DNA from: a virus
IMG/VR virus record: IMGVR_UViG_3300017757_000001
Length of the DNA stretch: 64,000 bases
Strand: one strand, 5' to 3'
Shown: piece after piece, positions 1 through 64,000 of the stretch
Layout: the number at the start of each line of letters is the position of its first letter
How positions within the stretch are numbered: position 1 is the first letter of the stretch
The notes under the pieces: generated by a model
Told to the model about the DNA's origin: nothing
The model's database searches: none
The model's input: only the letters and a program-made list of their open reading frames with translations
Position numbers and translations under genes: made by a program

Positions 1-282
1 ATAAACAATTCTATTAATAGCTCTTAACATCTCACCTTCTACAGTGTCTGATTTTCCTGACCCTGCTACTAATTTATCGTATAAAGGTTCGTTTCTATCT
101 TCTAATTCTTTACCTACGAATTCTTTAATTTTTTTCTTTTTTGATATTGCTGTGTCTTTACACATTTCATCAAATGTAGGTCCATCTTGAGCACACGCCC
201 ATTTTCTTTGTTTTTCAGAGTAAACCTCATTTGTAGCTAATTTATCTTCTTTTAGATATTTTTTTAAATTAAAATTATTCAT
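1..282 (-). CDS. Partial hypothetical protein running off the window start; resembles the putative internal-head proteins
   Basis: Not in the ORF track. ATG at 282, open to position 1: MNNFNLKKYLKEDKLATNEVYSEKQRKWACAQ...EMLRAINRIVY, with L/I-x-E motifs. Confidence 0.7.
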   Translation of the reverse strand, partial: MNNFNLKKYLKEDKLATNEVYSEKQRKWACAQDGPTFDEMCKDTAISKKKKIKEFVGKELEDRNEPLYDKLVAGSGKSDTVEGEMLRAINRIVY

Positions 283-294
283 TATTCATTATTT

Positions 295-522
295 TTATTT
301 TCCTCTATTAGCAAATTTTTCTAATCCAGCTATACCAAAACATCCTAATACTACTAGCACAAAAGAATCATAAATTGCTTCATTAATAACTAGGTCTTTT
401 CCAACCCATCCTGTTATAATATCTGCCATCATTACTACTACCATTACCAGAAAGGCACAAAAACCAACTATTGATTTTTCATTCCATTGATTATCATCTT
501 TAAATATATTTTTCCAGCTCAT
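295..522 (-). CDS. Small two-TM membrane protein, holin-like
   Basis: 75 aa, two hydrophobic segments (IVGFCAFLVMVVVMMADII; FVLVVLGCFGIAGL), basic C-terminus. Confidence 0.5.
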   Translation of the reverse strand: MSWKNIFKDDNQWNEKSIVGFCAFLVMVVVMMADIITGWVGKDLVINEAIYDSFVLVVLGCFGIAGLEKFANRGK

Positions 523-524
523 AG

Positions 525-731
525 TTAAAATAATTTTTTAACCCAATTTTTAGCAATATCCCAATTTCTACATGCGAATACTCCAAATGCTATACCTGAG
601 TAGAATTTATATCCAAAAGATAACAATACTAATCCTGCTATAAGACCACCAATTCCTTCAATCCCATTAGCAACTATCCAATCTTTTACTATTGCATAGA
701 TTTTTTTAATAAAATTTAATACTTTATTCAT
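525..731 (-). CDS. Small membrane protein, holin/antiholin-like
   Basis: 68 aa, amphipathic N-terminus plus hydrophobic hairpin; ATATTTATA motif upstream. Confidence 0.45.
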   Translation of the reverse strand: MNKVLNFIKKIYAIVKDWIVANGIEGIGGLIAGLVLLSFGYKFYSGIAFGVFACRNWDIAKNWVKKLF

Positions 732-754
732 AATATATTATTTTTACAATTTAT

Positions 755-763
755 TATAAATAT
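755..763 (-). promoter_or_regulatory. Putative late promoter ATATTTATA
   Basis: Exact motif 24 nt upstream of ATG at 731. Confidence 0.65.
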
Positions 764-802
764 AAGAAAAAAGATACTTATGTATTTTTTATTTAGAAAA
801 AT

Positions 803-2512
803 TTACCCATCACAACTAACACATTCTGCTGTTCTACTTCCTAAATCACCTTTAATAACTGAATCTGTTCTTAAATAGTATAAAGTTTTAATTCCTAACT
901 TCCAAGCTTCCATATGAACTTGATTTATCCATTTAGGTGAATCTGTAGGAGGAAAACATAAATTTAATGATTGTGTTTGATCAATATATTTTTGTCTAAT
1001 AGCAGCCTGTCTAACTAATTCTAATTGGTTTATTTCAGCAAATGTTAAAAATACTTCTTTATCTTCTTCTGATAAGATATCAGAAGGTATATTCATTACC
1101 GAACCATCATCTGCCAAAATTTGATCCCATATTTTATTATTATTTTTACCCTTTTCGTTTAATATTTTTTCTAATTCTGGATTTTTAACAATAAATGTTC
1201 CTTTAGCTCCATTAAAAGTATAAACATTTGCAGGTTGAGGTTCAATCCCTGCTGAACATCCTGCTATTCTAGAATTTGATACTGTTGGTGCTATAGCTAA
1301 AACATGAGTATTTCTCATACCTGTTCCTTTACACCACAATGGTTCTCCATAATCTACAGCTAATTGTCGACTTGCAGCTTCAGCTTCACTTCTAATTTTA
1401 GACATTATAGTATGAGTCCATGCAGTAGATGCAATTGAATTAAATGGTAAATTTTTCTTTTGAAGAAAGGTATGCCATCCCATTATTCCTAACCCTAATG
1501 CTCTTCCTTTTTTAGCATGTTTGTGGGTACGTTTCATTGCTTCTTTACCATTTGTTTTTTCAATAAATTCTTCCATTACTCCATCTAAAAAATAAGTTGC
1601 AGTTTCAACTACATCTGTATCTTTCCACTCATCATATTTTGCCAAATTTAAAGAACTTAAACAACAAATAAATGAATGTTCTTCATCAGTAAATAATGTA
1701 ATTTCAGAACAAATATTAGTCATAGAAACATTAAGATTATTCATCATATATGCTAAAGGATTAGCTTTATTAACATTATCCCCAAACATAATATACGGTT
1801 CTCCCGTTTCTACACGCGATTTAAGCACCTCAAGCCATAAAGCCATAGCCTCTGCGTCCCTATCATTTAACTTGCGCATAAACGCATCATCTACAACAAC
1901 ACATTGATGTAAATTTAAACACTGTCTATTAGGATCACCTTTAGGTCTTCTAATTTGTAAAAATTCTCCAATATCTGGATGATTAATATTTAAATTAACT
2001 GATGCTGCTCCCCTTCTTACATTACCTTGATTTGTAGCTATAATAGTTGAATCATATATTTTACACCAAGGGACTACACCTTCACTTTTACCATTACCTC
2101 TAATTTCAGTTCCTCTAGGTCTAATTCTATCTACACTTATTCCTACTCCCCCTCCAGATGAAGTTAATTTCATTAACTCTGCATTTGTTAATCCTATACC
2201 TCTAACTGAGTCAGGTGTATCAACCCCAAAACAAGAAATTGGCAACCCCCTATCAGTACCTGTATTAGATAATACTGGTGAAGCTAAACCAATCCAACCA
2301 TTCCAAATATATTTAAAAAATTTATTTGCTAAATCTGGTCTTTTTAATCTTTCAGCAACTGCATTAGCTACTCTTCTATAAGCTTTTTTAGGATTTTCTC
2401 CAGGTATTAAATATCCTTTAGATATTGTAGATAGTGCAACTTCATCCATCCATTCTGGGTAGTCTTTGCCTTTTTCCCACTCACTATAATCTGCTATTAA
2501 ATTATTATCCAT
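803..2512 (-). CDS. nrdA: Class I ribonucleotide reductase alpha subunit, short form without ATP-cone
   Basis: ISCF, GGGVG, TNICSEI (radical Cys/Glu), APT, LGIKTLYY and C-terminal ECVSCDG; 569 aa. Confidence 0.96.
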   Translation of the reverse strand: MDNNLIADYSEWEKGKDYPEWMDEVALSTISKGYLIPGENPKKAYRRVANAVAERLKRPDLANKFFKYIWNGWIGLASPVLSNTGTDRGLPISCFGVDTPDSVRGIGLTNAELMKLTSSGGGVGISVDRIRPRGTEIRGNGKSEGVVPWCKIYDSTIIATNQGNVRRGAASVNLNINHPDIGEFLQIRRPKGDPNRQCLNLHQCVVVDDAFMRKLNDRDAEAMALWLEVLKSRVETGEPYIMFGDNVNKANPLAYMMNNLNVSMTNICSEITLFTDEEHSFICCLSSLNLAKYDEWKDTDVVETATYFLDGVMEEFIEKTNGKEAMKRTHKHAKKGRALGLGIMGWHTFLQKKNLPFNSIASTAWTHTIMSKIRSEAEAASRQLAVDYGEPLWCKGTGMRNTHVLAIAPTVSNSRIAGCSAGIEPQPANVYTFNGAKGTFIVKNPELEKILNEKGKNNNKIWDQILADDGSVMNIPSDILSEEDKEVFLTFAEINQLELVRQAAIRQKYIDQTQSLNLCFPPTDSPKWINQVHMEAWKLGIKTLYYLRTDSVIKGDLGSRTAECVSCDG

Positions 2513-2522
2513 TATTTATTTT

Positions 2523-3509
2523 TTAAAATATTGACCCTGCATCCCAATCCTGTGTTCCTTTACTATAATTTGTTACTCTATTTGCAAAAAAATCAGTATG
2601 TTGTTTTCCTGCTGATAGGTGATCAAACCATTTCATTCTTTCAATAGCTGTTACATCTATACCATTAACTATAGGTCTATAACCTAAATCTCCCATTTTT
2701 GTATTAACTCTATGTTTAATAAATGATATTAAATCATTTTTAGTACAGCCTTCTAAATCACCTTGCTCATATACAGTTTCAATAAAATCTACTTCTAATT
2801 TTAATGAAAGTAAAGCTGCTTCATTAATTGCTGCTTCTAATTCAGGTGTTTTTAATTCTGGTTTTTCTTTTAAAAGTGTTCTAAATAACCAACAACCCGC
2901 ATCTGAATGCATTGATTCATCTCTAATAGACCATTCTACTATTTGTCCTACTCCTTTTAATTTATTTCTTAACTTAAATGATAATAAAACAGCAAAAGAA
3001 GAAAATAAATTTACACCTTCAGTAAATGCTGAAAATATGGCTAATGACTTTGCTCGTTCATGCCAATCTATTTCCCCATCAAAACTATCTCTAACATTCA
3101 TAAGTGTTTCAATTTTAGCCATTGTAGATTCGTCTTCTAAAAATTCACTAAAATCATCTAATCCTAATTCTTCATTTAATAAACTATAAGCTTCAGCATG
3201 AACTGTTTCCATAGCCCCAAAAACAGTTGCCATTGCTATAATTTCAGGTTTTCTAAACCATTTTGTAACTAAACCTGTCCAATAATCATTTACTACAGTT
3301 TCGGTTTGAGCAAATCCTTTTAAAATCGAACCAATTATATTTTTTTCAGTATCTGTTAAGCTTGTTTTCCAATCATTAACATCTGACATCATTGGAACTT
3401 CTGTGTGTATCCAATGTGCTTGTTGTTGCTTTAACCAATAATCGAATGCTTCGGGATATTCAAAAGGTTTATATACTATACGTTCTTTGGTAAGATCTTT
3501 CTTTGCCAT
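2523..3509 (-). CDS. nrdB: Class I ribonucleotide reductase beta subunit
   Basis: ETVHAEAYS (EXXH plus radical Tyr), TEGVNLFSSF, RDESMH, C-terminal DFFANRVTNYSK. Confidence 0.96.
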   Translation of the reverse strand: MAKKDLTKERIVYKPFEYPEAFDYWLKQQQAHWIHTEVPMMSDVNDWKTSLTDTEKNIIGSILKGFAQTETVVNDYWTGLVTKWFRKPEIIAMATVFGAMETVHAEAYSLLNEELGLDDFSEFLEDESTMAKIETLMNVRDSFDGEIDWHERAKSLAIFSAFTEGVNLFSSFAVLLSFKLRNKLKGVGQIVEWSIRDESMHSDAGCWLFRTLLKEKPELKTPELEAAINEAALLSLKLEVDFIETVYEQGDLEGCTKNDLISFIKHRVNTKMGDLGYRPIVNGIDVTAIERMKWFDHLSAGKQHTDFFANRVTNYSKGTQDWDAGSIF

Positions 3510-3528
3510 TTAATTTAATATTTTAAGG

Positions 3529-4896
3529 TTATTTATTTAATTCGAAAAATTTACTTTTTAATTGTTGTTTATCAAACTGATCAAAATTAGTAAATTTTTG
3601 TTGAGGGTTTTCGGATGGTTGTTCAAAATCTTCATCATCTGGGTTGTAATCATGTACTTCAAAATGACCTGTTGAAGTATCTGCTTTTACTCCAAAGGTT
3701 AATCCATCAATACCATATCTATTTTTCATAATGTGAAATCTACCAGTTCCGTTTACTTTATCTTTTCTTTTTCTTGAGAGAGAAATACAAACATCTGTAA
3801 TCATAATTTTATCATATGATCCAGCTGCCTTATCTCCTTCGACAATATCATCTTTTGCACCTGCACGATTTACTTGAGAAACACTCCAAACTGGTATGTT
3901 TAATTCTCTAGCTAATCCCTTAGTGCTTGTATAAATATCATCTATTTCTCCTTTTCTATCAGCAGTTCTCTTTTTCGTTGAAAGTAGATCTACATAATCA
4001 ATTATTACTAAATCTGGTTTTACTCCTAAATCAGTTATTTTCTTTATATGTGATTCTACTGTAGACATTGTTGCTCTTCCTGTTGGAAATTCTTTAATAA
4101 TTAATTGACCCGGTAATTGAGGGACTATTTCTTCTACTTTTTCTCTTTGAGGAATAATTCTATCAACTGGTATTTTAGAGAAAAACGCATCATATCTAAG
4201 TCCTACATATTGTTCTCCTAATTCTAGAGTATAGTGAACAACATTATATCCTAATCTTACAGCATGTCCTCCTAAAGCAACTAAAGACCAAGATTTACCA
4301 CCTCCTGGATTACCAAATATAAGACCAAAATCTCCATTTCCGAGACCTCCTTGAAGTAAATTATTAATTCTATCCCAAGGAGTTGGTATAGTTGTTCTAC
4401 TATCTTCTCTATACCTTGATTCAATATCTTTATTATATTCATGACCTACATTTTTATCTTGACCTGCTTTTAAAGCATTGTCTATTAATACTCTTATAGA
4501 ATCATATTCACCTGAGTTTAATAAATCAACACTGCCTAATAATGCTTTTTTAAGTTGTTGATTTTTACAAAATGATGACATTTCTTCCTGGACATAATCT
4601 AAATCTTCATCTGATGACTTATATGCTTCTTTTAGTTGTTCTTTGATTGAAAGTTTTAATACATCATTAGTTATTTTTTGTAATTCTACTTTAAGAACAT
4701 CCATGGAAGGAGTAGTATGATATTTTTCATAATACTTTAGAATTTCTTTAACTATCCATTTATGGGCTTGATTGTCAAAATACTCATCACTCAACATATC
4801 ATTTATATTGATGAGAAAATCCTTATGTGTTAATAAGGATGATAGCACTTTTATCTGAAATGAAGTACCATATTGGTTTAAATTTACTAATGTCAT
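3529..4896 (-). CDS. dnaB: DnaB-like replicative helicase (T4 gp41-like)
   Basis: Walker A GNPGGGKS, YTLEL, VIIDYVDLL, SQVNR, MKNRYG. Confidence 0.92.
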   Translation of the reverse strand: MTLVNLNQYGTSFQIKVLSSLLTHKDFLININDMLSDEYFDNQAHKWIVKEILKYYEKYHTTPSMDVLKVELQKITNDVLKLSIKEQLKEAYKSSDEDLDYVQEEMSSFCKNQQLKKALLGSVDLLNSGEYDSIRVLIDNALKAGQDKNVGHEYNKDIESRYREDSRTTIPTPWDRINNLLQGGLGNGDFGLIFGNPGGGKSWSLVALGGHAVRLGYNVVHYTLELGEQYVGLRYDAFFSKIPVDRIIPQREKVEEIVPQLPGQLIIKEFPTGRATMSTVESHIKKITDLGVKPDLVIIDYVDLLSTKKRTADRKGEIDDIYTSTKGLARELNIPVWSVSQVNRAGAKDDIVEGDKAAGSYDKIMITDVCISLSRKRKDKVNGTGRFHIMKNRYGIDGLTFGVKADTSTGHFEVHDYNPDDEDFEQPSENPQQKFTNFDQFDKQQLKSKFFELNK

Positions 4897-4901
4897 ATAA
4901 C

Positions 4902-5933
4902 TTATTTTTTTATAACTAATTTTTCAAATACATCTTTTACCCAAAAATCTACATTTCGTATCATACCTCCAAGTTTATCTTGATTGTACATGGATACAAA
5001 TTCCTCGGGAATATAAGGAAGTTCTTTAGATTTAACACATTCATTTAGATATTCTTTATCTCTATCATCAATCATAGGATTAGATAAATCCATTACTTTA
5101 TAGTTTTTTTCTAAATCACTAATACCTTGAACAATACGAGCATAAACTACATGATCTTTTAATCGTTTTACACAAATATCATATATATCATCTAATGTTA
5201 GATCTCTTTCTGCTAATTCAGGGAATTTTTTTAATAATCCTTTTTCACCTAATCCCTTAACACCTTTAATTTTATCTGAATTATCACCTAATAAAGTTTT
5301 GTGTAAAATAAAATTTTTAGGAGACATTTTATATTTTTGAATCATAGTATCTGGTGTATAGTATTCTTTTTCCATTGGTCTATACACTGCTATGTTTTCA
5401 TTTACTAATTGTAAAAAATCTTTGTCTGAAGATAATATAAATACTTTATCCTCTGGTTTTTGAGGGATTATTCCACTAATATATGCTATAATATCATCAG
5501 CTTCTACTTTATTTATACTAATTACTTTTACAGGTAATGTTTTCAAATATTGAATTATACGAACCATTTGATCTACTTTAGCATCATGTTCATCCTCTAA
5601 ATTATCAAAAGCATCCCAATTAGTAATGCGTTGTTGATCTCTACCTGATTTATATTCGGGAATTATGTTTTTTCTGTTATTAGCTGATCCATGACCATCA
5701 AATATAACATACACTTGTGTAGGTTGAGTTTGTCTAATCATTGCCCCTAATGATCTAAAGAATCCACCTAATCCCCCAATATGAATACCATCAGGGTTAA
5801 CCATATTCATTACAGCAAAATTTCTAAAGAATAAATTTAAACCATCAATTAATAGTATTCTTTCACTTTCTACAGTATTATTTCCTTGCTCTTGAATATT
5901 ATCCAAGAGTTTACTTAAGTCTTTATTCTTCAT
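4902..5933 (-). CDS. Stand-alone 5'-3' exonuclease / flap endonuclease (Pol I N-domain, T4 RNase H-like)
   Basis: LLIDGLNLFFR, EYKSGR, VEADDII, SSDKDFLQL, LGDNSDKIKGVKGLGEK (H3TH). Confidence 0.92.
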   Translation of the reverse strand: MKNKDLSKLLDNIQEQGNNTVESERILLIDGLNLFFRNFAVMNMVNPDGIHIGGLGGFFRSLGAMIRQTQPTQVYVIFDGHGSANNRKNIIPEYKSGRDQQRITNWDAFDNLEDEHDAKVDQMVRIIQYLKTLPVKVISINKVEADDIIAYISGIIPQKPEDKVFILSSDKDFLQLVNENIAVYRPMEKEYYTPDTMIQKYKMSPKNFILHKTLLGDNSDKIKGVKGLGEKGLLKKFPELAERDLTLDDIYDICVKRLKDHVVYARIVQGISDLEKNYKVMDLSNPMIDDRDKEYLNECVKSKELPYIPEEFVSMYNQDKLGGMIRNVDFWVKDVFEKLVIKK

Positions 5934-5953
5934 CGTCTTTGATTTAATACCTA

Positions 5954-5982
5954 AATATACGAAATTTCTTTCGTATATCCAA
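5954..5982 (-). promoter_or_regulatory. Host-sigma-type promoter TTGG-N18-GTATATT overlapped by a 10-bp inverted repeat
   Basis: Minus strand TTGG-ATATACGAAAGAAATTTC-GTATATT; inverted repeat atatacgaaa (5955-5964) / tttcgtatat (5969-5978). Confidence 0.75.
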
Positions 5983-5984
5983 GA

Positions 5985-7064
5985 TTATTGCGGTTCTTCT
6001 CCAAAAGATGTTATATCAGTGTATGCTTGATCTTCTTCAACAACTCTAAAATCTTCACCACCTAATATAGCTTTCCAAGCATCAGCTTGTTCTGTTTTAT
6101 AATTTTTTAATGCTTTATCATTATCTAATATAAAACCATGAGGAGTCATAACAATTTTACCTCTAGTAGTAACACCATTAATATGATTTTTATCAATTTG
6201 AATATTTACTCTTTTAGCAAATTCAACTTGTTTACCATCTTTAATAGCTTTAATTTTAGAAGTTCCAGCTGACATAACATTACCAAATGTTACAACAAAT
6301 GTAGAATCAAACCACATAGCATAACCTCCTTTGTTCATTAATTTAGGTTGCCCCATTGGAGATTCAGCTTTTAAGGTCCAAACTTTATTAATACAAACTA
6401 ATGTGTTAGTATAAGGAGATGATTCTTTTCGGGATAATGTAATCTTTTGATTTACACTATTACCAAACTGAGTTGACATAGCACCTGCATTCCATTCATT
6501 GTTATTTTTATTAGATTTTATAGACATTTCACAAGGAACTGATCCAATAGAATCCCATAAAAACAATAAATCATAAGGTAAGTTACCATTCTTTTGTTCA
6601 TCAATTAAATCTAAAATAAAACCAGCTACATCTTCAATTGAATTTATTGTTTCTCTATCTACATAAATAAAATTACCTTCATAATTTTCAACCTCACCAT
6701 TTTCATCAAGAACTTCATTTACTTCCATCCCCATCATTTTAGCATGATCCCAAGACCATTTCATCTCTGTAATAATAAAAACAGGTAATATTTTTCGTTT
6801 TTGAGCTGAAACTGCTGCTTCTAAAAGAGCTGTTGTCTTTCCTGTATCAGAGTGACCCCTAAGGAGCACAATGTGCCCCATAGGAATACCTGGTATGGAT
6901 GTGATTTCTTGAAATGCTGGTGATAAAGGTATCCAGTCTTGATCTTTAAATTTAATATTTTGTTTTAAACCTTTTTTCTCTTTAAAAGCATCTAAATTAA
7001 AGTTTTTTCTAACTTCTGAAGAGACCGCTTCCGTGAGAGATTTACTTTTTCTACCTCTAGCCAT
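5985..7064 (-). CDS. uvsX: RecA/UvsX-like recombinase
   Basis: PGIPMGHIVLLRGHSDTGKTT (Walker A), FLWDSIGS (Walker B), KGGYAMWF, IDKNHI. Confidence 0.88.
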   Translation of the reverse strand: MARGRKSKSLTEAVSSEVRKNFNLDAFKEKKGLKQNIKFKDQDWIPLSPAFQEITSIPGIPMGHIVLLRGHSDTGKTTALLEAAVSAQKRKILPVFIITEMKWSWDHAKMMGMEVNEVLDENGEVENYEGNFIYVDRETINSIEDVAGFILDLIDEQKNGNLPYDLLFLWDSIGSVPCEMSIKSNKNNNEWNAGAMSTQFGNSVNQKITLSRKESSPYTNTLVCINKVWTLKAESPMGQPKLMNKGGYAMWFDSTFVVTFGNVMSAGTSKIKAIKDGKQVEFAKRVNIQIDKNHINGVTTRGKIVMTPHGFILDNDKALKNYKTEQADAWKAILGGEDFRVVEEDQAYTDITSFGEEPQ

Positions 7065-7076
7065 ATTTTTTATTTA

Positions 7077-7910
7077 TTAAAATGGTAAATCATCATCATC
7101 TGATTTCTTATCATCAGAGAATAAATCATCGAATTTTTGTTCTTTAGATTTTTTACTAGTATCTATTGAGTAGTTATTTGATGTCTTTTTATCAGAATCA
7201 AATGCTACTGCTGGTTCAGATATAATTTCTCCTTCTTTTTCTTGATCTTCAGGAGCTAACCATTCTTGTAACCCAGACTTAACCTCATCAAAAGTATATC
7301 TTTTAAAGATACCCATTGGGTCTGGTTGATTTTCTAAAATACTTTGTACAAGTGTTGAATCCTCAGATATTGGAGATGTTTTTAATGATGGTCCAATTGT
7401 TGTTTTGTTGTAAGGAGTTCCTGTTACTTCAGGTCCTACAGTAGTTAACTTAATATCTCTACCTTGAGCCATATCAGTATAATCACCAATTTCATCATCA
7501 GAAGCCATATTTAAAAATTCTTGATATACTTCTTTACCAAATTGCCATAATTTAACACCTTCAGATTCTTGTCCTCTTACTATAACTGGAGCGAAAATAC
7601 GAGTTTTAGCATCTAATTTTTTAGCTAATCTCCAATTTTCTTTATCTCCACTTTGACGTAATTGTTTTGTGAATTCTTGAATTGGGTCTTTTTCTTTCCA
7701 ATTTTGAGGAGATGCCATTACTCTTGGTCCTATACCATAGTAAAATAACATTTCTGTAAATGGGAATGATTTATTGTACTTATTAGGTACAACTCTTACG
7801 ACTTGTTTACCAACTGAGGGTTTCCAAAATAGGTTTTTTCCTCCACCTCCGGAGTTACTTGATTGCTTGTTCATTTTTTCCAAGCGTTGTTTGATCACAT
7901 TTAAATCCAT
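7077..7910 (-). CDS. gp32: Single-stranded DNA-binding protein, T4 gp32-like
   Basis: FWKP, VRVVP, GVKLWQFGK, GRDIKL and acidic C-terminus DDDLPF. Confidence 0.85.
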   Translation of the reverse strand: MDLNVIKQRLEKMNKQSSNSGGGGKNLFWKPSVGKQVVRVVPNKYNKSFPFTEMLFYYGIGPRVMASPQNWKEKDPIQEFTKQLRQSGDKENWRLAKKLDAKTRIFAPVIVRGQESEGVKLWQFGKEVYQEFLNMASDDEIGDYTDMAQGRDIKLTTVGPEVTGTPYNKTTIGPSLKTSPISEDSTLVQSILENQPDPMGIFKRYTFDEVKSGLQEWLAPEDQEKEGEIISEPAVAFDSDKKTSNNYSIDTSKKSKEQKFDDLFSDDKKSDDDDLPF

Positions 7911-7953
7911 ATAAATAACTTTTTTTTAGTTTATAACGTTTATTATTAGACAC

Positions 7954-7982
7954 AATATACAAACACAAATTGGGGTAACCAA
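7954..7982 (-). promoter_or_regulatory. Host-sigma-type promoter TTGG-N18-GTATATT
   Basis: Minus strand TTGG-TTACCCCAATTTGTGTTT-GTATATTG upstream of SSB. Confidence 0.75.
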
Positions 7983-7983
7983 C

Positions 7984-8472
7984 CTATAGTGTAATAATAT
8001 TGTGAATTTTTGTTTTTAATTGTTTTAACTCATCATGTTGAGTTAGTAAAATTGTATTTCTGTAATGTTCCCAGGTAATAGGGAATTTGGTATCAACTAC
8101 ACCACCATTTAATTTTTTAATTAATTCATTAAGAGCATTAATAGTATATAGTGTATTAGATTCTTTTTTTCTATGTACCAAAATTGTGTTTTCTGGTAAT
8201 GAGCTTATATTTGGAGAATCAATATTGTAAGTACATACATATTCTTCATTACTTTTAATATATAGTACAAATATCTTATTGTATAATATATCATATTTAG
8301 AAGTTATACTCTTTAGTAAATTATCTAAATCTTCTAAAGTAGTAAATGTACAAAATAATTTATTATTCAAATCGGCAATATTTAGTTTAGTAAACTCATG
8401 AAAATCGTCTACTTTATACATATTAACAGATTTATTTAAATCGGGTCTATCTAAAATCATATGTTTTTCCAT
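7984..8472 (-). CDS. Hypothetical protein in the replication module, overlapping the polA-like gene (start uncertain)
   Basis: 162-aa ORF between polA-like and SSB genes; no motif recognised. Confidence 0.7.
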   Translation of the reverse strand: MEKHMILDRPDLNKSVNMYKVDDFHEFTKLNIADLNNKLFCTFTTLEDLDNLLKSITSKYDILYNKIFVLYIKSNEEYVCTYNIDSPNISSLPENTILVHRKKESNTLYTINALNELIKKLNGGVVDTKFPITWEHYRNTILLTQHDELKQLKTKIHNIITL

Positions 8473-9706
8473 AACTTATTTTTGTTTGTAACTTATAACT
8501 ATCAAATAGACTAATTATTTCCTTATATAATGCTTTTTCGCTTTTATCAAAGTCGAAAAGGAAGCTATCGTAAGTGTATAATATTAATTTTGTTTTTTTG
8601 TTTTTTAATAATTTAATAATATCCCATAATATACAAATATTATATGATGTCTCCAAGTTTTGTAGTAAGTAATTAAGTAATTTTTGGGGCTTCATATCAT
8701 GTAACTTTTTATTTTCAAATTTATGCTTTGAAATAGGACATTCTATAAAGCCTTCATTTTGAAACTTACTCCACATATCGTCAGTATATACTTGAACTTT
8801 TTTAAAAAATTCTAAATCTTTATACTTTTCGAATACACCCCCATATAACTGCTTAAATGTTAGTTCTTTTGCTTTTTTATATTCAACTCCATACATTTCA
8901 GCAAATGCTTGGTGTATGTCTTTTTTTCCAAAGTCATAATTAATTAATTTAGCTAACAATGTTGGGTGATAAGCTCCTATATCTATTTCAATTAAATTAT
9001 CGTTTTTAGGTATAAAAGACTTTCTACATCCATTTTCTTTGTTTAAGGCAGCATAATTTACTCCTTTGAATTTATTTGAGGGTCTTGTTGTAAGGGTTTT
9101 GAAGTTGTATTGTGTGTAGATAGTGTCTCTACTGACATCGTGAAAGTGCGATTTAAATTCTTCTCTATTAATGTGTATTCCACTTCGCTCCAAGGCGTTG
9201 AATACCATTGTGGCTTTGTTGTTGTAAAAGTCATTGATTGGCTCATTTATTTTATCTTTTAAATTATTATATAGGTTTTCACAATACTCATAGTGTTTTA
9301 CTATTGGTATTATAGTATTAATATTATCATAATGTGGGTATCTCTGATAGAAAATGTTATGTGTTTGGGTAAATTCTTGTATATACGGAGGAGTATTTAA
9401 ATTAATGTCGTAAACCCCTTTTTGAGGAAAATAATGGAAAAATTCTTTTTTATCCCTCACATATATGGTATTTATATTGTTTAATACACGAGTTATATTG
9501 TTTATATCCAATTCTAGAGTCTCACTATGTGAAGTGGGCAGTATAAATCCCTTCGCCGTATTTAACGGATGAATATAAACCGCACAAATTTTATTCACTG
9601 TTGGATGTTCTCTATTATCATAGGGAATTACTTCAACAAATGCTTTATTGTGGTGGAGTTTTTCAAATAATTGGAATTGATTTTCCTCTTCAACTAACCA
9701 GAACAT
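8447..9706 (-). CDS. polA: Short, divergent family-A DNA polymerase
   Basis: TLTTRPSN...CRKSF, motif A IEIDIGAYHP, DIHQ, motif B AKELTFKQLYG, NYLLQ, motif C LYTYDSFLF; only 419 aa. Confidence 0.8.
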   Translation of the reverse strand: MFWLVEEENQFQLFEKLHHNKAFVEVIPYDNREHPTVNKICAVYIHPLNTAKGFILPTSHSETLELDINNITRVLNNINTIYVRDKKEFFHYFPQKGVYDINLNTPPYIQEFTQTHNIFYQRYPHYDNINTIIPIVKHYEYCENLYNNLKDKINEPINDFYNNKATMVFNALERSGIHINREEFKSHFHDVSRDTIYTQYNFKTLTTRPSNKFKGVNYAALNKENGCRKSFIPKNDNLIEIDIGAYHPTLLAKLINYDFGKKDIHQAFAEMYGVEYKKAKELTFKQLYGGVFEKYKDLEFFKKVQVYTDDMWSKFQNEGFIECPISKHKFENKKLHDMKPQKLLNYLLQNLETSYNICILWDIIKLLKNKKTKLILYTYDSFLFDFDKSEKALYKEIISLFDSYKLQTKISYGKTYDFR

Positions 9707-9726
9707 AACTTTTATTTATTTACCTA

Positions 9727-9755
9727 AATATACATAATGGAAATTGGGTATCCTA
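9727..9755 (-). promoter_or_regulatory. Host-sigma-type promoter variant TAGG-N18-GTATATT
   Basis: Minus strand TAGG-ATACCCAATTTCCATTAT-GTATATTT upstream of the polA-like gene. Confidence 0.7.
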
Positions 9756-9757
9756 AT

Positions 9758-10504
9758 TTAATAACTATTTCCATCATTAGTTGGAGGAGGAGGTGCATCT
9801 AATGTATCTTCTTCACCTCTCATTCCTTCTTGAAATTCAGGGGTTGAAACATCTTTGTAAAATTGTAAATAATCTCTTCTTAAGAATAAATCTAAACCTT
9901 TTCTTTTCATTCTAAACTGTGTAAGTTCAATTAAATTCTTATTTGTTTTTTCTACACTATCTATATTTCCTGTTATTTCCCAATCTATAAAACAAGGTAC
10001 ATATAAATAGCATTCCCAACTAGTATCAAATGTTTTTATTTTTTTATATGTATTTTTATCTACTTCCATCCAATTATCAGAATTTATTCTAACTAAAAAA
10101 TATCTTCTAAATTCACCTATATTATATTCTTTATCTGTAGGGATTGGATAATACATTGAAGGGAGATTATAAACATCAGGATTAACTGTATTTATCTTTT
10201 TTAATCTGGCATAAGTTTGAATTATGTCTTCATTAAAAGGTCCATCATCTATATCTAAAAATGGAGTTGGACCTTCAGTAATTGCTATTTGAGATTTAGG
10301 TTGATTAGGATCCTTATAATCCTCAATTGGAACTATTTTTATTATTTCATATCTAGGTGTTACATTTGGGTTTGTACCCGCATAAAATTTACCTTTATAA
10401 TCTTTCCAATATACCCCGTCATATGGTTCATTATTTGACTTATATACAAACTCATGTTGAGTTGTTCTTAAGTTTGTTATTATTCTATTTTTAGGTATAT
10501 ACAT
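9758..10504 (-). CDS. Hypothetical protein, last gene of the baseplate block
   Basis: 248-aa ORF closely following the baseplate hub gene. Confidence 0.7.
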   Translation of the reverse strand: MYIPKNRIITNLRTTQHEFVYKSNNEPYDGVYWKDYKGKFYAGTNPNVTPRYEIIKIVPIEDYKDPNQPKSQIAITEGPTPFLDIDDGPFNEDIIQTYARLKKINTVNPDVYNLPSMYYPIPTDKEYNIGEFRRYFLVRINSDNWMEVDKNTYKKIKTFDTSWECYLYVPCFIDWEITGNIDSVEKTNKNLIELTQFRMKRKGLDLFLRRDYLQFYKDVSTPEFQEGMRGEEDTLDAPPPPTNDGNSY

Positions 10505-10510
10505 AATTTA

Positions 10511-13500
10511 TTAACTTGAAGGTGCTCTTAATATATAAAAATCCCATTTATTACTTGGTCTTCGATTATACACATTTGCTACCCCATAATTCTTTTTAGT
10601 TGAAGTTGACCAACCTACACTATTAATAGTTCCTACATAAACTTGAGCGTGGCCATATTGTACATGAGTTCCAGAACCATCATTAGCATAATAAATTGCT
10701 ACATCACCATATCCCCAAACTGTGTTTTTTAGTAAATCATTTAATTTTGCTTTACTTATATTAGTTCCTACTTTAGTTTGACTATATCCTAATTTAACTA
10801 AATTTTTCCAAAACTTTTCGTTTTGGTTTGCATTACCCCCAGCTGCTAATGGTCTTACTGGGTTTGTTCGTTTTTTAGGAATGTCATTATCTGATCTTAA
10901 AATAGCACAATAATTTACAGCCATATTATAAGAATATTGACCACACATACCACTAATTTCCCCAAATTTAGAAAATACTGCGTTATAACTTTTTTGCATA
11001 GCATTAAATCTTGTAACACCTAATGGATCTAATGAAGCTGGTGGTTCAGATGTAGATGTAGGAGCACTTGCATCTCCTGCACCTGTACCACTTCCTCCTC
11101 CTCCACCACTTGAAGGATTAGGAGAAGTTGATCCTTGTGTATAAGTACCTGATGATGCTTGTCCTACATCTCCAAATATAGGTTTTGATAAAGTTTCTAT
11201 TTCTGTAGTCCAATCATTTCCACTTATAGTATGAGATAAACTTTTAATTACTAATTCTATACTTGATGGTTTATAAGTTGGGGGTAAGGCTTTTCCATCT
11301 ACTTTAAAAGCTTCATATATTTTCATACCCCCTAAACCATCCATTGTTAATTTTAAATTAAATGGTAAAAAGAAAGGAGCTGGATATTTTTTCTTTTGTG
11401 TTAATTTACCAGTTGCTAATGAACAAAATGTTTGATTAATATTATTTAATGCTGAAATATTTTCTTGGGTAAATTCTTTATTATCATATATAGATTCAAA
11501 ACATTCTACTACATCTTCATCAAATAATTCTTTAAATTCATCTTCAGTTTCAACTACTGCTGCTGCAGCTGCATCTACTGCTGTTTGTGCGGCTGATTCA
11601 TTAGTTCCTGTACTTGATTTTCTAACAGGTGTTAATCTATCAATTAATCCTTTATTATAAATAGAAAAGGCTGTTGCATTTCCAGCACTTGTATTACCAT
11701 CTGCTTGAGCCCCAATTGTTACCATAGTAGCAAATTTATCAGATAATTCAGAATTTAAATCCATACTTCTCATAAATGAACCTTCAGATTTAGTAACACC
11801 ATAAGTATTAATTGTAGTTAATGCTCTTTCTTTAGCATTTTCTTGTGGGGTTTCTGAAACTATTTCAATTAATCCTGTATCTTTATTTGATATTATTCTA
11901 AATTCATTTAATCCACCCATAGCATTATTCATCCCTGTTAATATAGATTTAATAAATTGTAACATATAAATGTCATCATCTTCATCTTTATTTTGAGATA
12001 AGGTTTCTGCTATCCAATTTATATCTAAATAAACATTTGCTATTCTTCCTTTAGCGTTATCCCCAGATACTGCAAATTTAGGTCCTTCTAATAATTTATC
12101 ATTTATATCAGTTTCTGCTAATTTAAAATCAGTAATATCAGGTGATATAGGTTGGTAAGCTACTATACATTTTGTAGGATCTCCTGAAAAATTACCAGGA
12201 AAGGTTTTCATATAATTAGTATCATTAGCTAAGTCTTCAAAATCAAAATTAAATGCTATTAAAGGACTATCATCGGCAGCAACTAAATTACAAGTAGACT
12301 GAATAATAGCTAATAATGACCCAAATGTTATATAAACTTGGGGTTCATAATCACTAGAAATAGTATTATCAACTCCTGTTACTTTAAAAATACCTTTTGA
12401 TATGTTTAAAGTTTTTGGTTTATTAAAACCATTAGTAAAACCATTTGATGCAAAGGTTGGAGTGGAAAAATTATCAACTTGTAAATCTCCTGTTCCTGTT
12501 CCATCTGCTCCAAAAAATCGTCTAAACCCTCCAGGAGAATCTTCTTGGATTCTTTGAAATATTTTAAATAATTCAAAATTTAATACTGATGAAATTGCAT
12601 CAGCTACTACTGTAAATCCTTCACTTGCTGCATCTTCTGTATCATCTTTTTCTATACCTAAATCTTTAGCTGCTTTTTTTAGTTTAGGTGTAGGAGCTGC
12701 GTTTATTTTTAAGGATGCAATTACATCTCCCATCCCAACTAAATTAACTTTTATATCATAACTTCCATCAGAATTGAAAGTCCAATTAAATTTTGTAATT
12801 TTAGCATACATAGCTTCATAATTTCCTTCCCATGATTCTTTTTCATCTTCTATATATGTTGCTAATTTAAACATGCTCTGTTTTTCTTTCCAAAGATTTG
12901 AAAAGGGTTTAGTTGAAAAAGATTTTCTGTAAACTGTTTTTCCATCATTTCCTAAATAAACAGTATTACCAAATTCTAGTAAACAAGTATATCCTGGTCT
13001 TTGGAATAAAACGTCAATAGCTTGAAATTGAGATCTATTCCAAGCTTTAATATCAACTGTAGCTGTTGCTAATGCTCCATCATTTTTATATTTGAATTGA
13101 CATCCTGTTATTCCAGGCATAGGTACATAACCTCTTTCATTCCCACCACCTTGAAATCCATAAGCTCCTCCGAATTCACCACCACTTATACCACTATATA
13201 AATTTTTAGATCCACCTTTTTCATTTATTACTCCTCCAAATAAAACAAAGTTTTTAGCTAATGCATCACCTTGTATACCATCTGTTATATTAGCAAATAA
13301 TCCACTATTTATCATTCCATCTAATGTAGATGCTCCTGGTAGAGAGGGGTCTCCAGAGTAAATATTTACTCCACTTGCTAATCTTATAAATGATGTTCCT
13401 GTTGTTTTTGCTTGGAGATTGTTTACATTTCTCCCCTCTATAGACATGGCTTTTTGTCTCTGGCTTATTTGATTAGTGACATATTTACTAAATCCTTCTC

Positions 13501-13516
13501 CTATTATTGACCCCAT
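10511..13516 (-). CDS. Baseplate hub protein with C-terminal CHAP/NlpC-P60-like peptidoglycan amidase
   Basis: Position after the gp53/gpX-like gene; N-terminal PMPGIT...RPGYTCLLEFG; IKSLSHTISGNDWTTEIET; Ser/Gly/Pro linker; C-terminal GMCGQYS...GDVAIY...YGHAQVYVG Cys/His dyad. Confidence 0.65.
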   Translation of the reverse strand: MGSIIGEGFSKYVTNQISQRQKAMSIEGRNVNNLQAKTTGTSFIRLASGVNIYSGDPSLPGASTLDGMINSGLFANITDGIQGDALAKNFVLFGGVINEKGGSKNLYSGISGGEFGGAYGFQGGGNERGYVPMPGITGCQFKYKNDGALATATVDIKAWNRSQFQAIDVLFQRPGYTCLLEFGNTVYLGNDGKTVYRKSFSTKPFSNLWKEKQSMFKLATYIEDEKESWEGNYEAMYAKITKFNWTFNSDGSYDIKVNLVGMGDVIASLKINAAPTPKLKKAAKDLGIEKDDTEDAASEGFTVVADAISSVLNFELFKIFQRIQEDSPGGFRRFFGADGTGTGDLQVDNFSTPTFASNGFTNGFNKPKTLNISKGIFKVTGVDNTISSDYEPQVYITFGSLLAIIQSTCNLVAADDSPLIAFNFDFEDLANDTNYMKTFPGNFSGDPTKCIVAYQPISPDITDFKLAETDINDKLLEGPKFAVSGDNAKGRIANVYLDINWIAETLSQNKDEDDDIYMLQFIKSILTGMNNAMGGLNEFRIISNKDTGLIEIVSETPQENAKERALTTINTYGVTKSEGSFMRSMDLNSELSDKFATMVTIGAQADGNTSAGNATAFSIYNKGLIDRLTPVRKSSTGTNESAAQTAVDAAAAAVVETEDEFKELFDEDVVECFESIYDNKEFTQENISALNNINQTFCSLATGKLTQKKKYPAPFFLPFNLKLTMDGLGGMKIYEAFKVDGKALPPTYKPSSIELVIKSLSHTISGNDWTTEIETLSKPIFGDVGQASSGTYTQGSTSPNPSSGGGGGSGTGAGDASAPTSTSEPPASLDPLGVTRFNAMQKSYNAVFSKFGEISGMCGQYSYNMAVNYCAILRSDNDIPKKRTNPVRPLAAGGNANQNEKFWKNLVKLGYSQTKVGTNISKAKLNDLLKNTVWGYGDVAIYYANDGSGTHVQYGHAQVYVGTINSVGWSTSTKKNYGVANVYNRRPSNKWDFYILRAPSS

Positions 13517-13848
13517 TATTGCTCATTTAATTCGTTATAACTACTTAGTATTTCATTTATATTAGTTGGTATTCTAATTTGTTTTCCTACCCCACAAGTA
13601 AGATCACCCATATTTAAAACTTGAGGATTTGCAATAGAAATAATCCACCATAAAGTCATGTCTCCATAGAATTGAAAAGCTAATAAATCTAATCTATCTG
13701 TAAATTCAGTAATAACCCAAATATCATTTTCATTTTCTGGAATTTCTGGGTAGTAGTTACATTTATAATATTCGGTACCCCTAGAACCTTTTCCTCCAGC
13801 AAAAGTATTTTTATTTCTTAATTTTGATATTTGTTGATATCTATTCAT
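13516..13848 (-). CDS. LysM-like baseplate wedge protein (T4 gp53 / P2 gpX-like)
   Basis: DRLDLLAFQFYGDMTLWWIISIANP...GKQIRIP. Confidence 0.8.
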   Translation of the reverse strand: MNRYQQISKLRNKNTFAGGKGSRGTEYYKCNYYPEIPENENDIWVITEFTDRLDLLAFQFYGDMTLWWIISIANPQVLNMGDLTCGVGKQIRIPTNINEILSSYNELNEQ

Positions 13849-16454
13849 TAGCTATCATAATTATTGTTAGTCCCATTATTTAATGATATAAATCTTTGTT
13901 GTTGAACTTCACTTCCATTTACAGTTACAAATTGTGATTTTTGAGGTACAAATTCTTGTATTGGTGTAAATGAAAATCCTGTTACTCTAATCATATGAGG
14001 TAATTCTTTAACATTTGAGTCATATTTTCCATCCTTAGTGATTGCTATTTCCCAAGTAGTTTCTTCGGGTATAGTATAAGTAAGTGATTTTATAATACCA
14101 AGTTGATTATAAATGTATCCCCCTACTGTTAATCTAGCTAAATTTCCTCTCATAAATCCTGCTGAACTATAACTTGGAGCTAATGAAGATGCTAAATAAT
14201 TTAATTTTTTATACATAGGAATTAATTCATCATGAGATTGAGCATATACTGTCCATGCCATAGATATTTCTCTTGTAAAACCATTATAATTAAAAAATTC
14301 ATCTCCTCTTCCATTATAGCTAACTGAATCCCATTTTGCTGAATAAGCATCACTAAAACTATCTATAAAGGCTCTAAAATTCATAAATCTACCTTCACCA
14401 GTACTATTATTTTTTAATATACCAATACTAAATTTCGCTAAATCATTTTTATCACCATCATGTTCTGCTATTCCTGCTGAATATATTTCTGAGGCATTAA
14501 TTTTATCTAAAATAGTATTACCTACTGTATAATCAAATACATCTTTTTTAGTTCCTGGATTTCCTAAATTAACTCTTTTTTCTTTTGCTTTTGTTACATA
14601 ATCTGGAGCTGTTGACATTATAGTTGATGTTGTAATTTCTTCATCTTCAATTAATGTTTTTCTAAAATCTTGAACTATACCTCCTTGACTAACTGGCTCT
14701 TGAGCTATTAATTGATCCTGAGTCATTGTTACAGAACCATTTGCTCTTTGTAATGGGGTAGGAGCAAATGAACCTACATTTTCATCTTGTGTATAAACAT
14801 TAAAATTATAGGTATCTACTCTTACATTTGATTCATAATCAATTCTATTAAAATTATTTAATTTATCATAACTTCCAGATGCTAATACAGAATAATAAGC
14901 AGAAGCACCATGTACATAAGGAACAACTCCCATTCCACCATCATTTTCTGCGTTTACTAAAGTAGAACCTGATATGTCTCCTCCATAATCAATAAACTGT
15001 AATGATTCTCTTTGATTACCTACTAAATATGTACGTAAATTTGTTTTTGGTATTAAACTTTCATTATCTTGATAAACACTAGGTTGCCATGCTTGAAGGC
15101 TTATTTGTGGCTCGTTTGCAAATTGAAAACCACCATTTATATCACTTAATAAATCAATTCCTTTTAAACTAAAAAATAATTCTGAAGCTCCTCCTGTTGG
15201 GATTCCTCCAGGTGCACCACCTGCTAATATAGTAACAGGATCTAATAAAGGTTTTACATATTTAAATACACTAAAATCATGATTAAATCCACCACCTTCT
15301 TTTGGGATGAAAAATCCAGGATTATCTTCAACTATTTTTGGATTTTTAAATGTTGATTGGGTTTTAATATCACTATAAATCTCCCCAACTTCAAGATTTG
15401 AGCGTAATTGTTCTCTATCTGCTGGTAATATCCCATTTAATTCAGCATTATCTACTGTAGATGCTATAAAACTAGCTCCAATTTTATTTGCAACTTCAGC
15501 TCCTTCTTCACCAGGCATAATTCCAGCCTTTTTTAACTCATCTCTATGTCTATATATAGGAGGCATAGAACCAAAGAAATGGTTTTTATTTGTAGAATAA
15601 TATTTATTATTTATTCCTGTTCTTTGATCTGCAAATGGAATTTTTGTTTTACCAATACCTAAAATAGAACCAGGTCCACCACCATATTCTAATATAACAT
15701 TATCAGTATTTCCTTGCATTTGTTTATCAAACCAAGTTTTAACTAATCTATTTTGCCATCCTCCTGTTGTTATAGTTTCTGTATAATTTTCAATTATAAA
15801 CATAGGTGGAGGTGTATTACCACCTGAATACATGTTTAAACTAAATTGGAAATTAGGATTATTTATAATCCTACTTTTTACCATATCAAATGTAGATGCA
15901 TTAATCGAACCTTCTTGTTGATTCGTTTTCATTACATCTTCATACCCAATAAGACCAGAACCACCAAATAAATTTAATCCACCTTCAATTACTCCAGTCA
16001 TAGGAGTAGTTGGATCAATTCCTAATAAATTTAAATGTGTTCCTGTAAATCCAACTCCTGCTTGAGCTATAGTATTTAAGGGTGAATAAATTCCTTGATT
16101 TACTGCACCAGCACCATAACCTATACCTGTAGATGCTTCTGTTTTTACTGATGTTCTAGATAATAAATTTTCTTTTGCTATAAATAAAGGACCTCTTGGT
16201 GACTTAAAATCAAAAAACATTTGAGTTAACCTACTAACATCCCTAGCAGCATCTACTGGTGCTAGAAATCCATTTCTTAGAAGAAAATCAGGTCCTGACC
16301 TAGCAGGAAGATCCCCATCAAGCTGTTGCCTAAATGTAAGATCACTATCTGGGATATCTCGTTTAATGTAAGGTTGATTGCTATCCCCTCCACCTCTTTG
16401 ATCTCTCCCAAACTTAAGTGATTTTAAGTTGGTCTGTAGGTCAATTAGAGGCAT
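13848..16454 (-). CDS. Baseplate / tail-tube initiator protein
   Basis: C-terminal FRAFIDSFSDAYSAKWDSVSYNGRG...FTREIS...LTVGGYIYNQLGIIKSL...WEI resembles contractile-tail tube initiators; position after tape measure. Confidence 0.6.
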   Translation of the reverse strand: MPLIDLQTNLKSLKFGRDQRGGGDSNQPYIKRDIPDSDLTFRQQLDGDLPARSGPDFLLRNGFLAPVDAARDVSRLTQMFFDFKSPRGPLFIAKENLLSRTSVKTEASTGIGYGAGAVNQGIYSPLNTIAQAGVGFTGTHLNLLGIDPTTPMTGVIEGGLNLFGGSGLIGYEDVMKTNQQEGSINASTFDMVKSRIINNPNFQFSLNMYSGGNTPPPMFIIENYTETITTGGWQNRLVKTWFDKQMQGNTDNVILEYGGGPGSILGIGKTKIPFADQRTGINNKYYSTNKNHFFGSMPPIYRHRDELKKAGIMPGEEGAEVANKIGASFIASTVDNAELNGILPADREQLRSNLEVGEIYSDIKTQSTFKNPKIVEDNPGFFIPKEGGGFNHDFSVFKYVKPLLDPVTILAGGAPGGIPTGGASELFFSLKGIDLLSDINGGFQFANEPQISLQAWQPSVYQDNESLIPKTNLRTYLVGNQRESLQFIDYGGDISGSTLVNAENDGGMGVVPYVHGASAYYSVLASGSYDKLNNFNRIDYESNVRVDTYNFNVYTQDENVGSFAPTPLQRANGSVTMTQDQLIAQEPVSQGGIVQDFRKTLIEDEEITTSTIMSTAPDYVTKAKEKRVNLGNPGTKKDVFDYTVGNTILDKINASEIYSAGIAEHDGDKNDLAKFSIGILKNNSTGEGRFMNFRAFIDSFSDAYSAKWDSVSYNGRGDEFFNYNGFTREISMAWTVYAQSHDELIPMYKKLNYLASSLAPSYSSAGFMRGNLARLTVGGYIYNQLGIIKSLTYTIPEETTWEIAITKDGKYDSNVKELPHMIRVTGFSFTPIQEFVPQKSQFVTVNGSEVQQQRFISLNNGTNNNYDS

Positions 16455-16457
16455 AAA

Positions 16458-16763
16458 TTAAAACGATCTATTCTCGGGTGCGTTATTACTATATCTGTTA
16501 GTTTCTCCTTGGTATGCTACTGCTGACTTACCTAATGTTGATGGTACAGGTACAGTATAAGCTGTTTGTGCACTTCCAATATTATTATAAGGTGATCTTT
16601 CACCTGGCTTCATTGGAATACCATTTAATGAATATTCGTTATGAAGTTTAGATAAACCTTGGATAGAAATATCCGGGTTTACTGTTGGGTCTACATTTGG
16701 GGATACAGGTACTGCTAAAGGAGAACCACTTTCCTCAAAAGATTTTTTAATTCCATCTGCCAT
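16458..16763 (-). CDS. Hypothetical tail-associated protein
   Basis: 101-aa Pro/Ser-rich ORF with ATATTTATA motif upstream. Confidence 0.6.
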   Translation of the reverse strand: MADGIKKSFEESGSPLAVPVSPNVDPTVNPDISIQGLSKLHNEYSLNGIPMKPGERSPYNNIGSAQTAYTVPVPSTLGKSAVAYQGETNRYSNNAPENRSF

Positions 16764-16802
16764 AATTTTTGTTTTTTAAGTGTTTATTAATAAATTATCG
16801 AT

Positions 16803-16811
16803 TATAAATAT
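16803..16811 (-). promoter_or_regulatory. Putative late promoter ATATTTATA
   Basis: Exact motif 40 nt upstream of ATG at 16763. Confidence 0.65.
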
Positions 16812-19744
16812 TAACCTATTTCAGAAGCACTAAGGGCTAATGTTTTTCCTACTTTATTTCCATCCATTTCTATCACTTTTCCTCCTTCAGTTACAGCTAT
16901 TAATCTATCTAATCTATCTATTATTTCTTGTTGGGAAGGTTCTTCACCTCCACCTCCATTAATTAAATTTCCTATTGCATTAATAGGTGCAGCTATCATA
17001 TTTCCAATACTTTCTGCAATTCCTGGTTTTTGTGAATCCGCAAATTCTTCTAGGTTTTTTAATTTTGAGTCATCTATATTATTTAATGCTGCTGCTACAC
17101 CATTTAAACCTGTAGCCATTTCATTTAAAGCTATAGCAGCTAAAGATATAGCAGGTGCCATAGTTGATAATTTTTCTATATCAGCTAATGGTCCTCCACC
17201 CCCCATTAATTTGCCTAAAAGTCCACCTGCTTGACCCATTAATAAAGCTGCATTAAAGGCCATTATACCACCTGCTACAGCTATTAATGCTGCTCCCACT
17301 GAAAATAAAGTTGCTGAATTACCTGCTAAGTTTGATAGTGATTCTCCTATAGCTTCAACATCTGCCTCTCCCATCATTTGGAAAGCCATAGCTGCTGGAA
17401 TCATAGCTAAACCTAAAGCCATTAATGCTGCAGCACCCATAAAAATGAATATAGATAAAAATCCTAACCCTGCTGCCGCTAATGCTAATAAAGGTAACAT
17501 TAATGAGAAAGCTAACATTTTAGATATATCTACGTTTTCTAATAAACTAAAGGCATATGCTGCTGGAATTAATGCTAATGCTAATACCCCCATAGCTAAT
17601 GCTCCTATTATTATATTACCTCCTATATTACCTAATACAGCCATTGTAAGACCTAATATAGCTAATGAACCAGCAAACGCAATCATTTGTACAGGATCCA
17701 CATCTTTAATCATCATTAATGCTAATGCAAATGATCCTCCTAATATTAATCCTACAGCTCCTACAACTACTGCTCCTTTTAAAACTTGTCCTGCTTTTTT
17801 ACCTATTGCTGCAAAACCATCACCTAATCCTTTTAAAAAATCTTTAATTCCTTTACCTTGACCTGGTTTTATACCTTTAGTACTATCCGTAGATGCTTTT
17901 AATTTTTCAGCATCTTCTTTTTTAGGAAGAGCTTTACCAAATAGGCCACCAAATCTTTGACCACCTTTAGGAGCTCGACCACCACCAGGAGTAAATTGTC
18001 CCCCTTTATAAAATTTACCCATTACACCACCAGATTTACCTAATTGCATAAGCATATCCTTAGCCCCTTTAGCCATATCAAACATACCTTTTGCTGATTT
18101 AGCAAACCCTTGTGCCATTTTTACTGCATAAACCGTAGCTATTGTACCTAATACAATAGATAATGCTGTAGTATTAGATAGTATTGGATCTAAATAAGTT
18201 AGAAATCCTCCTACTGCTTGTGAAATTTTATCTAATGATTTTTTTATTTGTTCTTGTGCTGTAAGTCGTTTTGCTTCTTCTAATGAAATATCTGCTGCTT
18301 TAGCTGCTTGCTCTGCTGATAGACCACTTTGAAGTTTTTGTTGGTAGATCATCTTAGCCATTTCATCTCTACTCATACCCATAGCTTTAGCAGTAGCTTC
18401 TTGTTGTATTCTATTACCTGAAGAAAAAGCCTTCATTATACCTTCATTTTTAGCTAATTCTCTTGCAACTCCTTCTAAATCATTAGCTAAAGCATATTGT
18501 CTTGCTTTTTCTAAATTTAATTGTTTACCTGTAAGTAATTCAGCTTCTAATTCTGCTGATATTGAAGATTCAAAATCTAATAATGATCCTGCTATTTTAT
18601 CTACTTGTTCTAAAGAAACTCCTAATTTTCGAGCTTCCATAGCTGCTGCTTGGATTTTTGCAGGATTACTTCCTAATGATAGTGAAACTGAGGCTGATAC
18701 TTTACCAACATCATTCATTACATCAGTAAAGTTTATACCAACTTGATTAGTTTGAACAAACTCTTTAAAGCTTGCTTCCATTTCAGAAGTAACTGTAGAT
18801 AATTCCTTACCACTTAATTTTGCAAATTTAGCTAGTTGGGCTGCTTCATGAGCACCCATTCCCATTAATTCAGTTAATTCTGCAACTTCTGTAATGGTTT
18901 CGGGTGTAAATACTACTGATGCATTAACCCCTAATTCTTTAGATAAAGATACAGCTGCTTTCATATAATCCGCAGATGTAGCTATACTCATATTTAATGA
19001 ATCTACATGGGATATATTTTGTCCAGTTTGTTGTCTAAATTCTTTTTGAGCTTTAGCTACATCATTGTAACCACTCATAATTCCTCCAAATATTACTGTA
19101 GGATCTGTTAAAGCATTAGCAATACCACCCATTGCTCCTTTTAAACCTGTTGCTAATACTTTTAATCTACCAAATCCTTCACCAGTTTCAGCAACTCGAT
19201 CTGCAACTTCTTGCATATCTTTTTTCATTTGGTCTAAACCTAATGCTTTTGACATAGGTCCCAAAAGTCCATCTAATGTAGCTAGTAAACCACCAGCTAC
19301 CCCCATTAATTTATTAGATTCTTTTCTGTTTGCTACTTGTTCTTCTAACTTACCAAGTATTTCTTGTTCAACTTCAAAACCACTTTCTAAACCTATAAGT
19401 AATGCTTTTTCAGCTTCATTATTTGCACCCCTTTTAGAAACTTCTTCTGCTAATGATTGTAAATTAGCTACATTAATATTTGCTTTTTCTTGAAGTTTAG
19501 TTAATTGTTCATCTGAAAGTCTTGTTAGACTTTCTTCTTGGTTGGTAAGTTGTTTAGATAAACTAATTAAAGAATCATATTCTTTTCTAGCATCTTTTTG
19601 GGTGGAATAATTTGCCCCTAATTCTTCATTAATAGATTTAAGAATATCAGTATAATCTCTAAAAGAATCTTTACCCCTTTCAATTTCTTGATTAAACGAT
19701 TTCGCTTTACCTATATTTTTATCTAATTCATCTCCTATAGCCAT
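16811..19744 (-). CDS. Tape measure protein
   Basis: 977 aa, Ala/Gly/Leu-rich helical, LLDFESSISAELEAELLTG block, hydrophobic repeats; lies after tube and chaperone. Confidence 0.88.
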   Translation of the reverse strand: MAIGDELDKNIGKAKSFNQEIERGKDSFRDYTDILKSINEELGANYSTQKDARKEYDSLISLSKQLTNQEESLTRLSDEQLTKLQEKANINVANLQSLAEEVSKRGANNEAEKALLIGLESGFEVEQEILGKLEEQVANRKESNKLMGVAGGLLATLDGLLGPMSKALGLDQMKKDMQEVADRVAETGEGFGRLKVLATGLKGAMGGIANALTDPTVIFGGIMSGYNDVAKAQKEFRQQTGQNISHVDSLNMSIATSADYMKAAVSLSKELGVNASVVFTPETITEVAELTELMGMGAHEAAQLAKFAKLSGKELSTVTSEMEASFKEFVQTNQVGINFTDVMNDVGKVSASVSLSLGSNPAKIQAAAMEARKLGVSLEQVDKIAGSLLDFESSISAELEAELLTGKQLNLEKARQYALANDLEGVARELAKNEGIMKAFSSGNRIQQEATAKAMGMSRDEMAKMIYQQKLQSGLSAEQAAKAADISLEEAKRLTAQEQIKKSLDKISQAVGGFLTYLDPILSNTTALSIVLGTIATVYAVKMAQGFAKSAKGMFDMAKGAKDMLMQLGKSGGVMGKFYKGGQFTPGGGRAPKGGQRFGGLFGKALPKKEDAEKLKASTDSTKGIKPGQGKGIKDFLKGLGDGFAAIGKKAGQVLKGAVVVGAVGLILGGSFALALMMIKDVDPVQMIAFAGSLAILGLTMAVLGNIGGNIIIGALAMGVLALALIPAAYAFSLLENVDISKMLAFSLMLPLLALAAAGLGFLSIFIFMGAAALMALGLAMIPAAMAFQMMGEADVEAIGESLSNLAGNSATLFSVGAALIAVAGGIMAFNAALLMGQAGGLLGKLMGGGGPLADIEKLSTMAPAISLAAIALNEMATGLNGVAAALNNIDDSKLKNLEEFADSQKPGIAESIGNMIAAPINAIGNLINGGGGEEPSQQEIIDRLDRLIAVTEGGKVIEMDGNKVGKTLALSASEIG

Positions 19745-19757
19745 GAAGTTGTTTTAT

Positions 19758-19766
19758 TATAAATAT
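19758..19766 (-). promoter_or_regulatory. Putative late promoter ATATTTATA, preceded by a 9-bp hairpin at 19769-19794
   Basis: Exact motif 14 nt upstream of the TMP ATG; gaaggcatc/gatgccttc stem immediately upstream. Confidence 0.65.
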
Positions 19767-19775
19767 CGGAAGGCA

Positions 19776-20099
19776 TCACTTTTTGGATGCCTTCGTAGTA
19801 TAATTTGGAATTGATTTTGCATTTGACTTAGGTTGCGATTTTCCTGACATAAATTCAGGCGCTGTTACTTTTCCATCTGTCGTAATTGAGCGAGAGGTTC
19901 CACCTCCCCCTTGTGCTTTTTTAGCTGCCTTATTTTCTTCTTCATAATGTTCAATCATTTTTTTATGAGTAAAATTACGAAGCCAAATAGGCATGTCATA
20001 TATGGTATGCCAATCATACCCTCCTTTTCCATGAAATACTATATCATGGATCTGGCCGAATAATCCTATTCTATATTGCTGCGTCAGGCCAAAAAAAGT
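19776..20099 (-). CDS. Frameshift extension (T / E'-like segment) of the tail assembly chaperone
   Basis: Frame is open from 20099, 35 codons before the first ATG at 19994: TFFGLTQQYRIGLFGQIHDIVFHGKGGYDWHTIYDMPIWLRNF...; bounded upstream by TGA right at the T7 run. Confidence 0.7.
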   Translation of the reverse strand, partial: TFFGLTQQYRIGLFGQIHDIVFHGKGGYDWHTIYDMPIWLRNFTHKKMIEHYEEENKAAKKAQGGGGTSRSITTDGKVTAPEFMSGKSQPKSNAKSIPNYTTKASKK

Positions 20100-20820
20100 T
20101 CAAATTTATAGGGATATCGACGTCCTCCTCACCGCCGTCCCCTGTCTCCACAGTTGTTCTCAGATTAATATCTGGTTGGAACTCTTTAATATGGTTTCTA
20201 AATGCTCTAGAATCAGTAGCTAAAAAATAATTATCTACAAAATCTCTAACGTCTTTTTGTTGTGTTTCACCATTAACGGATAAAATCATATATTTTAAAC
20301 GTGTGGATAGTTCAGGGGAAGCATTCTTATTAATTTTCTTTAATCCTTTAACTTCAGCTTCAATTTTTAACTCATCAGCATGAGTAAGTAGTTTAAAAGT
20401 AATTGTTGCACCTGAATTTGGAAGAATAAATGAAAATTCATTTTTACCTTGTTCAAATGTTTTTGGATCAATTATTTTATTATCTAATGTTGTTAAATCA
20501 ACATTACATCTTTCACCTTTAAGATCAAATTCATAATTTTTACCATAACCTAAAATTCTGGCTGCAATTAATAGTGCATTTTTATCACCTACAATAAGAT
20601 CTTTATAATCTACTTTAGACATAATTAAAGACTGAAGTAACTTGTCTAAAACTGTACCATTTTGTATATAAGATTGATTTGTAAGAATATCTTCTTCTCG
20701 GGCTGTCATATACTTCATTTCTATCTTACCCGATGATAGTGGATTATCTTTAGGATAAACCAACCCTAATGATGGTAATTCAACCATTTCAGTAGGGAAT
20801 TTAAATTTTGATTCGCTCAT
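20071..20820 (-). CDS. Tail assembly chaperone (T4 gp26-like baseplate hub assembly family)
   Basis: VELPSLG...MKYMTAREEDIL...GDKNALLIAARILGYG, ends NFFWP; between tube and TMP. Confidence 0.75.
   Translation of the reverse strand: MSESKFKFPTEMVELPSLGLVYPKDNPLSSGKIEMKYMTAREEDILTNQSYIQNGTVLDKLLQSLIMSKVDYKDLIVGDKNALLIAARILGYGKNYEFDLKGERCNVDLTTLDNKIIDPKTFEQGKNEFSFILPNSGATITFKLLTHADELKIEAEVKGLKKINKNASPELSTRLKYMILSVNGETQQKDVRDFVDNYFLATDSRAFRNHIKEFQPDINLRTTVETGDGGEEDVDIPINLNFFWPDAAI
20091..20097 (-). other. Putative programmed ribosomal frameshift site (U7)
   Basis: AAC TTT TTT TGG in frame 0; the +1/-2 frame continues TTT GGC CTG... to the stop at 19776. Confidence 0.65.
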
Positions 20821-20852
20821 AGTTTTTATTTGTTATAACAATTATATTCATG

Positions 20853-20861
20853 TATACATAT
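20853..20861 (-). promoter_or_regulatory. Late promoter variant ATATGTATA
   Basis: One-mismatch variant between the tube terminator and the chaperone ATG. Confidence 0.5.
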
Positions 20862-20868
20862 ATAACAT

Positions 20869-20896
20869 AAAAAAGAGCTTGACAAAAGCCAAGCTC
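20869..20896 (-). terminator. Rho-independent terminator after tail tube gene
   Basis: GAGCTTGGC-TTTT-GTCAAGCTC followed by T6 on the minus strand. Confidence 0.85.
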
Positions 20897-20921
20897 AATT
20901 TAATATTATTTAAAACTTCTT

Positions 20922-21410
20922 TTAGAAATTTAAAATACAATAATCCATAGCAACAGTCATGGCAATAGTCTGTGCTTCAGCTTCTGTATCCCAATTATAT
21001 CCTTTAAATGTAGCATCTTTAATAAATGCTCCTTTAATAATCCATTCGGAAACAACATCACCTACTGGACCTAGTACATTAATTGTTAAATCTTTTTTAT
21101 AGAAATCAGAATAACCATCTCTTCCTGTTACAGATTCATGGTGTAATCTTACCCACTCCATTACTGCCTGTGCTCCTGAAGGAGTAATAGGATCAAATAA
21201 TGTCATTGATAAATCACCCCATTTAGCTTTTCCTTTAACTTTTCTGTAAGTGTTGATATGATTTAAAACTATCTCACCTTGTTCTATTTTGATTTCTCCC
21301 ACTTCCTTTATCATGTATGATGGAATTCCATCAACGTACATTATAAATCTATTTGCTACCTTTGGTTCGAAAGCGGTGAAAAATACTTCATTTGGGTCTA
21401 ATACTGCCAT
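20922..21410 (-). CDS. gp19: Tail tube protein (T4 gp19-like)
   Basis: FEPKVANRF, KAKWGDLSMTLFDP, YKKDLTINVLGPVG...WIIKGAF; directly after sheath. Confidence 0.92.
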   Translation of the reverse strand: MAVLDPNEVFFTAFEPKVANRFIMYVDGIPSYMIKEVGEIKIEQGEIVLNHINTYRKVKGKAKWGDLSMTLFDPITPSGAQAVMEWVRLHHESVTGRDGYSDFYKKDLTINVLGPVGDVVSEWIIKGAFIKDATFKGYNWDTEAEAQTIAMTVAMDYCILNF

Positions 21411-21439
21411 TTTATGTTGTTTTTTATTTTATATTCGTT

Positions 21440-21448
21440 TATAAATAT
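21440..21448 (-). promoter_or_regulatory. Putative late promoter ATATTTATA
   Basis: Exact motif 30 nt upstream of the tube ATG. Confidence 0.65.
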
Positions 21449-21463
21449 TACTACTTTTAATTT

Positions 21464-24067
21464 TTATGCAGGAAATGTTGCTCCTGTTGGTAAAATATTG
21501 AAATCTAAGTAAATAAATTCAGCTGTTTTAGTAGGTTGTAAATAAATAGCACCTACTAATTGGTTTCTATCAATTACTTCTGGGCCATTGTTTGAAGAAT
21601 CCATTACAACTTTAAATGCATATAAACCTTGTCTTTGTTGTACTGATTCTAAATATGGATTTACTTGGCTTAAGAATTGATTTCTTGTTGCTGCTGTATT
21701 TTGCTCAAATACTAGATTATCAGATATTTGTGAAATATAAGATTTTAATTCTATTAATAATCTTCTTACATTTACTCTATCTAAAGCACTTGCTTTTGTT
21801 TGTAATGTTTTCTGACCAAATACTACTACTCCTTTTCCTGGGAATGTAGCTATTGGATTTACTTTACCTGTATAAAGCGAATCTCTTTGTGATTGAGTTA
21901 ATTTTCTTTCTGCTTGTAATACTGTACCTAAACCACCTCTATTAATTCCGGCAGGTGCGAACCAAGCTTCAGCTGCTTTGTCATTATACGCATATACACC
22001 CGGAATTAACGTAGAACCTGGTATCCATACTAAATGTCCTGTATCTGGTTCTGTAATTTGAACCCAAGGCCAATATGTTGAAGCATATGAATTATCTATT
22101 CCTGCTGCTTGTGCTGTAGTTAGTGTTACTGATGAACCATAACCTTGCATATCAATAATAGCAATACAATCTCCTCTTGATGAACAATTAGATATTAAAG
22201 TATTAATTGGAGTAGCATTAGTTCCAAACCCATGTATCAATCCTGGAACTGATATTAAATTATAATTATAATCATCTTTATTTGCTAATAAATTTAATGA
22301 ATCATTATAATCTGATCCTGATAAACCTTGGTTAAATTGGTTTTGAGCACCTGCCCCTGTCATGTTTTGGTAATATAAATCTCCTGCTTTAACAATATCC
22401 CCATCTGCATCTCCAAATGTTCCACTCATAGCAACTGGAATTGATGATGTAAATTCTGATTTTGCTAAACCATCATTATCAAAATAATTTGGTGTTTTAT
22501 ATAATACTTCTTTTACTCTTACATATCTTGAAGAATTTCTATAATTCCCAACATCTTGAATGTATGGTTCTGCCGTACCAGCACCCATTAATGTTTTTTT
22601 CATATCTCCAACAACTCTACCTATATAGTTTGATTGTTTTGGATCTAAAGAAACATTAGGGAAAGTTTCTAATACTGATTTATTCTTTTGGTTGTCATTA
22701 CCTTGTCTTATTATTAGTGAGAATACACCTTGAGCTGTATCTGGTGCTTGAATTTCCCATCTAAAATTATTTGCTGAACCACTTGATAAAGCTCCTTTAG
22801 CTGATTCTGGACTATTACTATTTAGTACTTTTCCTTCACCTAATGATTCTAATACAAATGCTACTTCATTATTTATTTGTCCTGCATTTAAAGTAACAGT
22901 TACATCTGTACCTAATGCAAAATCAGCTGCTTGTAATGTATAAGTTTGAGCAGTATCTAATCCAATTCCATCTGATGCAAATGATAAAACTTCACCTGCT
23001 GAATATCCTGCTCCTGGTACTGATACTGTTATACCACTTACAAAGGATTGTAACATTGTTGTTGTTATTTGAACTGTTGCATCACCTGTTCCTGCTGCTC
23101 CTGCAAATGCCCCATTCATATCTGCCTCTGTAAATGTTAATACATCACCTACTGCATATGTGCTGTTACCTCCTGCTAAAGAAGAAGCTGTACAACTAAC
23201 AACAACACCTGAAGCATCACATTCTAATATCCATGTAACACCTGTACCCGTACCTGTTGTTGAGGAAGCTGCTAATGCAGCTGATTGACCTGCTGCTGAA
23301 CTGTTATATCCTGTTGAAGTACCACCAATTGTTGATTGAACTGCTGAAGCCGATATATTACCATTATTTGTAGTTGTAATATTAGCATAAGCTTGACCAT
23401 TTACTGAAGCTGGTGTACCACCTGAAGCTGAAACATTTGTATAAACTCCTGTAGCCGAACCTGTTGCAATTGCAAGTACAGTACTAAGTCCACTTAATGA
23501 ACCACCTCCCCCAAGTGATTGTGAAGTAAATGTTAATACATCACCAATTTCAAATCCACTACCTGAATCTTGAGGTATAATAGATGCTACTGAAGAAGTA
23601 TTTGAAACTACTACATCAAATACTGGAACTGTTGCTGTTGCATCTGAATTAATTGGTGTAACTGCATATGAAGCATTTACTAAATCTGTAAAGCCAGTAT
23701 TAATAGATCCAGTCATATTAATTATATTTAATAATCCTGTTTCTAAATTGTTGTATACGTTTGATGAAGTTGCATTCGTAAATGAACCACTTACTACTCT
23801 TGTTACTAATAATGAAGTTCCACCATTAGCGAAATAGTTATTTGCTGAGATTGAAGTGAAGAAAGAATATGAATCTGAACCACTTAAGAAAGAACTACCA
23901 AAAGTTGCTAGATACTCACTGTAACTAGTAACTAAAGTTGGTACATTTACTGGTCCTAATACTGTTGGTCCTACTATAGCGCCTCCTGCTTGTACAGGTT
24001 GTGACGTTATTTGGGATTGATCATTTTCTCTTGCTAATACTCCAGGGGAAATTAATGTTTCTGCCAT
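21464..24067 (-). CDS. gp18: Tail sheath protein (T4 gp18-like) with a large Gly/Ser/Thr-rich insertion
   Basis: SPGVLAREND N-terminus; WFAPAGINRG, VNPIATFPG, GQKTLQ, DRVNVRRLL, PTKTAEFI. Confidence 0.95.
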   Translation of the reverse strand: MAETLISPGVLARENDQSQITSQPVQAGGAIVGPTVLGPVNVPTLVTSYSEYLATFGSSFLSGSDSYSFFTSISANNYFANGGTSLLVTRVVSGSFTNATSSNVYNNLETGLLNIINMTGSINTGFTDLVNASYAVTPINSDATATVPVFDVVVSNTSSVASIIPQDSGSGFEIGDVLTFTSQSLGGGGSLSGLSTVLAIATGSATGVYTNVSASGGTPASVNGQAYANITTTNNGNISASAVQSTIGGTSTGYNSSAAGQSAALAASSTTGTGTGVTWILECDASGVVVSCTASSLAGGNSTYAVGDVLTFTEADMNGAFAGAAGTGDATVQITTTMLQSFVSGITVSVPGAGYSAGEVLSFASDGIGLDTAQTYTLQAADFALGTDVTVTLNAGQINNEVAFVLESLGEGKVLNSNSPESAKGALSSGSANNFRWEIQAPDTAQGVFSLIIRQGNDNQKNKSVLETFPNVSLDPKQSNYIGRVVGDMKKTLMGAGTAEPYIQDVGNYRNSSRYVRVKEVLYKTPNYFDNDGLAKSEFTSSIPVAMSGTFGDADGDIVKAGDLYYQNMTGAGAQNQFNQGLSGSDYNDSLNLLANKDDYNYNLISVPGLIHGFGTNATPINTLISNCSSRGDCIAIIDMQGYGSSVTLTTAQAAGIDNSYASTYWPWVQITEPDTGHLVWIPGSTLIPGVYAYNDKAAEAWFAPAGINRGGLGTVLQAERKLTQSQRDSLYTGKVNPIATFPGKGVVVFGQKTLQTKASALDRVNVRRLLIELKSYISQISDNLVFEQNTAATRNQFLSQVNPYLESVQQRQGLYAFKVVMDSSNNGPEVIDRNQLVGAIYLQPTKTAEFIYLDFNILPTGATFPA

Positions 24068-24083
24068 TTTATGTTATTTTTAT

Positions 24084-24092
24084 GATAAATAT
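24084..24092 (-). promoter_or_regulatory. Late promoter variant ATATTTATC
   Basis: One-mismatch variant 17 nt upstream of the sheath ATG. Confidence 0.55.
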
Positions 24093-24111
24093 ATTACTTT
24101 TTTTCAAAATT

Positions 24112-24366
24112 CTACTTGTTGGGTAAAAATTCTCCGGTTTCTAGAGAAATGCTTCCTTCCCCATATTTTTTATTTAAATCATTTGCTAAAGTATATTCTT
24201 TTTGTTGTAACTTATTTAAACTAATTTTCATTTGTTCTTTTTTAAGTTCATAATCCATTATTTGAACTTCTAACTGTCCTACTATATTAGTTAATTCTTG
24301 GAATTCTACTTTTAGCTCTTTTAAAGATTTTATTTCTTCTTCTGTTAATTTCATTTTTTCTGTCAT
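24112..24366 (-). CDS. Small coiled-coil protein, possibly a fibre chaperone (true start may be 24354)
   Basis: Heptad-like helix ending KYGEGSISLETGEF. Confidence 0.65.
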   Translation of the reverse strand: MTEKMKLTEEEIKSLKELKVEFQELTNIVGQLEVQIMDYELKKEQMKISLNKLQQKEYTLANDLNKKYGEGSISLETGEFLPNK

Positions 24367-24368
24367 GG

Positions 24369-24377
24369 TATAAATAT
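24369..24377 (-). promoter_or_regulatory. Putative late promoter ATATTTATA
   Basis: Exact motif in the short gap after the heptosyltransferase-like gene. Confidence 0.6.
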
Positions 24378-24388
24378 TAGGGGATTTA

Positions 24389-25582
24389 TTAAAAATTAAA
24401 AATTTTATTAATACTTTCTTTTACTTTTGATGGTGTTATTTCTTTAGTACATTCAAACATTTTATCCGTATTTTTATGTTCAGGACACCACTCCCAATCA
24501 CCTGGATCTAATTTCTCTCTATTAAAACATCCACTACACGTACCATTATCAGGAGTAAATATTCTCTCACAATCTTCAAATTCGCTATAAGGTTCACTAA
24601 ATCCTGAAATTAGTATAGTTGGGGTGTTAAGCGACCATGATAGCCAACTTAATCCACTTCCTAATCCAATAAATCCTTCTGAATTCATTAAATCATTTGC
24701 TCTATCCTCTAAAGAATAATTACCTGATTTGTCTATAACTCCTGTTAGAGTTCCTCCTAACTTAGAATCATGCCACTCATCACCTAAGGGTTCTGCTGTT
24801 ATTAATAATACTTTATAACCTTTTTCATTTAAATAATCAATTATATTTTGCCACCCACCAGGATGATTCCAATATTTAGCATGAGCTGATGCATGGGGTG
24901 CTATACACACATATTTTTCTTTAAATTGAGATTGACTTTTTTTAAATGCTAGTTTAGGTTTTGTTTCTATATAATCTAATCCTAAAATATCAGATGAAGT
25001 TTTTCCTAAAGGTATAGTTCTAAAATCTTTTGGATTTTTTGAATAATCTACTTTTCCAGAGCTATCATAAAACCAACCTATTGAATATTGTGCATAAATA
25101 TTTTCTACACTTGATCCAGGTGATATAAATTCTAATTCTGGGTATTCTGATTTAAACCAATCATTATGGAATGTAGATACTATAATTTTACAATTATGTT
25201 TTTTTCTAAATTCATCAACAAAAGGAAACCATGCTAATGTATCACCAATTGCTTTAGAATCTAAATGTATATAAACTCTTTTATTTTCAATATTATATTG
25301 ATGATTATAGATAATATTATTAGTATTATTATCTGTTACTACAATATTATAATTAACATAATATGCTTTAGAACATCTAGTCCACATATTATTTTTTATA
25401 TTAGTATCATATATAATTTTATCCCCTTCTAAAAATTTTACATTAAATGATCCTTCTTTTCTACCTTTAATTTCAAAAAATGCTCCTCTTATAAAATTAC
25501 AATTAAATATATATTTTTCCTCTAGAGGATTTTTCCTTAAATTTATTAAATTATTATATTCTTTTATTAAAACTTCTTTCAT
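24389..25582 (-). CDS. TibC/Aah-like (BAHT family) protein O-heptosyltransferase-type glycosyltransferase
   Basis: N-terminal beta domain (FNVKF...NMWTRCSKAYY), SKAIGDTLAWFP, KYVCIA...AKYWNHPGGW, FIGLGSGLSWLSW, ISGFSEPYSEF, four-Cys motif CSGCFN...WCPEH...FECTKEI. Confidence 0.8.
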   Translation of the reverse strand: MKEVLIKEYNNLINLRKNPLEEKYIFNCNFIRGAFFEIKGRKEGSFNVKFLEGDKIIYDTNIKNNMWTRCSKAYYVNYNIVVTDNNTNNIIYNHQYNIENKRVYIHLDSKAIGDTLAWFPFVDEFRKKHNCKIIVSTFHNDWFKSEYPELEFISPGSSVENIYAQYSIGWFYDSSGKVDYSKNPKDFRTIPLGKTSSDILGLDYIETKPKLAFKKSQSQFKEKYVCIAPHASAHAKYWNHPGGWQNIIDYLNEKGYKVLLITAEPLGDEWHDSKLGGTLTGVIDKSGNYSLEDRANDLMNSEGFIGLGSGLSWLSWSLNTPTILISGFSEPYSEFEDCERIFTPDNGTCSGCFNREKLDPGDWEWCPEHKNTDKMFECTKEITPSKVKESINKIFNF

Positions 25583-26529
25583 ATTAATTCTTTATATAAA
25601 TTAGCTAATTCAATACTTCTATTATACCAACTTAATTCATGTGATGTTGTTAATGATTTTTTTGAATATTCTTTATAATTATCCATTATATCTTTATAAC
25701 CTCTATACATTTCAAATACATTTCGAGGTGCTCTCCAAGCTCCATGAAAATCTGTTTCCATTTCCCAATCAGCTATTATAGGCATTCCACAAGCAGCTGC
25801 TTCTAACATTGTTAAATTGGGATGTCCTGCTTCTAACATTGTTGGGTTTAAGAATATTTTATGTGTTTGAAATAATTTTAATGCTTCTTCTTGGGTTGGG
25901 TTAAAACTAAGTGTTAATTTAGGATAATGCAAAGTAGATAAATTTGAGTTAAAAAAGTGTTGATTATTACTAGGTCCTGCAACTGTAATATATTCACCAG
26001 TCATATTTGCTAATGCTATTCCAAATTCAAATCCTTTTCTATCATAAGATTTATCCCCAGCTAAACCATTATTAGCTAACATTAAAAAACATTTTTTATC
26101 TTCAAATTTTTCGGAAAATGAAGGAGTATAAAAATCTGTATTAACCCCATGTGAAAAATAAATACATTTTGGATTTCCAAAATACCCATTTAAATATTTA
26201 GCAGGCATTAATGATATTTTCGAATTATTAATAGCCTTTAAAGTTTCTTTATATAGGTGTGAATCTTTACCATAATGGTATGAATGATGATCATGCATTT
26301 GATAAATGTATTCTATTCCTTTTTCAGCAAGTAAATTTGCTAAATTAGTTACATGGCAGTGTATTATGTCATAATCATCTGGGATTATTTCATTTACATA
26401 TTTAACATCTACAATGTGTCCTAATTTTTCTAAATTTATTTTATATTCCCAAACTATTTTTTCAATAGCCCCCCAATCTTTTGGTGGAACCTCAATTCCA
26501 CAACCTGGATGTACTTGACATATTCTCAT
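25579..26529 (-). CDS. Glycosyltransferase, GT4 (GT-B fold)
   Basis: VPPKDWGAIEK, DIIHCH, HGVNTDFY, RKGF, EAGHPNLTMLEAAACGMPII. Confidence 0.88.
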   Translation of the reverse strand: MRICQVHPGCGIEVPPKDWGAIEKIVWEYKINLEKLGHIVDVKYVNEIIPDDYDIIHCHVTNLANLLAEKGIEYIYQMHDHHSYHYGKDSHLYKETLKAINNSKISLMPAKYLNGYFGNPKCIYFSHGVNTDFYTPSFSEKFEDKKCFLMLANNGLAGDKSYDRKGFEFGIALANMTGEYITVAGPSNNQHFFNSNLSTLHYPKLTLSFNPTQEEALKLFQTHKIFLNPTMLEAGHPNLTMLEAAACGMPIIADWEMETDFHGAWRAPRNVFEMYRGYKDIMDNYKEYSKKSLTTSHELSWYNRSIELANLYKELI

Positions 26530-29288
26530 TATTTTAAATATTGTTCTTTATTTCCTTTCCAGGTAAAACTTCCATTAGTACTAATTTCATTATCCATATA
26601 GTCTTGATTTACTTTAAATTTATAATTTTTTAATAAGGTTTTATTATTTCCATCTAAAACTTCTATAGATATTATAAAATTATCACCTTTATTATATTTA
26701 ATTAAATCCCAAAATTTAAACTTACCATTTACATATAAAGTTCTATTAATAAAATTTCCTTCATTATTTTTATTTACTATATAATTTATAATTTTTTTGT
26801 CATTAAGATTATTTATTTCTATAAAAGGAGAAAAATACCCATTCATATTAGTACAAGGTAATATAGTATAATATTCACATCTAGAAAAATCTTTATGAGT
26901 AAAATTTTCCTTTATGTTAAATTTAAAAGTATCTTGATTTTCTCTATATATATTTTTTTCATTTTTAAACATATGATAAAATAGATTTTCTAAACCATTA
27001 GATTCTGAATTATGTATATTCATTAAATTATTATATTCTTCAGCATTATTTATTTTTGGTAAAAATGAATCTAAATAATCTATATTAGCTCCTAAAAAGA
27101 ATGTTTCTAAAGTATTACCTTCTAAAGCCTTATATTTACCTAAATATGCTTTATGTGTTAATAATTTATTATTAATATCATCTATAAATGAATTATTTTT
27201 TAATATATAATCAAAATTTAAAAAGAAAACATTTTTTATATTTAAACTTTTAGCTAATTTTACTCCATTGTAGTAATTAGTATAAACAGAAGGACCATGG
27301 TAAATATTATTATTATGTTTAGTTAGATTTATATCATAATCATATATGTCAATACTACCATAAGATCTAGCATAATAAGTATGTTTTGTTAAAATATTAT
27401 CGGAATCATATATAGAATAATCAACTAATTCCTGAAGTGATTTAGGTATAGGAGCATGGCTTGTAAGTATTAAAATTCTATTAAGTTTTTTTAAAGATTT
27501 AATACATTCTTTTGTAGTATTAATTACATTATCAGATGTAGGATAAGTAGAAATAATAAAAACTTCTGAATTTGTATCAAACTTAGTGGGTATTCCACCT
27601 TCATTAGGGATCATACCTATAGGCATTTGATCGCTATCTAATCTTAGTACTGGTATTCCTTTATATTCTTCTGGGGCTAATTTTTCAAAATTTTCGTAAT
27701 TTTTTTCCATATCTTCAAAATCAAGATAATGGACATTATCAAATTTATCAAAATAATTTAAATAAACTCCTAAATTATAAATCATTAAATTCATATTCCA
27801 TGACATAGCTTCACGAATAACTAAAGGCATTGTTTCTTTATCGTTTGCACTTCCTCTAGAAGTAAACAAAAATAAATCCATTGAAGAATAAAAATTATCT
27901 ACATCTTTTCTTTCATCCCACCAGGTTAAATTATCTGGTTTATTTTTCATTAAAGGTTCCCAATAATGTTTAAAATTTCCTGCTTGATTACCAACACAAT
28001 GAAATTGATGCCAAGGATATTTTCTAGCAAATTCAAAAAATTCAGCTTGATTTTTTCTGGGTGTAAATAAACCTACATGAAGGATATGTTTTTTAGAGGG
28101 ATCTAATCCTAATTTATTTAATGCTTTTGTTCTATCTGGTCTTTCTTTATATTCAATAGGATATTCTACTAATACTTTAGGTATATCTATGTCATTATAT
28201 TGTTTTATCTGCCAATCTGAAACAAACATAAATTTATCTGGGAAAAATAATTTATTATCTGTATTCATAGAAGAATCATGAGATGTTTCTACTATATTAT
28301 AATTTCTATCTGGAGAATATATTTTTTTAGCTATATCATAATCCATAAAATATTCTGGTATTTCTTCTAAATGGATTATGTTTGGTTGTATATCATTAAT
28401 TATATTTAATATATCTTCTTTATCTTCATATAAAGTATAAAATTTATCACCATCAATTAAACTTAATATTTTATTTTTTTGTACTACTAATTTATTACCC
28501 CCATGATCTGAGTATTCTACTACATAAACTTCATAGTTATCTTTTATAAGTTCTATTTTTTTAACAAGATATTGTGGAAGCCCTCCAGTAGATAAATGAG
28601 GAGCTATATAAAGTAATTTTTGAGGTCGATTATCGATATAAAGTATAAGTTGTTGTTTATTTATTAACTGTTCTTCTAAATTATCTTCTAAAATCTGGGT
28701 TATATCATCCCCTGTAACTGTGTCAACTTTAAATTTAAAATTTTCTTTTTTTAATAATTCATACACTTTTCTAAAAGAATTTGTCATTTCTTTAGTGTTT
28801 AGATGAAATTCTCCTACAATGTAACCAACATTATTTTTTAAATATTTAATATGTTCTTCAGTAAAAATATGATACTCTCCTCCTTCACAGTCTGTTTTTA
28901 AATAATCAATATATTCTAAATTATTTTCTTTTAAAATAGTATTAAAAGTAATAGATTTTACATTTTCTTTATGACAACTCCATTCTAATTCAAATTCATG
29001 GTTATCATTATCCCCAATAGCATTTTTATAAAGTTTTAAAGGTAATCCTTTTGCATTTTTATTTAAGGTCTTATGATAAGCTGATATAGGTTCAACAGCT
29101 ATAACTTTTGATGGGTTATTATCTTTAATTGAATATAAAAAAGGACCTATACTTGCCCCAATATCTAATACTACATCACCTTCTTGAACAGTATGATGTT
29201 TTTCATATTGAGAACGATTAACATATTCTTCAGTTAACCAATATTTAAAGTGGGGGTCTCCATCTAAGGCCTTACCAAATTCGAACAT
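26529..29288 (-). CDS. Multidomain fusion: FkbM-family methyltransferase + GT4 + probable third glycosyltransferase-like domain
   Basis: VVLDIGASIG...AVEP...LKTDCEGGE (FkbM); PHLSTGGLPQY...VGLFTPRKNQ...ETMPLVIREAMS (GT4); VFIISTYP...ILTSH...FLNFDY (GT-A-like, weaker). Confidence 0.8.
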   Translation of the reverse strand: MFEFGKALDGDPHFKYWLTEEYVNRSQYEKHHTVQEGDVVLDIGASIGPFLYSIKDNNPSKVIAVEPISAYHKTLNKNAKGLPLKLYKNAIGDNDNHEFELEWSCHKENVKSITFNTILKENNLEYIDYLKTDCEGGEYHIFTEEHIKYLKNNVGYIVGEFHLNTKEMTNSFRKVYELLKKENFKFKVDTVTGDDITQILEDNLEEQLINKQQLILYIDNRPQKLLYIAPHLSTGGLPQYLVKKIELIKDNYEVYVVEYSDHGGNKLVVQKNKILSLIDGDKFYTLYEDKEDILNIINDIQPNIIHLEEIPEYFMDYDIAKKIYSPDRNYNIVETSHDSSMNTDNKLFFPDKFMFVSDWQIKQYNDIDIPKVLVEYPIEYKERPDRTKALNKLGLDPSKKHILHVGLFTPRKNQAEFFEFARKYPWHQFHCVGNQAGNFKHYWEPLMKNKPDNLTWWDERKDVDNFYSSMDLFLFTSRGSANDKETMPLVIREAMSWNMNLMIYNLGVYLNYFDKFDNVHYLDFEDMEKNYENFEKLAPEEYKGIPVLRLDSDQMPIGMIPNEGGIPTKFDTNSEVFIISTYPTSDNVINTTKECIKSLKKLNRILILTSHAPIPKSLQELVDYSIYDSDNILTKHTYYARSYGSIDIYDYDINLTKHNNNIYHGPSVYTNYYNGVKLAKSLNIKNVFFLNFDYILKNNSFIDDINNKLLTHKAYLGKYKALEGNTLETFFLGANIDYLDSFLPKINNAEEYNNLMNIHNSESNGLENLFYHMFKNEKNIYRENQDTFKFNIKENFTHKDFSRCEYYTILPCTNMNGYFSPFIEINNLNDKKIINYIVNKNNEGNFINRTLYVNGKFKFWDLIKYNKGDNFIISIEVLDGNNKTLLKNYKFKVNQDYMDNEISTNGSFTWKGNKEQYLK

Positions 29289-29317
29289 AACATTATAATT
29301 TTAAAACTATTTGACAC

Positions 29318-29346
29318 AATATAACAAAACTTAAGTATTAATCCAA
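29318..29346 (-). promoter_or_regulatory. Host-sigma-type promoter TTTGG-N18-TTATATTG driving the glycosyltransferase cluster
   Basis: Minus strand TTGG-ATTAATACTTAAGTTTTG-TTATATTG. Confidence 0.7.
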
Positions 29347-29352
29347 ACTAAA

Positions 29353-32300
29353 TTAACCTTCACTTGGAGTTTTTTCATCATCTTTTGGTTCTGCATATCC
29401 TGGAACTGCATATTTTGCGTAATTTGGAGAAGTTAGACCATGTTTATTACCAAACACTAACCAAATATCAGGTTCACCACAAACGAACCAATATCCTGTT
29501 TCTATTTTAGTTTTATTAGTATAAACTCCATCAATCATCTGTCTACCTTTAGGTGTTACAGTTTTCATTGAACCTGTTTCATTTTGTACTAATAATTGAT
29601 TTGTATAAAATGAACCTGAATTAAATAATGTAGGTGAACTACCACCATTTTGAGTAATATATCTATGAGATTCTGGTCTATTACTAGCACTATCCCAATA
29701 CATCATTTGACCTCTATCTGTTTGATTTATTGCATAATCTAATCCAATTGTTATATCTCCTGATAAAGTACCACCACCTGTTATAGGTCCAGTAACATTT
29801 ACACTTACATAAGTACCAGAAGTACCTACATTACCTGATATTCCTGAAGTACCATTAGCTCCTGATGAACCTGAAGTTCCTGAGTTTCCAGAAGAACCTG
29901 ATGTACCCGTAGCTCCTGATGAACCTGATGTACCGGCTCCTGAACCACTTGTTCCTGAAGAACCATCTCCTCCTGAAGTTGCTCCTGCTCCTGAAGTTCC
30001 TGCTATACCATCTGTACCACTTGTTCCTGAAGTACCATCTGCTCCAGAAGTTGCTGCATCTCCAGTTGAACCTGCTATACCATCTGTACCTGAAGTACCA
30101 CTTGTACCATCTGCTCCTGACGTTGCTGCATCCCCAGTTGAACCTGCTATACCATCTGTACCACTTGTTCCTGAAGTACCATCTGCTCCAGATGAACCTA
30201 CATCCCCTGAAGTACCTGATGTACCTGAAGAACCACTTCCCCCTGATGAGCCAATATTTCCTGATGTACCACTTCCCCCAGTTGAACCTGAAGTACCAGT
30301 TGTACCACTTATTCCATTAGTATTAGCTGTACCTGATGTACCTGCCGTTCCCGAAGAACCTGATGTTCCAGAAGAACCTGATGTTGGTGAATAACATATA
30401 GTATATTTAACACCTACAGTTAATGTAAATGAAGAACTTATTAATGGTAAATAAGTAACTGTAAAATTAGAACCTCCACCTAAAATATTAGTAACTTCAT
30501 AATAACTAATATTTCCAGTTGCGGTCATATCAATTAATTTTATAATATCACCTACACTTACATTAGCAGCCCATGGGAATATGTTTGGAGTAGCTGTTGA
30601 TAAAATAAATTGATTAATATTTTGTGAACCAAGATGACTTACATAAAATGCACCAGCTGGGACAGGTGCAGTTTGAGAAGCTTGAGCTATAGTACAACCA
30701 CCACTTACACCTGAAGTACCTGAACTTGACCCTGCACCTGATGTACTTCCAGTTCCTGAAGTACCTGATGTACCATCAGTACCTGATGTATGTGAATTTC
30801 CTGAAGTACCTGCTGTACCTGTAGTACAACTATCACCTGAAGTAGCACAAGTACCACTACTACCACTTTCTCCTGAAGTACCACTTGTTCCTGTAGTACA
30901 ACTTGTTCCATTAGTACCATTTGCACCTGTTGTACCTGATGTTCCTGATGAACCTGAAGTGTTTGATAAAGCACTTTCTCCTGCTGTACCATCTGTTCCT
31001 GAATTTCCTGAAGTACCTGCTGTACCTGAAGTTTCCCCATCTCCTGAAGTACCTGCTGTACCTGAAGTTCCACTCACTCCTGATTGGCCTGAAACTCCTG
31101 AAGAACCTAATTCACCTGATGTACCTGCTGTACCTGCTGTACCTGCTGTACCTGATGTGCCTGAATTTCCACTACTACCACTTCCTCCTGAAGTACCACT
31201 ATTACCTGTTGATCCTATAGCACCTGAAGTACCTGATGTACCCGAAGAACCACTTCCTCCTGATGAACCACTATTTCCTGAAGATCCAATGTCACCTGTA
31301 GAACCTGAAGTTCCAGTAGTACCACTTACTCCATTTGTACCTGATACCCCACTAGTTCCTGATGTACCTGATGTACCAGTAGAAGCACTTGAACCTGAAG
31401 TACCTGTAAATCCAGATGTTCCACTATCTCCTGTTGTACCTGAAGTACCTGTAGTTCCTGTTGTACCATTTGTTCCTGAATTTCCTGAAGTACCTGCTGT
31501 ACCTGTAGTTCCACTTACTCCTGATTGACCTGAAACTCCTGAAGAACCTAATTCACCTGATGTACCTGCTGTACCTGCTGTTCCTGAAGAACCATTAGAT
31601 CCACTTCCTCCTGATGAACCAATTGCACCTGTAGTACCACTTACTCCACCTGTACCTGATGTACCTGATGATCCACTATTACCTGAAGAAGCATCATCTC
31701 CACTACTACCAGCTGTTCCACTAGAACCCGATGAACCTGATGTTGCACTAAGTCCTGAAGATCCTACAGTTCCTGATAATCCACTACTTCCTGAAGTACC
31801 TGAGGTACCTGATGTCATTGATAAGGCACTTTGTCCAAATGTTCCTTCTGTACCTGATAATCCTGAAGTTCCTGAAGTTCCTGAAGATCCTGCACCACCT
31901 GATGTACCTGAAGAATGCCCTGAACCTGAAGTACCTGCTGTACCTGAAGATGAACTTGCACCTGAAGATCCATGGTCTCCTGTTGAACCTGAAGTACCTG
32001 TAGAACCTGCTGTTCCTGAAGAACCACTACCTCCTGAAGATCCAATGTTACCTGTAGAACCTGATTCTCCCGAAGTACCATCTGTTCCTGAAGAACTTGA
32101 TAATCCTGAAGTACCTTCTGTACTTGAAGCTCCTGAAGTACCTGAAGTTCCTGTTGTACCTGATAAAGAACTAAACCCACTTGTTCCTGCTGTACTTGAA
32201 GCTCCTGAAGTACCATCTGTACCAGAAGTACTACTGTTACCTGAAGTACCTGCTGTACCCGTAGAACCACTTACTCCTGATTGGCCTGAAACTCCTGAAG

Positions 32301-35300
32301 AGCCTAAAACTCCAGAAGAACCTGCTGTACCATCTGATCCTGAAGTACCTGAAGAGCCACTTCCTCCTGATGAACCACTATTACCTGTTGATCCACTTCC
32401 CCCTGAAGTTCCAGTAGTACCATCAGAACCTGATTCTCCTGTTGTACCTGAAGTTCCTGTAGAACCTGATTCTCCTGTTGTACCTGATGTACCATCTGAA
32501 CCTGAATTACCTGTTGTACCTGCTGTTCCTGAAGAACCTGTTGTTCCTGAAGTTCCAGTAGTACCATCTGAACCTGAATTACCTGTTGTACCTGAAGTTC
32601 CTGTAGAACCTGCTGTTCCTGAAGTACCTGATGTATCTGAATTTCCACTAACAGCTTCTACACATATTAGTTCTTTAACATTTCCTATTAAAGTAAATGA
32701 TGATCCTGATGTATTAGATACAGTAAATACTGTAGTTGATCCACCTATAGATACTGCTGATGCTAAATAAGTATTTATAACACCTGTTGCTAGGTGTGTT
32801 ATTGATAATACACTTCCAATCCCAGCACTAGTAACCCATGGGAATGCAGCATTAGGTAATTCAATACTTGTAATATTATTTGAATTAGTAGAATTTGCGG
32901 TAAATTGAGGGGGTGAACCTACTGGGGATGAACTAACAAAATCAGCTATAACACACCCACCACTTAATCCTGAAGAACCTGCTGTACCAGTAGTACCTGC
33001 TGTACCACTTGATCCACTTTCTCCTGTTGTACCATCTGTTCCTGAAGAACCTGTTGTACCTGATGTACCAGTTGTACCACTAGAACCACTTTCTCCAGTT
33101 GTACCACTAGTTCCAGTAGAACCTGTTGTACCTGAAGTTCCAGTTGTACCACTTGATCCACTTTCTCCAGTTGTACCACTAGTTCCACTTTCTCCTGAAG
33201 TACCAGTTGTTCCTGTAGAACCTGATTCACCTGCTGTACCTGAAGTACCATCTGAGCCACTTTCTCCTGTTGTACCATCTGTTCCTGAAGAACCTGAAGT
33301 TCCAGTTGAACCTGAAGTACCATCTGAACCTGATTCACCTGAAGTACCTATTGTTCCTGAAGAACCTGATGTTCCTGTTGTACCTGAAGTACCATTTGTA
33401 CCTGATTGTCCTCCTGTACCTGAAGTTCCTGAAGTACCTGAAGTACCACTTACTCCTGATTGACCTGAAACTCCTGAAGAACCTAGAATTCCTGATGTAC
33501 CTGCTGTACCATCTGATCCTGAAGAACCTGAAGTTCCTGATTCACCTGATTCACCTTTTGTACCATCATTTCCACTAGTACCTGATGTACCAGATGTACC
33601 TGTAGAATTTGATTGACCTGTTGTACCTGCTGTTCCTGTAGAACCCGAAGATCCTGAAGTTCCAGTTGAACCACTTGATCCACTTTCTCCTGTTGTACCA
33701 TCTGTTCCAGATGAACCTGAAGTTCCTGTAGTACCTGAAGTACCATCTGAACCTGATTCTCCTGTTGTACCACTAGTTCCAGTAGAACCTGTTGTACCTG
33801 AAGTTCCAGTTGTACCACTTGATCCACTTTCTCCAGTTGTACCATCTGTTCCTGAAGAACCTGAAGTTCCAGTAGTACCACTTGATCCACTTTCTCCTGA
33901 AGTACCATTAGATCCAGTTGTTCCATGAGTTCCAGTTGTTCCTGTAGTACCTGCTGTACCTGAAGTACCATTTGTACCTGAAGTACCATCTGAGCCACTA
34001 TCCCCTGAAGTACCATCTGTTCCTGTAGTACCTGCTGTTCCTGAAGTACCACTTACCCCAGATTGACCTGAAACTCCTGAAGAACCTAAAACTCCAGAAG
34101 AACCTGCTGTACCATCTGTTCCTGAAGTACCTGAAGTTGCACTTTGTCCTGATGTACCTGAAGAATGTCCTGAACCTGAAGTACCTGCTGTTCCTGAAGA
34201 TGAACTTGCACCTGAAGATCCATGGTCTCCTGTTGTACCTGAAGTTCCTGTAGAACCTGCTGTACCATCTGAACCTGAATCACCTGAAGAACCATCATTT
34301 CCTGTTGATCCTGAAGTACCTGCTGTTCCTGCTGTACCATCTGAGCCTGATTCACCTGCTGTTCCTGCTGTACCATCAGAACCTGATTCTCCATTTGTTC
34401 CTGAAGAACCATCAGAACCACTTTCTCCTGCTGTACCATCTGTTCCTGTAGAACCTGAAGTTCCTGTAGTACCTGAAGTACCATCTGAGCCACTTTCCCC
34501 TGAAGAACCATCTGTTCCTGTAGAACCTGCTGTTCCTGAAGTTCCAGAAGTACCATCGGAACCTGATTCTCCGCTTGTTCCTGAAGTACCTGATGTTCCT
34601 CCTGTACCATTAGTACCTGAAGTGCCATCAGATCCTGAATTTCCGCTTGTTCCTGAAGTACCTGCTGTTCCTCCTGTACCATTAGTACCTGAAGTACCAT
34701 TAGATCCTGATTCACCTGAAGTACCTGAAGTTCCTTCTGTACCACTTGTTCCTGAAGAACCATCAGAACCTGATTTACCTGAAGTGTTGGATGAACCTGC
34801 TGTACCTCCTGTTCCTGAAGTACCATCTGAACCACTTACTCCAGTTGTTCCTGATGTACCATCAGAACCTGATTCTCCGGATGTGCCATCTGTTCCTGTA
34901 GAACCTGCTGTACCTGATGAACCCGAAGAACCATCAGAACCACTATCTCCTGAAGAACCATCTGTTCCTGTAGAACCTGCTGTTCCTGAAGTTCCAGAAG
35001 TACCATTTGAGCCACTATCCCCTGAAGTACCATCTGTTCCTGTAGAACCTGATGTACCTGATGTACCTGAAGAACCATCAGAACCTGATTCACCTGATGT
35101 ACCTGAAGAACCATCTGTACCTGAAGTACCTGAAGTTCCAGAAGTACCATCTGTTCCAGATATACCTGATGTACCTGAAGAACCATCTGAGCCTGAAGTA
35201 CCTGAAGTACCTGAAGTACCATCTGTTCCTGAAGAACCTGATGTACCTGATGTACCTGAAGTACCATCAGAACCTGATTCTCCACTTGTTCCTGAAGTAC

Positions 35301-36087
35301 CTGAAGTACCACTTACTCCATTTGTTCCATTTGTACCATCTGAACCTGATTCACCTGAAGTACCTGCTGTACCATCTGAACCTGATTCACCTGAAGTACC
35401 TGAAGTACCACTTGTATTATTTGTACCCGATGTACCTGCTGTACCACTTGCTCCTGAAGAACCTATTAATCCCGAAGTACCTGAAGTACCAGATTCTCCA
35501 GCTGTACCATTTGTGCCTGAAAAACCACTTGTACCTGATGTTACATTTACATATCCTAATATTCCTGTTACTGCATCATAAGTAACAATTGTAGGCATAT
35601 CTTGTGTTGGAAGAGTATTTATTTTAAAATTTTCAAAAACTGATCCAGGTTTTTCAGTTAATTGAAATGCTGCACTACCTGTTACTAAGAAACTACCTGT
35701 AATTTCTGCTGGGTGGTTAGGTAATGCTATTGTTCCTGATCCTGAGTATGGAAATGAAACACCTTGTGAATCGGTTATTTCTATGTTTATACCATTAGCA
35801 CCATTAGGAGTAATACTATTTATAGCATTACCAGTTAAATATACTTCTGTAGTATTAGACGTTATTACACTACCATTATACAAAAATTGTATACCACTAC
35901 CATAACCTGGCATAGTAGATAAGTCAATACTATGAGAATAATAAGATTGACTAGCAAAGTAAAAATTTATTTTACTACCTTCTAAAGAACTTGAAGCATA
36001 TAAAGATTGCCAGTTAGTATCAACTTCATACCAAGTTAATTCTGATCCTTTATTTATCCTTAATAATATGTCTGGTACAAATGGCAT
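29353..36087 (-). CDS. Giant Gly-X-X (Ser/Thr-rich) repeat protein, probable virion fibre
   Basis: 2244 aa; N-terminal [18 protein letters not shown] anchor-like motif; ~1700 aa of SGT/TGT/SGS triplets; two ~100-aa globular inserts; C-terminal [19 protein letters not shown] then head domain; follows the neck genes. Confidence 0.8.
29810..35540 (-). repeat. Degenerate 9-bp (Gly-X-X) tandem repeat array within the fibre gene, with higher-order blocks
   Basis: Plus-strand units such as gtacctgaa/gttcctgaa; [14 protein letters not shown] x5, [28 protein letters not shown] x2, [15 protein letters not shown] x3. Confidence 0.95.
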
Positions 36088-37029
36088 TTATTCTTTATTA
36101 TGTAAATCTGGGTTAATTTCTTTTCTATTTGGATCTTTAGCAAATACTTTTTCTATATCTTCGATTGCATACTCTTGTATTAAAACTTGTGTAGCATTAC
36201 TTATTTTTTTAACTGCTGATAGTTGTTTTTGTGTTACATCAGGAACTACATAACCATGTAATTTCATTGAAAATGTGCTTTTAACTATTCTTTCACCTGA
36301 TGGTGGTAGTATTGTATCAGTTGCTATAGAATTAATATTAGCTCTAAATTTAAATCTTTGAGGGTCACCCCAATAAGAATCAGATGCATAATTTATAGCT
36401 TCTACTAAACCATTCATTTGTTCTACATAATAGGTAGATATAATAAAATCATAATTTAAAGTCATATAATCTGGTATAACTACCGCATAATAATCTTTTT
36501 TAGGTATTCTATTTGTTAGTATATTAAAATTATCATATTGATTTTTTTTACTATATTTTTTTTCAAATAATTGTACGTTATTAGGAAAGTTAGCATCTAA
36601 TTTATTAGATAAATTTCTAACTTTTTCCATACTTGTTCTTTTAAAAGTAATAAGGGGCATCATTATTTTTCCCTTTTTATCTTGTAAATATCCTTTTTTC
36701 TGTACTTGAACCCATCTTTCAGGTGAACCATAATATAAAGGTACATTTAATTGTGCTCCGTTTTGCATTACTGTGGGTTTAATAACCTCATTTATATAAT
36801 ACATTACTGCTTCATCAATATCTTTTAATCCTAAACTAAAAGGTTTTGTATTGTCTCCCCTAAATGTTTTTTGATTTCCTCTATTTTTATTAGGAGGATA
36901 TGAAGTATTATTGGGATTACCAGTAGAAGAAAAACCAGGAGACCCTGCAGGAGGGTTGTATGGAGTTTGTTGAGAAACACTAATTTGTCTTTGTGTTTTT
37001 GGTATGGGTGTTTTTCCTTGTTTTGCCAT
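36088..37029 (-). CDS. Tail completion / terminator protein (T4 gp15-like)
   Basis: LKDIDEAV, VPLYYGSPERW, MPLITFKR, PDYMTLNY...YVEQMNGLVE; follows gp13/gp14-like genes. Confidence 0.6.
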   Translation of the reverse strand: MAKQGKTPIPKTQRQISVSQQTPYNPPAGSPGFSSTGNPNNTSYPPNKNRGNQKTFRGDNTKPFSLGLKDIDEAVMYYINEVIKPTVMQNGAQLNVPLYYGSPERWVQVQKKGYLQDKKGKIMMPLITFKRTSMEKVRNLSNKLDANFPNNVQLFEKKYSKKNQYDNFNILTNRIPKKDYYAVVIPDYMTLNYDFIISTYYVEQMNGLVEAINYASDSYWGDPQRFKFRANINSIATDTILPPSGERIVKSTFSMKLHGYVVPDVTQKQLSAVKKISNATQVLIQEYAIEDIEKVFAKDPNRKEINPDLHNKE

Positions 37030-37631
37030 TATATAAATCTTTCTCTTGTTATACCTACTTTATCAGCTGGGACATAATGTGTTTTAACTATAATTGAAGT
37101 ATTCCACCCATATTCACCTAATCCTGGGTTATATGGATTTGGTTCATTAGGGTAAGATGGATTTTTTCCAACAAAATATTGGTTAGCATCAATATCATCT
37201 ACTTCATAATATCCTTCTTGGTATAAGATAATATCACCTACTTCAGGAACTAAATCAGCTCCATAAGAACTAGTAACATTATTATTTACATATCCACTTC
37301 TATAAGTACCTTCAGTATAACTCATACTTATATTAAAATCTTCAGCTTTTCCTAATAAATCATCTCTTAAAAATTTAAAAGTAGTACTCCAAGCAAAATC
37401 CGTACCAAATTCTGTTTCTGGTTGAGACTGTTCATCTCTATCAACTACACAATTTAATAAAACAGGACCCATATAGTATTTTTCCTCAGCCGACTCTCCA
37501 TATAAATTTACTTTAGTTTCTTCTAACTTAAACTTATAAAAAGAACACTGTTGGGTGATAATATCACCCATCAATTCTCTATTTAAGTTTCTAAAGAGAC
37601 TAATGTCTCTTGCTGATCCAAACATTGCCAT
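37029..37631 (-). CDS. Neck / head-closure protein (T4 gp14-like)
   Basis: NLYGES, PEVGDIILY...YYEVD; position between gp13-like and gp15-like genes. Confidence 0.6.
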   Translation of the reverse strand: MAMFGSARDISLFRNLNRELMGDIITQQCSFYKFKLEETKVNLYGESAEEKYYMGPVLLNCVVDRDEQSQPETEFGTDFAWSTTFKFLRDDLLGKAEDFNISMSYTEGTYRSGYVNNNVTSSYGADLVPEVGDIILYQEGYYEVDDIDANQYFVGKNPSYPNEPNPYNPGLGEYGWNTSIIVKTHYVPADKVGITRERFI

Positions 37632-37632
37632 A

Positions 37633-38820
37633 TTACCCTATATAAATTACTCGTGGAACCTTATCTAATTCTTTTTGAACAAAATCAGATTCCATTGTTC
37701 TTCTTTCTAATAACTTTTCTCTAGATGTTTCATCAAAAAATGCTCTTAGTTTTTCTAATAATGCTTCTTTTTCAGCTCGTGCAGCTGCTAATAAATCAGC
37801 TTGATTTAATGTAACTTCAGCACCTGGTATAGGTACTTGTGTATATTTACCCCTAACATATCCCAACATTTCTTTAGCAATTGCTAATGTCATTTCAAAT
37901 ATCCAAGCTCTACCTACTGAATTAATATCTGAATATTTTGGGTTTTTATAAGGTACTCCACTAACTGTTTTAATTTTTAAATATCCATCTTCAAATGATG
38001 CTGAATTTCTTTCTGAATTTAACATAAATTCAAACCATATACTACCTGCTGAACCTGAAGGATGTGCTCCTGGTACACCATTAACAGGTACATTTCTTGG
38101 GATTGGAAATACTCTTAATACATTGTTATGCATTTCAAACGAAAAATTAGATCTTCTAATAGTATCACTTAATTCTATAGCTTGAATTACTTGTGTATCA
38201 TAATTAAGGGGCATCATCATAAAATTAACAGCAGGAGAATAATTACCCCAACCAAAAGAATCCATCATATTCATCATTCCTGTACCTGATCCTACGTATG
38301 GGTCGAAAAATTTAACAATAGCTGGAGTATTCTCATAAAATACTCTCATTATTTCTATATCATTATCTTTATACCCATTTTCAATTGCCCAAGCATTTAA
38401 ATCATAATCTTGAACACTACCTGTTAAATGAATTCTTCCTTTATGCCATGGTACATTTCCTCCAGTTCCTGCTTCAGCTCCATATTGTTCTGATAATGCT
38501 ATTATACGTCCTAAATTAGGTGTTACAATAGTTTCATTTATATCAATTGAATCAGGTGTACCTTCTAATGATAAATAATTATCTCTTATTTTATAAGCAA
38601 ATAACTCATTACCATATAAAGTAACTGCTTCTTCAAAAGCAGCATAAAAATTTTTAGCTTGTAATTCAATTTCAACAATAGGATATCCCATTCTTCTAGA
38701 ACAGAAAACACAGACTTTAGGTGCATCTTGCTCAAATGCAGTATCATAATCATAAAATCCAAATGGTGTATCACCAGGATGAAATGAAGCCGAACCAGGC
38801 CATATAGGTATATTTGCCAT
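37633..38820 (-). CDS. gp13: Neck / head-tail adaptor (T4 gp13-like)
   Basis: RMGYPIVEIEL, WIFEMTLAIAKEMLGYVRGKY...IPGAEVTLN, ends IYIG. Confidence 0.8.
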   Translation of the reverse strand: MANIPIWPGSASFHPGDTPFGFYDYDTAFEQDAPKVCVFCSRRMGYPIVEIELQAKNFYAAFEEAVTLYGNELFAYKIRDNYLSLEGTPDSIDINETIVTPNLGRIIALSEQYGAEAGTGGNVPWHKGRIHLTGSVQDYDLNAWAIENGYKDNDIEIMRVFYENTPAIVKFFDPYVGSGTGMMNMMDSFGWGNYSPAVNFMMMPLNYDTQVIQAIELSDTIRRSNFSFEMHNNVLRVFPIPRNVPVNGVPGAHPSGSAGSIWFEFMLNSERNSASFEDGYLKIKTVSGVPYKNPKYSDINSVGRAWIFEMTLAIAKEMLGYVRGKYTQVPIPGAEVTLNQADLLAAARAEKEALLEKLRAFFDETSREKLLERRTMESDFVQKELDKVPRVIYIG

Positions 38821-38832
38821 ATTTTATATTTT

Positions 38833-39888
38833 TTAAGCGTTAACAATTACATATTCAACATCAATACTTGAGCTAATAGCATAAACTGAAATAAATTCAA
38901 TATCTTGTCCAAAAGATCCAATAAACTGACTTCCAGTTACATTAGGACTTGAAAACATTAATGATGATGTTGGTAAGCAATCCATAGTCCAATAACTTCT
39001 AGATGTATTAGTAGTAAAATCTGTAGCACCTAAAGTAACTAATAAATCACTTGCACCTCCTAAAGTAGTAGTACCATTCATAGTAAGTATATCATTTACT
39101 GAGTAACCTGTTCCTTGATTATTTACTATAATACTTGTAGGTTCAATTTGTATATTACTTACACTAACTCTAACAACTAAATCACCAACTACAGTACCTA
39201 AATTACCATCGGCATTTAAAGCTGCTTCTGTAAAAGTTATAGTTTCGGTATTACTATATCCTTGCCCGTTTCCTTCAACTGTAACTTGACTTACTATACC
39301 ACCAAAAGTTGTAATTTTAAATTTTGCTCCAACTCCTCCTCCACTAGAACTATTTTGAAATAGAAAATTTGTACTACCTGCAGCTGTTGCAGTTATATTA
39401 CTACTAATACCAACAGTAGAATTTACTACTAATTTACCAGCTGAATTATTAGTTATAACATTAAATGTTGCTCCTGTACCTGTTCCTCCGGTAACAGGAA
39501 CACCTGCTCCTCCATTAGTATATGTTCCTGCTGTACCTTGTAAACCCCCACCAGTATATGAAGATGGATATAATTCTTTAGCAGGATATAAAATTCCACC
39601 AACACCTGCTGATGAGGTAAAATTAACAGCTAGACTATAAGTATCATCTAAATTAGTTATTCTACCATATTTTAAACTACTTGAAGGGAAAGTACCTGCG
39701 CCTGGATTTACACCATTTACATTAATTAAATCAATTGATGTTGTATTAGGACAAGTAACAACCCTTCTATCATAATTAGTCACATTATCTATTCTATAAA
39801 AGTTCTCATTTACAGTCCTTATATCACTAACTACGTGTGTTTCTTTAATTTTAATTGAAAAAACTGTTGGTTTAAGAGTTGATGCCAT
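38833..39888 (-). CDS. Virion structural protein carrying GTGATF / G-x-GY...GD-x-LT beta modules
   Basis: KYGRITNLDD N-terminal block and IDVEYVI C-terminus bracket a Gly/Thr-rich insert; late motif upstream. Confidence 0.65.
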   Translation of the reverse strand: MASTLKPTVFSIKIKETHVVSDIRTVNENFYRIDNVTNYDRRVVTCPNTTSIDLINVNGVNPGAGTFPSSSLKYGRITNLDDTYSLAVNFTSSAGVGGILYPAKELYPSSYTGGGLQGTAGTYTNGGAGVPVTGGTGTGATFNVITNNSAGKLVVNSTVGISSNITATAAGSTNFLFQNSSSGGGVGAKFKITTFGGIVSQVTVEGNGQGYSNTETITFTEAALNADGNLGTVVGDLVVRVSVSNIQIEPTSIIVNNQGTGYSVNDILTMNGTTTLGGASDLLVTLGATDFTTNTSRSYWTMDCLPTSSLMFSSPNVTGSQFIGSFGQDIEFISVYAISSSIDVEYVIVNA

Positions 39889-39898
39889 ATCTTTTTGT

Positions 39899-39907
39899 TA
39901 TAAATAT
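39899..39907 (-). promoter_or_regulatory. Putative late promoter ATATTTATA
   Basis: Exact motif 11 nt upstream of ATG at 39888. Confidence 0.65.
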
Positions 39908-39933
39908 TGGGAAAATATTCTCTAATTTAGAAA

Positions 39934-40599
39934 TTAGTGATATCCATTCAATAAATCCAATAAATCATCTATAGCATCATGTCTGTGTGAATCTTCTAGC
40001 ACACATTTAAATACATATTTTGAGTTTGTTAACTTAGCCATGTCATGATAAGCTGAGTAGTTTTTATCTTTTAAATCAATTTGGTATGAATCCCCACAAA
40101 ATATCATTTTTGAATCTTTCCCTAATCTACCAATACACATAGCTAATTGTGACCTAGTTAAATTTTGAAATTCATCTACAATAACTACAGCATTATCAAA
40201 TGTACGTCCTCTAAAATGGGCTAAAGATACTAATTCTATTTTTTCATCTTTTTCCATTTTTTCTAAAATTGGAGGTTTATTATAAATTTTTCTCATATTA
40301 GACCTAATAGGTACTAACCAAGGTTCCATTTTTTCACGTTCTGAGCCTGGGAGGAATCCATTATCTTCTGTTGCTATAGTAGGTCTTGTAATGACAATTT
40401 TATTATATTGTCTTTTAAAAAATTGATCTAATGCTACTTGTACAGCTAATAATGTTTTACCACTACCTGCTTTTCCCACAATAAAATTATAGGGTGATTT
40501 TAATATTGCTGTTTTTGCTATCTTTTGTTCTTCTGACAAAGAGAGGCTAAATCGTATACTACCTTTGGGTGGTGTTTTTTCCATATTAGATTTTGGCAT
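39934..40599 (-). CDS. phoH: PhoH-family ATPase
   Basis: GKAGSGKT, ITRP, GFLPG, RGRTF, VDEFQN, GDSYQIDL, RH. Confidence 0.95.
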   Translation of the reverse strand: MPKSNMEKTPPKGSIRFSLSLSEEQKIAKTAILKSPYNFIVGKAGSGKTLLAVQVALDQFFKRQYNKIVITRPTIATEDNGFLPGSEREKMEPWLVPIRSNMRKIYNKPPILEKMEKDEKIELVSLAHFRGRTFDNAVVIVDEFQNLTRSQLAMCIGRLGKDSKMIFCGDSYQIDLKDKNYSAYHDMAKLTNSKYVFKCVLEDSHRHDAIDDLLDLLNGYH

Positions 40600-41308
40600 T
40601 TGTTTTAATTTTTACTAATTTATCTAGTCCTGCATTTATATGCATGGTTTCATTCAACAATAATTCAAATGTATATCTGTCATCTAGAGGTAACACTAGG
40701 TCAACTTGAGAACCCCATCTAATTAAACTAAATCTTTCATTTTGAGTAACTAAATCTCCTTGATGTTTAAAAGGAGCTATAACATTTACATCTTCATCTG
40801 CTATTTGTATTATGTGATATGTGTAATCTAATGTAGGAATGTAAATTTGATTAGACATTCTTTCATTATATTTTAAATAATCCATATTATTAGGATTAAT
40901 TACTTTATTTAGTATATCTTTTTCTACAGCTAACATAGGTTTATTTGTAGATTCAATAGGTTCTAAATTTTTATATTTTAATACCCCTCCATAAGGAATT
41001 CTATAAATATGCACATCATAAAAAGACATAAATATCCCAATTACTAAGGAAGGTTTATTATAACTTTTATCTCCCATAACATCTTGAATAGTATAATCTA
41101 TACCTTTAATTTCAAGTACTTGTTCATTAGGTAAAACTGTTTTTTGATATAAAATAGTTCCATCTGCTGGGCTATAAAAATGTTCATGATCAATGTATGT
41201 TGGTCTTATTGGGTCTCTAAAAAAGAAAGTATTACTTAATACTCCTACAGGCATTTTAGATAATTCTGCAACTTCTCCATTTAACCAATCTTCTAATTCT
41301 TCAGCCAT
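40586..41308 (-). CDS. Phosphatidylserine-decarboxylase-fold (pyruvoyl) proenzyme without an obvious membrane anchor
   Basis: FFFRDPIR, SPADG, IGIFMSFYDVH, NER, QIA, IRWGSQVDL (GS autocleavage motif). Confidence 0.8.
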   Translation of the reverse strand: MAEELEDWLNGEVAELSKMPVGVLSNTFFFRDPIRPTYIDHEHFYSPADGTILYQKTVLPNEQVLEIKGIDYTIQDVMGDKSYNKPSLVIGIFMSFYDVHIYRIPYGGVLKYKNLEPIESTNKPMLAVEKDILNKVINPNNMDYLKYNERMSNQIYIPTLDYTYHIIQIADEDVNVIAPFKHQGDLVTQNERFSLIRWGSQVDLVLPLDDRYTFELLLNETMHINAGLDKLVKIKTNAKI

Positions 41309-42222
41309 TAAAGGAGTGTTTTAAAATGATCTACCCTATTTAAATGCATTACCATACAACTTAACATTGCTCCTGATTTCATATATTCAGATAAGTTAAA
41401 TATTACAGGTTCCATTCCTTCATCAGAACATATTTTTTCTAATGAAGATATTTTATGTTTTTCTCCTTCATAAAATTCATCTTCTTTTTTCATTTCTGAT
41501 ATATTGGAAGCACACAAAATCATATTTCCTAATCTAACTGAGTTTGCCATCCCATACATTGAGTCGTCAGCATCTATGTCTATTATATTAGTATATTTGC
41601 TTAATTGCGCTAACTCTTCTTTTTCATATAACTCCGTACAAACCATTGTTGAGCGCGTATTTAACGGGAATATTGAACAATCTAAATGATACATATATTC
41701 ATCAACCATTTTAACTTTAATAACATTCATGTCAAAATTTTCTTCCATCCAATGGTAAGTTTTTATATCTGATCTAATATCAAACCCACCTATATAAACA
41801 TTATCTTTTAAATATTTTATATCTGCTTCACCTTCCCATTTATGGGGTGATATGTGAGTTTTATAACCCATTTGATTAAAAAACTTTTCACCTACAAATT
41901 CTTCACCCTGTCTTGGTGGAGAAGTATAATTAGATAATAAAATATGATTTTCATCTTTAATATGAGGTAATTGTAAACCTAAATTTGCTACATATATTAG
42001 ATCTTGAAAATTACCTTCTGCAGGTAACAAATGTACTAATGATTGACCTGCCATAAAGTTGTATAAATCCATAAATTGTTTATATGCCTTTGGCCTATTT
42101 ATAGATAATTCTTTTTCTGACATTTCTTTCATCCAAACATTATTTGGATCATTAGTAGAAAAGGTGTGGGGGAAATTCATCACATAACTTTGTATAGGTA
42201 ACTGTGAGGGTGTCTCTTTCAT
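41308..42222 (-). CDS. Amidinotransferase / guanidino-modifying (pentein) enzyme resembling the ArgZ/AgrE arginine-dihydrolase domain
   Basis: NVWM...AYKQF, QDLIYVANLGL, RQGEE, WEGEAD, YHLDC, LSEYMKSGAMLSCM (catalytic Cys). Confidence 0.8.
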   Translation of the reverse strand: MKETPSQLPIQSYVMNFPHTFSTNDPNNVWMKEMSEKELSINRPKAYKQFMDLYNFMAGQSLVHLLPAEGNFQDLIYVANLGLQLPHIKDENHILLSNYTSPPRQGEEFVGEKFFNQMGYKTHISPHKWEGEADIKYLKDNVYIGGFDIRSDIKTYHWMEENFDMNVIKVKMVDEYMYHLDCSIFPLNTRSTMVCTELYEKEELAQLSKYTNIIDIDADDSMYGMANSVRLGNMILCASNISEMKKEDEFYEGEKHKISSLEKICSDEGMEPVIFNLSEYMKSGAMLSCMVMHLNRVDHFKTLL

Positions 42223-42251
42223 TTTAAAACTATTTTTAATTATTATTTGAG

Positions 42252-42260
42252 TATAAATAT
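42252..42260 (-). promoter_or_regulatory. Putative late promoter ATATTTATA
   Basis: Exact motif downstream of the capsid terminator, 30 nt upstream of the amidinotransferase ATG. Confidence 0.65.
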
Positions 42261-42289
42261 ACTACCTATTTATTAGGTAAACAAATAAC

Positions 42290-42318
42290 AAAAAAAAAGC
42301 CCCGCTAATGCGGGGCTT
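42290..42318 (-). terminator. Rho-independent terminator after the major capsid gene
   Basis: AAGCCCCGC-ATTA-GCGGGGCTT followed by a long T run. Confidence 0.92.
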
Positions 42319-42340
42319 CTTAATCATTATGTATTAACTA

Positions 42341-44353
42341 TTAGATAGTGTTTAAACCACTTACCATAATCTTACCATAGAATTCTGGTCTAACCATTTT
42401 CTTCGCGTATCTAGTCAATAGACCTTTACGTGGAACAAAAGTGTTTGGATCATAAACCATTGGAGTCATGATTAATGGAATATACGGAGCAAATACAGCA
42501 CCAGCTTCTAAGAACTGACCACCTCTATATCCCATAAGAATTGTATTCTCTGTCATATAAGGGTTTTTGTAAACTGTATATCTAGAATTCATTTGTCCAG
42601 CTTTTTGTACTCCAAATGCATAAGACGCTTTTGAAGTGTCTCCATCTGAATTACTTGCAAATCCTGGAATTGATTCTAAAATAGTACCAACTGAAGGAGA
42701 GCAAACTAAGAAATTAGCACCACCTCTAAGAGTTCTTTGGTGAATAATATTACTTAATTTTTGCATCTTTGTTCCTAAAGTTTGGAACCATTGTCCTTGT
42801 GAGTTATAAAATCCTAAATCAGAATTTACAACACCACCTGCAGAAATTGCTAAATTGTTTTCTGCTGACCAGTACTCAGTACCTGCCGCTGCATCTTCAA
42901 TTAGCATTCCAAGAATTTCTAAATCAATTTCAAGTGAAATATACTCACTCATAATTGAAGTTAATTCAGCTTCTGCATCTAAAGAATGATAAGCATTTAA
43001 ATCTTGAGCAAACTCAGGAGTCCAAACAGCTTTCAATTTTTTAGTTTTAGCAACAATAGCTTCACTTGACATTTTAACATCAATTTCTGGAATGTCAAAC
43101 GTTGCGTTTGCATTGTCTCCATTTAAATTGGTGTTATCCCATTCGAAGTCACCTCTGTTGTTATCAGTTGGAGCTAGTACTTGAGATATTCTAACACCTG
43201 TTCCACCTACAAAGTTTCCTGCATTAAGTACGAATTGGATAAATGTACCTACTTCAGTAACACCTTGAATAGTGTAAACTAATGAAGCATAAGCAGCATT
43301 AGCACCAATAACAGGTAAAGAAGCTTTAGGGAATGTAATAGCATCACCAACTTTAAATCCAGCACCTGGATTAGTAGCAGTAATAGTTACACCTGCAGCT
43401 AAGTTAGCACCTGCAGCAACTACTGTAAATACAGCACCTGTTCCAGTACCATTTGTAGTCCAAGTAGAAACACCTGCATCAGTTCCTGCAACAGTAGTAC
43501 CACCACCAGTTACAGATCCTGCACCACCTAATCCAGCAATACCTAGGTCTAAACCTATTCTTAATCCATCAGTAGTTACTTTTGTAAATGCTGGGTATTG
43601 GTTAGCACCAACATCACCTAATCCTGTGTTTGCTGCACCACCTGCATCACCTGCTAAAGCTGGCTTCAAGTAGAAAGCTGAAACCGCTGTTGGGTCCCAA
43701 ATACCTGCACCTGCTGCATCTTGAGCTAAGTTAGTAGTTAAAGTTTGAGCTAATTGTAAGTTACCTGCTAAAAATGAAGCTGAAACAGCACCATCTGCAT
43801 TACAATCTCTAAACCAATCAACATTACCTGCTGTCATTCCAGCTTGAGTAAATGACTCAGTATCTTGTGTTGAATATGAAAATCTACCTGCACCATAAAG
43901 ACCACCTTTTGCAGCATTACCAAAAGTATTTGCTGGATCAGTGTCACCATAAAGTGAAGTATTTTGTGCAAATGGAGTCTTAGCAGTTCCGTATTGGAAA
44001 TCTAAGAAAAATACTAGACCAGAAGGTAAGTTCATTGGTTGAACCGAAACAAATTCTTTTGCTGCGATTTGACCAAATACTTTTCTTACCAATGGTAAAG
44101 CAACTCCTGCCCATTGTGCACCTCTACCAGGAGAGAAAGTACCAGATCCAGCACCACCACCTGTGTTACTGTCCTCTGTTACTAATTGTTTAGCTTGATT
44201 TTCTAAGATCATAGACATATTATTTTTGTCTGTCTCAGAAGCTAAACCTTCAAGTAGGCCTGTTTTGCCCCACTTGGACGCTAACCTTGCAGCATCACTT
44301 TGTAGTGACTTGTAAGGATTTGCGGATTCTAAAAGTGAATTTAATTGACTCAT
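42341..44353 (-). CDS. gp23: Major capsid protein (T4 gp23-like) with a large internal insertion
   Basis: KWGKTGLLEG, LENQA, VSVQPMNLPSGLVF, KKLKAVWTPEFAQDLNAYH, EIDLEI, APYIPL, GLLTRYA; 670 aa. Confidence 0.96.
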   Translation of the reverse strand: MSQLNSLLESANPYKSLQSDAARLASKWGKTGLLEGLASETDKNNMSMILENQAKQLVTEDSNTGGGAGSGTFSPGRGAQWAGVALPLVRKVFGQIAAKEFVSVQPMNLPSGLVFFLDFQYGTAKTPFAQNTSLYGDTDPANTFGNAAKGGLYGAGRFSYSTQDTESFTQAGMTAGNVDWFRDCNADGAVSASFLAGNLQLAQTLTTNLAQDAAGAGIWDPTAVSAFYLKPALAGDAGGAANTGLGDVGANQYPAFTKVTTDGLRIGLDLGIAGLGGAGSVTGGGTTVAGTDAGVSTWTTNGTGTGAVFTVVAAGANLAAGVTITATNPGAGFKVGDAITFPKASLPVIGANAAYASLVYTIQGVTEVGTFIQFVLNAGNFVGGTGVRISQVLAPTDNNRGDFEWDNTNLNGDNANATFDIPEIDVKMSSEAIVAKTKKLKAVWTPEFAQDLNAYHSLDAEAELTSIMSEYISLEIDLEILGMLIEDAAAGTEYWSAENNLAISAGGVVNSDLGFYNSQGQWFQTLGTKMQKLSNIIHQRTLRGGANFLVCSPSVGTILESIPGFASNSDGDTSKASYAFGVQKAGQMNSRYTVYKNPYMTENTILMGYRGGQFLEAGAVFAPYIPLIMTPMVYDPNTFVPRKGLLTRYAKKMVRPEFYGKIMVSGLNTI

Positions 44354-44385
44354 TTCTTTTAATTTTAAAGTTTAATTATTATTTT

Positions 44386-45504
44386 TTAAATTATACCAGC
44401 AAGTTTTTTAAATCTATTCACCATTTCATTAGACTCAACAATAGGTTTTTTAGTAGTATTTGACTTACCAACTATTGTTTTAGAAGCACGACCCAAGTTA
44501 ACATTTTCAGTTACTGGTTTTTTAGTATTTTTTAATCCTCCTTTAAGAGTTTCAAATACTAATTTTACTTCTTTAACATTTTCAGCTTTGTCAAATGCTG
44601 TTAATACCTTTACCTTTTGAGCTTCAGTTAGGTTTTTAGCTTTAAATATCTTATTTGAATATAACAATTTAGCGTTAAGAATATTAATTTCGTTTAATTC
44701 TGATCTTAGTGTTTTAATAGTAGCATAAGCTTCTTTTAAATCTTCATCATCCTTACCTTCTTTCATATCCTTTTTAGCGTCTGCTTTAGCGTCTTTGATA
44801 CCATCTTTGTATCCTTCTTCTTCAGCATCTGTTCTTTTGTCTTCAGCTAAATCAATATCTACGTCTACAGATTCATCATCTACAACTTCAATATCATCTT
44901 CAACTTCAACATCTACTTCTTCATCGTTAGCCATTTCAACTGCATCACCACCAGCTTCTAACTCACCAGCAGTAACCATGTCTGCAATTACATCTTCGAT
45001 AAATACTTTAAGATCTTCGTCTGACATATCATCAAGATCAATATCTTCATCTTCCATGTCATCCTTCTCGTCCTTCATACCGTCTTCGTAGCCTTCTTCC
45101 TCAGCATCCGTACGTTCGTCCTCTTTCAAGTCCTCTTTTTCGTCCTTCATACCGTCTTTGTAGCCTTCTTCTTCAGCATCTGTTCGAGCATCTTCTTTTA
45201 ACTCATTTTCTAATTCTGCTAAGACTTCGTCTAAATCAGAACTATCTTCTTCCTTAATTTTACGCATTTTTTCAGTTTCAAGCTCTTCAGCATTGTCACC
45301 TTTTAAACCTTTACGCATTACGGGATCAGACATTTCTTCTTTAACTTCTTCATCTTTATTATCCATTTCTTCTAACTTTGCAGCAAGCATTGTTTTAAGT
45401 TGTGGAGTAAAAGATTCTTCTAAAGCAGCCTTAGCATTTGCAATTGCTGATTCTTTAACAGCTTTTGCATCGGCGATAGCCTCTTTTAAAAATTCTCTGT
45501 TCAT
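44386..45504 (-). CDS. Prohead core / scaffold protein (T4 gp22-like)
   Basis: Very acidic and helical; EAIADAKAVKESAIANAKAALEE; ELNEINILNAKLLY; ends RFKKLAGII; between protease and MCP. Confidence 0.8.
   Translation of the reverse strand: MNREFLKEAIADAKAVKESAIANAKAALEESFTPQLKTMLAAKLEEMDNKDEEVKEEMSDPVMRKGLKGDNAEELETEKMRKIKEEDSSDLDEVLAELENELKEDARTDAEEEGYKDGMKDEKEDLKEDERTDAEEEGYEDGMKDEKDDMEDEDIDLDDMSDEDLKVFIEDVIADMVTAGELEAGGDAVEMANDEEVDVEVEDDIEVVDDESVDVDIDLAEDKRTDAEEEGYKDGIKDAKADAKKDMKEGKDDEDLKEAYATIKTLRSELNEINILNAKLLYSNKIFKAKNLTEAQKVKVLTAFDKAENVKEVKLVFETLKGGLKNTKKPVTENVNLGRASKTIVGKSNTTKKPIVESNEMVNRFKKLAGII
44790..45195 (-). repeat. Three copies of an intragenic repeat encoding ED(A/E/K)RTDAEEEGY(K/E)DG(M/I)KD
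   Basis: Visible in the scaffold translation and DNA (~44790-44845, ~45068-45125, ~45137-45195). Confidence 0.85.
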
Positions 45505-45536
45505 TTTTCCTAAATTTAATTTGTTTGTTGGGAAAG

Positions 45537-45680
45537 TACGTTTATTATAAAACGTAATAGATTAACTCTTGTTATCGATGTCATATAAGAAATGACATAT
45601 TATGATAATACGTATATGAAGATTATTTAAAGTCGCAAAAAGTGAAAGAGGCGACTAATTAAAGAACGCCTCTCTCGGGG
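45537..45680 (-). promoter_or_regulatory. Structured intergenic region: terminator-like stem, alternative stem, promoter variant ATACGTATT and two 7-bp leader hairpins
   Basis: GAGAGAGGCG/CGCCTCTTTC + ACTTTTT; AGTCGC/GCGACT; ATGTCAT/ATGACAT (45578-45598); TACGTTT/AAACGTA (45537-45556). Confidence 0.55.
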
Positions 45681-45697
45681 TACAAGGGGTAAAATTT

Positions 45698-46306
45698 TTA
45701 TTTAATAGGACAAAATCCTTTGGCACATAAAATTTCTGTAATAATAGAATTTACTTTTGTATAATTTTTTTGGTTTGAAAAATCTAATCCTTCAGTTACT
45801 AAATGCATAAATGAATCTGGATTTGAGGGTGTTGAAACAAAATCCCAACATAATAATTCAAAATCATCTTGTACTTCTTGTACTTCTCCCATTGGTTTTA
45901 AACTCCCCATCCCTCGAGAAGAAACACCAACTGTAATTCCATTTTCAATAAGTGCTTTTAATATATTTCCTGCTGGTGTTGGAAGTAATTCTATTTTACC
46001 CATTACTTTATCTCCATCCCACCACATATCTGTTATATTATGAGATACATTTTTTAAGTTAATAACTGTAGAATCAGGATGATCTAATTCGCCCATTGCT
46101 CTATGTTCTTTAACTAATACATCATACTTGTCAATTTCTCTTTCCCATAATTCTTTAGAATAATAACGACCATTACCGTTTTTAACCTCAGCAGTAGCTA
46201 ATATTCCTTCTACTAAAGGGTTACCTCTATCAGATGTATTATTTTCATTTAAAATATTTTTAGTAATATTAAATGCTTGTACTTCTACTAACTGTTGCTT
46301 GGCCAT
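45698..46306 (-). CDS. gp21: Prohead core protease (T4 gp21-like); start corrected to ATG at 46306
   Basis: KNGNGRYYS, GELDHP, NVSH, TPAG, GVSSRGMGS, WDFVSTPS. Confidence 0.95.
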   Translation of the reverse strand: MAKQQLVEVQAFNITKNILNENNTSDRGNPLVEGILATAEVKNGNGRYYSKELWEREIDKYDVLVKEHRAMGELDHPDSTVINLKNVSHNITDMWWDGDKVMGKIELLPTPAGNILKALIENGITVGVSSRGMGSLKPMGEVQEVQDDFELLCWDFVSTPSNPDSFMHLVTEGLDFSNQKNYTKVNSIITEILCAKGFCPIK

Positions 46307-46310
46307 ATTA

Positions 46311-47399
46311 TTATTTATTTTCTTCTTCTTCATTCCTTGGAGCCCAATCAGCACCCATACCATTTTGCTCTTTCCAAGCTTCAGGATCCATTTCTGTTAC
46401 TACTTCTTGTGCTGTGTATTTTTTTCCACTCATCTTTTCATACAACTTTTCCATTTTTAATTTACGTTTATTTAAATCTTTAATTTCACGTTGCATTAAT
46501 TTAATTTTTTTACTATCAACTAACTCAGATAAACTTTCATCTTCACTAACCATATTTAATCTAGTTGTTTTTGACTCAATAATTTCATCAATAGTTGCAA
46601 TTTTTGTTTCCATTGCTACAATTTGAGATGCTTTATCAATTTCAGCTAATTTATTATCTAATGTTTGTTTTTTTTCTTTAATTGGTTTTCTTTTTTTAGG
46701 TGGTGTTGCTCCTAATGGGCCTTCTACTAAACTTACTAATGATATCATATTATTTTCTTTATTTTCATTTATATCTAAATAACCTGTTCCAATTCTCCCA
46801 TCAGGAAAATCTTTTTTGGTTGAGTCACCATGACCACTTGAAGCATATTTACCTTTAATTTCCTTGGGTTTTAAAGAAACAGCATCCTCTGTATAACCTA
46901 TACCTTCTATCCCAAATTGAGCTTTTTCAACATAATACATTGGATCTTTTTCAAGATTTTTTCTTACTATATCTTTTAATTCTTGTTCTGTTTTTTTAGC
47001 ATTTTTAGGATTTCTTAATTCTGTGTAGTATCCTCTTAAAAATTCTTCAAAATTCATATTATCGATAACAGCTTTATCTTTATAATCATACCCAGCTGTT
47101 TCTAAATCAACTACTTCTTTAGTTGGTTTTTTTTCAATAGCTTTAGCTTCTTCAGCTATTACATTCATATTTTCATCAAATATACTAAACCAATCAGGTT
47201 TTTCATTACTGGTATTAGCTACCATAATGTTTTCTGATATAACAGAACGTTGTTTTAATATTTTAGTTGCCTCAGAGAAAGTAGATGCACTACTAATCAT
47301 ATTGGGGTATATTCTTTTAGCTTCTTTTAAAAAGATAGATTTATTACCTTTACCTTTTTGAAGATTATTATATTGCTCTTGTAGTGTTTTTTGTTTCAT
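46311..47399 (-). CDS. Hypothetical, probable prohead core / internal protein
   Basis: 362 aa, charged, many L/I/V-x-E sites, NLEKDPMYY; between portal and protease. Confidence 0.65.
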   Translation of the reverse strand: MKQKTLQEQYNNLQKGKGNKSIFLKEAKRIYPNMISSASTFSEATKILKQRSVISENIMVANTSNEKPDWFSIFDENMNVIAEEAKAIEKKPTKEVVDLETAGYDYKDKAVIDNMNFEEFLRGYYTELRNPKNAKKTEQELKDIVRKNLEKDPMYYVEKAQFGIEGIGYTEDAVSLKPKEIKGKYASSGHGDSTKKDFPDGRIGTGYLDINENKENNMISLVSLVEGPLGATPPKKRKPIKEKKQTLDNKLAEIDKASQIVAMETKIATIDEIIESKTTRLNMVSEDESLSELVDSKKIKLMQREIKDLNKRKLKMEKLYEKMSGKKYTAQEVVTEMDPEAWKEQNGMGADWAPRNEEEENK

Positions 47400-47404
47400 T
47401 ATTT

Positions 47405-47758
47405 TTATTTTAATAAGTCCTTTATATCTTTTATATAATCTAATACTAAATCTGTAGGTTTTACAACAGCATAAGACTTAGGATTGTTTGTATAGTAATC
47501 ACTTGTTTCATTTCTAGCGTTGGACAACATTTTATAAATATCATTCATTTCTTTCTCAATTAAATCAAATGCACCTATTCTTTCTTTATGAAAATTATTT
47601 AATGATTCTTCTTCCCATAATTTTTTTACTACTATACCGGATCCTTTAATTTTATCTGGTACTAATTTATATCCAAAATCTTTTGTATAGGTATTATTTT
47701 TAACACCATCCTTACCTGCTTTTGGACCTGGTCCTAATGTCGCACCTGGATCTTTCAT
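47405..47758 (-). CDS. Hypothetical, probable head protein
   Basis: 117 aa, ATGA-coupled to the upstream gene. Confidence 0.65.
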   Translation of the reverse strand: MKDPGATLGPGPKAGKDGVKNNTYTKDFGYKLVPDKIKGSGIVVKKLWEEESLNNFHKERIGAFDLIEKEMNDIYKMLSNARNETSDYYTNNPKSYAVVKPTDLVLDYIKDIKDLLK

Positions 47759-48369
47759 TTTTTCTTTTTCTTTTTCTTAAATGCATAAGGTGTTGCATAT
47801 TGCATTCCTGTACCTGCTGAAAATGTTGCTGATCCTGCTCCACCACCAGTTGAAGACATTTCATCTAATCCCCCACCTAATTCTCCTTTTAATCCTGTTG
47901 ACTTTAAAATTAATTCATATTCTGCAGGGTAATTTTTTCTTAAATGAGTTCTATAATCATTAAATGTTTTATTTAATTTATCAAAAATTTGAGCAAATTT
48001 AGGATCATTAGCTACATCTTTATTTTTAGAGATAAATTTTACATCATCTCTCATTTCTGTAAAATTTCTAAATATTTTAGAAAAGGTAGGTAATCTATAT
48101 TGAGTAGAAACTGATCTACCTCCTGTATTTACTTCACCACCATAATCTGGGTTTAATTTTTCCCAATACATTGAGAAATTACCTGTAAAATAACTTCCTT
48201 TTGGAATTGGTCCAAATTTTTTTTCAATTTTCTTTAAAAATGATTCTGGAATTCTTGGATCTTCTACATAAATAACCCCACTAAACTCATCAGACTTTTT
48301 TTTAAAGTCTTTTTCATCTTGGGGTTCTACAAACTCTACTTCTTTTATGTTATATTTAAATTTATCCAT
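47755..48369 (-). CDS. Hypothetical, probable head protein
   Basis: 204 aa; C-terminal LDEMSSTGGG...YATPYAFKKKKKK. Confidence 0.65.
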   Translation of the reverse strand: MDKFKYNIKEVEFVEPQDEKDFKKKSDEFSGVIYVEDPRIPESFLKKIEKKFGPIPKGSYFTGNFSMYWEKLNPDYGGEVNTGGRSVSTQYRLPTFSKIFRNFTEMRDDVKFISKNKDVANDPKFAQIFDKLNKTFNDYRTHLRKNYPAEYELILKSTGLKGELGGGLDEMSSTGGGAGSATFSAGTGMQYATPYAFKKKKKKK

Positions 48370-49219
48370 TAGCTTTTGATAATTCTTCTAAAAGACTATG
48401 ATATTGAAGTAAGTCAACTAGATGGTTTGATTTTATGTTAGTTCTTTTACCTGCTTCTTTAATTAATTCTTTTACCTCATTAAGTTTAATTTTAATAGCT
48501 TTATCTTTTATAATATCTATTTGTTCATCAATTTGATTTTTAATAGATATAACTTCTAAATTATAAAATTCTTTTAATTTTGAAGTACTATCAACTGTGT
48601 TTATAAATTCTTTTAAGATTAATTTTTGTTTATCATTTAAATCAGAATATTTATCATTAAATTTTTCTAATAATACTCTATAAGTTAATATACGAACATC
48701 TTTAGGATAATTTTTAAATTCTTCTATAATATCTTCTTTAACTGTATTTTTATTTACTTCTTTAGATGTTAAATGTTCTAATAATGTAACTTTATTATCT
48801 ACAATTTGATTAGGATTAACTACTTTTTCTGTATTATAAATTTCTATTAAAGAATATAATGAAGCTTGGGCTTTATAATTTGTTAATTTTGTTTTAAATA
48901 GATCTTCTAGATTATAATTTCTTTTTAATTCTTTAATTAAATTATATTTTTCTCTTTTTAATCTAGTTCTATTCATCTTTTTAGATGATTCCAAAATTGT
49001 ATTCAATATAGCAGATGCTCTTGATTCTGATATTCCCTTAGATTTAAATACTAATTCGTATAATTTATACTCTTTTCCTAATTCTGTGTTTACAAAATTT
49101 TCTTTAAGTATTTTAATAGCTTTTGATTCTGTTCCCGCTAAGGTATCCGCTGTAATTTTTCTAACTAAGATTTCGAACAAAATTCCAGTGTTCTTATATT
49201 TTGAGTGTTTGATATACAT
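48362..49219 (-). CDS. Hypothetical helical protein immediately downstream of portal (prohead-core-like); start corrected to ATG at 49219
   Basis: KHSKYKNTGILFEILVR N-terminus; late motif upstream. Confidence 0.7.
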   Translation of the reverse strand: MYIKHSKYKNTGILFEILVRKITADTLAGTESKAIKILKENFVNTELGKEYKLYELVFKSKGISESRASAILNTILESSKKMNRTRLKREKYNLIKELKRNYNLEDLFKTKLTNYKAQASLYSLIEIYNTEKVVNPNQIVDNKVTLLEHLTSKEVNKNTVKEDIIEEFKNYPKDVRILTYRVLLEKFNDKYSDLNDKQKLILKEFINTVDSTSKLKEFYNLEVISIKNQIDEQIDIIKDKAIKIKLNEVKELIKEAGKRTNIKSNHLVDLLQYHSLLEELSKANG

Positions 49220-49234
49220 CAATATTTATTTTTT

Positions 49235-49243
49235 TATAAATAT
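49235..49243 (-). promoter_or_regulatory. Putative late promoter ATATTTATA
   Basis: Exact motif 16 nt upstream of ATG at 49219. Confidence 0.65.
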
Positions 49244-49253
49244 ATTAAAATTT

Positions 49254-51158
49254 TTATTCCTTTATATTTGATTCATCTAATAATGAGTCTTCTTTCCCTT
49301 TTTGTTCAAATACCATTTGTTTTTTAGTAGGTATTGAATCTAATACTTTTTTATTAGTTAAAAAATGAGTATTTCCTTCAAGAGCTAGAGGTGATTTATT
49401 AGTATCATTTACATCTTTTTTCATACCAGATGCTCCTAATCTATCTTTTCCAAAATTATCATCTTGACTATTTCTTTTCGATACTTTTTCTTGTGGTCGT
49501 CCTAATGGATTTTTATCTTTATCTTTATCATAACCAGGAGGTACATTTGATGGATCTGAGTACATTCTTCCTTTACCATAAAGTGAAGCTAAATCATGAG
49601 GAGTACCATATGATTCTCCTGTTTCTACAGGATCATTTCCTTCTGCTTCTAATTGTGCTAATCTAAATTTACGTTTAGCATCTTCTCTAATTAAATCTCT
49701 ATACTCATCAAATTGATCTTCACTTAAATGGAATATATTTTCATAAATCCAATCTGTTGGTAATAACGCTCCATCCTTCATTTGATTAGCTAATTCTACT
49801 TTTTCTTTTAACAATGCTATTTTTTCTTGATCATATATGATTGAAGGAGTTGTTAAATTTAATTCAAAATTTCCTAATTGTTCATCTCTATAACCTTGAG
49901 TATATAAATGAACTAATGCTATTTTATATAGTTCTGAAACTACAATTCTTTGGATACGTTCAATAGTACGTGCAAATCTAATATCTTGGGCTGCTAATGT
50001 AGCTTTACCATCAGTATTTTCATCATACCCCATAAATGCTTTTGGAACTTTTAAAGCAGCAAATAATTTATCTCTTAAATATTCAACATCTTCAATTCCA
50101 TCCCACTGTAAACCATTTAAATTTTCTATCTTAGTAGCATTATCATTTCCTCTTACAGGTATATAAAAATCTTCTAATATATTTTGTAAATTGTATTTAA
50201 GATTATATTCTCCTGTTTGTTCATCCATAAATGGAGTACGCTTTAGTTTACCTAATGTTTTTTCCATAAATGCATCTACTTCATTAGGTGGAATTGATCC
50301 TACATTCATATAAAATATACGTTTTTCAGGAGCACGAACAATTCTATGAATTAACATAGCATCTTCCATTAGAATATATTGTTTAAATAATTTTCTAGCT
50401 GGTTCTATGTAAGATCTACCATAAGGCATAAAATTAATGTCTGTTAATAATCTAAAGTGAGCCATCTCATAATTATCAAATATAATATCACTTCCATTAG
50501 CAAATGCTTGATTAGGTACATTGTAATACCCATAATCGGATGCTGCTATACCATCTGGAGAGTATCTAAATCTAATACTTTGATCAAATTTTGTTGGGTC
50601 TTGATCTTCAGGCATCATTCCCTCTAATCTTTCGATATGAAATGCTGTGTAAGGAATAACATTGTATACTCCAAATTTTTCAGCAATTTCTAATTTTAAG
50701 AAAAAATCACCATATTTACACATATTTCTAACCCAAGGCCAAAGATTAAATTCTACATTTAAAACATCATAAAATAAATTATATAGGATTTTTTGAATAT
50801 CTTCATCTGGTGATTTTATAGAAATAACTTCACCCATATCATTTTTAAGGGTAGATTCATCAGCAACTATATCTAGGGCAGAAGCTATAATAGCATCAGT
50901 ATCCATTGCATCATAATCTGAATATAACTGTGGTCTTAATGTTTGATAATTTATGGCATTCTGTTGACCATATAATGAAGTTGTTGTAGTAGTAAAAATT
51001 CTATTAAATCTATCTATTAAAGAGTTTGTTTCAATATCTCCAGATTGTTGAATTTTATTTACATCAAAAACTTTTAATTGATTACCACCAACATTCTGAA
51101 TAATTACATCAGTTGAAAATAATCTTTTTAATCTTGAAAATAAATTTGTATTTGCCAT
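49254..51158 (-). CDS. gp20: Portal protein (T4 gp20-like)
   Basis: LMEDAMLIHRIVRAPEKRIFY, EDFYIPVRG, IEDVEYLRDKLFAALKVPK, DIRFARTIERIQ. Confidence 0.96.
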   Translation of the reverse strand: MANTNLFSRLKRLFSTDVIIQNVGGNQLKVFDVNKIQQSGDIETNSLIDRFNRIFTTTTTSLYGQQNAINYQTLRPQLYSDYDAMDTDAIIASALDIVADESTLKNDMGEVISIKSPDEDIQKILYNLFYDVLNVEFNLWPWVRNMCKYGDFFLKLEIAEKFGVYNVIPYTAFHIERLEGMMPEDQDPTKFDQSIRFRYSPDGIAASDYGYYNVPNQAFANGSDIIFDNYEMAHFRLLTDINFMPYGRSYIEPARKLFKQYILMEDAMLIHRIVRAPEKRIFYMNVGSIPPNEVDAFMEKTLGKLKRTPFMDEQTGEYNLKYNLQNILEDFYIPVRGNDNATKIENLNGLQWDGIEDVEYLRDKLFAALKVPKAFMGYDENTDGKATLAAQDIRFARTIERIQRIVVSELYKIALVHLYTQGYRDEQLGNFELNLTTPSIIYDQEKIALLKEKVELANQMKDGALLPTDWIYENIFHLSEDQFDEYRDLIREDAKRKFRLAQLEAEGNDPVETGESYGTPHDLASLYGKGRMYSDPSNVPPGYDKDKDKNPLGRPQEKVSKRNSQDDNFGKDRLGASGMKKDVNDTNKSPLALEGNTHFLTNKKVLDSIPTKKQMVFEQKGKEDSLLDESNIKE

Positions 51159-51171
51159 ATTATTTTATTGT

Positions 51172-51180
51172 TATAAATAT
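51172..51180 (-). promoter_or_regulatory. Putative late promoter ATATTTATA
   Basis: Exact motif 14 nt upstream of the portal ATG. Confidence 0.65.
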
Positions 51181-52751
51181 TATAATAACCAGTCTATGTT
51201 CTCTTTTTTCCCATTTACTTCCATATTATATGGGTTTTGAACATTATTGGCACTATATCCACCACTATATTGTACTTTATTACTTTTTACACTACCTAAT
51301 GCCGCCCTAGCCATGTCTAAACTTTGTTGTTGAAATTTTAAAGAAGTATCACGTAGAAACATACCAATTCCAAATGACATAACCAAATCATCATTATAAC
51401 CACTTTGAGCTTCTGGTCTGCCATTTTTCCAAATAAATACTTTCATTTCTTCTATTAAACGCTTTGAACGAATAACTACAGACTTATCACCAACAAATTC
51501 TCTAAATTTATTAATACAAAGAGGTCTTGTTCTCATTGACATAGTAAATCCAGGAACCATTTCAGCATTACCTTCATATACTCTTAAATAAGATTCTGCT
51601 GTTAATTGATCAGATTTGGGGGATTGGTATAAATTTTTATATCCTCTTTCTTGTATAGCATCTAATGTAGCCCATCCAATATTTGCATTTTCTACTACTA
51701 ACATTGCATTATTATATTCTGTAGCTAAACCAGTTAAAAAATAGCCAAATTCTTTTGGGGGTAATTGACCTCTATATTCTGCTACTTGTGTATTAGTTGC
51801 AATATCAATAACATGACATGCTGAATAATCTTTTCCATCACCTCTAGCAACATCAGCTGATATCATATACTCTCTAGAGTAATCAGCTGATTCCCACACC
51901 CATAAATTTTGATCAGCTCCTCTTCTTTCTAGTGGATTTTGTACTGTAGATTGTTCTAAAAACTCAATCCATTCAGAATAAAATACTATATCACCTGATG
52001 TACTAAAATCACAATCACACTCTTGAGATGCTAATCTAGGATCACCTAATAATTCATCTTGTCTATTTCTCCATGTTTGATCTCTTTCTGGATGAACACT
52101 CCAAGGTAATCTTATAGGTAAAAAATCATTTTCATTATTTTCAGCTGATACCCAGGTTTTATGAAACCAATTTCCAGTACCATATGGGGTACTTAAAACA
52201 ATAGCTCCACCTCCAGTTGCTAAAGTTTGTTGTGATGATGCCCAAATTTCTCCAATATTATCAATAAAGGCTGCCTCATCAATTAATAATAAAGATACTG
52301 CTTCTGATCTACCAGCATCGCTACTTGCTGATGTTGCTTTAATTATTGAACCGTTACTTAATCTTAAACTTAATTTGTTATTTTCTTCAGCTGTTATTTT
52401 TAACCATGAAGGTAAATTATCATACATAAATTTTACCTTTGTAACCATATTACGTGCTGTTTCTTGTTTGGTTGCAATACATAATACATTTTTATCTTTA
52501 TGAAATAACATTAACCATAAAGAATAACCTGCTGTTAATGTAGATATACCTAATTGCCTTGATTTTAAGATAATTGAATATGGATTATCTTGCATTAAAT
52601 GCAATACTTTTTCTTGGAAAGGATATAAATTAAATAATATTCTACCTCTTTGAGGATGTTGAATATTACAATACTTTTTCATAAAATGAACTGGGTCTTT
52701 AGCACATTTTAAGTATTCTTGTCTTATTATTTTTTTTAAATCCTGACTCAT
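51180..52751 (-). CDS. gp17: Terminase large subunit (T4 gp17-like)
   Basis: KCAKDPVHF, LYPFQ, KSRQLGIS, LLIDEAAF, STPYG, ADVARGDGKDYS, NDDLVMS. Confidence 0.96.
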   Translation of the reverse strand: MSQDLKKIIRQEYLKCAKDPVHFMKKYCNIQHPQRGRILFNLYPFQEKVLHLMQDNPYSIILKSRQLGISTLTAGYSLWLMLFHKDKNVLCIATKQETARNMVTKVKFMYDNLPSWLKITAEENNKLSLRLSNGSIIKATSASSDAGRSEAVSLLLIDEAAFIDNIGEIWASSQQTLATGGGAIVLSTPYGTGNWFHKTWVSAENNENDFLPIRLPWSVHPERDQTWRNRQDELLGDPRLASQECDCDFSTSGDIVFYSEWIEFLEQSTVQNPLERRGADQNLWVWESADYSREYMISADVARGDGKDYSACHVIDIATNTQVAEYRGQLPPKEFGYFLTGLATEYNNAMLVVENANIGWATLDAIQERGYKNLYQSPKSDQLTAESYLRVYEGNAEMVPGFTMSMRTRPLCINKFREFVGDKSVVIRSKRLIEEMKVFIWKNGRPEAQSGYNDDLVMSFGIGMFLRDTSLKFQQQSLDMARAALGSVKSNKVQYSGGYSANNVQNPYNMEVNGKKENIDWLL

Positions 52752-52752
52752 A

Positions 52753-53133
52753 TTATCTTGGTAAAGAATAATCTATTACATGAATTGTAACTAAAGTACC
52801 TAATACTCCTCCTACAACACCCACCCATGGTTTTTTATACCATTTATCTACAACTTTTAATCTATCATTATATAATTTAATTTGATTATTTAATAATAAT
52901 ACTTCTTGATTTTTAAAACTAAGAATTAAACTATCTTGTTCTGATAGAAGTTTATAATTTTTTAATTGTAATTCTAAATCTTGTATTAAAACTAATTTTA
53001 AAGAATCTTGCTGTTTTAGGGTATCAATAGCTAAAAAAAATTCCTCTAATTCTTCTTGGGGAATTTCTATTATATTTTGGCCATAACAATTAAATGAAAA
53101 AGCCATTAATAAACTAAATAATATACTTTTCAT
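52753..53133 (-). CDS. Envelope protein: signal peptide, coiled coil and C-terminal TM (spanin-like); start probably ATG at 53133
   Basis: MKSILFSLLMAFSFNCYG|Q; KWYKKPWVGVVGGVLGTLVTIHVI. Confidence 0.55.
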   Translation of the reverse strand: MKSILFSLLMAFSFNCYGQNIIEIPQEELEEFFLAIDTLKQQDSLKLVLIQDLELQLKNYKLLSEQDSLILSFKNQEVLLLNNQIKLYNDRLKVVDKWYKKPWVGVVGGVLGTLVTIHVIDYSLPR

Positions 53134-53137
53134 ATTA

Positions 53138-53431
53138 CTATTTTCTATATTTTTTCTCAAAATTATCTACTTTTGCTTTTGCATTTTTAGTAGGTTTAAT
53201 TTTTGCTTTTGTTTTTTTGATTGATGATGAAGTTTTTTTTATTTTTGCTTTTGTTTCTTTTTTCTTTTTTGAAACTTTAGCACTTTTAGATTTAACTTCA
53301 TCTAACTTTTTTTCATTATCTTTAACATTTTTTTTAAATTCTTTTTTACTTTTATCTTGTTTTGAAGATAATACTAAAATCCCAGCAATAAATCCTCCTA
53401 TTGCTAGCAATATTTTCCAAATTTTTCCCAT
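53138..53431 (-). CDS. N-terminal TM plus Lys-rich coiled coil (i-spanin-like)
   Basis: WKILLAIGGFIAGILVLS followed by a highly basic helix. Confidence 0.5.
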   Translation of the reverse strand: MGKIWKILLAIGGFIAGILVLSSKQDKSKKEFKKNVKDNEKKLDEVKSKSAKVSKKKKETKAKIKKTSSSIKKTKAKIKPTKNAKAKVDNFEKKYRK

Positions 53432-53433
53432 GT

Positions 53434-53937
53434 TTATTTTTTAATTTCTAATAAAGATTCGATTTCTTTTTTAATTTTAGTTAAAGTTCTTAATCTATCT
53501 TTTAATTTTTCTTTTTCCTCACCTTCAGCTTTTTTCCATTTTTTTGCTGTTGATTTTAATTCAGAAGAAGTTTGTTGGAGTTTAGTTGCTAATTTAGATA
53601 CAGAATCTCCTTTTAATTGTTTAGCTGTTGGTTCTTCATCTTCGTCTTCTAACATCATATCTTCTGTATCATTATGAATATACTTATCAGTAGTATTATC
53701 AGTTGCTCTAGCTTCAGGGTCATCAATATGATATTCTTCACCACTTTCAGAAGATCCATCTGGGCCTTGTGTTGCAGAATCTTCAGATAAGGCATCTCCT
53801 AAATCATCAGCATGACCTTTAGTAGTTTCTAATTCTTTATTTAGATCCTGTTGAGCTTTAATATCATCAGCATCTGCCTCAGATAAAATATCAATAATTT
53901 GTTCTTTAATGTGGGTTTTTAATTCTGATCTTTTCAT
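53434..53937 (-). CDS. Acidic putative internal-head protein
   Basis: MKRSELKTHIKEQIIDILSE leader similar to the 62219-63082 protein; late motif upstream. Confidence 0.65.
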   Translation of the reverse strand: MKRSELKTHIKEQIIDILSEADADDIKAQQDLNKELETTKGHADDLGDALSEDSATQGPDGSSESGEEYHIDDPEARATDNTTDKYIHNDTEDMMLEDEDEEPTAKQLKGDSVSKLATKLQQTSSELKSTAKKWKKAEGEEKEKLKDRLRTLTKIKKEIESLLEIKK

Positions 53938-53954
53938 TTTATAAATGTTTTATT

Positions 53955-53963
53955 TATAAATAT
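53955..53963 (-). promoter_or_regulatory. Putative late promoter ATATTTATA, within the palindrome tatttataaata at 53951-53962
   Basis: Exact motif 18 nt upstream of ATG at 53937. Confidence 0.65.
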
Positions 53964-54484
53964 TACAGAAGAATTGTTTCTTCAATTTTATTAATTCGTT
54001 CTTTTGTACTTCCTTGAAGTGTAGTAAATTTAACTGAATTATTATCAAGTATATCAATTATTTTTTGGTTGATTTGATCCCTATATTTAGAATCTGTTGT
54101 TCTTACCCCATTATCTTCTATTTTTACACCCACAGGAGAAACATAAAATAAATGATCATAATCATGTACTAAATTTGCTAATGTAGCATTTAAAAAATAT
54201 GATTCAGCAGCCATCATTGACTTAGATAAAGCACTAAATGCCATAACATCTATAACTGTTCTATCTGTAATTATATTGTCTGTAAGTAATTCACTTGCTC
54301 GTTCAGCTGCAAATACTAATTGACCTTTTAATGTTGAATCAGTATTTAAAGGAATACCCATTTCCATTAAATATTTTGAACGTTCTGTTCTAAATGTATA
54401 ATCTTTAAATTTAGGTAGTTCTTTTAATGCTTTTACTAAAGTAGTTTTACCTACTGACATTGTTCCACAAAATCCTATTTTCAT
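53963..54484 (-). CDS. P-loop NMP/nucleoside kinase-like protein (AAA_28 / NadR-kinase type)
   Basis: GFCGTMSVGKTTL, ITDRTVID, YDHLFY, EDNGVR. Confidence 0.8.
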   Translation of the reverse strand: MKIGFCGTMSVGKTTLVKALKELPKFKDYTFRTERSKYLMEMGIPLNTDSTLKGQLVFAAERASELLTDNIITDRTVIDVMAFSALSKSMMAAESYFLNATLANLVHDYDHLFYVSPVGVKIEDNGVRTTDSKYRDQINQKIIDILDNNSVKFTTLQGSTKERINKIEETILL

Positions 54485-54502
54485 AACTTATTATTTTCTA
54501 TT

Positions 54503-54531
54503 AATATACAAAATTTATTCTATAATTCCAA
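54503..54531 (-). promoter_or_regulatory. Host-sigma-type promoter TTTGG-N18-GTATATT
   Basis: Minus strand TTGG-AATTATAGAATAAATTTT-GTATATT. Confidence 0.75.
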
Positions 54532-54537
54532 ATTATA

Positions 54538-54945
54538 TTAAAAAGGTAAATCCTCAGGATCTAATTGTGATGATCCTTTTCCTACCCTATAACTGTCACT
54601 ATCAAAATGTTGTGTTGATACTTCAAATATAGTAGCTCCTTCTTCAAGAGCCAACATTTGGTGAGGTTGTCCTGGCATTAAATGAATGCAATCCCCTTCT
54701 CTAACTATTCGGAAATTTATTTCTGCTGTTTCAGTATCAATCCAACCATATTGAAATTCACCTTTAGAAATATACCATGCTTCATCTTTTAGTAGATGGT
54801 AATGCATAGAGAATTTTTTATCCTTTTTAAATACTAATAACTTACCACAGTATTTTTCGTTATTAATAATCCATAATTCATGCCCCCAAGCTTTTTCATG
54901 AATTTCTCCTTTATAGGGCATTGCTTGTAATGTATGTTCTCTCAT
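54538..54945 (-). CDS. Cupin, sugar-phosphate isomerase-like (type II mannose-6-P isomerase C-domain)
   Basis: KAWGHE, YCGKLL, SMHYHLLKDEAW, PGQPH, EVST. Confidence 0.75.
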   Translation of the reverse strand: MREHTLQAMPYKGEIHEKAWGHELWIINNEKYCGKLLVFKKDKKFSMHYHLLKDEAWYISKGEFQYGWIDTETAEINFRIVREGDCIHLMPGQPHQMLALEEGATIFEVSTQHFDSDSYRVGKGSSQLDPEDLPF

Positions 54946-54946
54946 A

Positions 54947-55219
54947 CTAATTTCTATTTGTAACTCCTTTAGGAGAGGATTGTTTATACCAAGGTAATCC
55001 TTCTCTATTTTTCATAATATCTTGATAAGTTTCTAAATCATACTCAATTCCAGACAAAAAATATCCTTTTTTCCATTTACTATCTCTTCTAGTAGGTTCA
55101 ATAGCAGGTCCATCCCACCTATGATGGATATAATGTTCTGCTCCTTGATGTTTAATAAGATAATGTTTTGCTCCCTCGTTTGTAATTACTCTTTGCTCAT
55201 ATAATTTTTCGTCGCTCAT
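54947..55219 (-). CDS. Hypothetical protein with HRWDGPA motif
   Basis: 90 aa; HRWDGPAIE...YFLSG. Confidence 0.65.
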   Translation of the reverse strand: MSDEKLYEQRVITNEGAKHYLIKHQGAEHYIHHRWDGPAIEPTRRDSKWKKGYFLSGIEYDLETYQDIMKNREGLPWYKQSSPKGVTNRN

Positions 55220-55222
55220 AAT

Positions 55223-56650
55223 TTATATTTTATTTAGTTCTTCTTGTATTTGTTTTTCTAATAGTTCTACATTATTTTCTAAATCTTTTGCTTTTATTAT
55301 TTCACCATTAAGTAATTGCTCAGCTACTAGTGTTCCTTGTGCTCCTGATACTGTAATGCCTCTTGCACTTAAAGCATCACCTACAAAATGTACATTAGGG
55401 TATGTTGTTAAACTTAAATTATTATAATTTACTAATGGTTCAGGTGACAAATATTTTACTTCAGGTACATAAATCCCCCAATCATCTTTAAGTGTTGGAA
55501 ATACTTTTTTCATATCTTCAATAAAATCTTCTATATAATCATAATAACCTTGAAATGCATCTTTAACTTTATCTAATGATTTAATAGACATGGCATCAAC
55601 TTTTATACCTTCACTTGTCATTCCTGCTTCACGAGTAGGTGAATAATATAAACCCGTATGAGTTTTACGAGCATATCTACCTTGACCCTTACTATTATCA
55701 AACCATGTTTCATTCACAGCTTTAACTAATTCTCTTGACCAAGTAAAAGGTTCATCAATGCCTTGAATCTCCATTAAGATACCAAAATTAGTCATATTAT
55801 TTCTATGCTCTTCTCCTTTTTTAGCATGCCCATTGTAGCTAACATCTCCATACGTTTGCTCAACGGCAACATAAGCTGCGTTGTTGTTAGTACAGAATGA
55901 ACGTAATGATACTCCTTTGTCTTCGAATTTGCGATACAATTTAAAATCATAACTTACATCAATTAATTTTTGAAAGTGTTTTTGTGGTGCTTCAAATCTA
56001 ACACCTATTTGTACTGGTTTAGATTCAGTTGGAAGATCATATTCCTCTGCTAATTGTTTACCAAAATCAATACCACTTTTACCTACACCAAATATAAGTT
56101 TATCATACCTACGTTCATATTCTAAATCTTTAATTAATGATTTACCTAATACCCTTTCATTTACAAAATCAATAGCATGTACTTTAGTTTCCCATAAAAA
56201 TTCTACACCACCCTCTACTAAAAAGTCATACCAATTTTTACCTATTTCGTGTAAATAATCAGTACCAACGTGCCATACTGGGAATAATCTTAAACCAAAA
56301 TATGGTTTAATAAAATCTGGTTCTGCTATAGGATTTGAACATTGTACTTCTTCTGGTTTAGGGTGAAAGCGTTTAAAATTATTAATTACTTGATCAAATA
56401 ATTCCATTGCTTTTTCTTCACCTACATATTTACTTAAATGACCTCCAATTGATGTGTGGTATGTTAATTTACCATCAGACCAACCTCCAGCTCCTAAAAA
56501 GCCTGTCATTACTTCTTCATAAGGTCTTAAATATGGATCTTTACCCATATCAATAATGGTAATTTTACCATTAAATCCCTCATCAATTAATTTAGTAGCA
56601 GCATTTACATTTGCTACTCCTGCTCCAACCATTACTACATTTGTACTCAT
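55223..56650 (-). CDS. FAD-dependent oxidoreductase (uncharacterised COG2509-like)
   Basis: VGAGVA Rossmann motif, GFLGAGGWSDGKL, HVGTD, IGVRFE, RSFCTN, NGHA, TNFGIL, VGDALSARGITVS. Confidence 0.85.
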   Translation of the reverse strand: MSTNVVMVGAGVANVNAATKLIDEGFNGKITIIDMGKDPYLRPYEEVMTGFLGAGGWSDGKLTYHTSIGGHLSKYVGEEKAMELFDQVINNFKRFHPKPEEVQCSNPIAEPDFIKPYFGLRLFPVWHVGTDYLHEIGKNWYDFLVEGGVEFLWETKVHAIDFVNERVLGKSLIKDLEYERRYDKLIFGVGKSGIDFGKQLAEEYDLPTESKPVQIGVRFEAPQKHFQKLIDVSYDFKLYRKFEDKGVSLRSFCTNNNAAYVAVEQTYGDVSYNGHAKKGEEHRNNMTNFGILMEIQGIDEPFTWSRELVKAVNETWFDNSKGQGRYARKTHTGLYYSPTREAGMTSEGIKVDAMSIKSLDKVKDAFQGYYDYIEDFIEDMKKVFPTLKDDWGIYVPEVKYLSPEPLVNYNNLSLTTYPNVHFVGDALSARGITVSGAQGTLVAEQLLNGEIIKAKDLENNVELLEKQIQEELNKI

Positions 56651-56674
56651 TTTATCTTAAGTTTTATTGGTTAC

Positions 56675-56703
56675 AATATACGAAAACAAAATGTGACCTC
56701 CAA
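56675..56703 (-). promoter_or_regulatory. Host-sigma-type promoter TTTGG-N18-GTATATTG
   Basis: Minus strand TTGG-AGGTCACATTTTGTTTTC-GTATATTG. Confidence 0.75.
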
Positions 56704-56716
56704 ATTGGAGGCCACA
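56683..56716 (-). terminator. Rho-independent terminator overlapping the downstream promoter
   Basis: TGTGGCCTCCA-ATT-TGGAGGTCACA (one G-U pair) followed by TTTTGTTTT. Confidence 0.75.
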
Positions 56717-56765
56717 GATCTCTATTTATTTTGAAAAAACACCCGGCTATGAATCGAGCTATAAA

Positions 56766-56831
56766 TTAACAATTACAACATGAACAATCACATGATTTTC
56801 CACATTTACATTTTTGACAATTACATTCCAT
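56766..56831 (-). CDS. Metallothionein-like micro-protein (21 aa, 9 Cys)
   Basis: Not in the ORF track. Hand translation MECNCQKCKCGKSCDCSCCNC*, A-rich leader, 18 nt after the upstream stop codon. Confidence 0.75.
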   Translation of the reverse strand: MECNCQKCKCGKSCDCSCCNC

Positions 56832-56849
56832 TTTTATAATTTTTTATTA

Positions 56850-57695
56850 TTATCTACCATGTATCTTCCACCCATTATTACCCCCATTAACTGAACCAGC
56901 TGAAAAGGATGGTAAGGTTGAAACTAATCTAGTTCCTGTATAATCTACAGCCATATTATATACTGATATTCCTCCTCCAACAACTAAATCTATAACTGAT
57001 TTAGAAAATGGTTGACCAGTTGCTGGATTGGGAATGAATACACTTTTACATGGTAAACCTATATCATTAGCTAATTGGTCAAACCCTGCAGGATTTGTAT
57101 TATATACTAAAATATTACCATTATTTGAACCAAAATTTGTTGAACCTAATATTACAATACTCATTAGTTTAAAACCTGCTCCATTATTAACTCTATGCCA
57201 AACAAAATCTTGTTTATCATCAGTCCATTCATGTCCTCCTTCAACCTGAAAATTATAACCATAATAGGGTTGAGAACCTGTATTAACTGTAGCATGAGAG
57301 CCACTATGTATAATTGATGCTGAAACATTGTATTTACCATTAAAATATTTTGTTGATTCACTTACAGCACATGAATCTAAAGAATAAGCTCCAGCCATAG
57401 TGTCATTGTCATTTCTTCCAGCATATTTTAATGGTCCATCTTCAATAGTTGTCGACCCATTTCCAAATCCAAATGAATGACTAGTATTTAAGTAATCTGC
57501 CTCTACTTGTAAAGAACCCGAAAAATAAGTAAGTACACCTCCACTATTTACTTTTGATTCCCACCACGTACTAATAAAATTTTGACCATACCAAGTTGGA
57601 GTATTATTATGAAGAGGAGGTGTCCACCCATTATTAATCTGCCCTACACTATGTAAAAAGCTTGATGATTTTGAAGTTATAGGTGTTGTTGCCAT
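56850..57695 (-). CDS. Hypothetical beta-rich protein, probably virion-associated
   Basis: 281 aa rich in Gly/Ser/Asn with several SGS/SAS/TGS motifs; ATATTTATA at 57752-57760 upstream. Confidence 0.6.
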   Translation of the reverse strand: MATTPITSKSSSFLHSVGQINNGWTPPLHNNTPTWYGQNFISTWWESKVNSGGVLTYFSGSLQVEADYLNTSHSFGFGNGSTTIEDGPLKYAGRNDNDTMAGAYSLDSCAVSESTKYFNGKYNVSASIIHSGSHATVNTGSQPYYGYNFQVEGGHEWTDDKQDFVWHRVNNGAGFKLMSIVILGSTNFGSNNGNILVYNTNPAGFDQLANDIGLPCKSVFIPNPATGQPFSKSVIDLVVGGGISVYNMAVDYTGTRLVSTLPSFSAGSVNGGNNGWKIHGR

Positions 57696-57958
57696 ATTTT
57701 TAATTTTAATTTACCCGTTCCTTTAATGACACGATGCCATTGATGTCTTTTTATAAATATACGTTCGTTTAAGGAAGATGGTAATTTATTATCTAATTGT
57801 AACATCCAATCAGTTTTACCTATTATTTCAATAGATCTATCTTCATCATCACGATGCCAAAGTAATTCAATAGGATCTATATTTTCACTAAATTCTCTTA
57901 TAGTGTATTCTTTTGTAACCTCTAAGTCTTTATAAGGTTTTATTTTGTTTTCCCCCAT
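57677..57958 (-). CDS. Small cupin-like protein
   Basis: LLWHRDDEDR...WMLQLDN...WHRVIKG two-His cupin-type pattern. Confidence 0.6.
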   Translation of the reverse strand: MGENKIKPYKDLEVTKEYTIREFSENIDPIELLWHRDDEDRSIEIIGKTDWMLQLDNKLPSSLNERIFIKRHQWHRVIKGTGKLKLKIWQQHL

Positions 57959-58401
57959 TTTTTACCTTTACCTTTATCTTTACATTTAGAAGGAGTAGGT
58001 CTACAGGATGGATATTTTGCTCGTTTTTCACCTTCTTTTCTACCACAAGATTTATATTTCATCTTGCCTGTTTTTTTATCCTTTCTTCCAGTATTACAAT
58101 CAACCCATCCCCCTCCTTTACCTGGGGCTCCTTGTCTTTTAAACCATTTATTTAAGGATTCATCAACAACTTTTTGAAGTCTTTTATACCCTGAGCCATA
58201 AGGTGATGATTTTCCATCATGATTATCAACTACATTTTCTTTAACTCCCTTCCAGATATTTCCTTTTCTACACCTTACTACAGCACCTGATTTATAAGCA
58301 GAGGGTTTGTCAAATTTACGATCGGCGATACGTAAACATCTATCCCTTTTTTTCTTTTTTTCAAGAATTACTTCTCTTATTATGTTATTTAATCTACTCA
58401 T
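57940..58401 (-). CDS. Basic Cys-containing hypothetical protein; start probably ATG at 58401
   Basis: RDRC...PSAYKSGAVVRCRK and WVDC...CGR...YPSCRP modules separated by L/V-x-E sites. Confidence 0.65.
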   Translation of the reverse strand: MSRLNNIIREVILEKKKKRDRCLRIADRKFDKPSAYKSGAVVRCRKGNIWKGVKENVVDNHDGKSSPYGSGYKRLQKVVDESLNKWFKRQGAPGKGGGWVDCNTGRKDKKTGKMKYKSCGRKEGEKRAKYPSCRPTPSKCKDKGKGKKWGKTK

Positions 58402-59171
58402 TACCAAAAACCACTAAATGATGATTTTAATCCTAATAATTTAGCATATCTAGGAAGTCTACAACTCCAATACCCTGCTTTTGTTCTGTCTTTTTTCTGT
58501 GAACATTTATGTCTTTTAGCAAATGCAGAACGTGCTTTTGAGTCATTTATTTTTGCTCTTAAACCACCAGATCCAAATCTAACAGTTTTAACTTTTTTAG
58601 TTTTAGGATCTTTAACATATACTTTATAAGCTTTTCCACCTGAAGATGAGCGCATTGGTTTTCCTATTGGTCTATTGTCTTTTTTCTTAGCTTTTTTCTT
58701 TTTTGCTTCTATAATATTAACTATTCTTTCTTCAATAGATTCAAATTTCATATTATCCATTTCATCACGAACCCATTCTTTCTCATTATCACCTAATTGG
58801 TCATAATCCATTCCGAATTCCATATTCGCTAACTCATCTTCAAGATCCATTTGCTCATTTAATTCAATAGGAAAATCTAATGGTACTTTTTCACCTTCAA
58901 ACATACCATAATGTCCTAAATCAGTTTCTATAAGAATTTCTTTATCATCTCCTATTACTTCAAGTATTCCTCTACTATATAATGACCTTGCTTCTGCAAA
59001 TAAATTAAAGTATTCTTGTGAACCTGCCCTATATAAATGTTCAGTTAACGGTCTATTATTGTCCATATGGAATTTTAATCCTTCAGACAATATAGCCTTT
59101 GGAGCTTTATTTTCATTAAGTACTAACGCAGTACTTTTAGTTTTACATGAGCCGCATCCACATTTACACAT
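58401..59171 (-). CDS. Modular hypothetical protein: Cys-rich N-terminus, acidic middle, basic C-terminal domain
   Basis: MCKCGCGSCK; KAYKVYVKDPKTKKVKTVRFG...AFAKRHKC...AGYWSC. Confidence 0.7.
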   Translation of the reverse strand: MCKCGCGSCKTKSTALVLNENKAPKAILSEGLKFHMDNNRPLTEHLYRAGSQEYFNLFAEARSLYSRGILEVIGDDKEILIETDLGHYGMFEGEKVPLDFPIELNEQMDLEDELANMEFGMDYDQLGDNEKEWVRDEMDNMKFESIEERIVNIIEAKKKKAKKKDNRPIGKPMRSSSGGKAYKVYVKDPKTKKVKTVRFGSGGLRAKINDSKARSAFAKRHKCSQKKDRTKAGYWSCRLPRYAKLLGLKSSFSGFW

Positions 59172-59178
59172 AATATTA

Positions 59179-60291
59179 TTAATTAAATTTGTTATAAGGT
59201 AAAGTTATGTTTTTACCTACTAATTTTCCATTTCTATATAATGATTTTTCAGTTTGAAGTAAAGCTCTTAAACCTCTTGTATTTCTTTTGGTCATATCAT
59301 GTCTAATATTTAATACAGGCATTGCTCCATCTTCTTTAACATCTTCTATATCTTCATATACTTTTGAAGCTTCAATAATTAAATCATCTCCTTGTAATGA
59401 AAAATCACTTTCTTTAAATGTACCCATAACAACTGGTACTTTATCATTACCAAATATAGCTTGATAAGTATCTATTTCAGGTAAATCACTAACTATAACC
59501 CCTGGGATTTTTTCATTTGTTACTTTATTCCACATTCTTATAATAGTATCATCTTCATTTCCTCTTTTATCTACTAAAGGTTTGTATGAAATTTCATCTC
59601 CTAATTTTCCTGATATAATAGCATCTAATAAATTCATTACTTCATCTTTAAATCTTACATCTGCTGATTCCCAATAAATAGCATTCATTTTCTTTAATGA
59701 TACACCACCTAAATCTTTTTCTCCTCTGTAAAAATTAGCATCTGATTTTGAATATGCTGTTGTTGAAGTTCCTGTTCCTTTTGTTTCAGTAACATCATTC
59801 CATTCTATTGATCTATTTCCATCTGTTATAATAATATTTTTAGGACCATCTTCAAGATATTTATTTATATTAGTTACAAATATATCTTCATTTTCTAATC
59901 CTGCTGATTTTTTACCTTGAATTCCTGATGGTTTAACAGCTATTTTTACATCACCATAAGATATATAACCTAAACTTGAAAATGAAGAAGGTTGGGGATT
60001 ATATTCAAATCCCTCTAATTTTTCTATATTATCAATGTATGATTGACGTTCTTGTCTAGGAACTAATAAGTGAAAATTTAAACCTTTATCTTTAAAAGCC
60101 TCATCATCTAATTTAAAAGTATCTTTTATTATTTTTATAGCTATGGCTTTATCTTCAGCTTTAGTTTCATTCATAATACCAGTTACCATTTCGAATAACA
60201 TTTTTTTATCATTAGGATCATCCATATCTGGGTATCCTTTAGGAAATTTATATGCTACACTATTTAAAAATGTAATTAATGGATCTATCAT
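59179..60291 (-). CDS. Hypothetical protein with a possible PD-(D/E)XK nuclease-like core
   Basis: AGLENE...SKSDANF...GVSLKK; N-terminal VAYKFPKGYPDM. Confidence 0.55.
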   Translation of the reverse strand: MIDPLITFLNSVAYKFPKGYPDMDDPNDKKMLFEMVTGIMNETKAEDKAIAIKIIKDTFKLDDEAFKDKGLNFHLLVPRQERQSYIDNIEKLEGFEYNPQPSSFSSLGYISYGDVKIAVKPSGIQGKKSAGLENEDIFVTNINKYLEDGPKNIIITDGNRSIEWNDVTETKGTGTSTTAYSKSDANFYRGEKDLGGVSLKKMNAIYWESADVRFKDEVMNLLDAIISGKLGDEISYKPLVDKRGNEDDTIIRMWNKVTNEKIPGVIVSDLPEIDTYQAIFGNDKVPVVMGTFKESDFSLQGDDLIIEASKVYEDIEDVKEDGAMPVLNIRHDMTKRNTRGLRALLQTEKSLYRNGKLVGKNITLPYNKFN

Positions 60292-60295
60292 ATTT

Positions 60296-60751
60296 TTATA
60301 CTTCTATGTCAACATCAACGTCTGTTTCTTCAGCAGGTATATCTTCACTACCCCCACCATCAACATTAACGTCTGTTTCTGATTTTGATTTAGGACCATA
60401 ACGTAAAATACGACCTATAGCTTCTGCTGCTCTTTCTTCTTCAGGTAAATTAAGTAAATAATATTTTTTACCCTCTATTTGAGCAATCCAACTTCTAGAA
60501 GAATAAATAAGATAAAATTCTTGATCATTTTTCAAATTAATTCTAAATGTTGTTGGTCTAGGTGATACCCAACCTATAGATGATAGAAAACTATCAAAAT
60601 CATAAGTTAGTAAATTAATAATTACTTCTTTTAATTCTGGAAATTTTGTAAGTTCATCATACTCAACTGCTGCAGCTTCTCCTTGCTTAACACTAGCATA
60701 GACTTGAGGAACTAATACTCTGATTTTCTCTCTTAACTCCGCTGCTGTCAT
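60296..60751 (-). CDS. Hypothetical protein with acidic tail
   Basis: 151 aa; MTAAELREKIR leader; SPRPTTFRINLKN. Confidence 0.7.
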   Translation of the reverse strand: MTAAELREKIRVLVPQVYASVKQGEAAAVEYDELTKFPELKEVIINLLTYDFDSFLSSIGWVSPRPTTFRINLKNDQEFYLIYSSRSWIAQIEGKKYYLLNLPEEERAAEAIGRILRYGPKSKSETDVNVDGGGSEDIPAEETDVDVDIEV

Positions 60752-60753
60752 TT

Positions 60754-62208
60754 TTACTTTTGTTTTGCTGTTGGACCTTTTCCTCCGCCTTTTGATTTAT
60801 ATGATGCTACTGCTCCTGCTATTGCTGAAGCTGCTTTTTTAGATTTACCTTGTTTTCTAATTTTTTTAACTAATGAATCATATGATTCTTCAATATCCTC
60901 TTCATAATCTCCATCTGCTAATTCACCACTATCAAAAGGATCTCGACTACTTTCAGCATCTCTTCCTTGCATGTGTTTGTCTGCTCTTGCGTAGGCGTCT
61001 TCTTTAACATCTTTTTTACCATCTTGATTTTCATCTTCAGCATCGATTTTTTTATCCCAAAATCCTTTAGGTAAACCTTCTAATATTTTTGAAATTCTAT
61101 CTTTAGTAGTATTTTCATTTACTTTAGCAGCATCAAAATATTTTGCTGGTTTAATATCTACTATTCTTTGCACACCTGTGTCAAACCATTTTCTAATTGC
61201 ATCATCAACATTTTTTCCACCTAAAAAGAAACTTAACATATCTTCTAAACCTTTAGATCCTTCTTTTGTAAAGTTATCAAATTCTTCATCTGAGCCAAAT
61301 TCCATTTTATCATCAGATGTAAATAAATATTCTGGTTTATTTTGCATATTAGACATTGAAAATGGCATTGCACTACCTTCATGCCCACCCATATGTCTTT
61401 CTCTTAAACTAACTACATCTGCTCTTGGTGTTTCATTATATCTAAAGAAAATAACATATCTCTTTTTATTACCCATTCCATCTTGTGCTAATACTACTTT
61501 ACTTGCAAATGCTTTTCCATTATAAGCACGGCGCCATTTATCCATATTCATATTTTCTGTAATTTTTTCATTTTCATCAATAGCATCTGTAGCTATATCT
61601 ACTACAGCATCAATTTGTGGTTCTTTAATTTCAAAATCAAGGTAATGTTTAGCCCCAACTAATGCATCTTTTGCCTTGAATACTTTTGCTTGCCACCATG
61701 ATGGGAAATCTACTTCTCCCATACCATCAAATTTATCTATCATACCATATAACTCCATAGCATATTTACCAATTCTATATAAATCAGCTTTTAACATATG
61801 GGGTTCATTATCTTCATGACCTATATCTAAATCTTCTTCTAAGTTTGAAACGTCATGTTTTTTATATTTGTCACCATCTTTTCCTTTAACAACTTTTTCT
61901 TTAAGATTTTTTTCTATGGCAGCACCTCTAGTTTTTTCATAATCTGATAATTTGCCATCTTTATTTAAATCTGCTTTTTTTGGATTTTTTAAAGAGTCTT
62001 TTATTAATTCTGTAAGTCTATTAGGTTTTGCTTTCATTGATTCTGTTTTGTTTTTTACCATATTAGTAGCACGACCATACATTACTGCTTCGGCATCTTT
62101 ACCATACTTTTTAACAAGACTACGTTTATTATCCTTCATTTTCATGATAATATCTTCACGGTCTTTTACCTCAGCAGGTGTAAGTTTGCGTTCGTGTACT
62201 TTATCCAT
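60754..62208 (-). CDS. Modular putative internal-head protein
   Basis: 484 aa; EF-hand-like ADLNKDGKLSDYE; DLDIGHEDNEPHM...FPSWWQAK module; many L/I/V-x-E sites. Confidence 0.65.
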   Translation of the reverse strand: MDKVHERKLTPAEVKDREDIIMKMKDNKRSLVKKYGKDAEAVMYGRATNMVKNKTESMKAKPNRLTELIKDSLKNPKKADLNKDGKLSDYEKTRGAAIEKNLKEKVVKGKDGDKYKKHDVSNLEEDLDIGHEDNEPHMLKADLYRIGKYAMELYGMIDKFDGMGEVDFPSWWQAKVFKAKDALVGAKHYLDFEIKEPQIDAVVDIATDAIDENEKITENMNMDKWRRAYNGKAFASKVVLAQDGMGNKKRYVIFFRYNETPRADVVSLRERHMGGHEGSAMPFSMSNMQNKPEYLFTSDDKMEFGSDEEFDNFTKEGSKGLEDMLSFFLGGKNVDDAIRKWFDTGVQRIVDIKPAKYFDAAKVNENTTKDRISKILEGLPKGFWDKKIDAEDENQDGKKDVKEDAYARADKHMQGRDAESSRDPFDSGELADGDYEEDIEESYDSLVKKIRKQGKSKKAASAIAGAVASYKSKGGGKGPTAKQK

Positions 62209-62218
62209 TATTAAAGAT

Positions 62219-63082
62219 TTATTTTATTAGCCCTGCTAATTTTTTAAATCTTTGTACTTCTTGTAAGTTTAATGCAGATTCAGCATCTAATACTCCAGCT
62301 ACATCACTTTCACCTCCAGTAACATCTAATTCTACTTCATTAGTAGCAACAACGTGTGCTCTAGTGTAATAAGTAATTGTATTTCCAATTTGGTCAAGTA
62401 ATTTTTCATCACCCATACCTTTAGCTTTTTCTTGGGCCTTAGTTAATAATCCTAATACAGCTGCTGTTTCTGAATCTTCTCCAGCTAATTCTGAATCTAC
62501 TTCAATTTCTGATTTGTCGGATACATCATCAACAGTAACGTCATCTTCTACATCTACGTCAACATTAACATCATCTTCTACATCTACATTAACATCTTCT
62601 TCTTCTGCTTCTTTAAGATCATCTTCTTCATAAGTAGAACCACGCATTCCTTCATCTATCTCTTCACCACGCATTGCTTCATCTACTTCCTCACCACGCA
62701 TTGCTTCATCTAAATCTTCTTCATTTAATCTTTTCTTCATTGCCACCACAAATTTTTCGATCTTTGTAAGATAATCTTCATGATCTTCACGTGGTAATCC
62801 TCTCATAAAATTAGCAATTTCTCTCATCTGTTCATTGTAATCTTTTCCATCACCGAATTCATTTAATGTAGTTTCATTAACATCATCTTTAAAGTCTTTT
62901 TTAAGTTTAGATAACTTATCTTCATTATCTTTAATATCTTTTTCAAGATCTTTAATATGGTCTCTATCATCACGGATAGCACCTTCCATACGTTCTTGTT
63001 CTTCTTTGTTTCCTTTTTTAGAATCTTCATCTTCTCTAAGTAGAGATGACTTGATAAATTCTTTTAATTCAGATTTTTTCAT
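62219..63082 (-). CDS. Very acidic putative prohead core / internal protein
   Basis: MKKSELKEFIKSSLLRE leader; ends VQRFKKLAGLIK like the scaffold; late motif upstream. Confidence 0.7.
   Translation of the reverse strand: MKKSELKEFIKSSLLREDEDSKKGNKEEQERMEGAIRDDRDHIKDLEKDIKDNEDKLSKLKKDFKDDVNETTLNEFGDGKDYNEQMREIANFMRGLPREDHEDYLTKIEKFVVAMKKRLNEEDLDEAMRGEEVDEAMRGEEIDEGMRGSTYEEDDLKEAEEEDVNVDVEDDVNVDVDVEDDVTVDDVSDKSEIEVDSELAGEDSETAAVLGLLTKAQEKAKGMGDEKLLDQIGNTITYYTRAHVVATNEVELDVTGGESDVAGVLDAESALNLQEVQRFKKLAGLIK
62640..62712 (-). repeat. Three-copy 27-bp tandem repeat encoding (L/V/I)DE(A/G)MRG
   Basis: ccacgcatt(g/c)cttcatcta at 62640, 62667 and 62694. Confidence 0.9.
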
Positions 63083-63107
63083 TATTTTTATTTTAGTTGG
63101 GTTTATT

Positions 63108-63116
63108 TATAAATAT
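63108..63116 (-). promoter_or_regulatory. Putative late promoter ATATTTATA
   Basis: Exact motif 26 nt upstream of ATG at 63082. Confidence 0.65.
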
Positions 63117-63134
63117 ATAAAAATTATTAATCGT

Positions 63135-64000
63135 TTATTTTTTATTATTTTTTTCTTTTAGTTGATTTTTGTAAACTTCTTTTACTAGTTTTTCTAACTT
63201 AAGTAAGTCAGGACCTGCTGGTTTTTTTCTTGGTTTTCCATCTGGTGTATAACCACATGAACCTTCATTGATTTGACTTATTATATAATCTAAAGCAGCC
63301 TCTTTATCTCCATTGTGTAATTGATCAACAACTTTTTGACCTATCTCTGCATATTCACCATTAGTCTGTGAAGGACGTTCTCCAAACTTACTTTTAATAT
63401 CTAAATATCCTGAACCAATTATAACTAAGTCCTCATCTGGATCGTCTAGATCTTCATTTAATCTATCAAATTTTGAAGATTTTTCAAATTCATCTCTAGT
63501 TATTGGATTTATCTTAATATAATTTTTTACACCATTTTTACCCATAGTATAAGTACCAGTTTCATCAGTTATTTCTTCTCTACCTATTGCTTGATCATAT
63601 GTAAGTTGTGCTTTTTCTTTTCCTTTATTTTTTATAAATCGAATAGCTTCTTCGTGGAAATGAATTTCATCAGCATATTGGTCTGATATAGGACCACCTT
63701 CTGGTTCTGCTTCCTGTTCCATATCTCTATAAAGTTGTTCAAGATTTCTTTCTAAATCTTCTAACTCATACCCATCAACTAAATCTGCTGATTTTTGGTG
63801 TAATTCTTTTATAATATATTTTGTTCCTGATTCTAAACTATTAAAATCATCTAATTTTTTTAATTCTTTTTCTTTTCCATCTTTATCAACTGCAATTACA
63901 GAATCAATAGTAGATTTACCCATTCCATCATCACGTTTGCCTGCTAATTTTTGTTTTAGTTCAGATTTAGCTCTTCTTTTACTAACAAAGGCTTCTTTTA
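63135..64000 (-). CDS. Partial putative internal-head protein; true start lies beyond the window end
   Basis: Frame is open upstream of the listed ATG at 63923 (...KEAFVSKRRAKSELKQKLAGKRDDG-MGK); many L/I-x-E sites. Confidence 0.7.
   Translation of the reverse strand, partial: KEAFVSKRRAKSELKQKLAGKRDDGMGKSTIDSVIAVDKDGKEKELKKLDDFNSLESGTKYIIKELHQKSADLVDGYELEDLERNLEQLYRDMEQEAEPEGGPISDQYADEIHFHEEAIRFIKNKGKEKAQLTYDQAIGREEITDETGTYTMGKNGVKNYIKINPITRDEFEKSSKFDRLNEDLDDPDEDLVIIGSGYLDIKSKFGERPSQTNGEYAEIGQKVVDQLHNGDKEAALDYIISQINEGSCGYTPDGKPRKKPAGPDLLKLEKLVKEVYKNQLKEKNNKK

Follow-up and report, generated by a model that had tools for sequence, protein, structure and literature searches.

To our knowledge, enzymes of the BAHT family have so far been described only in enteric pathogens, where they pair with autotransporter adhesins, and virion glycosylation by phage-encoded enzymes has been shown so far only in mycobacteriophages. 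In the latter, according to what Freeman et al. 2023 (Cell Host Microbe 31:1216) are said to have reported, phage transferases glycosylate the phages' own capsid and tail-tube proteins. All characterised BAHTs glycosylate serines of a repeat protein that is encoded beside them (PMC4358343), as in the TibC-TibA and Aah-AIDA-I pairs of E. coli (TIGR04414; PDB 4RAP/4RB4; PMC4358343). A collagen-like acceptor is found in Clostridioides difficile, where SgtA O-glycosylates threonines and serines within the collagen-like repeats of BclA3, the product of an adjacent gene (PMC7157674). GT4 and GT-A enzymes encoded in the host-recognition regions of marine phages have been interpreted as modifiers of host LPS (PMC7029224).

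We characterized a locus from an uncultured aquatic T4-like phage (IMG/VR IMGVR_UViG_3300017757_000001; the whole stretch analysed, 64,000 nt, is referred to as the window) in which a TibC-like gene and its companions adjoin the gene of a giant collagen-like fibre. We consider it likely that these genes form a phage-encoded protein O-glycosylation module, the acceptor of which is the fibre encoded directly upstream. No publication describing a phage glycosylation system of TibC-like enzyme and collagen-like fibre was found in the literature.

The slot between the neck and tail sheath genes

The fibre and transferase genes all lie on the minus strand, in a slot bounded by the head-tail adaptor/neck genes on one side and the tail sheath gene on the other. 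The features of the slot and its flanks are as follows, in coordinates of the window.

20922-21410: tube, flank of the slot
21464-24067: tail sheath, flank of the slot
24112..24366, minus strand: 84-aa helical ORF between cassette and sheath gene, 3' border of the slot
24389..25582, minus strand: TibC/Aah-family (BAHT) protein O-glycosyltransferase, 397 aa, proposed initiating enzyme; 4-nt overlap with the 316-aa gene
25579..26529, minus strand: GT4-like glycosyltransferase, 316 aa; 1-nt overlap with the 919-aa gene
26529-29288, minus strand: FkbM-GT4-GT-A enzyme, 919 aa
26532..27623, minus strand: its predicted GT-A-fold domain and C-terminal beta-sandwich, residues 556-919 (AlphaFold, Foldseek)
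27624..28622, minus strand: its GT4 (GT-B) domain, residues 223-555 (PF00534)
28623..29288, minus strand: its FkbM-type methyltransferase domain, residues 1-222 (TIGR01444, PF05050)
29318..29346, minus strand: promoter-like two-box motif TTGG-N19-TATATT, within the 64-bp gap ahead of the transferase operon
29353..36087, minus strand: Ser/Thr-rich collagen-like fibre, 2244 aa (Pfam Collagen, E 1.8e-182)
29356..29808, minus strand: fibre C-terminal non-repeat domain, residues 2094-2244, candidate distal tip or trimerisation domain
30379..30702, minus strand: second globular insert, residues about 1796-1903 (composition scan and BLAST)
32629..32952, minus strand: residues 1046-1153, first of two globular inserts within the repeat array, Cys-flanked
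35536..36087, minus strand: fibre N-terminal non-repeat domain, residues 1-184 (composition scan)
36088..38820, minus strand: neck genes (313 aa, 200 aa and 395-aa head-tail adaptor), 5' border of the slot
37633-38820, minus strand: head-tail adaptor, 395 aa (phrog_211)
39899..39907, minus strand: late-promoter-like motif ATATTTATA, at the head of the operon whose last gene is that of the fibre
42341-44353: major capsid protein, flank of the slot

The layout proposed in the initial annotation, a giant repeat gene between neck and sheath genes, was upheld in all coordinates and gene calls, as was the overlapping three-gene operon that follows the fibre gene. It was noted that the 84-aa ORF is kept in most relatives, cassette or no cassette, and has a late motif of its own (24369-24377). 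Homologues of all three neck proteins (313, 200 and 395 aa) occur in Flavobacterium phage immuto.

The fibre is composed of 611 Gly, 540 Ser and 429 Thr residues, with few Pro (30, or 1.3%), Lys (0.8%) and Arg (0.2%). The Ser/Thr total of 969 (43%) agrees with the prior estimate of roughly a thousand such residues in Gly-X-X repeats, and the Gly-X-Y triplets number about 500 (499 when counted in runs of at least five), with breaks mostly in register, Thr predominating at X and Ser at Y. These long repeats match the collagen family PF01391 at 591.7 bits (E 1.8e-182); the content of proline and charged pairs is lower than a stable triple helix usually needs. The two globular inserts are paralogous to each other (32% identity over 90 aa, E 2e-8 by BLAST). 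The N-terminal domain is presumed to be the virion attachment end, and the C-terminal domain is homologous to the tips of relatives' fibres, yet strongly diverged and mosaic. Among the fetched loci, BLAST returned no relatives of the N-terminal, C-terminal and insert domains.

Two promoter-like motifs were found to be enriched in the window. The late motif has 15 copies where 6.4 are expected (0 of 100 shuffles); every copy is on the coding strand, and the copies sit just upstream of structural genes. Because no gap separates the fibre gene from the upstream neck genes, the fibre is placed in the late operon starting at 39899-39907. The second pattern, TTGG-N18-20-TATATT, was derived from aligned relatives and was enriched, whereas two earlier hand-built patterns were badly specified and gave no enrichment; it occurs eight times where 2.2 are expected (0 of 100 shuffles), again without exception on the coding strand. 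It is conserved ahead of the same transferase operon in at least 12 relatives, and the late motif was not found in the 64-bp gap ahead of this operon. A separate promoter for the transferase operon, unlike the late motif, is supported by these motif comparisons. The initial annotation had assigned the operon a host-sigma-type promoter of its own; the conserved two-box motif sustains the operon's own promoter, whereas a generic sigma-70 scan of the window was at chance (71 sites against 69 expected) and gave no promoter evidence for the host-sigma type.

The TibC-like enzyme and its companion modules

The 397-aa protein scored 312.3 bits against TIGR04414 hepto_Aah_TibC (equivalog cut-off 200) and matched TibC (PDB 4RAP) along its full length, with the N-terminal barrel region included (E 5.7e-59, residues 42-395 on 37-387). 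The catalytic base is present (D114, corresponding to Asp110 of TibC), and among the sugar-binding residues of TibC we found K236 (Lys230), R294 (Arg286) and W313 (Trp305) to be kept, with S232 in place of Thr226 as a conservative change. All four iron-finger cysteines, Cys349/352/366/378 (Cys339/342/358/370 in TibC), are kept in CSGC...WCPEH...FEC, and iron binding is predicted. Across 139 diverse relatives the catalytic and metal-binding residues are nearly invariant. The position of the heptose-contacting Arg286 varies among relatives, and the stereoselectivity residue, Pro300 in TibC, is Gly in the window's enzyme, not the Pro or Ser of TibC/Aah. The iron finger and an alignment that runs through the thumb region are compatible with a ring dodecamer.

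Judged by its sequence, the 397-aa protein is a genuine member of the BAHT family that stands outside the autotransporter system proper; membership is assigned by sequence and not by autotransporter system because the neighbour is a Gly-X-Y collagen-like protein without autotransporter features. As with TibC-TibA and Aah-AIDA-I, the phage gene adjoins the gene of a long Ser-rich repeat protein, and the enzyme probably acts many times per chain, in the cytoplasm. Unlike in those pairs, the neighbour is a collagen-like fibre, structurally dissimilar to the beta-helical autotransporter repeats that are the known BAHT acceptors, and the enzyme is virus-borne and stands beside three further transferase modules and a methyltransferase. 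With these additional modules an oligosaccharide would therefore be built rather than single heptoses.

The sugar donor was considered through the genes of heptose supply. In several other lineages (loci L142, L135/139/140/144/146, L201 and L151), genes that best match the two halves of HldE, kinase and adenylyltransferase (NCBIfam), follow TibC in the same operon, with scores below the equivalog cut-offs. No HldE-like gene was found in the 64,000-nt window, and a search of five viral records with TibC gave no GmhA. Because of these results, together with the variable Arg286 position and the change of Pro300 to Gly, the donor may not be heptose.

The FkbM-type domain of the 919-aa enzyme scored 55.1 bits against TIGR01444 (cut-off 37.7) and 39.3 bits against PF05050 (cut-off 22.7). 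It is found at this position in only 4 of 37 close homologues and recurs elsewhere as a fusion partner of TibC-like proteins; methyl-capping would, from these comparisons, be an accessory feature of the cassette. The GT4 domain that follows scored 36.1 bits against PF00534 (cut-off 26.4) over residues 386-518, contains an E-x7-E motif (ETMPLVIRE) and is 65-73% identical to its relatives. A sequence search of the third domain in a protein atlas returned only unnamed viral clusters, and its identity was settled by fold search. The AlphaFold model of these C-terminal 364 aa (pLDDT 86) has a GT-A fold, with Foldseek matches to GfsA, glycogenin/LgtC (GT8), GlyE and TarS (E 3e-6 to 1e-4) and a probability of 1.00 against enzymes of GT8 and further GT-A families. 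The candidate Asp-containing metal or nucleotide motif, N136-x-D138, does not vary among 25 homologues, and the domain is a predicted GT-A nucleotide-sugar transferase. The 316-aa protein falls just under the Pfam GT4 cut-off (24.5 against 25) and shares 38% identity (E 3e-70) with the N-terminal half of a GT4-TibC fusion from phage LR756501, a half that itself passes Pfam GT4; its homologues are fused to TibC domains in at least 16 cluster representatives. All three enzyme calls of the initial annotation proved correct: the TibC/Aah-like transferase with its intact active site and iron finger, the FkbM-GT4-GT fusion, and the second GT4 gene, the last by its weak Pfam match and its identity to a passing GT4 domain.

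Two further kinds of locus share parts of this arrangement. BclA3-SgtA and BclA of Bacillus anthracis also involve a collagen-like Gly-X-Thr repeat protein of surface filaments, with the transferase encoded adjacently in the case of BclA3-SgtA (PMC7157674); their glycan is extended further and, in anthrose, methylated, and the phage cassette likewise has extenders and an FkbM domain. Unlike the phage enzyme, SgtA, an O-GlcNAc transferase of the GT-A/TPR type, is not related to TibC, the BclA3 repeats are proline-rich Gly-Pro-Thr triplets, and the context is the spore. The serine-rich-repeat adhesin loci of Gram-positive cocci (GspB, Fap1, PsrP; GtfA/B, GlyE) combine a giant Ser-rich repeat protein with several adjacent transferases that glycosylate it stepwise, and the modelled GT-A domain of the phage resembles the GT8 enzyme GlyE in fold. 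However, the phage triplets are collagen-like where the adhesins have SASX-type dipeptide repeats, and neither a GtfA/GtfB pair nor an accessory SecA2/Y2 system was among the Pfam or NCBIfam matches of the cassette. A filing under these adhesins was rejected for the lack of this pair and of the accessory Sec system, and the parallel with them that had been drawn at the outset holds as an analogy but not as membership, BclA3/SgtA being the closer analogue.

Co-occurrence with collagen-like ORFs and the choice of acceptor

We assessed the neighbourhoods of TibC-like genes with counts anchored on TibC loci, a neighbour being counted when its ORF had 20 or more Gly-X-Y triplets. A collagen-like ORF was present at 116 of 224 TibC-anchored viral loci compared to 0 of 80 matched control loci (1.2 Mb). 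Because many loci are related by descent, these counts overstate independence, and the fairer figure is the 14 of 20 TibC clusters (55% single linkage) in which the pairing was seen; the 6 other lineages had no collagen-like neighbour within the flanks examined. The neighbour is either convergent or on the same strand, in the latter case upstream or downstream, and is often 10-60 bp away; within the clade the order collagen-like ORF, GT4-GT-A, GT4, TibC, sheath was found in every locus that reaches far enough upstream. The family is large, with 264 IMG/VR contigs for the window's clade and 790 protein clusters at E <= 1e-30.

Of the 150 nearest cluster representatives (50% identity), 80 fuse TibC with the GT4a, GT4b, GT-A or FkbM domain, in many orders. 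TibC fusions of this kind stand beside collagen-like ORFs in Microcystis phage Mel-JY01 and in the 735-kb phage LR756501; in Mel-JY01 the collagen-like ORF is unannotated and runs across the ends of the record. A viral scan with the GT4b-TibC fusion P0134 recovered a single locus. A tblastn search of isolate phages with the repeat region gave no matches, as low-complexity masking removes the query. The closest bacterial homologues (Methylobacter, Polaromonas, Arenicellales) adjoin small, Pro-poor, Ser/Thr-rich Gly-X-Y ORFs. The module is present or absent as a unit: the fibre was also missing from TibC-less relatives with a tube 73-85% identical (in all 9 whose sequence extends 7 kb or more upstream of the sheath), and the isolate immuto has neither TibC nor a collagen-like fibre, its slot being filled by non-collagen fibres. 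In one relative without TibC, the slot is occupied by a collagen fibre that is rich in Pro (19%) and poor in Ser/Thr (10%).

Because the same pairing is found in many phages and in some bacteria, we conclude that the phage probably glycosylates its own fibre. Co-occurrence across phage genomes had been named in the initial annotation as a check on this reading and was passed strongly; linkage, fusions and the gain or loss of the module as a unit give it comparative support.

The transferase operon could instead remodel glycans of the host envelope (LPS core/O-chain, capsule), which could block superinfection or aid release, the fibre being nearby only by way of the hypervariable host-recognition region. 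Enzymes of the GT4 and GT-A families typically serve LPS and polysaccharide synthesis, GT9 is the family of LPS heptosyltransferases, the glycosyltransferases in host-recognition clusters of pelagimyophages have been read in this way (PMC7029224), and the promoter-like motif of the operon is non-late. Such a role is nevertheless quite unlikely in our assessment, as the BAHT model gives 312 bits where the LPS heptosyltransferases RfaC, RfaQ and heptosyltransferase I give 22-29 bits, and the BAHT-specific iron finger is kept. In addition, it is a Ser/Thr-rich Gly-X-Y ORF that adjoins TibC and not just any fibre, immuto with its non-collagen fibres having no TibC, and the pairing survives rearrangement and is also found in bacterial chromosomes.

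Glycosylation of other virion proteins (capsid, sheath, decoration), with the fibre not the main acceptor, appears decidedly improbable. Here too the cassette lies inside the structural module, much as the mycobacteriophage transferases that reportedly modify capsid and tail-tube proteins are encoded in structural operons. Those phages, however, are siphophages of Actinobacteria in which neither a BAHT nor a collagen-like acceptor is known to be involved. Capsid and sheath genes persist in TibC-less relatives that have no cassette, while it is the collagen-like ORF that comes and goes with it, and in other lineages the cassette adjoins a collagen-like ORF away from capsid and sheath genes. A purely historical linkage, in which the TibC-like genes are inactive or unrelated in role and the Ser/Thr repeats are a low-complexity spacer, is highly improbable: although variable regions gather low-complexity repeat genes and accessory genes alike, the active-site and metal-binding residues are preserved throughout the 139 relatives, the control loci held no Gly-X-Y ORF, and partner domains have been fused repeatedly.

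Proposed glycosylation of the fibre and its significance

For glycosylation of the fibre by the adjoining enzymes, we infer the acceptor, the sugar, the order of steps, their timing and the biological role as follows. The fibre would be a trimeric, proline-free collagen-like rod, mainly of Gly-Thr-Ser triplets, made late from the neck operon and about 0.45 micrometres long if fully helical. In the cytoplasm of the infected cell, the TibC-like enzyme would put the first sugar on Ser/Thr hydroxyls of the repeats, with a donor proposed to be of the ADP-heptose type. The glycan would then be extended by both GT4 modules together with the GT-A module and O-methylated by the FkbM domain, with the transferase operon transcribed from its own two-box promoter. 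The dense glycan coat would most likely stabilise and solubilise the triple helix without proline or hydroxyproline, and the virion would gain a glycan-covered appendage. Adhesion, shielding and host mimicry, as suggested in the initial annotation, would be candidate roles of such a coat, and the enzymes may be made before the fibre.

A wider proposal is that a large, abundant group of aquatic phages and some environmental bacteria possess a proline-free collagen that is both stabilised and solubilised by dense O-glycans on Gly-Thr-Ser triplets instead of by proline or hydroxyproline, and that a ring-shaped BAHT threads the nascent rod processively; we regard this as possible but on the doubtful side. 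If true, half-micrometre glycan-coated fibres would be common on virions in the ocean, and the BAHT family would have a second natural class of acceptor and offer a new chemical solution to collagen stability.

The comparisons described above place the BAHT family in hundreds of aquatic viral contigs, where it appears to be linked with an acceptor of another kind, a collagen-like fibre free of proline. Microcystis phage Mel-JY01 is a cultured carrier and makes testing feasible. If confirmed, the module would provide a modular natural toolkit to glycosylate simple Gly-Ser/Thr repeats, and the replacement of hydroxyproline by O-glycans in collagen stabilisation would be a directly testable idea. 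Heavily glycosylated appendages would then be common in marine and freshwater phages, with consequences for adsorption, the stickiness of particles, grazing and aggregation.

Gene layout, fibre and candidate promoters

Every gene in the 64-kb window is encoded on the minus strand, and the gene order agrees with the initial annotation, which had placed a fibre gene and a three-gene operon between the neck and sheath genes. In transcription order, the relevant features are:

42341-44353 (-), major capsid protein, first of these features
After the capsid (-), late operon encoding a 351-aa virion protein, the head-tail adaptor (37633-38820), a 200-aa and then a 313-aa protein
29353-36087 (-), 2244-aa fibre gene, abutting the late-operon genes with zero gap
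64-bp gap between the fibre gene and the transferase operon
26529-29288, 25579-26529 and 24389-25582 (-), three overlapping transferase genes (919, 316 and 397 aa; the cassette)
84-aa ORF (-), between cassette and sheath
21464-24067 (-), tail sheath, followed by tube and baseplate hub

With ~29% G+C, this uncultured phage is a T4-like myovirus; its nearest isolate is Flavobacterium phage vB_FspM_immuto, and Microcystis phage Mel-JY01 is a more distant one. Relative to immuto, the capsid protein (670 versus 536 aa) and the sheath (867 versus 709 aa) each carry an insertion of ~150-200 residues, which may form a decoration domain on the particle surface. In prokaryote genome bins, the 397-aa TibC-like gene matched best to short contigs assigned to Flavobacteriales and Winogradskyella, which points weakly to the host group. 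Short contigs L321 and L322, from such MAGs, encode a fibre of the phage type together with a TibC cassette (57-58% identity) and are probably phage contigs.

The fibre comprises 611 Gly, 540 Ser, 429 Thr and just 30 Pro, and this count, together with a Pfam Collagen match of 592 bits, supports its earlier description as a giant Ser/Thr-rich Gly-X-X repeat protein. Its 499 Gly-X-Y triplets in runs of at least five have mainly Thr at X and mainly Ser at Y, and the register is maintained because most interruptions between runs are one triplet lacking Gly. The array is edged by a 184-residue N-terminal and a 151-residue C-terminal domain and is broken up by two paralogous inserts of ~105 residues (32% identity to each other). 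A collagen helix rises 0.286 nm per residue; if the 1645 repeat residues adopt it, the rod would measure ~0.45 micrometres.

The motif ATATTTATA was found 15 times in the window (6.4 expected from shuffles; 0/100 shuffles reached 15). Every copy is on the coding strand, most of them a short way 5' of structural genes, and the motif probably serves this phage group as its late promoter. One copy stands at the head of the operon ending in the fibre gene and another before the 84-aa ORF; no copy was found before the transferase operon. The 64-bp gap there holds TTGG-N19-TATATT. The class TTGG-N18-20-TATATT has eight sites in the window where 2.2 would be expected; each is on the coding strand, and they precede a subset of genes within the structural region. 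Example sites are:

24369-24377, 21440-21448, 39899-39907 and 42252-42260, coding strand, ATATTTATA
5954-5982, 7954-7982, 29318-29346, 54503-54531 and 56675-56703, coding strand, TTGG-N18-20-TATATT

At least twelve diverged relatives retain the two-box motif ahead of this operon. Thus, from its enrichment and conservation and the absence of ATATTTATA, the operon has its own two-box promoter-like element, in line with the separate promoter first proposed. This element would be read by a host sigma factor, earlier than the fibre.

Linkage of the cassette and collagen-like ORFs

Relatives of the TibC-like gene were found on 264 IMG/VR contigs, from which 80 loci were fetched. All of these that reached far enough had the order collagen-like ORF, GT4-GT-A, GT4, TibC, (variable insert), 84-aa ORF, sheath. 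After 144 loci were added from other viral lineages via four further queries, a Gly-X-Y ORF with 20 or more triplets was found in 116 of the 224 TibC-anchored loci, compared with 0/80 control loci (1.2 Mb) anchored on another window gene, so that the anticipated co-occurrence of TibC-like and repeat genes across phages was borne out. The neighbour was present in 14/20 TibC-domain clusters (clustered at 55% identity), lying on the same strand (upstream or downstream) or in convergent orientation, and in many cases just 10-60 bp from the cassette; the largest reach 3195 aa, 955 triplets and 58% Ser/Thr. TibC was fused to either of two GT4 modules (GT4a, GT4b), a GT-A domain or FkbM, in many orders, in 80 of the 150 nearest cluster representatives from a 1.8-billion-protein library, and some had two or three TibC domains. 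Metagenomic proteins P0124, P0173 and P0257 carry two or three tandem TibC-like domains per polypeptide.

Similar neighbourhoods were encountered in distant genomes. In Mel-JY01, a GT4, a GT-A-like part and TibC form one 1226-aa protein, and just upstream lies an unannotated plus-strand collagen-like ORF whose 1016 or more residues include 202 triplets and are 40% Ser/Thr. This ORF stays in frame across the linear record ends (PP395634.1, 2-3052 and 187738-190001), where the deposited annotation has opposite-strand hypothetical proteins. A GT4-TibC fusion adjoins a collagen-repeat ORF in the 735-kb phage LR756501. In bacterial chromosomes (Methylobacter, Polaromonas, Arenicellales and others), the nearest homologues (40-46% identity) lie beside small Pro-poor, Ser/Thr-rich Gly-X-Y ORFs, and more distant Paraburkholderia homologues adjoin 1700-aa autotransporter-looking ORFs. 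A record labelled as a giant-virus MAG (IMGVR GVMAG-S-404869-56) has a TibC-like domain inside a 1103-aa protein, with a small Gly-X-Y ORF 1.5 kb away.

Presence and absence were compared in tube-anchored loci of the window's clade (73-99% identity), some without TibC. In the nine TibC-less loci with 7 kb or more of sequence upstream of the sheath, the slot between neck and sheath genes had neither cassette nor collagen-like ORF, and the same was noted for immuto. In the TibC-less relative L471, the slot is occupied by a collagen-like fibre (L471:2-2410) with 19% Pro and 10% Ser/Thr, a single case that fits a Ser/Thr-rich, Pro-free composition accompanying the enzymes. This fibre is of the classical Pro-rich kind, with GPIGPQGAQ repeats and a coiled-coil-like tail at its end. 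That the transferase operon modifies host LPS is unlikely, as this would leave the specific, rearrangement-proof pairing with Gly-X-Y ORFs unexplained. Capsid or sheath proteins as acceptors are quite unlikely, as this would not explain why it is the fibre gene, and neither the capsid nor the sheath gene, that is present or absent together with the cassette.

The transferases and their donor sugar

Judged by sequence, the 397-aa protein is a genuine TibC/Aah family member, scoring 312 bits on the NCBIfam equivalog model (cut-off 200), and its residues 42-395 align with crystallised TibC. In TibC, Asp110 is the catalytic base, Thr226, Lys230, Arg286 and Trp305 bind the sugar, and Cys339/342/358/370 form an iron finger (PMC4358343); at these sites the window protein carries, in turn, D, S, K, R and W, together with four of four Cys. 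Gly replaces TibC Pro300, the residue setting heptose stereoselectivity. Among 139 diverse relatives, Asp110, Lys230, Trp305 and the four Cys were essentially invariant and Arg286 was variable. A meaningless linkage is highly improbable and fails to account for the invariant catalytic residues.

Three modules make up the 919-aa protein: an FkbM methyltransferase, a GT4 domain bearing the E-x7-E motif, and 364 C-terminal residues. The last gave no profile match; its fold, predicted confidently (pLDDT 86; alignment of 25 homologues), matches that of GT-A transferases, among them glycogenin, LgtC, GlyE and TarS. The 316-aa protein is assigned as a second GT4-type enzyme because it is 38% identical to a Pfam-passing domain. 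From these profile, homology and fold results, the earlier domain calls (FkbM-GT4-GT fusion, GT4, TibC/Aah-like) were therefore all correct. The FkbM domain is accessory; it holds the N-terminal position of the 919-aa type in only 4/37 close homologues, and other relatives have a free-standing FkbM, a GT25-like extension or an epimerase in variable inserts. The interval from TibC to the 84-aa ORF was hypervariable among relatives (0-3.7 kb), containing, for example (L024:2193-4454, L027:2502-3503, L073:7482-8363 and others), a fibre with a Peptidase_G2 intramolecular-chaperone domain, an NAD-dependent sugar epimerase or a free-standing FkbM.

No heptose-pathway genes were found in the 64-kb window. 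In locus L142, which belongs to another lineage, a cupin gene and two HldE-like genes come after TibC in one operon, and this operon faces a collagen-like ORF at least 1592 aa long; the best NCBIfam matches of the two HldE-like genes are the HldE adenylyltransferase half (100 bits) and kinase half (122 bits), both below equivalog cut-offs. The HldE-like pair also follows TibC in seven further loci, again with scores below these cut-offs, and GmhA was not found in five TibC-bearing viral records. Given these scores and the GmhA result, a nucleotide-activated heptose-like sugar is a plausible candidate for the donor. It was noted that the window carries a 135-aa cupin-like gene (54538-54945, -) 58% identical to the L142 cupin, which sits between a GT4-TibC fusion and the HldE-like genes, as in L201 and L151; the window gene may belong to the same sugar pathway, e.g. 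as an isomerase or epimerase.

A putative fibre glycosylation system

We consider it fairly probable that the TibC-like enzyme would initiate O-glycans on Ser/Thr of the fibre repeats, that the three other transferase modules would lengthen them, and that FkbM would methylate them; each rival accounts for less than this fibre glycosylation. The enzyme classifies by homology as an autotransporter heptosyltransferase (BAHT), but the acceptor that defines the autotransporter system is missing, so the phage system is a different one. The nearest functional analogue is BclA3/SgtA of C. difficile, where a neighbouring transferase (SgtA) O-glycosylates Thr/Ser of the collagen-like repeats of BclA3 (PMC7157674). 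Virion glycosylation by phage-encoded enzymes is known in mycobacteriophages, according to work cited in PMC12582341. Full-text literature searches found no papers tying BAHT enzymes to phages or collagen-like proteins.

Glycosylation of the fibre would likely stabilise and solubilise a triple helix without proline. The cuticle collagen of a deep-sea worm is stabilised by glycosylated Thr. On an equal footing, the glycans may instead serve in shielding or adhesion.

What the first reader, a model, noticed from the sequence alone, without database searches (positions are those of the whole stretch)
39934..42260. Late operon with an arginine-dihydrolase-like enzyme and a soluble PSD-fold decarboxylase: possible new polyamine or guanidino pathway
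Seen: right after the capsid terminator, a late-type motif precedes three overlapping genes: a pentein enzyme with intact Asp/His/Cys motifs, a PSD-fold proenzyme with DVH and WGS cleavage motifs but no membrane anchor, and PhoH. Established: ArgZ/AgrE-type domains convert Arg to ornithine; the PSD fold can be repurposed for free amino acids (fungal PsiD); polyamines neutralise packaged DNA in T4-like heads. Inference A: Arg to Orn to putrescine through an undescribed PSD-fold ornithine or arginine decarboxylase timed with packaging. Inference B: serine-headgroup decarboxylation followed by amidino transfer, giving a guanidinoethyl modification of lipid, glycan or DNA.
Basis: partly seen in the sequence, partly recalled or inferred. 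Interest (0 to 1): 0.85.

Follow-up and report, generated by a model that had tools for sequence, protein, structure and literature searches.

The report
Phage arginine-to-putrescine enzyme pair
Right behind its capsid gene this marine T4-like phage carries two coupled enzyme genes, an arginine-dihydrolase-like enzyme and a soluble relative of a membrane-lipid decarboxylase, which travel together through unrelated phages and some bacteria and most likely turn arginine into the DNA-binding diamine putrescine.

Summary
After the capsid-gene terminator and a recurrent promoter-like motif lie three overlapping minus-strand genes. They are an ArgZ/AgrE-like pentein (304 aa), an anchor-less PSD-fold pyruvoyl proenzyme (240 aa) and PhoH.

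The pentein keeps every ArgZ active-site position, including both carboxylate-binding arginines, so its substrate is still an alpha-amino acid. The PSD-like protein keeps the Asp/His/Ser self-cleavage triad. It lacks the lipid-binding N-terminal helices and the phosphate-binding Tyr.

The two genes are adjacent in about 160 marine phage contigs, in Bacteroides phages, in several unrelated PolA-type phages and in actinomycete chromosomes. In the actinomycetes the order is reversed and an exporter is often alongside. Campylobacter Fletcherviruses carry both genes, far apart. They are the best-conserved genes shared by these otherwise unrelated phages.

Best reading, at about 0.5: Arg to Orn to putrescine. 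The papers I could search describe neither the pair nor this route. A recurring agmatine-deiminase-like third gene keeps an agmatine branch open.

Inference B (amidino transfer, DNA or lipid modification) found no support. This scan has flagged the same cassette on other genomes, with the same reading.

The parts
42294..42321 (-). Intrinsic terminator closing the major capsid gene
   Evidence: 12-pair stem (7 GC), 4-nt loop and a T run; sequence read.
42252..42261 (-). Promoter-like motif TATATTTATA, 30 nt upstream of the pentein start codon
   Evidence: WATATTTATA occurs 11 times, all on the coding strand, against 4.5 +/- 2.0 expected; 0 of 100 shuffles reach 11. It recurs upstream of other genes. 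Timing (late) is inferred only.
41308..42222 (-). ArgZ/AgrE-like pentein (guanidino-group-modifying enzyme), 304 aa; predicted arginine dihydrolase
   Evidence: NCBIfam Arg_dihydro E 5e-23, far below the equivalog cut-off. PHROG 12759. Family profile against PDB: AgrE 1e-30, ArgZ 1e-29, DDAH 1e-3. AF2 model pLDDT 92. ArgZ N-domain Z 34.2, rmsd 1.9 A over 264 residues; next best is AstB at 27.3. Invariant N28, D74, N80, R104, E130, R150, H179, D181, C289.
40586..41308 (-). Soluble PSD-fold pyruvoyl proenzyme, 240 aa; predicted self-cleavage at G199|S200; predicted decarboxylase of ornithine (or another basic amino acid)
   Evidence: Pfam PF02666 E 1.6e-26. PHROG 12670. D49/H100/S200 align with E. 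coli PSD D90/H144/S254. AF2 pLDDT 90.9. E. coli PSD Z 12.9, PsiD 10.9, Ao-ADC1 10.2. No TM segment.
39934..40599 (-). PhoH-like P-loop ATPase; overlaps the PSD-like gene by 14 nt; positional neighbour, not a conserved partner of the pair
   Evidence: Pfam PF02562 E 1.2e-48. About 48% identical in most relatives, where the two enzymes are 69-95% identical. Absent beside the pair in the other lineages examined.
42341..44353 (-). Major capsid protein (gp23 family); upstream context
   Evidence: Pfam PF07068 E 2.6e-73. Closest isolate is Flavobacterium phage vB_FspM_immuto, 62% identity.
39899..39908 (-). Next copy of the promoter-like motif (AATATTTATA), ahead of the following structural gene; marks the end of the three-gene unit

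Best explanation
The pentein and the PSD-like protein form a mobile two-enzyme module that works on free arginine. Step 1 (inferred): the ArgZ-like pentein hydrolyses the guanidino group of L-arginine to L-ornithine, CO2 and two ammonia. Step 2 (inferred): the PSD-fold proenzyme cleaves itself between G199 and S200 to make a pyruvoyl group, then decarboxylates ornithine to putrescine.

In this phage both genes are translationally coupled. They are transcribed from their own promoter-like motif directly behind the capsid gene. The diamine would therefore appear while DNA is being packaged, as a counter-ion for about 160 kb of DNA, or to feed host polyamine pools.

Shown here: the genes, their motifs, their folds, their linkage across lineages, and that the PSD-like protein is a paralogue distinct from housekeeping PSD. 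Inferred: both substrates, the order of the steps and the physiological purpose.
For: 1. Linkage.
- The two genes are adjacent, with MCP-pentein-PSD-PhoH synteny, in 80 of 80 and 74 of 78 IMG/VR loci. The four exceptions are L185 and L188, where the contig ends at or just after the pentein; L207, where an insertion of about 1 kb precedes a PSD-like gene cut by the contig end; and L186, where about 1 kb of sequence follows the pentein with no PSD-like match.
- They are adjacent in Bacteroides phages SJC03, DAC16 and DAC23 and in L100 and L132.
- One or two unrelated ORFs separate them in L084, L098, L099 and L086.
- Fletcherviruses carry both genes but apart (40 and 39 records).
- In Saccharothrix and other Pseudonocardiaceae, and in a Gemmatimonadales MAG, the order is reversed (PSD then pentein); in S. 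coeruleofusca the stop and start overlap.
- Between a complete marine genome, Fletchervirus F341 and Bacteroides phage SJC03 only four ORFs are shared: RNR, ThyX and these two. These two are by far the best conserved.

2. Pentein.
- ArgZ scores Z 34.2 against at most 27.3 for every other pentein class.
- The invariant residues map one to one onto AgrE N22, D65, N71, R90, E118, R139, H168, D170 and C264.
- The two Arg and the Asp occupy the positions that bind the substrate carboxylate and amine in ADI and DDAH (PMC11659421; the spacing-based mapping is mine). The substrate is therefore still an alpha-amino acid, and the pentein acts before any decarboxylation.
- The motif is H-L-D, as in ADI and ArgZ, not DDAH's H-L-K.
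- N80 matches ArgZ Asn71, whose N71S mutant traps an intermediate (title of PDB 6JUZ).

3. PSD-like protein.
- The self-cleavage triad and the GS motif are kept in 20 of 22 diverse members.
- The model starts at about E. coli PSD residue 40, so at least the first two of the three amphipathic membrane helices are missing (PMC7952604).
- Phosphate-binding Tyr137 is Phe in the profile alignment.
- There is a family-specific insert with near-invariant N122, M125 and E129 and invariant N148. An acidic 'QIADxDV' stretch lies between that insert and the cleavage site.
- The Saccharothrix and Gemmatimonadales genomes carry this gene (327-339 bits) and, elsewhere in the genome, a second, very weak PSD-family match (27-28 bits), presumably the housekeeping PSD.

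4. Precedent.
- PSD-fold enzymes that decarboxylate free amino acids exist: Ao-ADC1 on arginine, with no PSD activity, and PsiD on tryptophan (PMC12904898).
- Phages are known to carry neofunctionalised pyruvoyl Orn/Arg decarboxylases of the AdoMetDC fold (PMC9992855, PMC10407285).

5. The bacterial copies sit in small-molecule contexts: an ABC, MatE or MFS exporter, or a TPP/KAS/adenylating-enzyme cluster.
Against: - No enzyme activity has been measured for any member of either subfamily.
- The substrate of the PSD-like enzyme is not determined by anything I could compute. Its nearest solved relative is still E. coli PSD, and Ao-ADC1 shows that the fold can take arginine itself.
- An agmatine-deiminase-like (PF04371) gene recurs with the module: in SJC03, in L098, in a Pseudonocardiaceae locus beside the exporter, and next to the pentein alone in a Myxococcota MAG. 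The simple Arg-Orn-Put scheme does not need it, and it suggests agmatine is around.
- Both proteins score far below the NCBIfam equivalog cut-offs.
- None of five phage genomes with the pair encodes any downstream polyamine enzyme.
- Fusions of the PSD-like domain to Acb1 and to a head-associated ADP-ribosyltransferase hint at counter-defence or host take-over.
- Two genomes have the pentein without the PSD-like gene.
Confidence: 0.5

Rival explanations
1. Agmatine branch. The PSD-fold enzyme is an arginine decarboxylase like Ao-ADC1 and makes agmatine. The agmatine-deiminase-like third gene (or the host's AIH and NCPAH) carries agmatine on to putrescine. The ArgZ-like enzyme works in parallel on arginine or citrulline, or finishes the ureido hydrolysis.
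For: Ao-ADC1 (9JF5) is a PSD-fold arginine decarboxylase and matches the model with Z 10.2 (PMC12904898). PF04371 proteins recur with the module in four independent contexts. Bacteroides thetaiotaomicron carries PF04371 and CN_hydrolase matches in the control searches. From my own knowledge, Campylobacter and Bacteroides use the ADC-AIH-NCPAH route.
Against: The pentein keeps both carboxylate-binding arginines and the amine-binding Asp invariant across members only about 30% identical. It is therefore unlikely to act on agmatine or N-carbamoylputrescine. Two enzymes that each attack arginine independently would not explain strict coupling and adjacency in pair-only genomes. Most carriers have no PF04371 gene. 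Ao-ADC1 is no closer to the model than PsiD or E. coli PSD.
Confidence: 0.17
2. Amidino transfer. The decarboxylase makes a primary amine, and the pentein transfers the amidino group of arginine onto it. The product is a guanidino compound: a metabolite, or a lipid, glycan or DNA modification.
For: The Fletchervirus homologues are annotated as amidinotransferases. Amidinotransferases share the fold, at Z 23-24, including a polyamine amidinotransferase, HsvA. In Fletchervirus and SJC03 the genes lie among replication and nucleotide-metabolism genes. Exporters flank the bacterial copies.
Against: ArgZ and AgrE score about 10 Z units above every amidinotransferase. No amidinotransferase appears in the sequence searches against PDB at E <= 0.01. 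ArgZ's Asn71 position is invariant. No ThyA-family hydroxymethylase was found in 4 of 5 carrier genomes. No DNA-transferase partner is shared.
Confidence: 0.1
3. Counter-defence or host take-over. The pair destroys or makes a small molecule used in host immunity or signalling, or depletes arginine, rather than supplying polyamine.
For: The PSD-like domain is fused to the anti-CBASS nuclease Acb1 in a PolA-type phage, with the pentein 580 bp upstream. It is also fused to a 1114-aa ADP-ribosyltransferase protein encoded near the portal gene (three genes downstream). The module moves horizontally like an accessory gene.
Against: I know of no immune signal that is an arginine-like amino acid. Both fusions are single clusters. 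The bacterial copies sit in biosynthetic or export contexts. The position in the late operon beside the capsid gene does not suit an early counter-defence role.
Confidence: 0.1
4. A genuine phosphatidylserine decarboxylase that remodels host membrane lipid, with an unrelated arginine-catabolic neighbour.
For: Pfam PF02666 is matched above its threshold. E. coli PSD is the nearest solved structure. Databases name it PSD.
Against: At least the first two membrane-binding helices are missing and Tyr137 is Phe (PMC7952604). E. coli PSD needs the acyl chains of its substrate (PMC7952604). Scores are far below every PSD equivalog cut-off. The Saccharothrix and Gemmatimonadales genomes carry a second, very weak PSD-family match besides this gene. 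Strict linkage to a pentein has no lipid rationale. No PS synthase was seen among the neighbours I annotated.
Confidence: 0.04

Closest known systems
ArgZ (Synechocystis Sll1336) and AgrE (Anabaena Alr4995) arginine dihydrolases, PDB 6JUY-6JV1 and 6LRF-6LRH
   Same: Same pentein fold over the whole domain: Z 34, rmsd 1.9 A, 264 residues. Every active-site position I could map is identical: N22, D65, N71, R90, E118, R139, H168, D170, C264.
   Different: Only 20-22% identity. Scores lie far below the NCBIfam equivalog cut-off (82 against 450 bits). There is no fused ornithine-cyclodeaminase-like C-terminal domain; the partner is a separate PSD-fold decarboxylase. There is an extra helical insert at about residues 240-270. 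The gene is phage-borne.
Bacterial phosphatidylserine decarboxylase (E. coli Psd, PDB 6L06, 7CNW-7CNZ)
   Same: PF02666 fold (Z 12.9). The Asp-His-Ser triad and the G|S self-cleavage site that makes the pyruvoyl group are kept.
   Different: 16-17% identity. The model starts at about PSD residue 40, so at least the first two of the three amphipathic membrane helices are absent. Phosphate-binding Tyr137 is Phe. There is a family-specific insert at about residues 113-147. No membrane anchor (PMC7952604).
Ao-ADC1, the PSD-fold pyruvoyl arginine decarboxylase of Aspergillus oryzae (PDB 9JER, 9JF5), and PsiD, the PSD-fold tryptophan decarboxylase (8X4Q, 8ZIA)
   Same: Soluble PSD-fold enzymes that decarboxylate free amino acids. 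Ao-ADC1 has no PSD activity (PMC12904898). Fold matches are Z 10.2 and 10.9.
   Different: Fungal and about twice as long, with an N-terminal helical region. No detectable sequence relation beyond the fold: PsiD E 0.08, Ao-ADC1 not found. Neither is paired with a pentein.
Phage AdoMetDC/SpeD homologues neofunctionalised into pyruvoyl ornithine or arginine decarboxylases (PMC9992855, PMC10407285)
   Same: Phage-encoded pyruvoyl enzymes recruited from another substrate to make diamines. This is the same proposed physiological logic.
   Different: A different fold (AdoMetDC, not PSD). No arginine-dihydrolase partner. Those enzymes are experimentally characterised, whereas the present pair is not and is not mentioned in that work.
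Chlorovirus PBCV-1 arginine-to-homospermidine pathway (ADC, agmatine deiminase, NCPAH, HSS)
   Same: A virus-encoded route from arginine to a polyamine that uses a pentein-superfamily enzyme (cited in PMC9992855).
   Different: It goes through agmatine and N-carbamoylputrescine, with a PLP decarboxylase and a PF04371 deiminase. The phage genomes examined here have no NCPAH or HSS-like gene.

Membership tests
ArgZ/AgrE-type arginine dihydrolase (pentein / GME superfamily) | Five-fold alpha/beta propeller fold, closest to ArgZ among penteins | tested here: met
   AF2 model pLDDT 92. ArgZ N-domain Z 34.2, rmsd 1.9 A over 264 residues. AstB 27.3, DDAH 26.4, ADI 25.9, amidinotransferases 23-24, agmatine deiminases about 20.8.
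ArgZ/AgrE-type arginine dihydrolase (pentein / GME superfamily) | Catalytic Cys, His and acidic residue, plus Asp after the His (H-x-D, not DDAH's H-x-K) | tested here: met
   C289, H179, E130 and D181 are invariant in 12 sequences down to 31% identity. They align with AgrE C264, H168, E118 and D170.
ArgZ/AgrE-type arginine dihydrolase (pentein / GME superfamily) | Asn at ArgZ position 71, where ADI and DDAH have Asp | tested here: met
   N80 is invariant and aligns with N71. The role in the second hydrolysis is inferred from the title of PDB 6JUZ (N71S traps an intermediate). The ArgZ paper itself was not readable here.
ArgZ/AgrE-type arginine dihydrolase (pentein / GME superfamily) | Residues that hold the alpha-carboxylate (two Arg) and the alpha-amine (Asp) of free arginine | tested here: met
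   R104, R150 and D74 are invariant and align with AgrE R90, R139 and D65. The roles are taken from ADI and DDAH as described in PMC11659421, mapped by identical spacing, which is my inference.
ArgZ/AgrE-type arginine dihydrolase (pentein / GME superfamily) | Score above the curated NCBIfam equivalog cut-off | tested here: not met
   Arg_dihydro 81.6 bits against a cut-off of 450; bifunc_ArgZ 76 against 1025. It is a separate, distant subfamily (PHROG 12759).
ArgZ/AgrE-type arginine dihydrolase (pentein / GME superfamily) | Conversion of L-arginine to L-ornithine, CO2 and two NH3 | not testable with these tools
   Needs an enzyme assay.
Phosphatidylserine decarboxylase (PF02666; Psd/Asd) | Pfam family membership and fold | tested here: met
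   PF02666 93.6 bits against a cut-off of 22. E. coli PSD Foldseek E 8e-7, VIA Z 12.9.
Phosphatidylserine decarboxylase (PF02666; Psd/Asd) | Asp-His-Ser triad and G-S cleavage motif for pyruvoyl formation | tested here: met
   D49, H100 and G199-S200 align with D90, H144 and G253-S254. They are kept in 20 of 22 family members. Cleavage itself was not tested.
Phosphatidylserine decarboxylase (PF02666; Psd/Asd) | Membrane association: N-terminal amphipathic helices or a TM anchor, and an acyl-chain groove | tested here: not met
   The model aligns from E. coli residue 40 onward, so helices H1 and H2 and their acyl-contact residues are absent (PMC7952604). The first 29 residues are acidic and the maximum KD19 is 1.07.
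Phosphatidylserine decarboxylase (PF02666; Psd/Asd) | Phosphate-binding Tyr137 (E. coli numbering) | tested here: not met
   In the profile alignment it is Phe in this protein and in most of the family. The single-sequence alignment places a Tyr there with a 4-residue gap, so the assignment depends on the alignment.
Phosphatidylserine decarboxylase (PF02666; Psd/Asd) | Score above any curated PSD/ASD equivalog cut-off; being the cell's housekeeping PSD | tested here: not met
   The best NCBIfam hit is 79 bits against a cut-off of 183. The family profile scores the Saccharothrix and Gemmatimonadales copies at 327-339 bits and a second PSD-family locus in the same genomes at 27-28 bits.
Soluble PSD-fold amino-acid decarboxylases (Ao-ADC1, PsiD) | PSD catalytic domain without lipid dependence, acting on a free amino acid | tested here: inconclusive
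   Fold matches are Z 10.2 (9JF5) and 10.9 (8X4Q), no better than E. coli PSD. Sequence relation is marginal: PsiD E 0.08. The substrate is not testable here.
Amidinotransferases (AGAT, StrB1, SxtG, HsvA) | Closer to amidinotransferases than to guanidino hydrolases | tested here: not met
   Z 22.7-24.2 against 34.2 for ArgZ. None appears in the PDB sequence searches at E <= 0.01.
PhoH-like ATPase | PF02562 domain with a P-loop | tested here: met
   E 1.2e-48 over 193 residues; GKAGSGKT present.

The most novel reading that the evidence does not exclude
The module does not make packaging polyamine. It makes or destroys a small arginine-derived molecule with a signalling, toxic or counter-defence role. 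The hints are the fusions of the PSD-like domain to the anti-CBASS nuclease Acb1 and to a head-associated ADP-ribosyltransferase, and the dedicated exporters beside the bacterial copies.
Probability: 0.12. Interest if true: 0.85.

Novelty: new variant of a known kind. Interest (0 to 1): 0.62.

Why it matters
If the proposed chemistry holds, this would be a two-step route from arginine to putrescine (ArgZ-type dihydrolase plus PSD-fold decarboxylase) that I found in no paper I could search. It would need no agmatine, no PLP and no host enzyme.

It would be carried by an abundant group of marine T4-like phages: more than 1200 protein clusters at 90% identity, many of them from marine surveys such as Tara. 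Gut Bacteroides phages, the Campylobacter phages considered for biocontrol, and actinomycete gene clusters carry it too.

It would add a second bacterial or phage use of the PSD fold for free amino acids. It would extend the catalogue of virus-encoded polyamine metabolism. It would also correct a routine mis-annotation, because these genes are counted as 'phosphatidylserine decarboxylase' and 'amidinotransferase' in auxiliary-gene surveys. The test is cheap: two small soluble proteins and LC-MS.

Tried and rejected
- Link to the deoxyinosine DNA of Fletcherviruses. SJC03 has a dCTP-deaminase/dUTPase-like gene and an IMPDH/GMP-reductase-like gene right after the pair. PF00478 is absent from F341 and from three marine genomes, so it is not a shared partner. 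The 2026 gp119 paper names no dI biosynthesis genes.
- Downstream polyamine genes. Spermidine synthase, AdoMetDC, PLP Orn/Arg decarboxylase, DHS/HSS-like and NCPAH were not found in five carrier genomes.
- 5-hydroxymethyl-pyrimidine hypermodification. A ThyA-family gene is present in only one of five genomes.
- YAcAr (SLOG) gene. It is next to the pentein in L084 and present in F341 and SJC03, but only weakly or not at all in the marine genomes. I did not treat it as a partner.
- TAATAAATA as the late motif: not enriched.
- Firehammervirus CP220. Its 'glycine amidinotransferase' (PMC2853527) does not match the family profile, and CP220 is not among the tblastn hits.
- Pentein-PSD fusion proteins: none found. 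The only 'longer' pentein carries an intein.
- The ArgZ and AgrE structure papers could not be read. Residue roles therefore rest on ADI/DDAH homology.
- Contexts of P0123, P0137 and P0129 were too short to use.
- I did not run a complex prediction, because I make no claim that the two proteins bind.
- No whole genome is held for the window.


Full report
**What is there.** The window is part of a low-GC (about 30%) T4-like phage genome. Its gp23-type capsid protein is closest to Flavobacterium phage vB_FspM_immuto, at 62% identity. The capsid gene (42341-44353, minus strand) ends in a strong intrinsic terminator at 42321-42294.

Thirty nucleotides before the next start codon lies TATATTTATA. 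The word WATATTTATA occurs 11 times in the window, always on the coding strand. The expectation is 4.5 +/- 2.0, and 0 of 100 shuffles reach 11. It also stands before the following gene and several structural genes. It is therefore a real phage promoter-like element. That it is 'late' is an inference from the genes it precedes.

Three genes follow:
- a 304-aa pentein (41308-42222);
- a 240-aa PSD-family protein (40586-41308), coupled to the pentein by a TAATG overlap;
- PhoH (39934-40599), overlapping the PSD-like gene by 14 nt.

**The pentein.** Pfam finds nothing. NCBIfam gives weak, sub-threshold hits to dimethylargininase, arginine dihydrolase and ArgZ. A profile of 11 family members finds AgrE and ArgZ in the PDB at 1e-30 and 1e-29, and DDAH only at 1e-3.

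The AlphaFold model (pLDDT 92) superposes on the ArgZ N-terminal domain with Z 34.2 and rmsd 1.9 A over 264 residues. That is seven Z units above AstB, DDAH and ADI, ten above the amidinotransferases and thirteen above the agmatine deiminases.

Invariant residues in members down to 31% identity are N28, D74, N80, R104, E130, R150, H179, D181 and C289. They align one to one with AgrE N22, D65, N71, R90, E118, R139, H168, D170 and C264.

The spacing of these positions is the same as that of the residues which PMC11659421 describes for ADI and DDAH: an Asp that binds the substrate amine, a guanidino-side position six residues later, two arginines that hold the carboxylate, the catalytic Glu, and His-x-Asp. 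I infer two things:
- the enzyme still binds a free alpha-amino acid with an unmethylated guanidino group, that is L-arginine;
- it has ArgZ's Asn at the position where the N71S mutant traps an intermediate (title of PDB 6JUZ).

I could not read the ArgZ and AgrE structure papers, so these residue roles rest on homology.

**The PSD-like protein.** Pfam PF02666 is matched clearly, at E 1.6e-26. Every curated PSD/ASD equivalog is missed by a wide margin.

D49 (PADG), H100 (DVH) and G199|S200 (WGS) align with E. coli PSD D90, H144 and G253|S254. Self-cleavage would leave a 41-residue alpha chain.

The model (pLDDT 90.9) matches three solved enzymes:

| Structure | Z |
|---|---|
| E. coli PSD, from its residue 40 onward | 12.9 |
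| PsiD, tryptophan decarboxylase | 10.9 |
| Aspergillus oryzae arginine decarboxylase Ao-ADC1 | 10.2 |

PMC7952604 defines what makes E. coli PSD a lipid enzyme. These features are missing or changed here:
- the three N-terminal amphipathic helices, with their acyl-chain contacts at L13, L18, V37 and F41;
- the phosphate ligand Tyr137.

The protein begins at about PSD residue 40 with an acidic segment, so at least the first two helices are absent. It has no hydrophobic stretch. It has Phe at the Tyr137 position in the profile alignment.

The family has its own insert at about residues 113-147, with near-invariant N122, M125 and E129 and invariant N148. An acidic 'QIADxDV' stretch lies between that insert and the cleavage site. 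From memory, canonical PSDs have a glycine-rich stretch at that place; I did not test this. I read these acidic residues as candidates for binding a cationic side chain. That is inference only.

The subfamily is small. It has 778 clusters at 50% identity with E < 1e-3 and 236 with E < 1e-10. It is distinct from housekeeping PSD. In the Saccharothrix and Gemmatimonadales genomes the family profile scores this gene at 327-339 bits. A second PSD-family locus elsewhere in each genome, presumably the housekeeping PSD, scores 27-28 bits.

**Linkage.** This is the strongest result.

- *Marine phage family.* In 80 IMG/VR loci found with the PSD-like protein, the order MCP-pentein-PSD-PhoH holds wherever the contig allows. 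The pentein is 69-95% and the PSD-like protein 78-89% identical to the window's. PhoH is mostly about 48% identical. A second scan with a pentein profile gave 78 loci. Of these, 74 showed the PSD-like gene. L185 and L188 end at or just after the pentein. L207 has an insertion of about 1 kb before a PSD-like gene cut by the contig end. L186 has about 1 kb of sequence after the pentein with no PSD-like match. L164 carries a 213-aa ORF between the two genes.
- *Isolated phages.* Both genes occur in exactly two groups. In Bacteroides phages SJC03, DAC16 and DAC23 they are adjacent. In Campylobacter Fletcherviruses (40 and 39 records) they lie far apart, in different gene neighbourhoods. Firehammervirus CP220 does not match.
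- *Other phage types.* Unrelated phage contigs carry the pair adjacent (L100, L132). In L084, L098, L099 and L086 one or two unrelated ORFs separate the genes.
- *Bacteria.* In three Saccharothrix species and a Gemmatimonadales MAG the order is reversed, PSD then pentein. In S. coeruleofusca the stop and start overlap.
- *Pseudonocardiaceae sample.* Eight of 81 genomes carry the PSD-like gene. One of these is an unpublished genome, G070. No other claim here rests on it, and without it the count is 7 of 80. In all five published loci I examined, the pentein follows the PSD-like gene directly.
- *Whole-genome comparison.* I compared a complete marine genome, F341 and SJC03. Only four ORFs are shared by all three: the ribonucleotide reductase large subunit, ThyX, the pentein and the PSD-like protein. 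The last two are by far the best conserved.

The pair is therefore a horizontally mobile functional unit. Intein-bearing variants of both genes exist; in the pentein the intein sits just before the catalytic WEGEAD motif. Endonuclease-sized inserts occur between the genes. Both fit strongly conserved targets.

**Context clues to function.** In bacteria the pair sits with exporters. These are a fused ABC exporter in four actinomycete loci, MatE in the Gemmatimonadales MAG, and MFS beside the pentein in a Myxococcota MAG.

In two actinomycetes it lies inside a cluster with an adenylating-enzyme/aldehyde-dehydrogenase fusion, a TPP enzyme and a KAS-like protein. One of the two clusters also has a GNAT. 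This points to a soluble small molecule, not to membrane lipid.

A PF04371 (agmatine-deiminase-like) gene recurs in four places:
- elsewhere in the SJC03 genome;
- a few genes upstream of the pentein in L098;
- beside the exporter in a Pseudonocardiaceae locus;
- directly after the pentein in the Myxococcota MAG, which lacks the PSD-like gene.

No other polyamine gene is present in five carrier phage genomes.

**Mechanism.** The pentein's conserved carboxylate and amine ligands put it before any decarboxylation. The simplest complete pathway for a two-gene unit is then:
1. Arg to Orn, by the dihydrolase;
2. Orn to putrescine, by the pyruvoyl decarboxylase.

Precedent exists for each element:
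- ArgZ and AgrE pass ornithine to a fused ornithine-using domain.
- The PSD fold has been shown to decarboxylate free arginine (Ao-ADC1, which has no PSD activity; PMC12904898) and free tryptophan (PsiD).
- Phages are known to carry pyruvoyl decarboxylases of another fold retargeted to ornithine or arginine (PMC9992855, PMC10407285).

The position behind the capsid gene suits a need for DNA counter-ions at packaging. From my own knowledge, the known or likely hosts (Bacteroidota, Campylobacter) make putrescine through agmatine and hold spermidine or homospermidine rather than large putrescine pools. That would make a short-cut useful.

I put this reading at about 0.5. The main rival, at about 0.17, makes the PSD-fold enzyme an arginine decarboxylase feeding the agmatine-deiminase-like partner. 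It explains the third gene. It does not explain why a carboxylate-binding pentein is strictly coupled in pair-only genomes. Amidino transfer, counter-defence and true PSD activity follow at lower odds.

**Literature and earlier notes.** I found no paper linking the two genes. The virosphere polyamine survey does not mention them. An ocean auxiliary-gene survey discusses viral psd simply as a step of phosphatidylethanolamine synthesis.

Earlier notes of this scan describe the same cassette on several other genomes with the same reading, including a three-gene form. They are AI notes and are not independent evidence. I reached my reading before opening them.

**Verdict.** The feature is real, strongly conserved and mobile. 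Its function has not been characterised biochemically.
- Kind: a new variant of known enzyme families and of virus-encoded polyamine metabolism.
- Inference B is not supported.
- The claim that a PSD-fold basic-amino-acid decarboxylase is undescribed is out of date.

Noticed in passing
window, 11 sites on the minus strand (755, 16803, 21440, 24369, 39899, 42252, 49235, 51172, 53955, 57752, 63108): The promoter-like word WATATTTATA occurs 11 times, all on the coding strand, against 4.5 expected. Several copies lie 20-35 nt upstream of start codons of structural genes. It is probably this phage family's late (or middle) promoter.
   Followed up: partly
P0127 = L084:8001-9173 and L085:8001-9173: In a PolA/D5-primase phage the PSD-like domain is fused to an Acb1 (anti-CBASS nuclease) domain. 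The pentein lies 580 bp upstream and a YAcAr/SLOG gene stands directly before it.
   Followed up: partly
P0126 (1114 aa; JGI 3300075153, no DNA available): An N-terminal PSD-like domain is fused to a VapB-like region and a C-terminal ADP-ribosyltransferase exoenzyme domain. The gene lies three genes downstream of the portal gene, and the product looks like a head-associated, possibly injected, multidomain protein.
   Followed up: no
P0122 (PSD-like, 737 aa) and P0271 (pentein, 659 aa): Both enzymes have intein-bearing variants. The PSD-like one carries a LAGLIDADG domain. The pentein intein sits immediately before the catalytic WEGEAD motif. L164 and L207 have inserts of 0.7-1 kb between the two genes.
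   Followed up: partly
L001:6835-8317 (Bacteroides phage SJC03, 144438-145920): Directly after the pair come a dCTP-deaminase/dUTPase-like gene and an IMPDH/GMP-reductase-like gene (324 aa), then a helicase. A phage GMP reductase could bear on purine pools or non-canonical purines. It is not shared with the other carriers.
   Followed up: partly
L095:1196-11679 (Saccharothrix coeruleofusca) and L223 (G023): An uncharacterised operon: ABC exporter, GNAT (seen in S. coeruleofusca only), adenylating enzyme fused to an aldehyde dehydrogenase, a 743-aa TPP enzyme, a KAS resembling cispentacin AmcF, the PSD-like gene and the pentein. Two other Saccharothrix species keep only the exporter plus the pair.
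   Followed up: partly
L094:3413-5292 (Myxococcota MAG); L219:5502-10371 (G022); L098:2601-6732: An agmatine-deiminase-like PF04371 gene recurs beside the pentein or the pair. In L094 it follows the pentein directly, with a P450 upstream and an MFS transporter downstream, and that genome has no PSD-like gene.
   Followed up: partly
window 39934-40599 and loci L002-L081: Two very different PhoH versions occupy the same slot behind the pair: about 86-90% identical to the window's in a minority of relatives, about 48% in most. This suggests replacement of PhoH while the enzyme pair stayed put.
   Followed up: no
window 42341-44353: The major capsid protein is 670 aa. It matches gp23 in two pieces, with an insertion of roughly 150-200 residues rich in Gly, Ala and Thr between them. 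This may be a surface decoration domain.
   Followed up: no
window 29353-36087: A 2244-aa protein made almost wholly of proline-free Gly-X-X repeats rich in Ser and Thr raises the local GC to 43%. Other first-stage notes already cover it.
   Followed up: no

What the first reader, a model, noticed from the sequence alone, without database searches (positions are those of the whole stretch)
56766..56831. Hidden 21-aa, 9-cysteine metallothionein-like gene
Seen: ATG at 56831 to TAA at 56766 encodes MECNCQKCKCGKSCDCSCCNC, with CxC and CC motifs, small or Lys spacers and no aromatic or large aliphatic residues. It is on the same strand as its neighbours, has an A-rich leader and is followed by terminator-like stems. 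It is below the ORF-track cutoff. Established: a 9-Cys cluster binds three divalent metals in the beta domain of animal metallothioneins, whereas bacterial SmtA is ~56 aa and uses His. Inference: an ultra-minimal phage metal chelator (Zn/Cu/Cd buffering, or metal supply for phage enzymes).
Basis: partly seen in the sequence, partly recalled or inferred. Interest (0 to 1): 0.8.

Follow-up and report, generated by a model that had tools for sequence, protein, structure and literature searches.

The report
Tiny nine-cysteine peptide gene in marine phages
A 21-codon gene that no gene finder has called encodes a peptide with nine strictly conserved cysteines; it recurs in many uncultured marine phage contigs and looks like the shortest metallothionein-type metal-binding peptide yet seen, though metal binding is untested.

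Summary
In detail: window 56831..56766 (-) reads MECNCQKCKCGKSCDCSCCNC-stop. It is a real gene and not chance. It is the only short ORF in the window with 7 or more Cys, and 200 resampled windows never reached 9. They gave 255 occurrences, 195 distinct DNA versions and 173 distinct peptides, all built as Met, 0-3 residues, CxCxxCxCxxxCxCxCCxC, stop. A scan anchored on the C-terminal half alone recovered the unconstrained N-terminal Cys, at the same spacing, in 157 of 158 versions. Spacers vary but stay small or polar: 0 of 300 are F/W/Y/L/M in the unbiased set, and His and Arg are nearly absent. The start context matches the phage's long genes, and terminator-like hairpins are enriched downstream. 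Carriers include phages whose large terminase is only 26-33% identical. The peptide is absent from a 15-billion-protein collection and was not found in 400 other genomes sampled from the order of a Cryomorphaceae (Flavobacteriales) MAG. The metallothionein reading rests on composition and motifs only. Profile matches to plant metallothioneins are not significant, and metal binding could not be tested. A Cys-sensing attenuator and an obligate enzyme partnership were tested and are disfavoured. Verdict: a new, unannotated phage small-protein family, most likely a metal-thiolate peptide.

The parts
56766..56831 (-). 21-codon ORF plus TAA stop: MECNCQKCKCGKSCDCSCCNC. A member of a conserved phage peptide family with the framework Met, 0-3 residues, CxCxxCxCxxxCxCxCCxC, stop.
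   Evidence: sequence and translation; conservation in other contigs; not chance.
56832..56849 (-). 18-nt A/T-only leader between the stop of the 281-aa ORF and the ATG (TAATAAAAAATTATAAAA). It has A at -3 and A-rich -10 to -14, with no Shine-Dalgarno sequence. It contains two further in-frame TAA codons after the upstream gene's TAA.
   Evidence: (leader sequence); the family-wide start context (A at -3 in 82%, A 63-80% at -10..-14) matches that of the window's 44 long genes. PMC6847099: Bacteroidetes lack SD sequences, and A at -3 promotes initiation.
56682..56716 (-). Intrinsic-terminator-like hairpin (TGTGGCCTCC AAT TTGGAGGTCACA) followed by a T-run, beginning 49 nt after the peptide's stop and ending about 30 nt before the next gene's ATG (56650).
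   Evidence: such hairpins occur within 150 nt downstream in 54/196 family loci against 9/487 control windows, and the stems differ by compensatory changes.

Best explanation
The ORF is a real, translated, free-standing small gene of a marine myovirus that probably infects Bacteroidota (Flavobacteriales-like hosts). It is transcribed with the upstream gene and closed by its own terminator. Its 21-residue product has nine invariant cysteines in a fixed CxC/CC framework, separated only by small, polar or charged residues. It most likely works as a metallothionein-type peptide: in the reducing cytoplasm of the infected cell the nine thiolates wrap one compact metal-thiolate cluster, either about three Zn(II)/Cd(II) as in a Cys9 beta-domain or several Cu(I). 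The peptide would thereby buffer, sequester or hand on metal during infection. Shown here: the gene exists, it is under purifying selection at the peptide level, its Cys framework is invariant across distant phage lineages, and it has gene-like start and stop signals. Inferred: translation itself, metal binding, which metal, the stoichiometry and the benefit to the phage.
For: Real gene: it is the only Cys-rich short ORF in the window, and 9 Cys was never reached in 200 resamples. Synteny-based search: 16 of 80 loci fetched through the downstream dehydrogenase hold a 20-22 aa ORF with the same framework on the same strand. In scans that did not require a stop, 32/32 ORFs end directly after the last Cys, and Met lies 1-3 residues before the first Cys in 243/255. 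Unbiased Cys test: anchoring on the C-terminal half only, 157/158 distinct versions keep the three N-terminal Cys at identical spacing. Coding signature: TGT and TGC are both used at all nine Cys codons, and third-position entropy exceeds first and second at most spacer codons. Peptide-level selection: 0/300 spacer residues are F/W/Y/L/M in the unbiased set, against 18.8% in the window's proteome. His is 1/300 and Arg is nearly absent. Gly is 71% and Ser 78% at two spacer positions. Start context equals that of the phage's own long genes and fits Bacteroidota initiation (PMC6847099). Terminators are enriched downstream. Breadth: carriers have TerL only 26-33% identical to the window's. The only families that surface at lenient thresholds are metallothioneins: Pfam Metallothio_2 in 19/80 members, and PDB 2KAK wheat Ec-1, where CxCxxxCxCxCCxC aligns to the plant CxCxxxCxCxxCxC motif. 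Established knowledge: metallothioneins are small Cys-rich proteins defined by composition and metal-thiolate clusters, not by common descent (PMC10612145 and my own knowledge of the Kagi/Binz criteria).
Against: There is no statistically significant similarity to any metallothionein family (best E 0.33, below Pfam's cut-off). No structure or metal-complex prediction was possible because the peptide is under the 30-aa minimum. There is no direct evidence of translation or of metal binding. Neighbouring genes give no metal-related context: no transporters, metalloregulators or chaperones. Nine Cys in 19 residues is denser than in any characterised Cys9 domain, to my knowledge, so the cluster geometry is a guess. 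The gene is accessory: only 15 of 63 close relatives with enough flank carry it.
Confidence: 0.5

Rival explanations
1. The peptide is a metal-structured (Zn-knuckle or Fe-S-like) or otherwise folded mini-protein. Its job would be to bind a host or phage macromolecule (host take-over factor, enzyme inhibitor, anti-defence factor or virion-internal component). Any metal would be structural and not cargo.
For: Peptide-level selection and an invariant Cys framework fit any metal-stabilised mini-fold equally well. Gly and Ser are conserved at two spacer positions, which suggests a defined turn. The gene sits just upstream of the packaging and head module (TerL, portal, major head), next to Lys-rich proteins of unknown function. 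The neighbouring 256-aa protein has a conserved 4-Cys N-terminal motif. Many phage small proteins are protein-binding inhibitors (established knowledge).
Against: The ten spacer positions are highly variable (173 distinct peptides, net charge from -4 to +4). That leaves little conserved surface for specific macromolecular recognition. No partner gene is conserved across contexts. CxC/CC-dominated frameworks are typical of thiolate clusters, not of CxxC zinc knuckles (established knowledge).
Confidence: 0.2
2. The peptide is a substrate: a precursor of a modified peptide (RiPP-like) or a thiol/disulfide redox peptide, acted on by the adjacent 475-aa FAD/NAD(P)-type oxidoreductase or another enzyme.
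For: The dehydrogenase homolog (phrog_12409; weak match to PDB 3NLC) is the most frequent downstream neighbour, directly downstream in 34/120 pattern-ascertained loci. Spacers are rich in Ser and Thr.
Against: The association is loose in both directions: 28% of peptide loci have the enzyme downstream, and only 15/63 enzyme loci have the peptide upstream. In the window a strong terminator separates the two genes. There is no leader region, with only 0-3 residues before the first Cys. No radical-SAM, lanthipeptide, cyclodehydratase or MNIO-type enzyme was found among recurrent neighbours. Carriers with 26-33% TerL identity have unrelated contexts.
Confidence: 0.12
3. The ORF is a regulatory leader. 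Ribosomes would stall at its nine Cys codons when Cys-tRNA is scarce, and that would control the downstream terminator or downstream gene expression. This resembles amino-acid attenuators and the mycobacterial polycysteine leader ORFs.
For: The layout is a short ORF dense in one codon type, about 49 nt of spacer, a strong terminator, then downstream genes. A cupin that matches a PHROG labelled 'cysteine dioxygenase' lies three genes downstream. There is precedent for Cys-responsive leader ORFs (bioRxiv 10.1101/834739).
Against: No anti-terminator: pairing of the ORF plus spacer with the terminator's 5' arm is no better than shuffled sequence (median z +0.66; 1 of 55 below -2; window -5.8 against -18.5 kcal/mol for the terminator). 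Only 28% of loci have a strict terminator. Downstream genes are diverse and not Cys-related; the cupin lies within 4 kb in only 8 loci. Spacer residues, exact spacing, length and the stop position are under peptide-level selection, which a codon-counting leader does not need. The ORF is the last gene of a transcription unit, not the first.
Confidence: 0.06
4. It is not a gene: a chance ORF, or a DNA-level repeat (TGTNNNTGT sites) that happens to be open.
For: It is very short and below all gene-caller cut-offs. The genome is AT-rich, so TGT is common. The peptide is absent from a 15-billion-protein collection.
Against: (chance), 21, 22 and 67: the start, the stop and all nine Cys codons are conserved in phase, with synonymous TGT/TGC variation, across 195 distinct DNA versions in phages with 26-33% TerL identity. 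Spacer composition is selected.
Confidence: 0.02

Closest known systems
Beta-domain of vertebrate metallothioneins (Cys9, M(II)3 cluster)
   Same: Nine Cys, CxC motifs, Lys/Ser/Thr/Asn/Asp/Gly spacers, no aromatics, no His. Nine thiolates are enough for a three-metal cluster (established knowledge).
   Different: The beta-domain spreads nine Cys over about 30 residues and is one half of a two-domain protein. Here nine Cys lie in 19 residues, include a CC pair, and the peptide stands alone. No detectable sequence relationship.
Fungal copper metallothioneins of the Neurospora crassa / Agaricus type (about 25 aa, 7 Cys, Cu(I) cluster); sizes from my own knowledge, not verified here
   Same: A single-domain, gene-encoded peptide of about 20-25 residues made of CxC motifs with Gly/Ser/Asn spacers. 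These are the shortest classical metallothioneins.
   Different: 7 Cys against 9, different spacing, eukaryotic and not phage-borne. The phage peptide is shorter (20-23 aa) and more Cys-dense (about 43%).
Plant metallothioneins (Pfam PF01439 Metallothio_2; wheat Ec-1, PDB 2KAK)
   Same: These are the only database families that surface. The C-terminal CxCxxxCxCxCCxC aligns with the plant CxCxxxCxCxxCxC motif.
   Different: Matches are not significant (E 0.33-7; 10 bits against a 23-bit cut-off). Plant proteins are 60-85 aa with long Cys-free linkers, and Ec-1 also uses His.
Bacterial metallothioneins SmtA/BmtA (about 56 aa, Zn4 Cys9His2, zinc-finger-like fold)
   Same: Prokaryote-world, small, Cys-rich zinc binders. 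Marine cyanobacteria carry them (PMC10612145, PMC3865332).
   Different: SmtA uses His ligands, has a folded zinc-finger core and contains aromatic residues. The phage peptide has essentially no His (1/300) and is less than half the length. No sequence match.
Polycysteine leader ORFs of mycobacteria (Cys-responsive attenuators; bioRxiv 10.1101/834739)
   Same: Unannotated, very short ORFs dense in Cys codons, upstream of other genes.
   Different: Those ORFs are the first gene of transcripts for cysteine-metabolism loci and act through ribosome stalling and RNA structure. Here downstream genes are diverse, no alternative RNA structure is present and the peptide sequence itself is constrained.

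Membership tests
Metallothionein (operational class) | Low molecular mass (well under 10 kDa) | tested here: met
   21 aa; family range 20-23 aa.
Metallothionein (operational class) | Very high Cys content arranged in CxC, CC and CxxC motifs | tested here: met
   9/21 residues (43%); four CxC, one CC, one CxxC. Invariant in 157/158 versions in the unbiased test.
Metallothionein (operational class) | Aromatic residues absent or scarce; spacers small or polar | tested here: met
   0/300 F/W/Y/L/M in the unbiased set against 18.8% in the phage proteome.
Metallothionein (operational class) | Binds d10 metal ions in metal-thiolate clusters with defined stoichiometry | not testable with these tools
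   The peptide is below the 30-aa minimum of the structure and complex predictors. This needs ESI-MS and UV/CD titration.
Any existing metallothionein sequence family (Pfam PF01439 and others) | Significant match to the family profile | tested here: not met
   Metallothio_2: 10 bits against a cut-off of 23, E 1.8 for the window peptide; best E 0.33 among 80 members. PDB profile search: only 2KAK at E 7.1.
SmtA/BmtA bacterial metallothionein | His ligands and a roughly 56-aa zinc-finger-like fold | tested here: not met
   His 1/300 spacer residues; length 21 aa; no profile match.
Amino-acid-sensing leader peptide / attenuator | Mutually exclusive terminator and anti-terminator (or RBS-sequestering) RNA structures coupled to the leader ORF | tested here: not met
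   Upstream-to-terminator-arm pairing is no better than shuffled (median z +0.66; 1/55 below -2).
Amino-acid-sensing leader peptide / attenuator | Controls genes for synthesis or uptake of the sensed amino acid | tested here: not met
   Downstream neighbours are diverse: dehydrogenase in 28%, the rest unrelated unknowns.
RiPP precursor | Leader region plus core, encoded beside a maturation enzyme | tested here: not met
   Only 0-3 residues precede the first Cys. No recognised maturase among recurrent neighbours. The oxidoreductase link is loose.

The most novel reading that the evidence does not exclude
This is the first phage-borne metallothionein family and the shortest gene-encoded metallothionein known (20-23 aa, nine Cys). 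It is spread across distantly related large marine phages of Bacteroidota and has gone unseen because it is below every gene-caller threshold. By chelating Zn or Cu in the infected cell it would reprogram host metal homeostasis, for example by derepressing uptake or by protecting or supplying phage metalloenzymes. That would make trace-metal economy a target of phage auxiliary genes in the ocean.
Probability: 0.45. Interest if true: 0.85.

Novelty: new variant of a known kind. Interest (0 to 1): 0.72.

Why it matters
If the peptide binds metal, it sets a new lower size limit for a gene-encoded metal-thiolate cluster: 19 residues carrying nine ligands, small enough to synthesise chemically. It would also add trace-metal handling to what marine phages do to their hosts, in waters where Zn, Cu and Cd are biologically limiting or toxic at picomolar levels. 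Whatever the function, this is a clean example of a strongly selected gene family that standard annotation misses completely. That supports systematic, conservation-based searches for ORFs under 30 codons in phage genomes. The 173 natural variants also form a ready-made mutational series for studying which spacer residues tune metal affinity.

Tried and rejected
1. The search for related loci with the upstream 281-aa protein found no relatives; that gene appears to be an insertion specific to this phage.
2. The first loose Cys-codon pattern was swamped by (TGY)n simple repeats in both viral and bacterial collections.
3. My refined pattern (VNN spacers) itself excluded T-initial codons, so the first composition result was partly built in. 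I redid it on unbiased sets.
4. The stop after the last Cys was forced, so that claim rests (32/32).
5. The search for homologous proteins refuses queries under 40 aa. Structure, complex and atlas tools need at least 30 aa, so no fold or metal-complex model was attempted.
6. tblastn and blastn of the peptide or ORF against GenBank phages gave nothing meaningful. The only cultured relative, Flavobacterium phage immuto, has no pattern match in its genome.
7. The attenuator model was tested and disfavoured. Obligate pairing with the FAD oxidoreductase was tested and disfavoured.
8. Annotation of ten recurrent neighbour clusters gave almost only unknowns, so context does not reveal function.
9. 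Literature searches found no report of this family. One preprint lists annotation-level metallothionein AMG candidates in fumarole viruses (PMC13317609), with no sign that they are this family.

Full report
OBSERVATION. On the minus strand, ATG at 56831 to TAA at 56766-56768 translates to MECNCQKCKCGKSCDCSCCNC. All neighbouring genes are on the same strand. The ORF begins 18 nt after the TAA of a 281-aa ORF (56850-57695). That 18-nt spacer is pure A/T and carries two more in-frame TAA codons. One strong terminator-like hairpin (56716..56692, 11 bp, followed by a T-run) lies 49 nt downstream of the stop, ahead of the next gene at 56650. I did not find a convincing second stem, so 'stems' is slightly overstated. 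The ORF is not chance. It is the only ATG-ORF of 10-40 aa in the window with 7 or more Cys. In 200 Markov resamples of the window the maximum was 8 Cys (in 2 resamples). The base-composition probability of 9 or more Cys codons in 20 is 3e-10.

WHAT GENOME THIS IS. The window carries a tail sheath (21464-24067), major head protein (42341-44353), portal (49254-51158) and large terminase (51180-52751), so it is a myovirus. No whole genome is held for it. The only DNA similarity to a cultured phage is a 450-nt stretch, 67% identical, to Flavobacterium phage vB_FspM_immuto (160 kb, Baltic Sea), covering the Lys-rich 155-aa gene. Start codons of the window's 44 long genes lack Shine-Dalgarno sequences and are A-rich at -10 to -14 and at -3. 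That fits Bacteroidota, which lack SD sequences and favour A at -3 (PMC6847099). The single bacterial-genome hit for the peptide is an 11-kb contig binned into a Cryomorphaceae (Flavobacteriales) MAG. A Bacteroidota host is therefore probable but not proven.

CONSERVATION. The downstream 475-aa protein has more than 580 relatives in IMG/VR. Among the 80 loci kept, a loose filter (12-60 aa, at least 5 Cys, at least 25% Cys) found a 20-22 aa ORF on the same strand in 14, and a motif regex raised this to 15 plus one cut at a contig end. Every one has the same framework. A degenerate codon pattern for the nine Cys then retrieved members independently of synteny. After removing (TGY)n repeats, 32 of 32 matches were free-standing ORFs ending exactly after the last Cys, although no stop had been required. 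In total there are 255 occurrences, 195 distinct DNA versions and 173 distinct peptides. Met lies 1-3 residues before the first Cys in 243 of 255. The stops are TAA 179 and TAG 16, with no TGA or TGG although the pattern allowed them. No locus has two copies.

CONTROLLING FOR ASCERTAINMENT. These patterns force the Cys codons, so I ran a scan anchored only on the C-terminal half (C-G-x-x-C-x-C-x-C-C-x-C-TAA). Of 158 distinct DNA versions, 157 have the unconstrained N-terminal CxCxxC at identical spacing. One has Cys2 replaced by Tyr. The refined pattern also excluded T-initial codons at seven spacer positions, so I recomputed spacer composition on sets free of that bias. In 30 distinct peptides found by synteny or by the NNN pattern, 0 of 300 spacer residues are F, W, Y, L or M, against 18.8% in the window's own proteins. 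At the three NNN positions of all 173 peptides, 4 of 519 are. His (1/300) and Arg are almost absent. Asn, Lys, Thr, Ser, Asp, Gly and Glu dominate. Gly (71%) and Ser (78%) are favoured at the two positions flanking the central gap. TGT and TGC alternate at all nine Cys codons, and third-position entropy exceeds first and second at most spacer codons. This is the signature of a translated sequence under purifying selection for peptide chemistry. A DNA repeat or a mere codon run would not show it.

EXPRESSION SIGNALS. Across 190 distinct versions, the 25 nt before the ATG show A at -3 (82%), at -6 (71%) and at -10 to -14 (63-80%), with G of 11% or less between -15 and -1. The window's long genes show the same profile. 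Terminator-like hairpins with perfect stems lie within 150 nt downstream in 54 of 196 loci, against 9 of 487 control windows. Related loci keep the hairpin through compensatory changes.

CONTEXT AND BREADTH. Neighbours are nearly always on the same strand. In window-like phages the order is 256-aa, 155-aa, 93-aa, peptide, 475-aa FAD/NAD-type oxidoreductase, 90-aa, then an AAA_28 kinase-like gene. In most relatives the 281-aa ORF is missing and the peptide follows the 93-aa gene. The link to the oxidoreductase is loose. It is directly downstream in 34 of 120 pattern-ascertained loci, and only 15 of 63 oxidoreductase loci with enough flank have the peptide upstream. About half of the loci share no window gene within 4 kb, and their recurrent neighbours are almost all of unknown function: one holin family, one sialyltransferase-like protein, one scaffold-like protein. 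Five long carrier contigs (92-210 kb, CheckV 27-66% complete, so probably jumbo phages) were searched. Four have a large terminase only 26-33% identical to the window's, and one had no match. The family therefore spans distant phage lineages. The pattern was found in 1 of 401 genomes of the order around the MAG, namely the MAG contig itself. It is absent from phage immuto. None of five family peptides exists in the 15-billion-protein collection, so the family has not been called as a gene in that collection.

WHAT IT IS LIKE. At lenient thresholds only metallothioneins appear. Pfam Metallothio_2 gives E 1.8 for the window peptide, and matches 19 of 80 members with best E 0.33 (10 bits against a cut-off of 23). 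Wheat Ec-1 (PDB 2KAK) gives E 7.1; there the C-terminal CxCxxxCxCxCCxC aligns with the plant CxCxxxCxCxxCxC motif. None of these matches is significant, so homology is not shown. Metallothioneins, however, are an operational class defined by size, Cys content, motifs, lack of aromatics and metal-thiolate clusters (PMC10612145; Kagi/Binz criteria from my own knowledge). The peptide meets every criterion that can be read from sequence. It differs from bacterial SmtA/BmtA, which are about 56 aa, use His and have a zinc-finger-like fold (PMC10612145). It is shorter and more Cys-dense than the roughly 25-aa, 7-Cys fungal copper metallothioneins (my own knowledge).

RIVALS. (a) Cys-sensing leader or attenuator, as in mycobacterial polycysteine ORFs (bioRxiv 10.1101/834739). 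The geometry (ORF, about 49 nt, terminator) allows it. Against it: no anti-terminator pairing exists (median z +0.66 against shuffles; 1 of 55 below -2; window -5.8 against -18.5 kcal/mol), downstream genes are not Cys-related, and peptide-level selection is unnecessary for a codon counter. (b) RiPP or redox substrate of the oxidoreductase. Against it: there is no leader region, the co-occurrence is loose, a terminator lies between the two genes, and no known maturase is nearby. (c) A metal-structured mini-protein that binds a macromolecule. This is not excluded and is the strongest rival; the very variable spacers and net charge (-4 to +4) argue against a specific interface. (d) Not a gene. 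This is effectively excluded.

MECHANISM PROPOSED. The gene is co-transcribed with the upstream gene and translated from an SD-less, A-rich leader. The reduced peptide uses nine thiolates to enclose one compact cluster: about three Zn(II)/Cd(II) by analogy with Cys9 beta-domains, or several Cu(I) by analogy with fungal peptides. The effect would be to buffer or sequester metal during infection. Everything after 'translated' is inference.

VERDICT. The gene is real, widespread and unannotated. The metallothionein-like function is the best-supported reading (about 0.5) but rests on composition alone. An earlier first-stage note flagged this same stretch in an overlapping window read of the same genome, and it agrees with this reading.

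Noticed in passing
window 58401-59171 (-): The 256-aa protein (its C-terminal part matches phrog_7595) starts MCKCGCGSCKTKS. Homologs next to the peptide gene in other contigs keep an N-terminal four-Cys motif (MCDCGCNTCET, MCQKCGCNTCET, MCNCGCNTCDT), while a 261-aa subgroup lacks it. This is a second conserved Cys-rich element two to three genes upstream of the peptide.
   Followed up: partly
window 56850-57695 (-): The 281-aa ORF directly upstream has no Pfam or PHROG match and no relative in IMG/VR. In most related contigs it is absent and the peptide gene follows the 93-aa gene homolog. It looks like a lineage-specific insertion. Its TAA is followed by two more in-frame TAA codons before the peptide's ATG.
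   Followed up: partly
window 55223-56650 (-): The 475-aa FAD/NAD(P)-binding oxidoreductase-like protein (phrog_12409 'dehydrogenase'; only the N-terminal Rossmann motif hits Pfam; weak match to PDB 3NLC, uncharacterised VP0956) has more than 580 relatives at 72-90% identity in marine viral contigs. It is a very common phage gene of unknown role.
   Followed up: partly
window 54538-54945 (-): A small cupin matches phrog_7851, labelled 'cysteine dioxygenase' (E 1e-38), and weakly matches WbuC-type cupins. It lies three genes downstream of the Cys-rich peptide but co-occurs within 4 kb in only 8 family loci.
   Followed up: partly
window 57940-58407 (-): The Lys-rich 155-aa protein (weak DUF5872 match) is the only stretch of the query 55200-58500 with DNA similarity to a cultured phage: 67% identity to a hypothetical gene of Flavobacterium phage immuto.
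   Followed up: no
L564 (IMG/VR contig): The single family variant with a broken framework has the second Cys replaced by Tyr (MKCNYKVCNCGTSCDCSCCNC). It could be a rare allele, a decaying copy or a sequencing error.
   Followed up: no
L339, L341, L131, L369, L379 (IMG/VR contigs of 92-210 kb): CheckV rates these peptide-carrying contigs only 27-66% complete, implying genomes of roughly 260-370 kb. Four of the five have a large terminase 26-33% identical to the window's, and L369 had no match. The peptide gene therefore also occurs in probable jumbo phages.
   Followed up: partly
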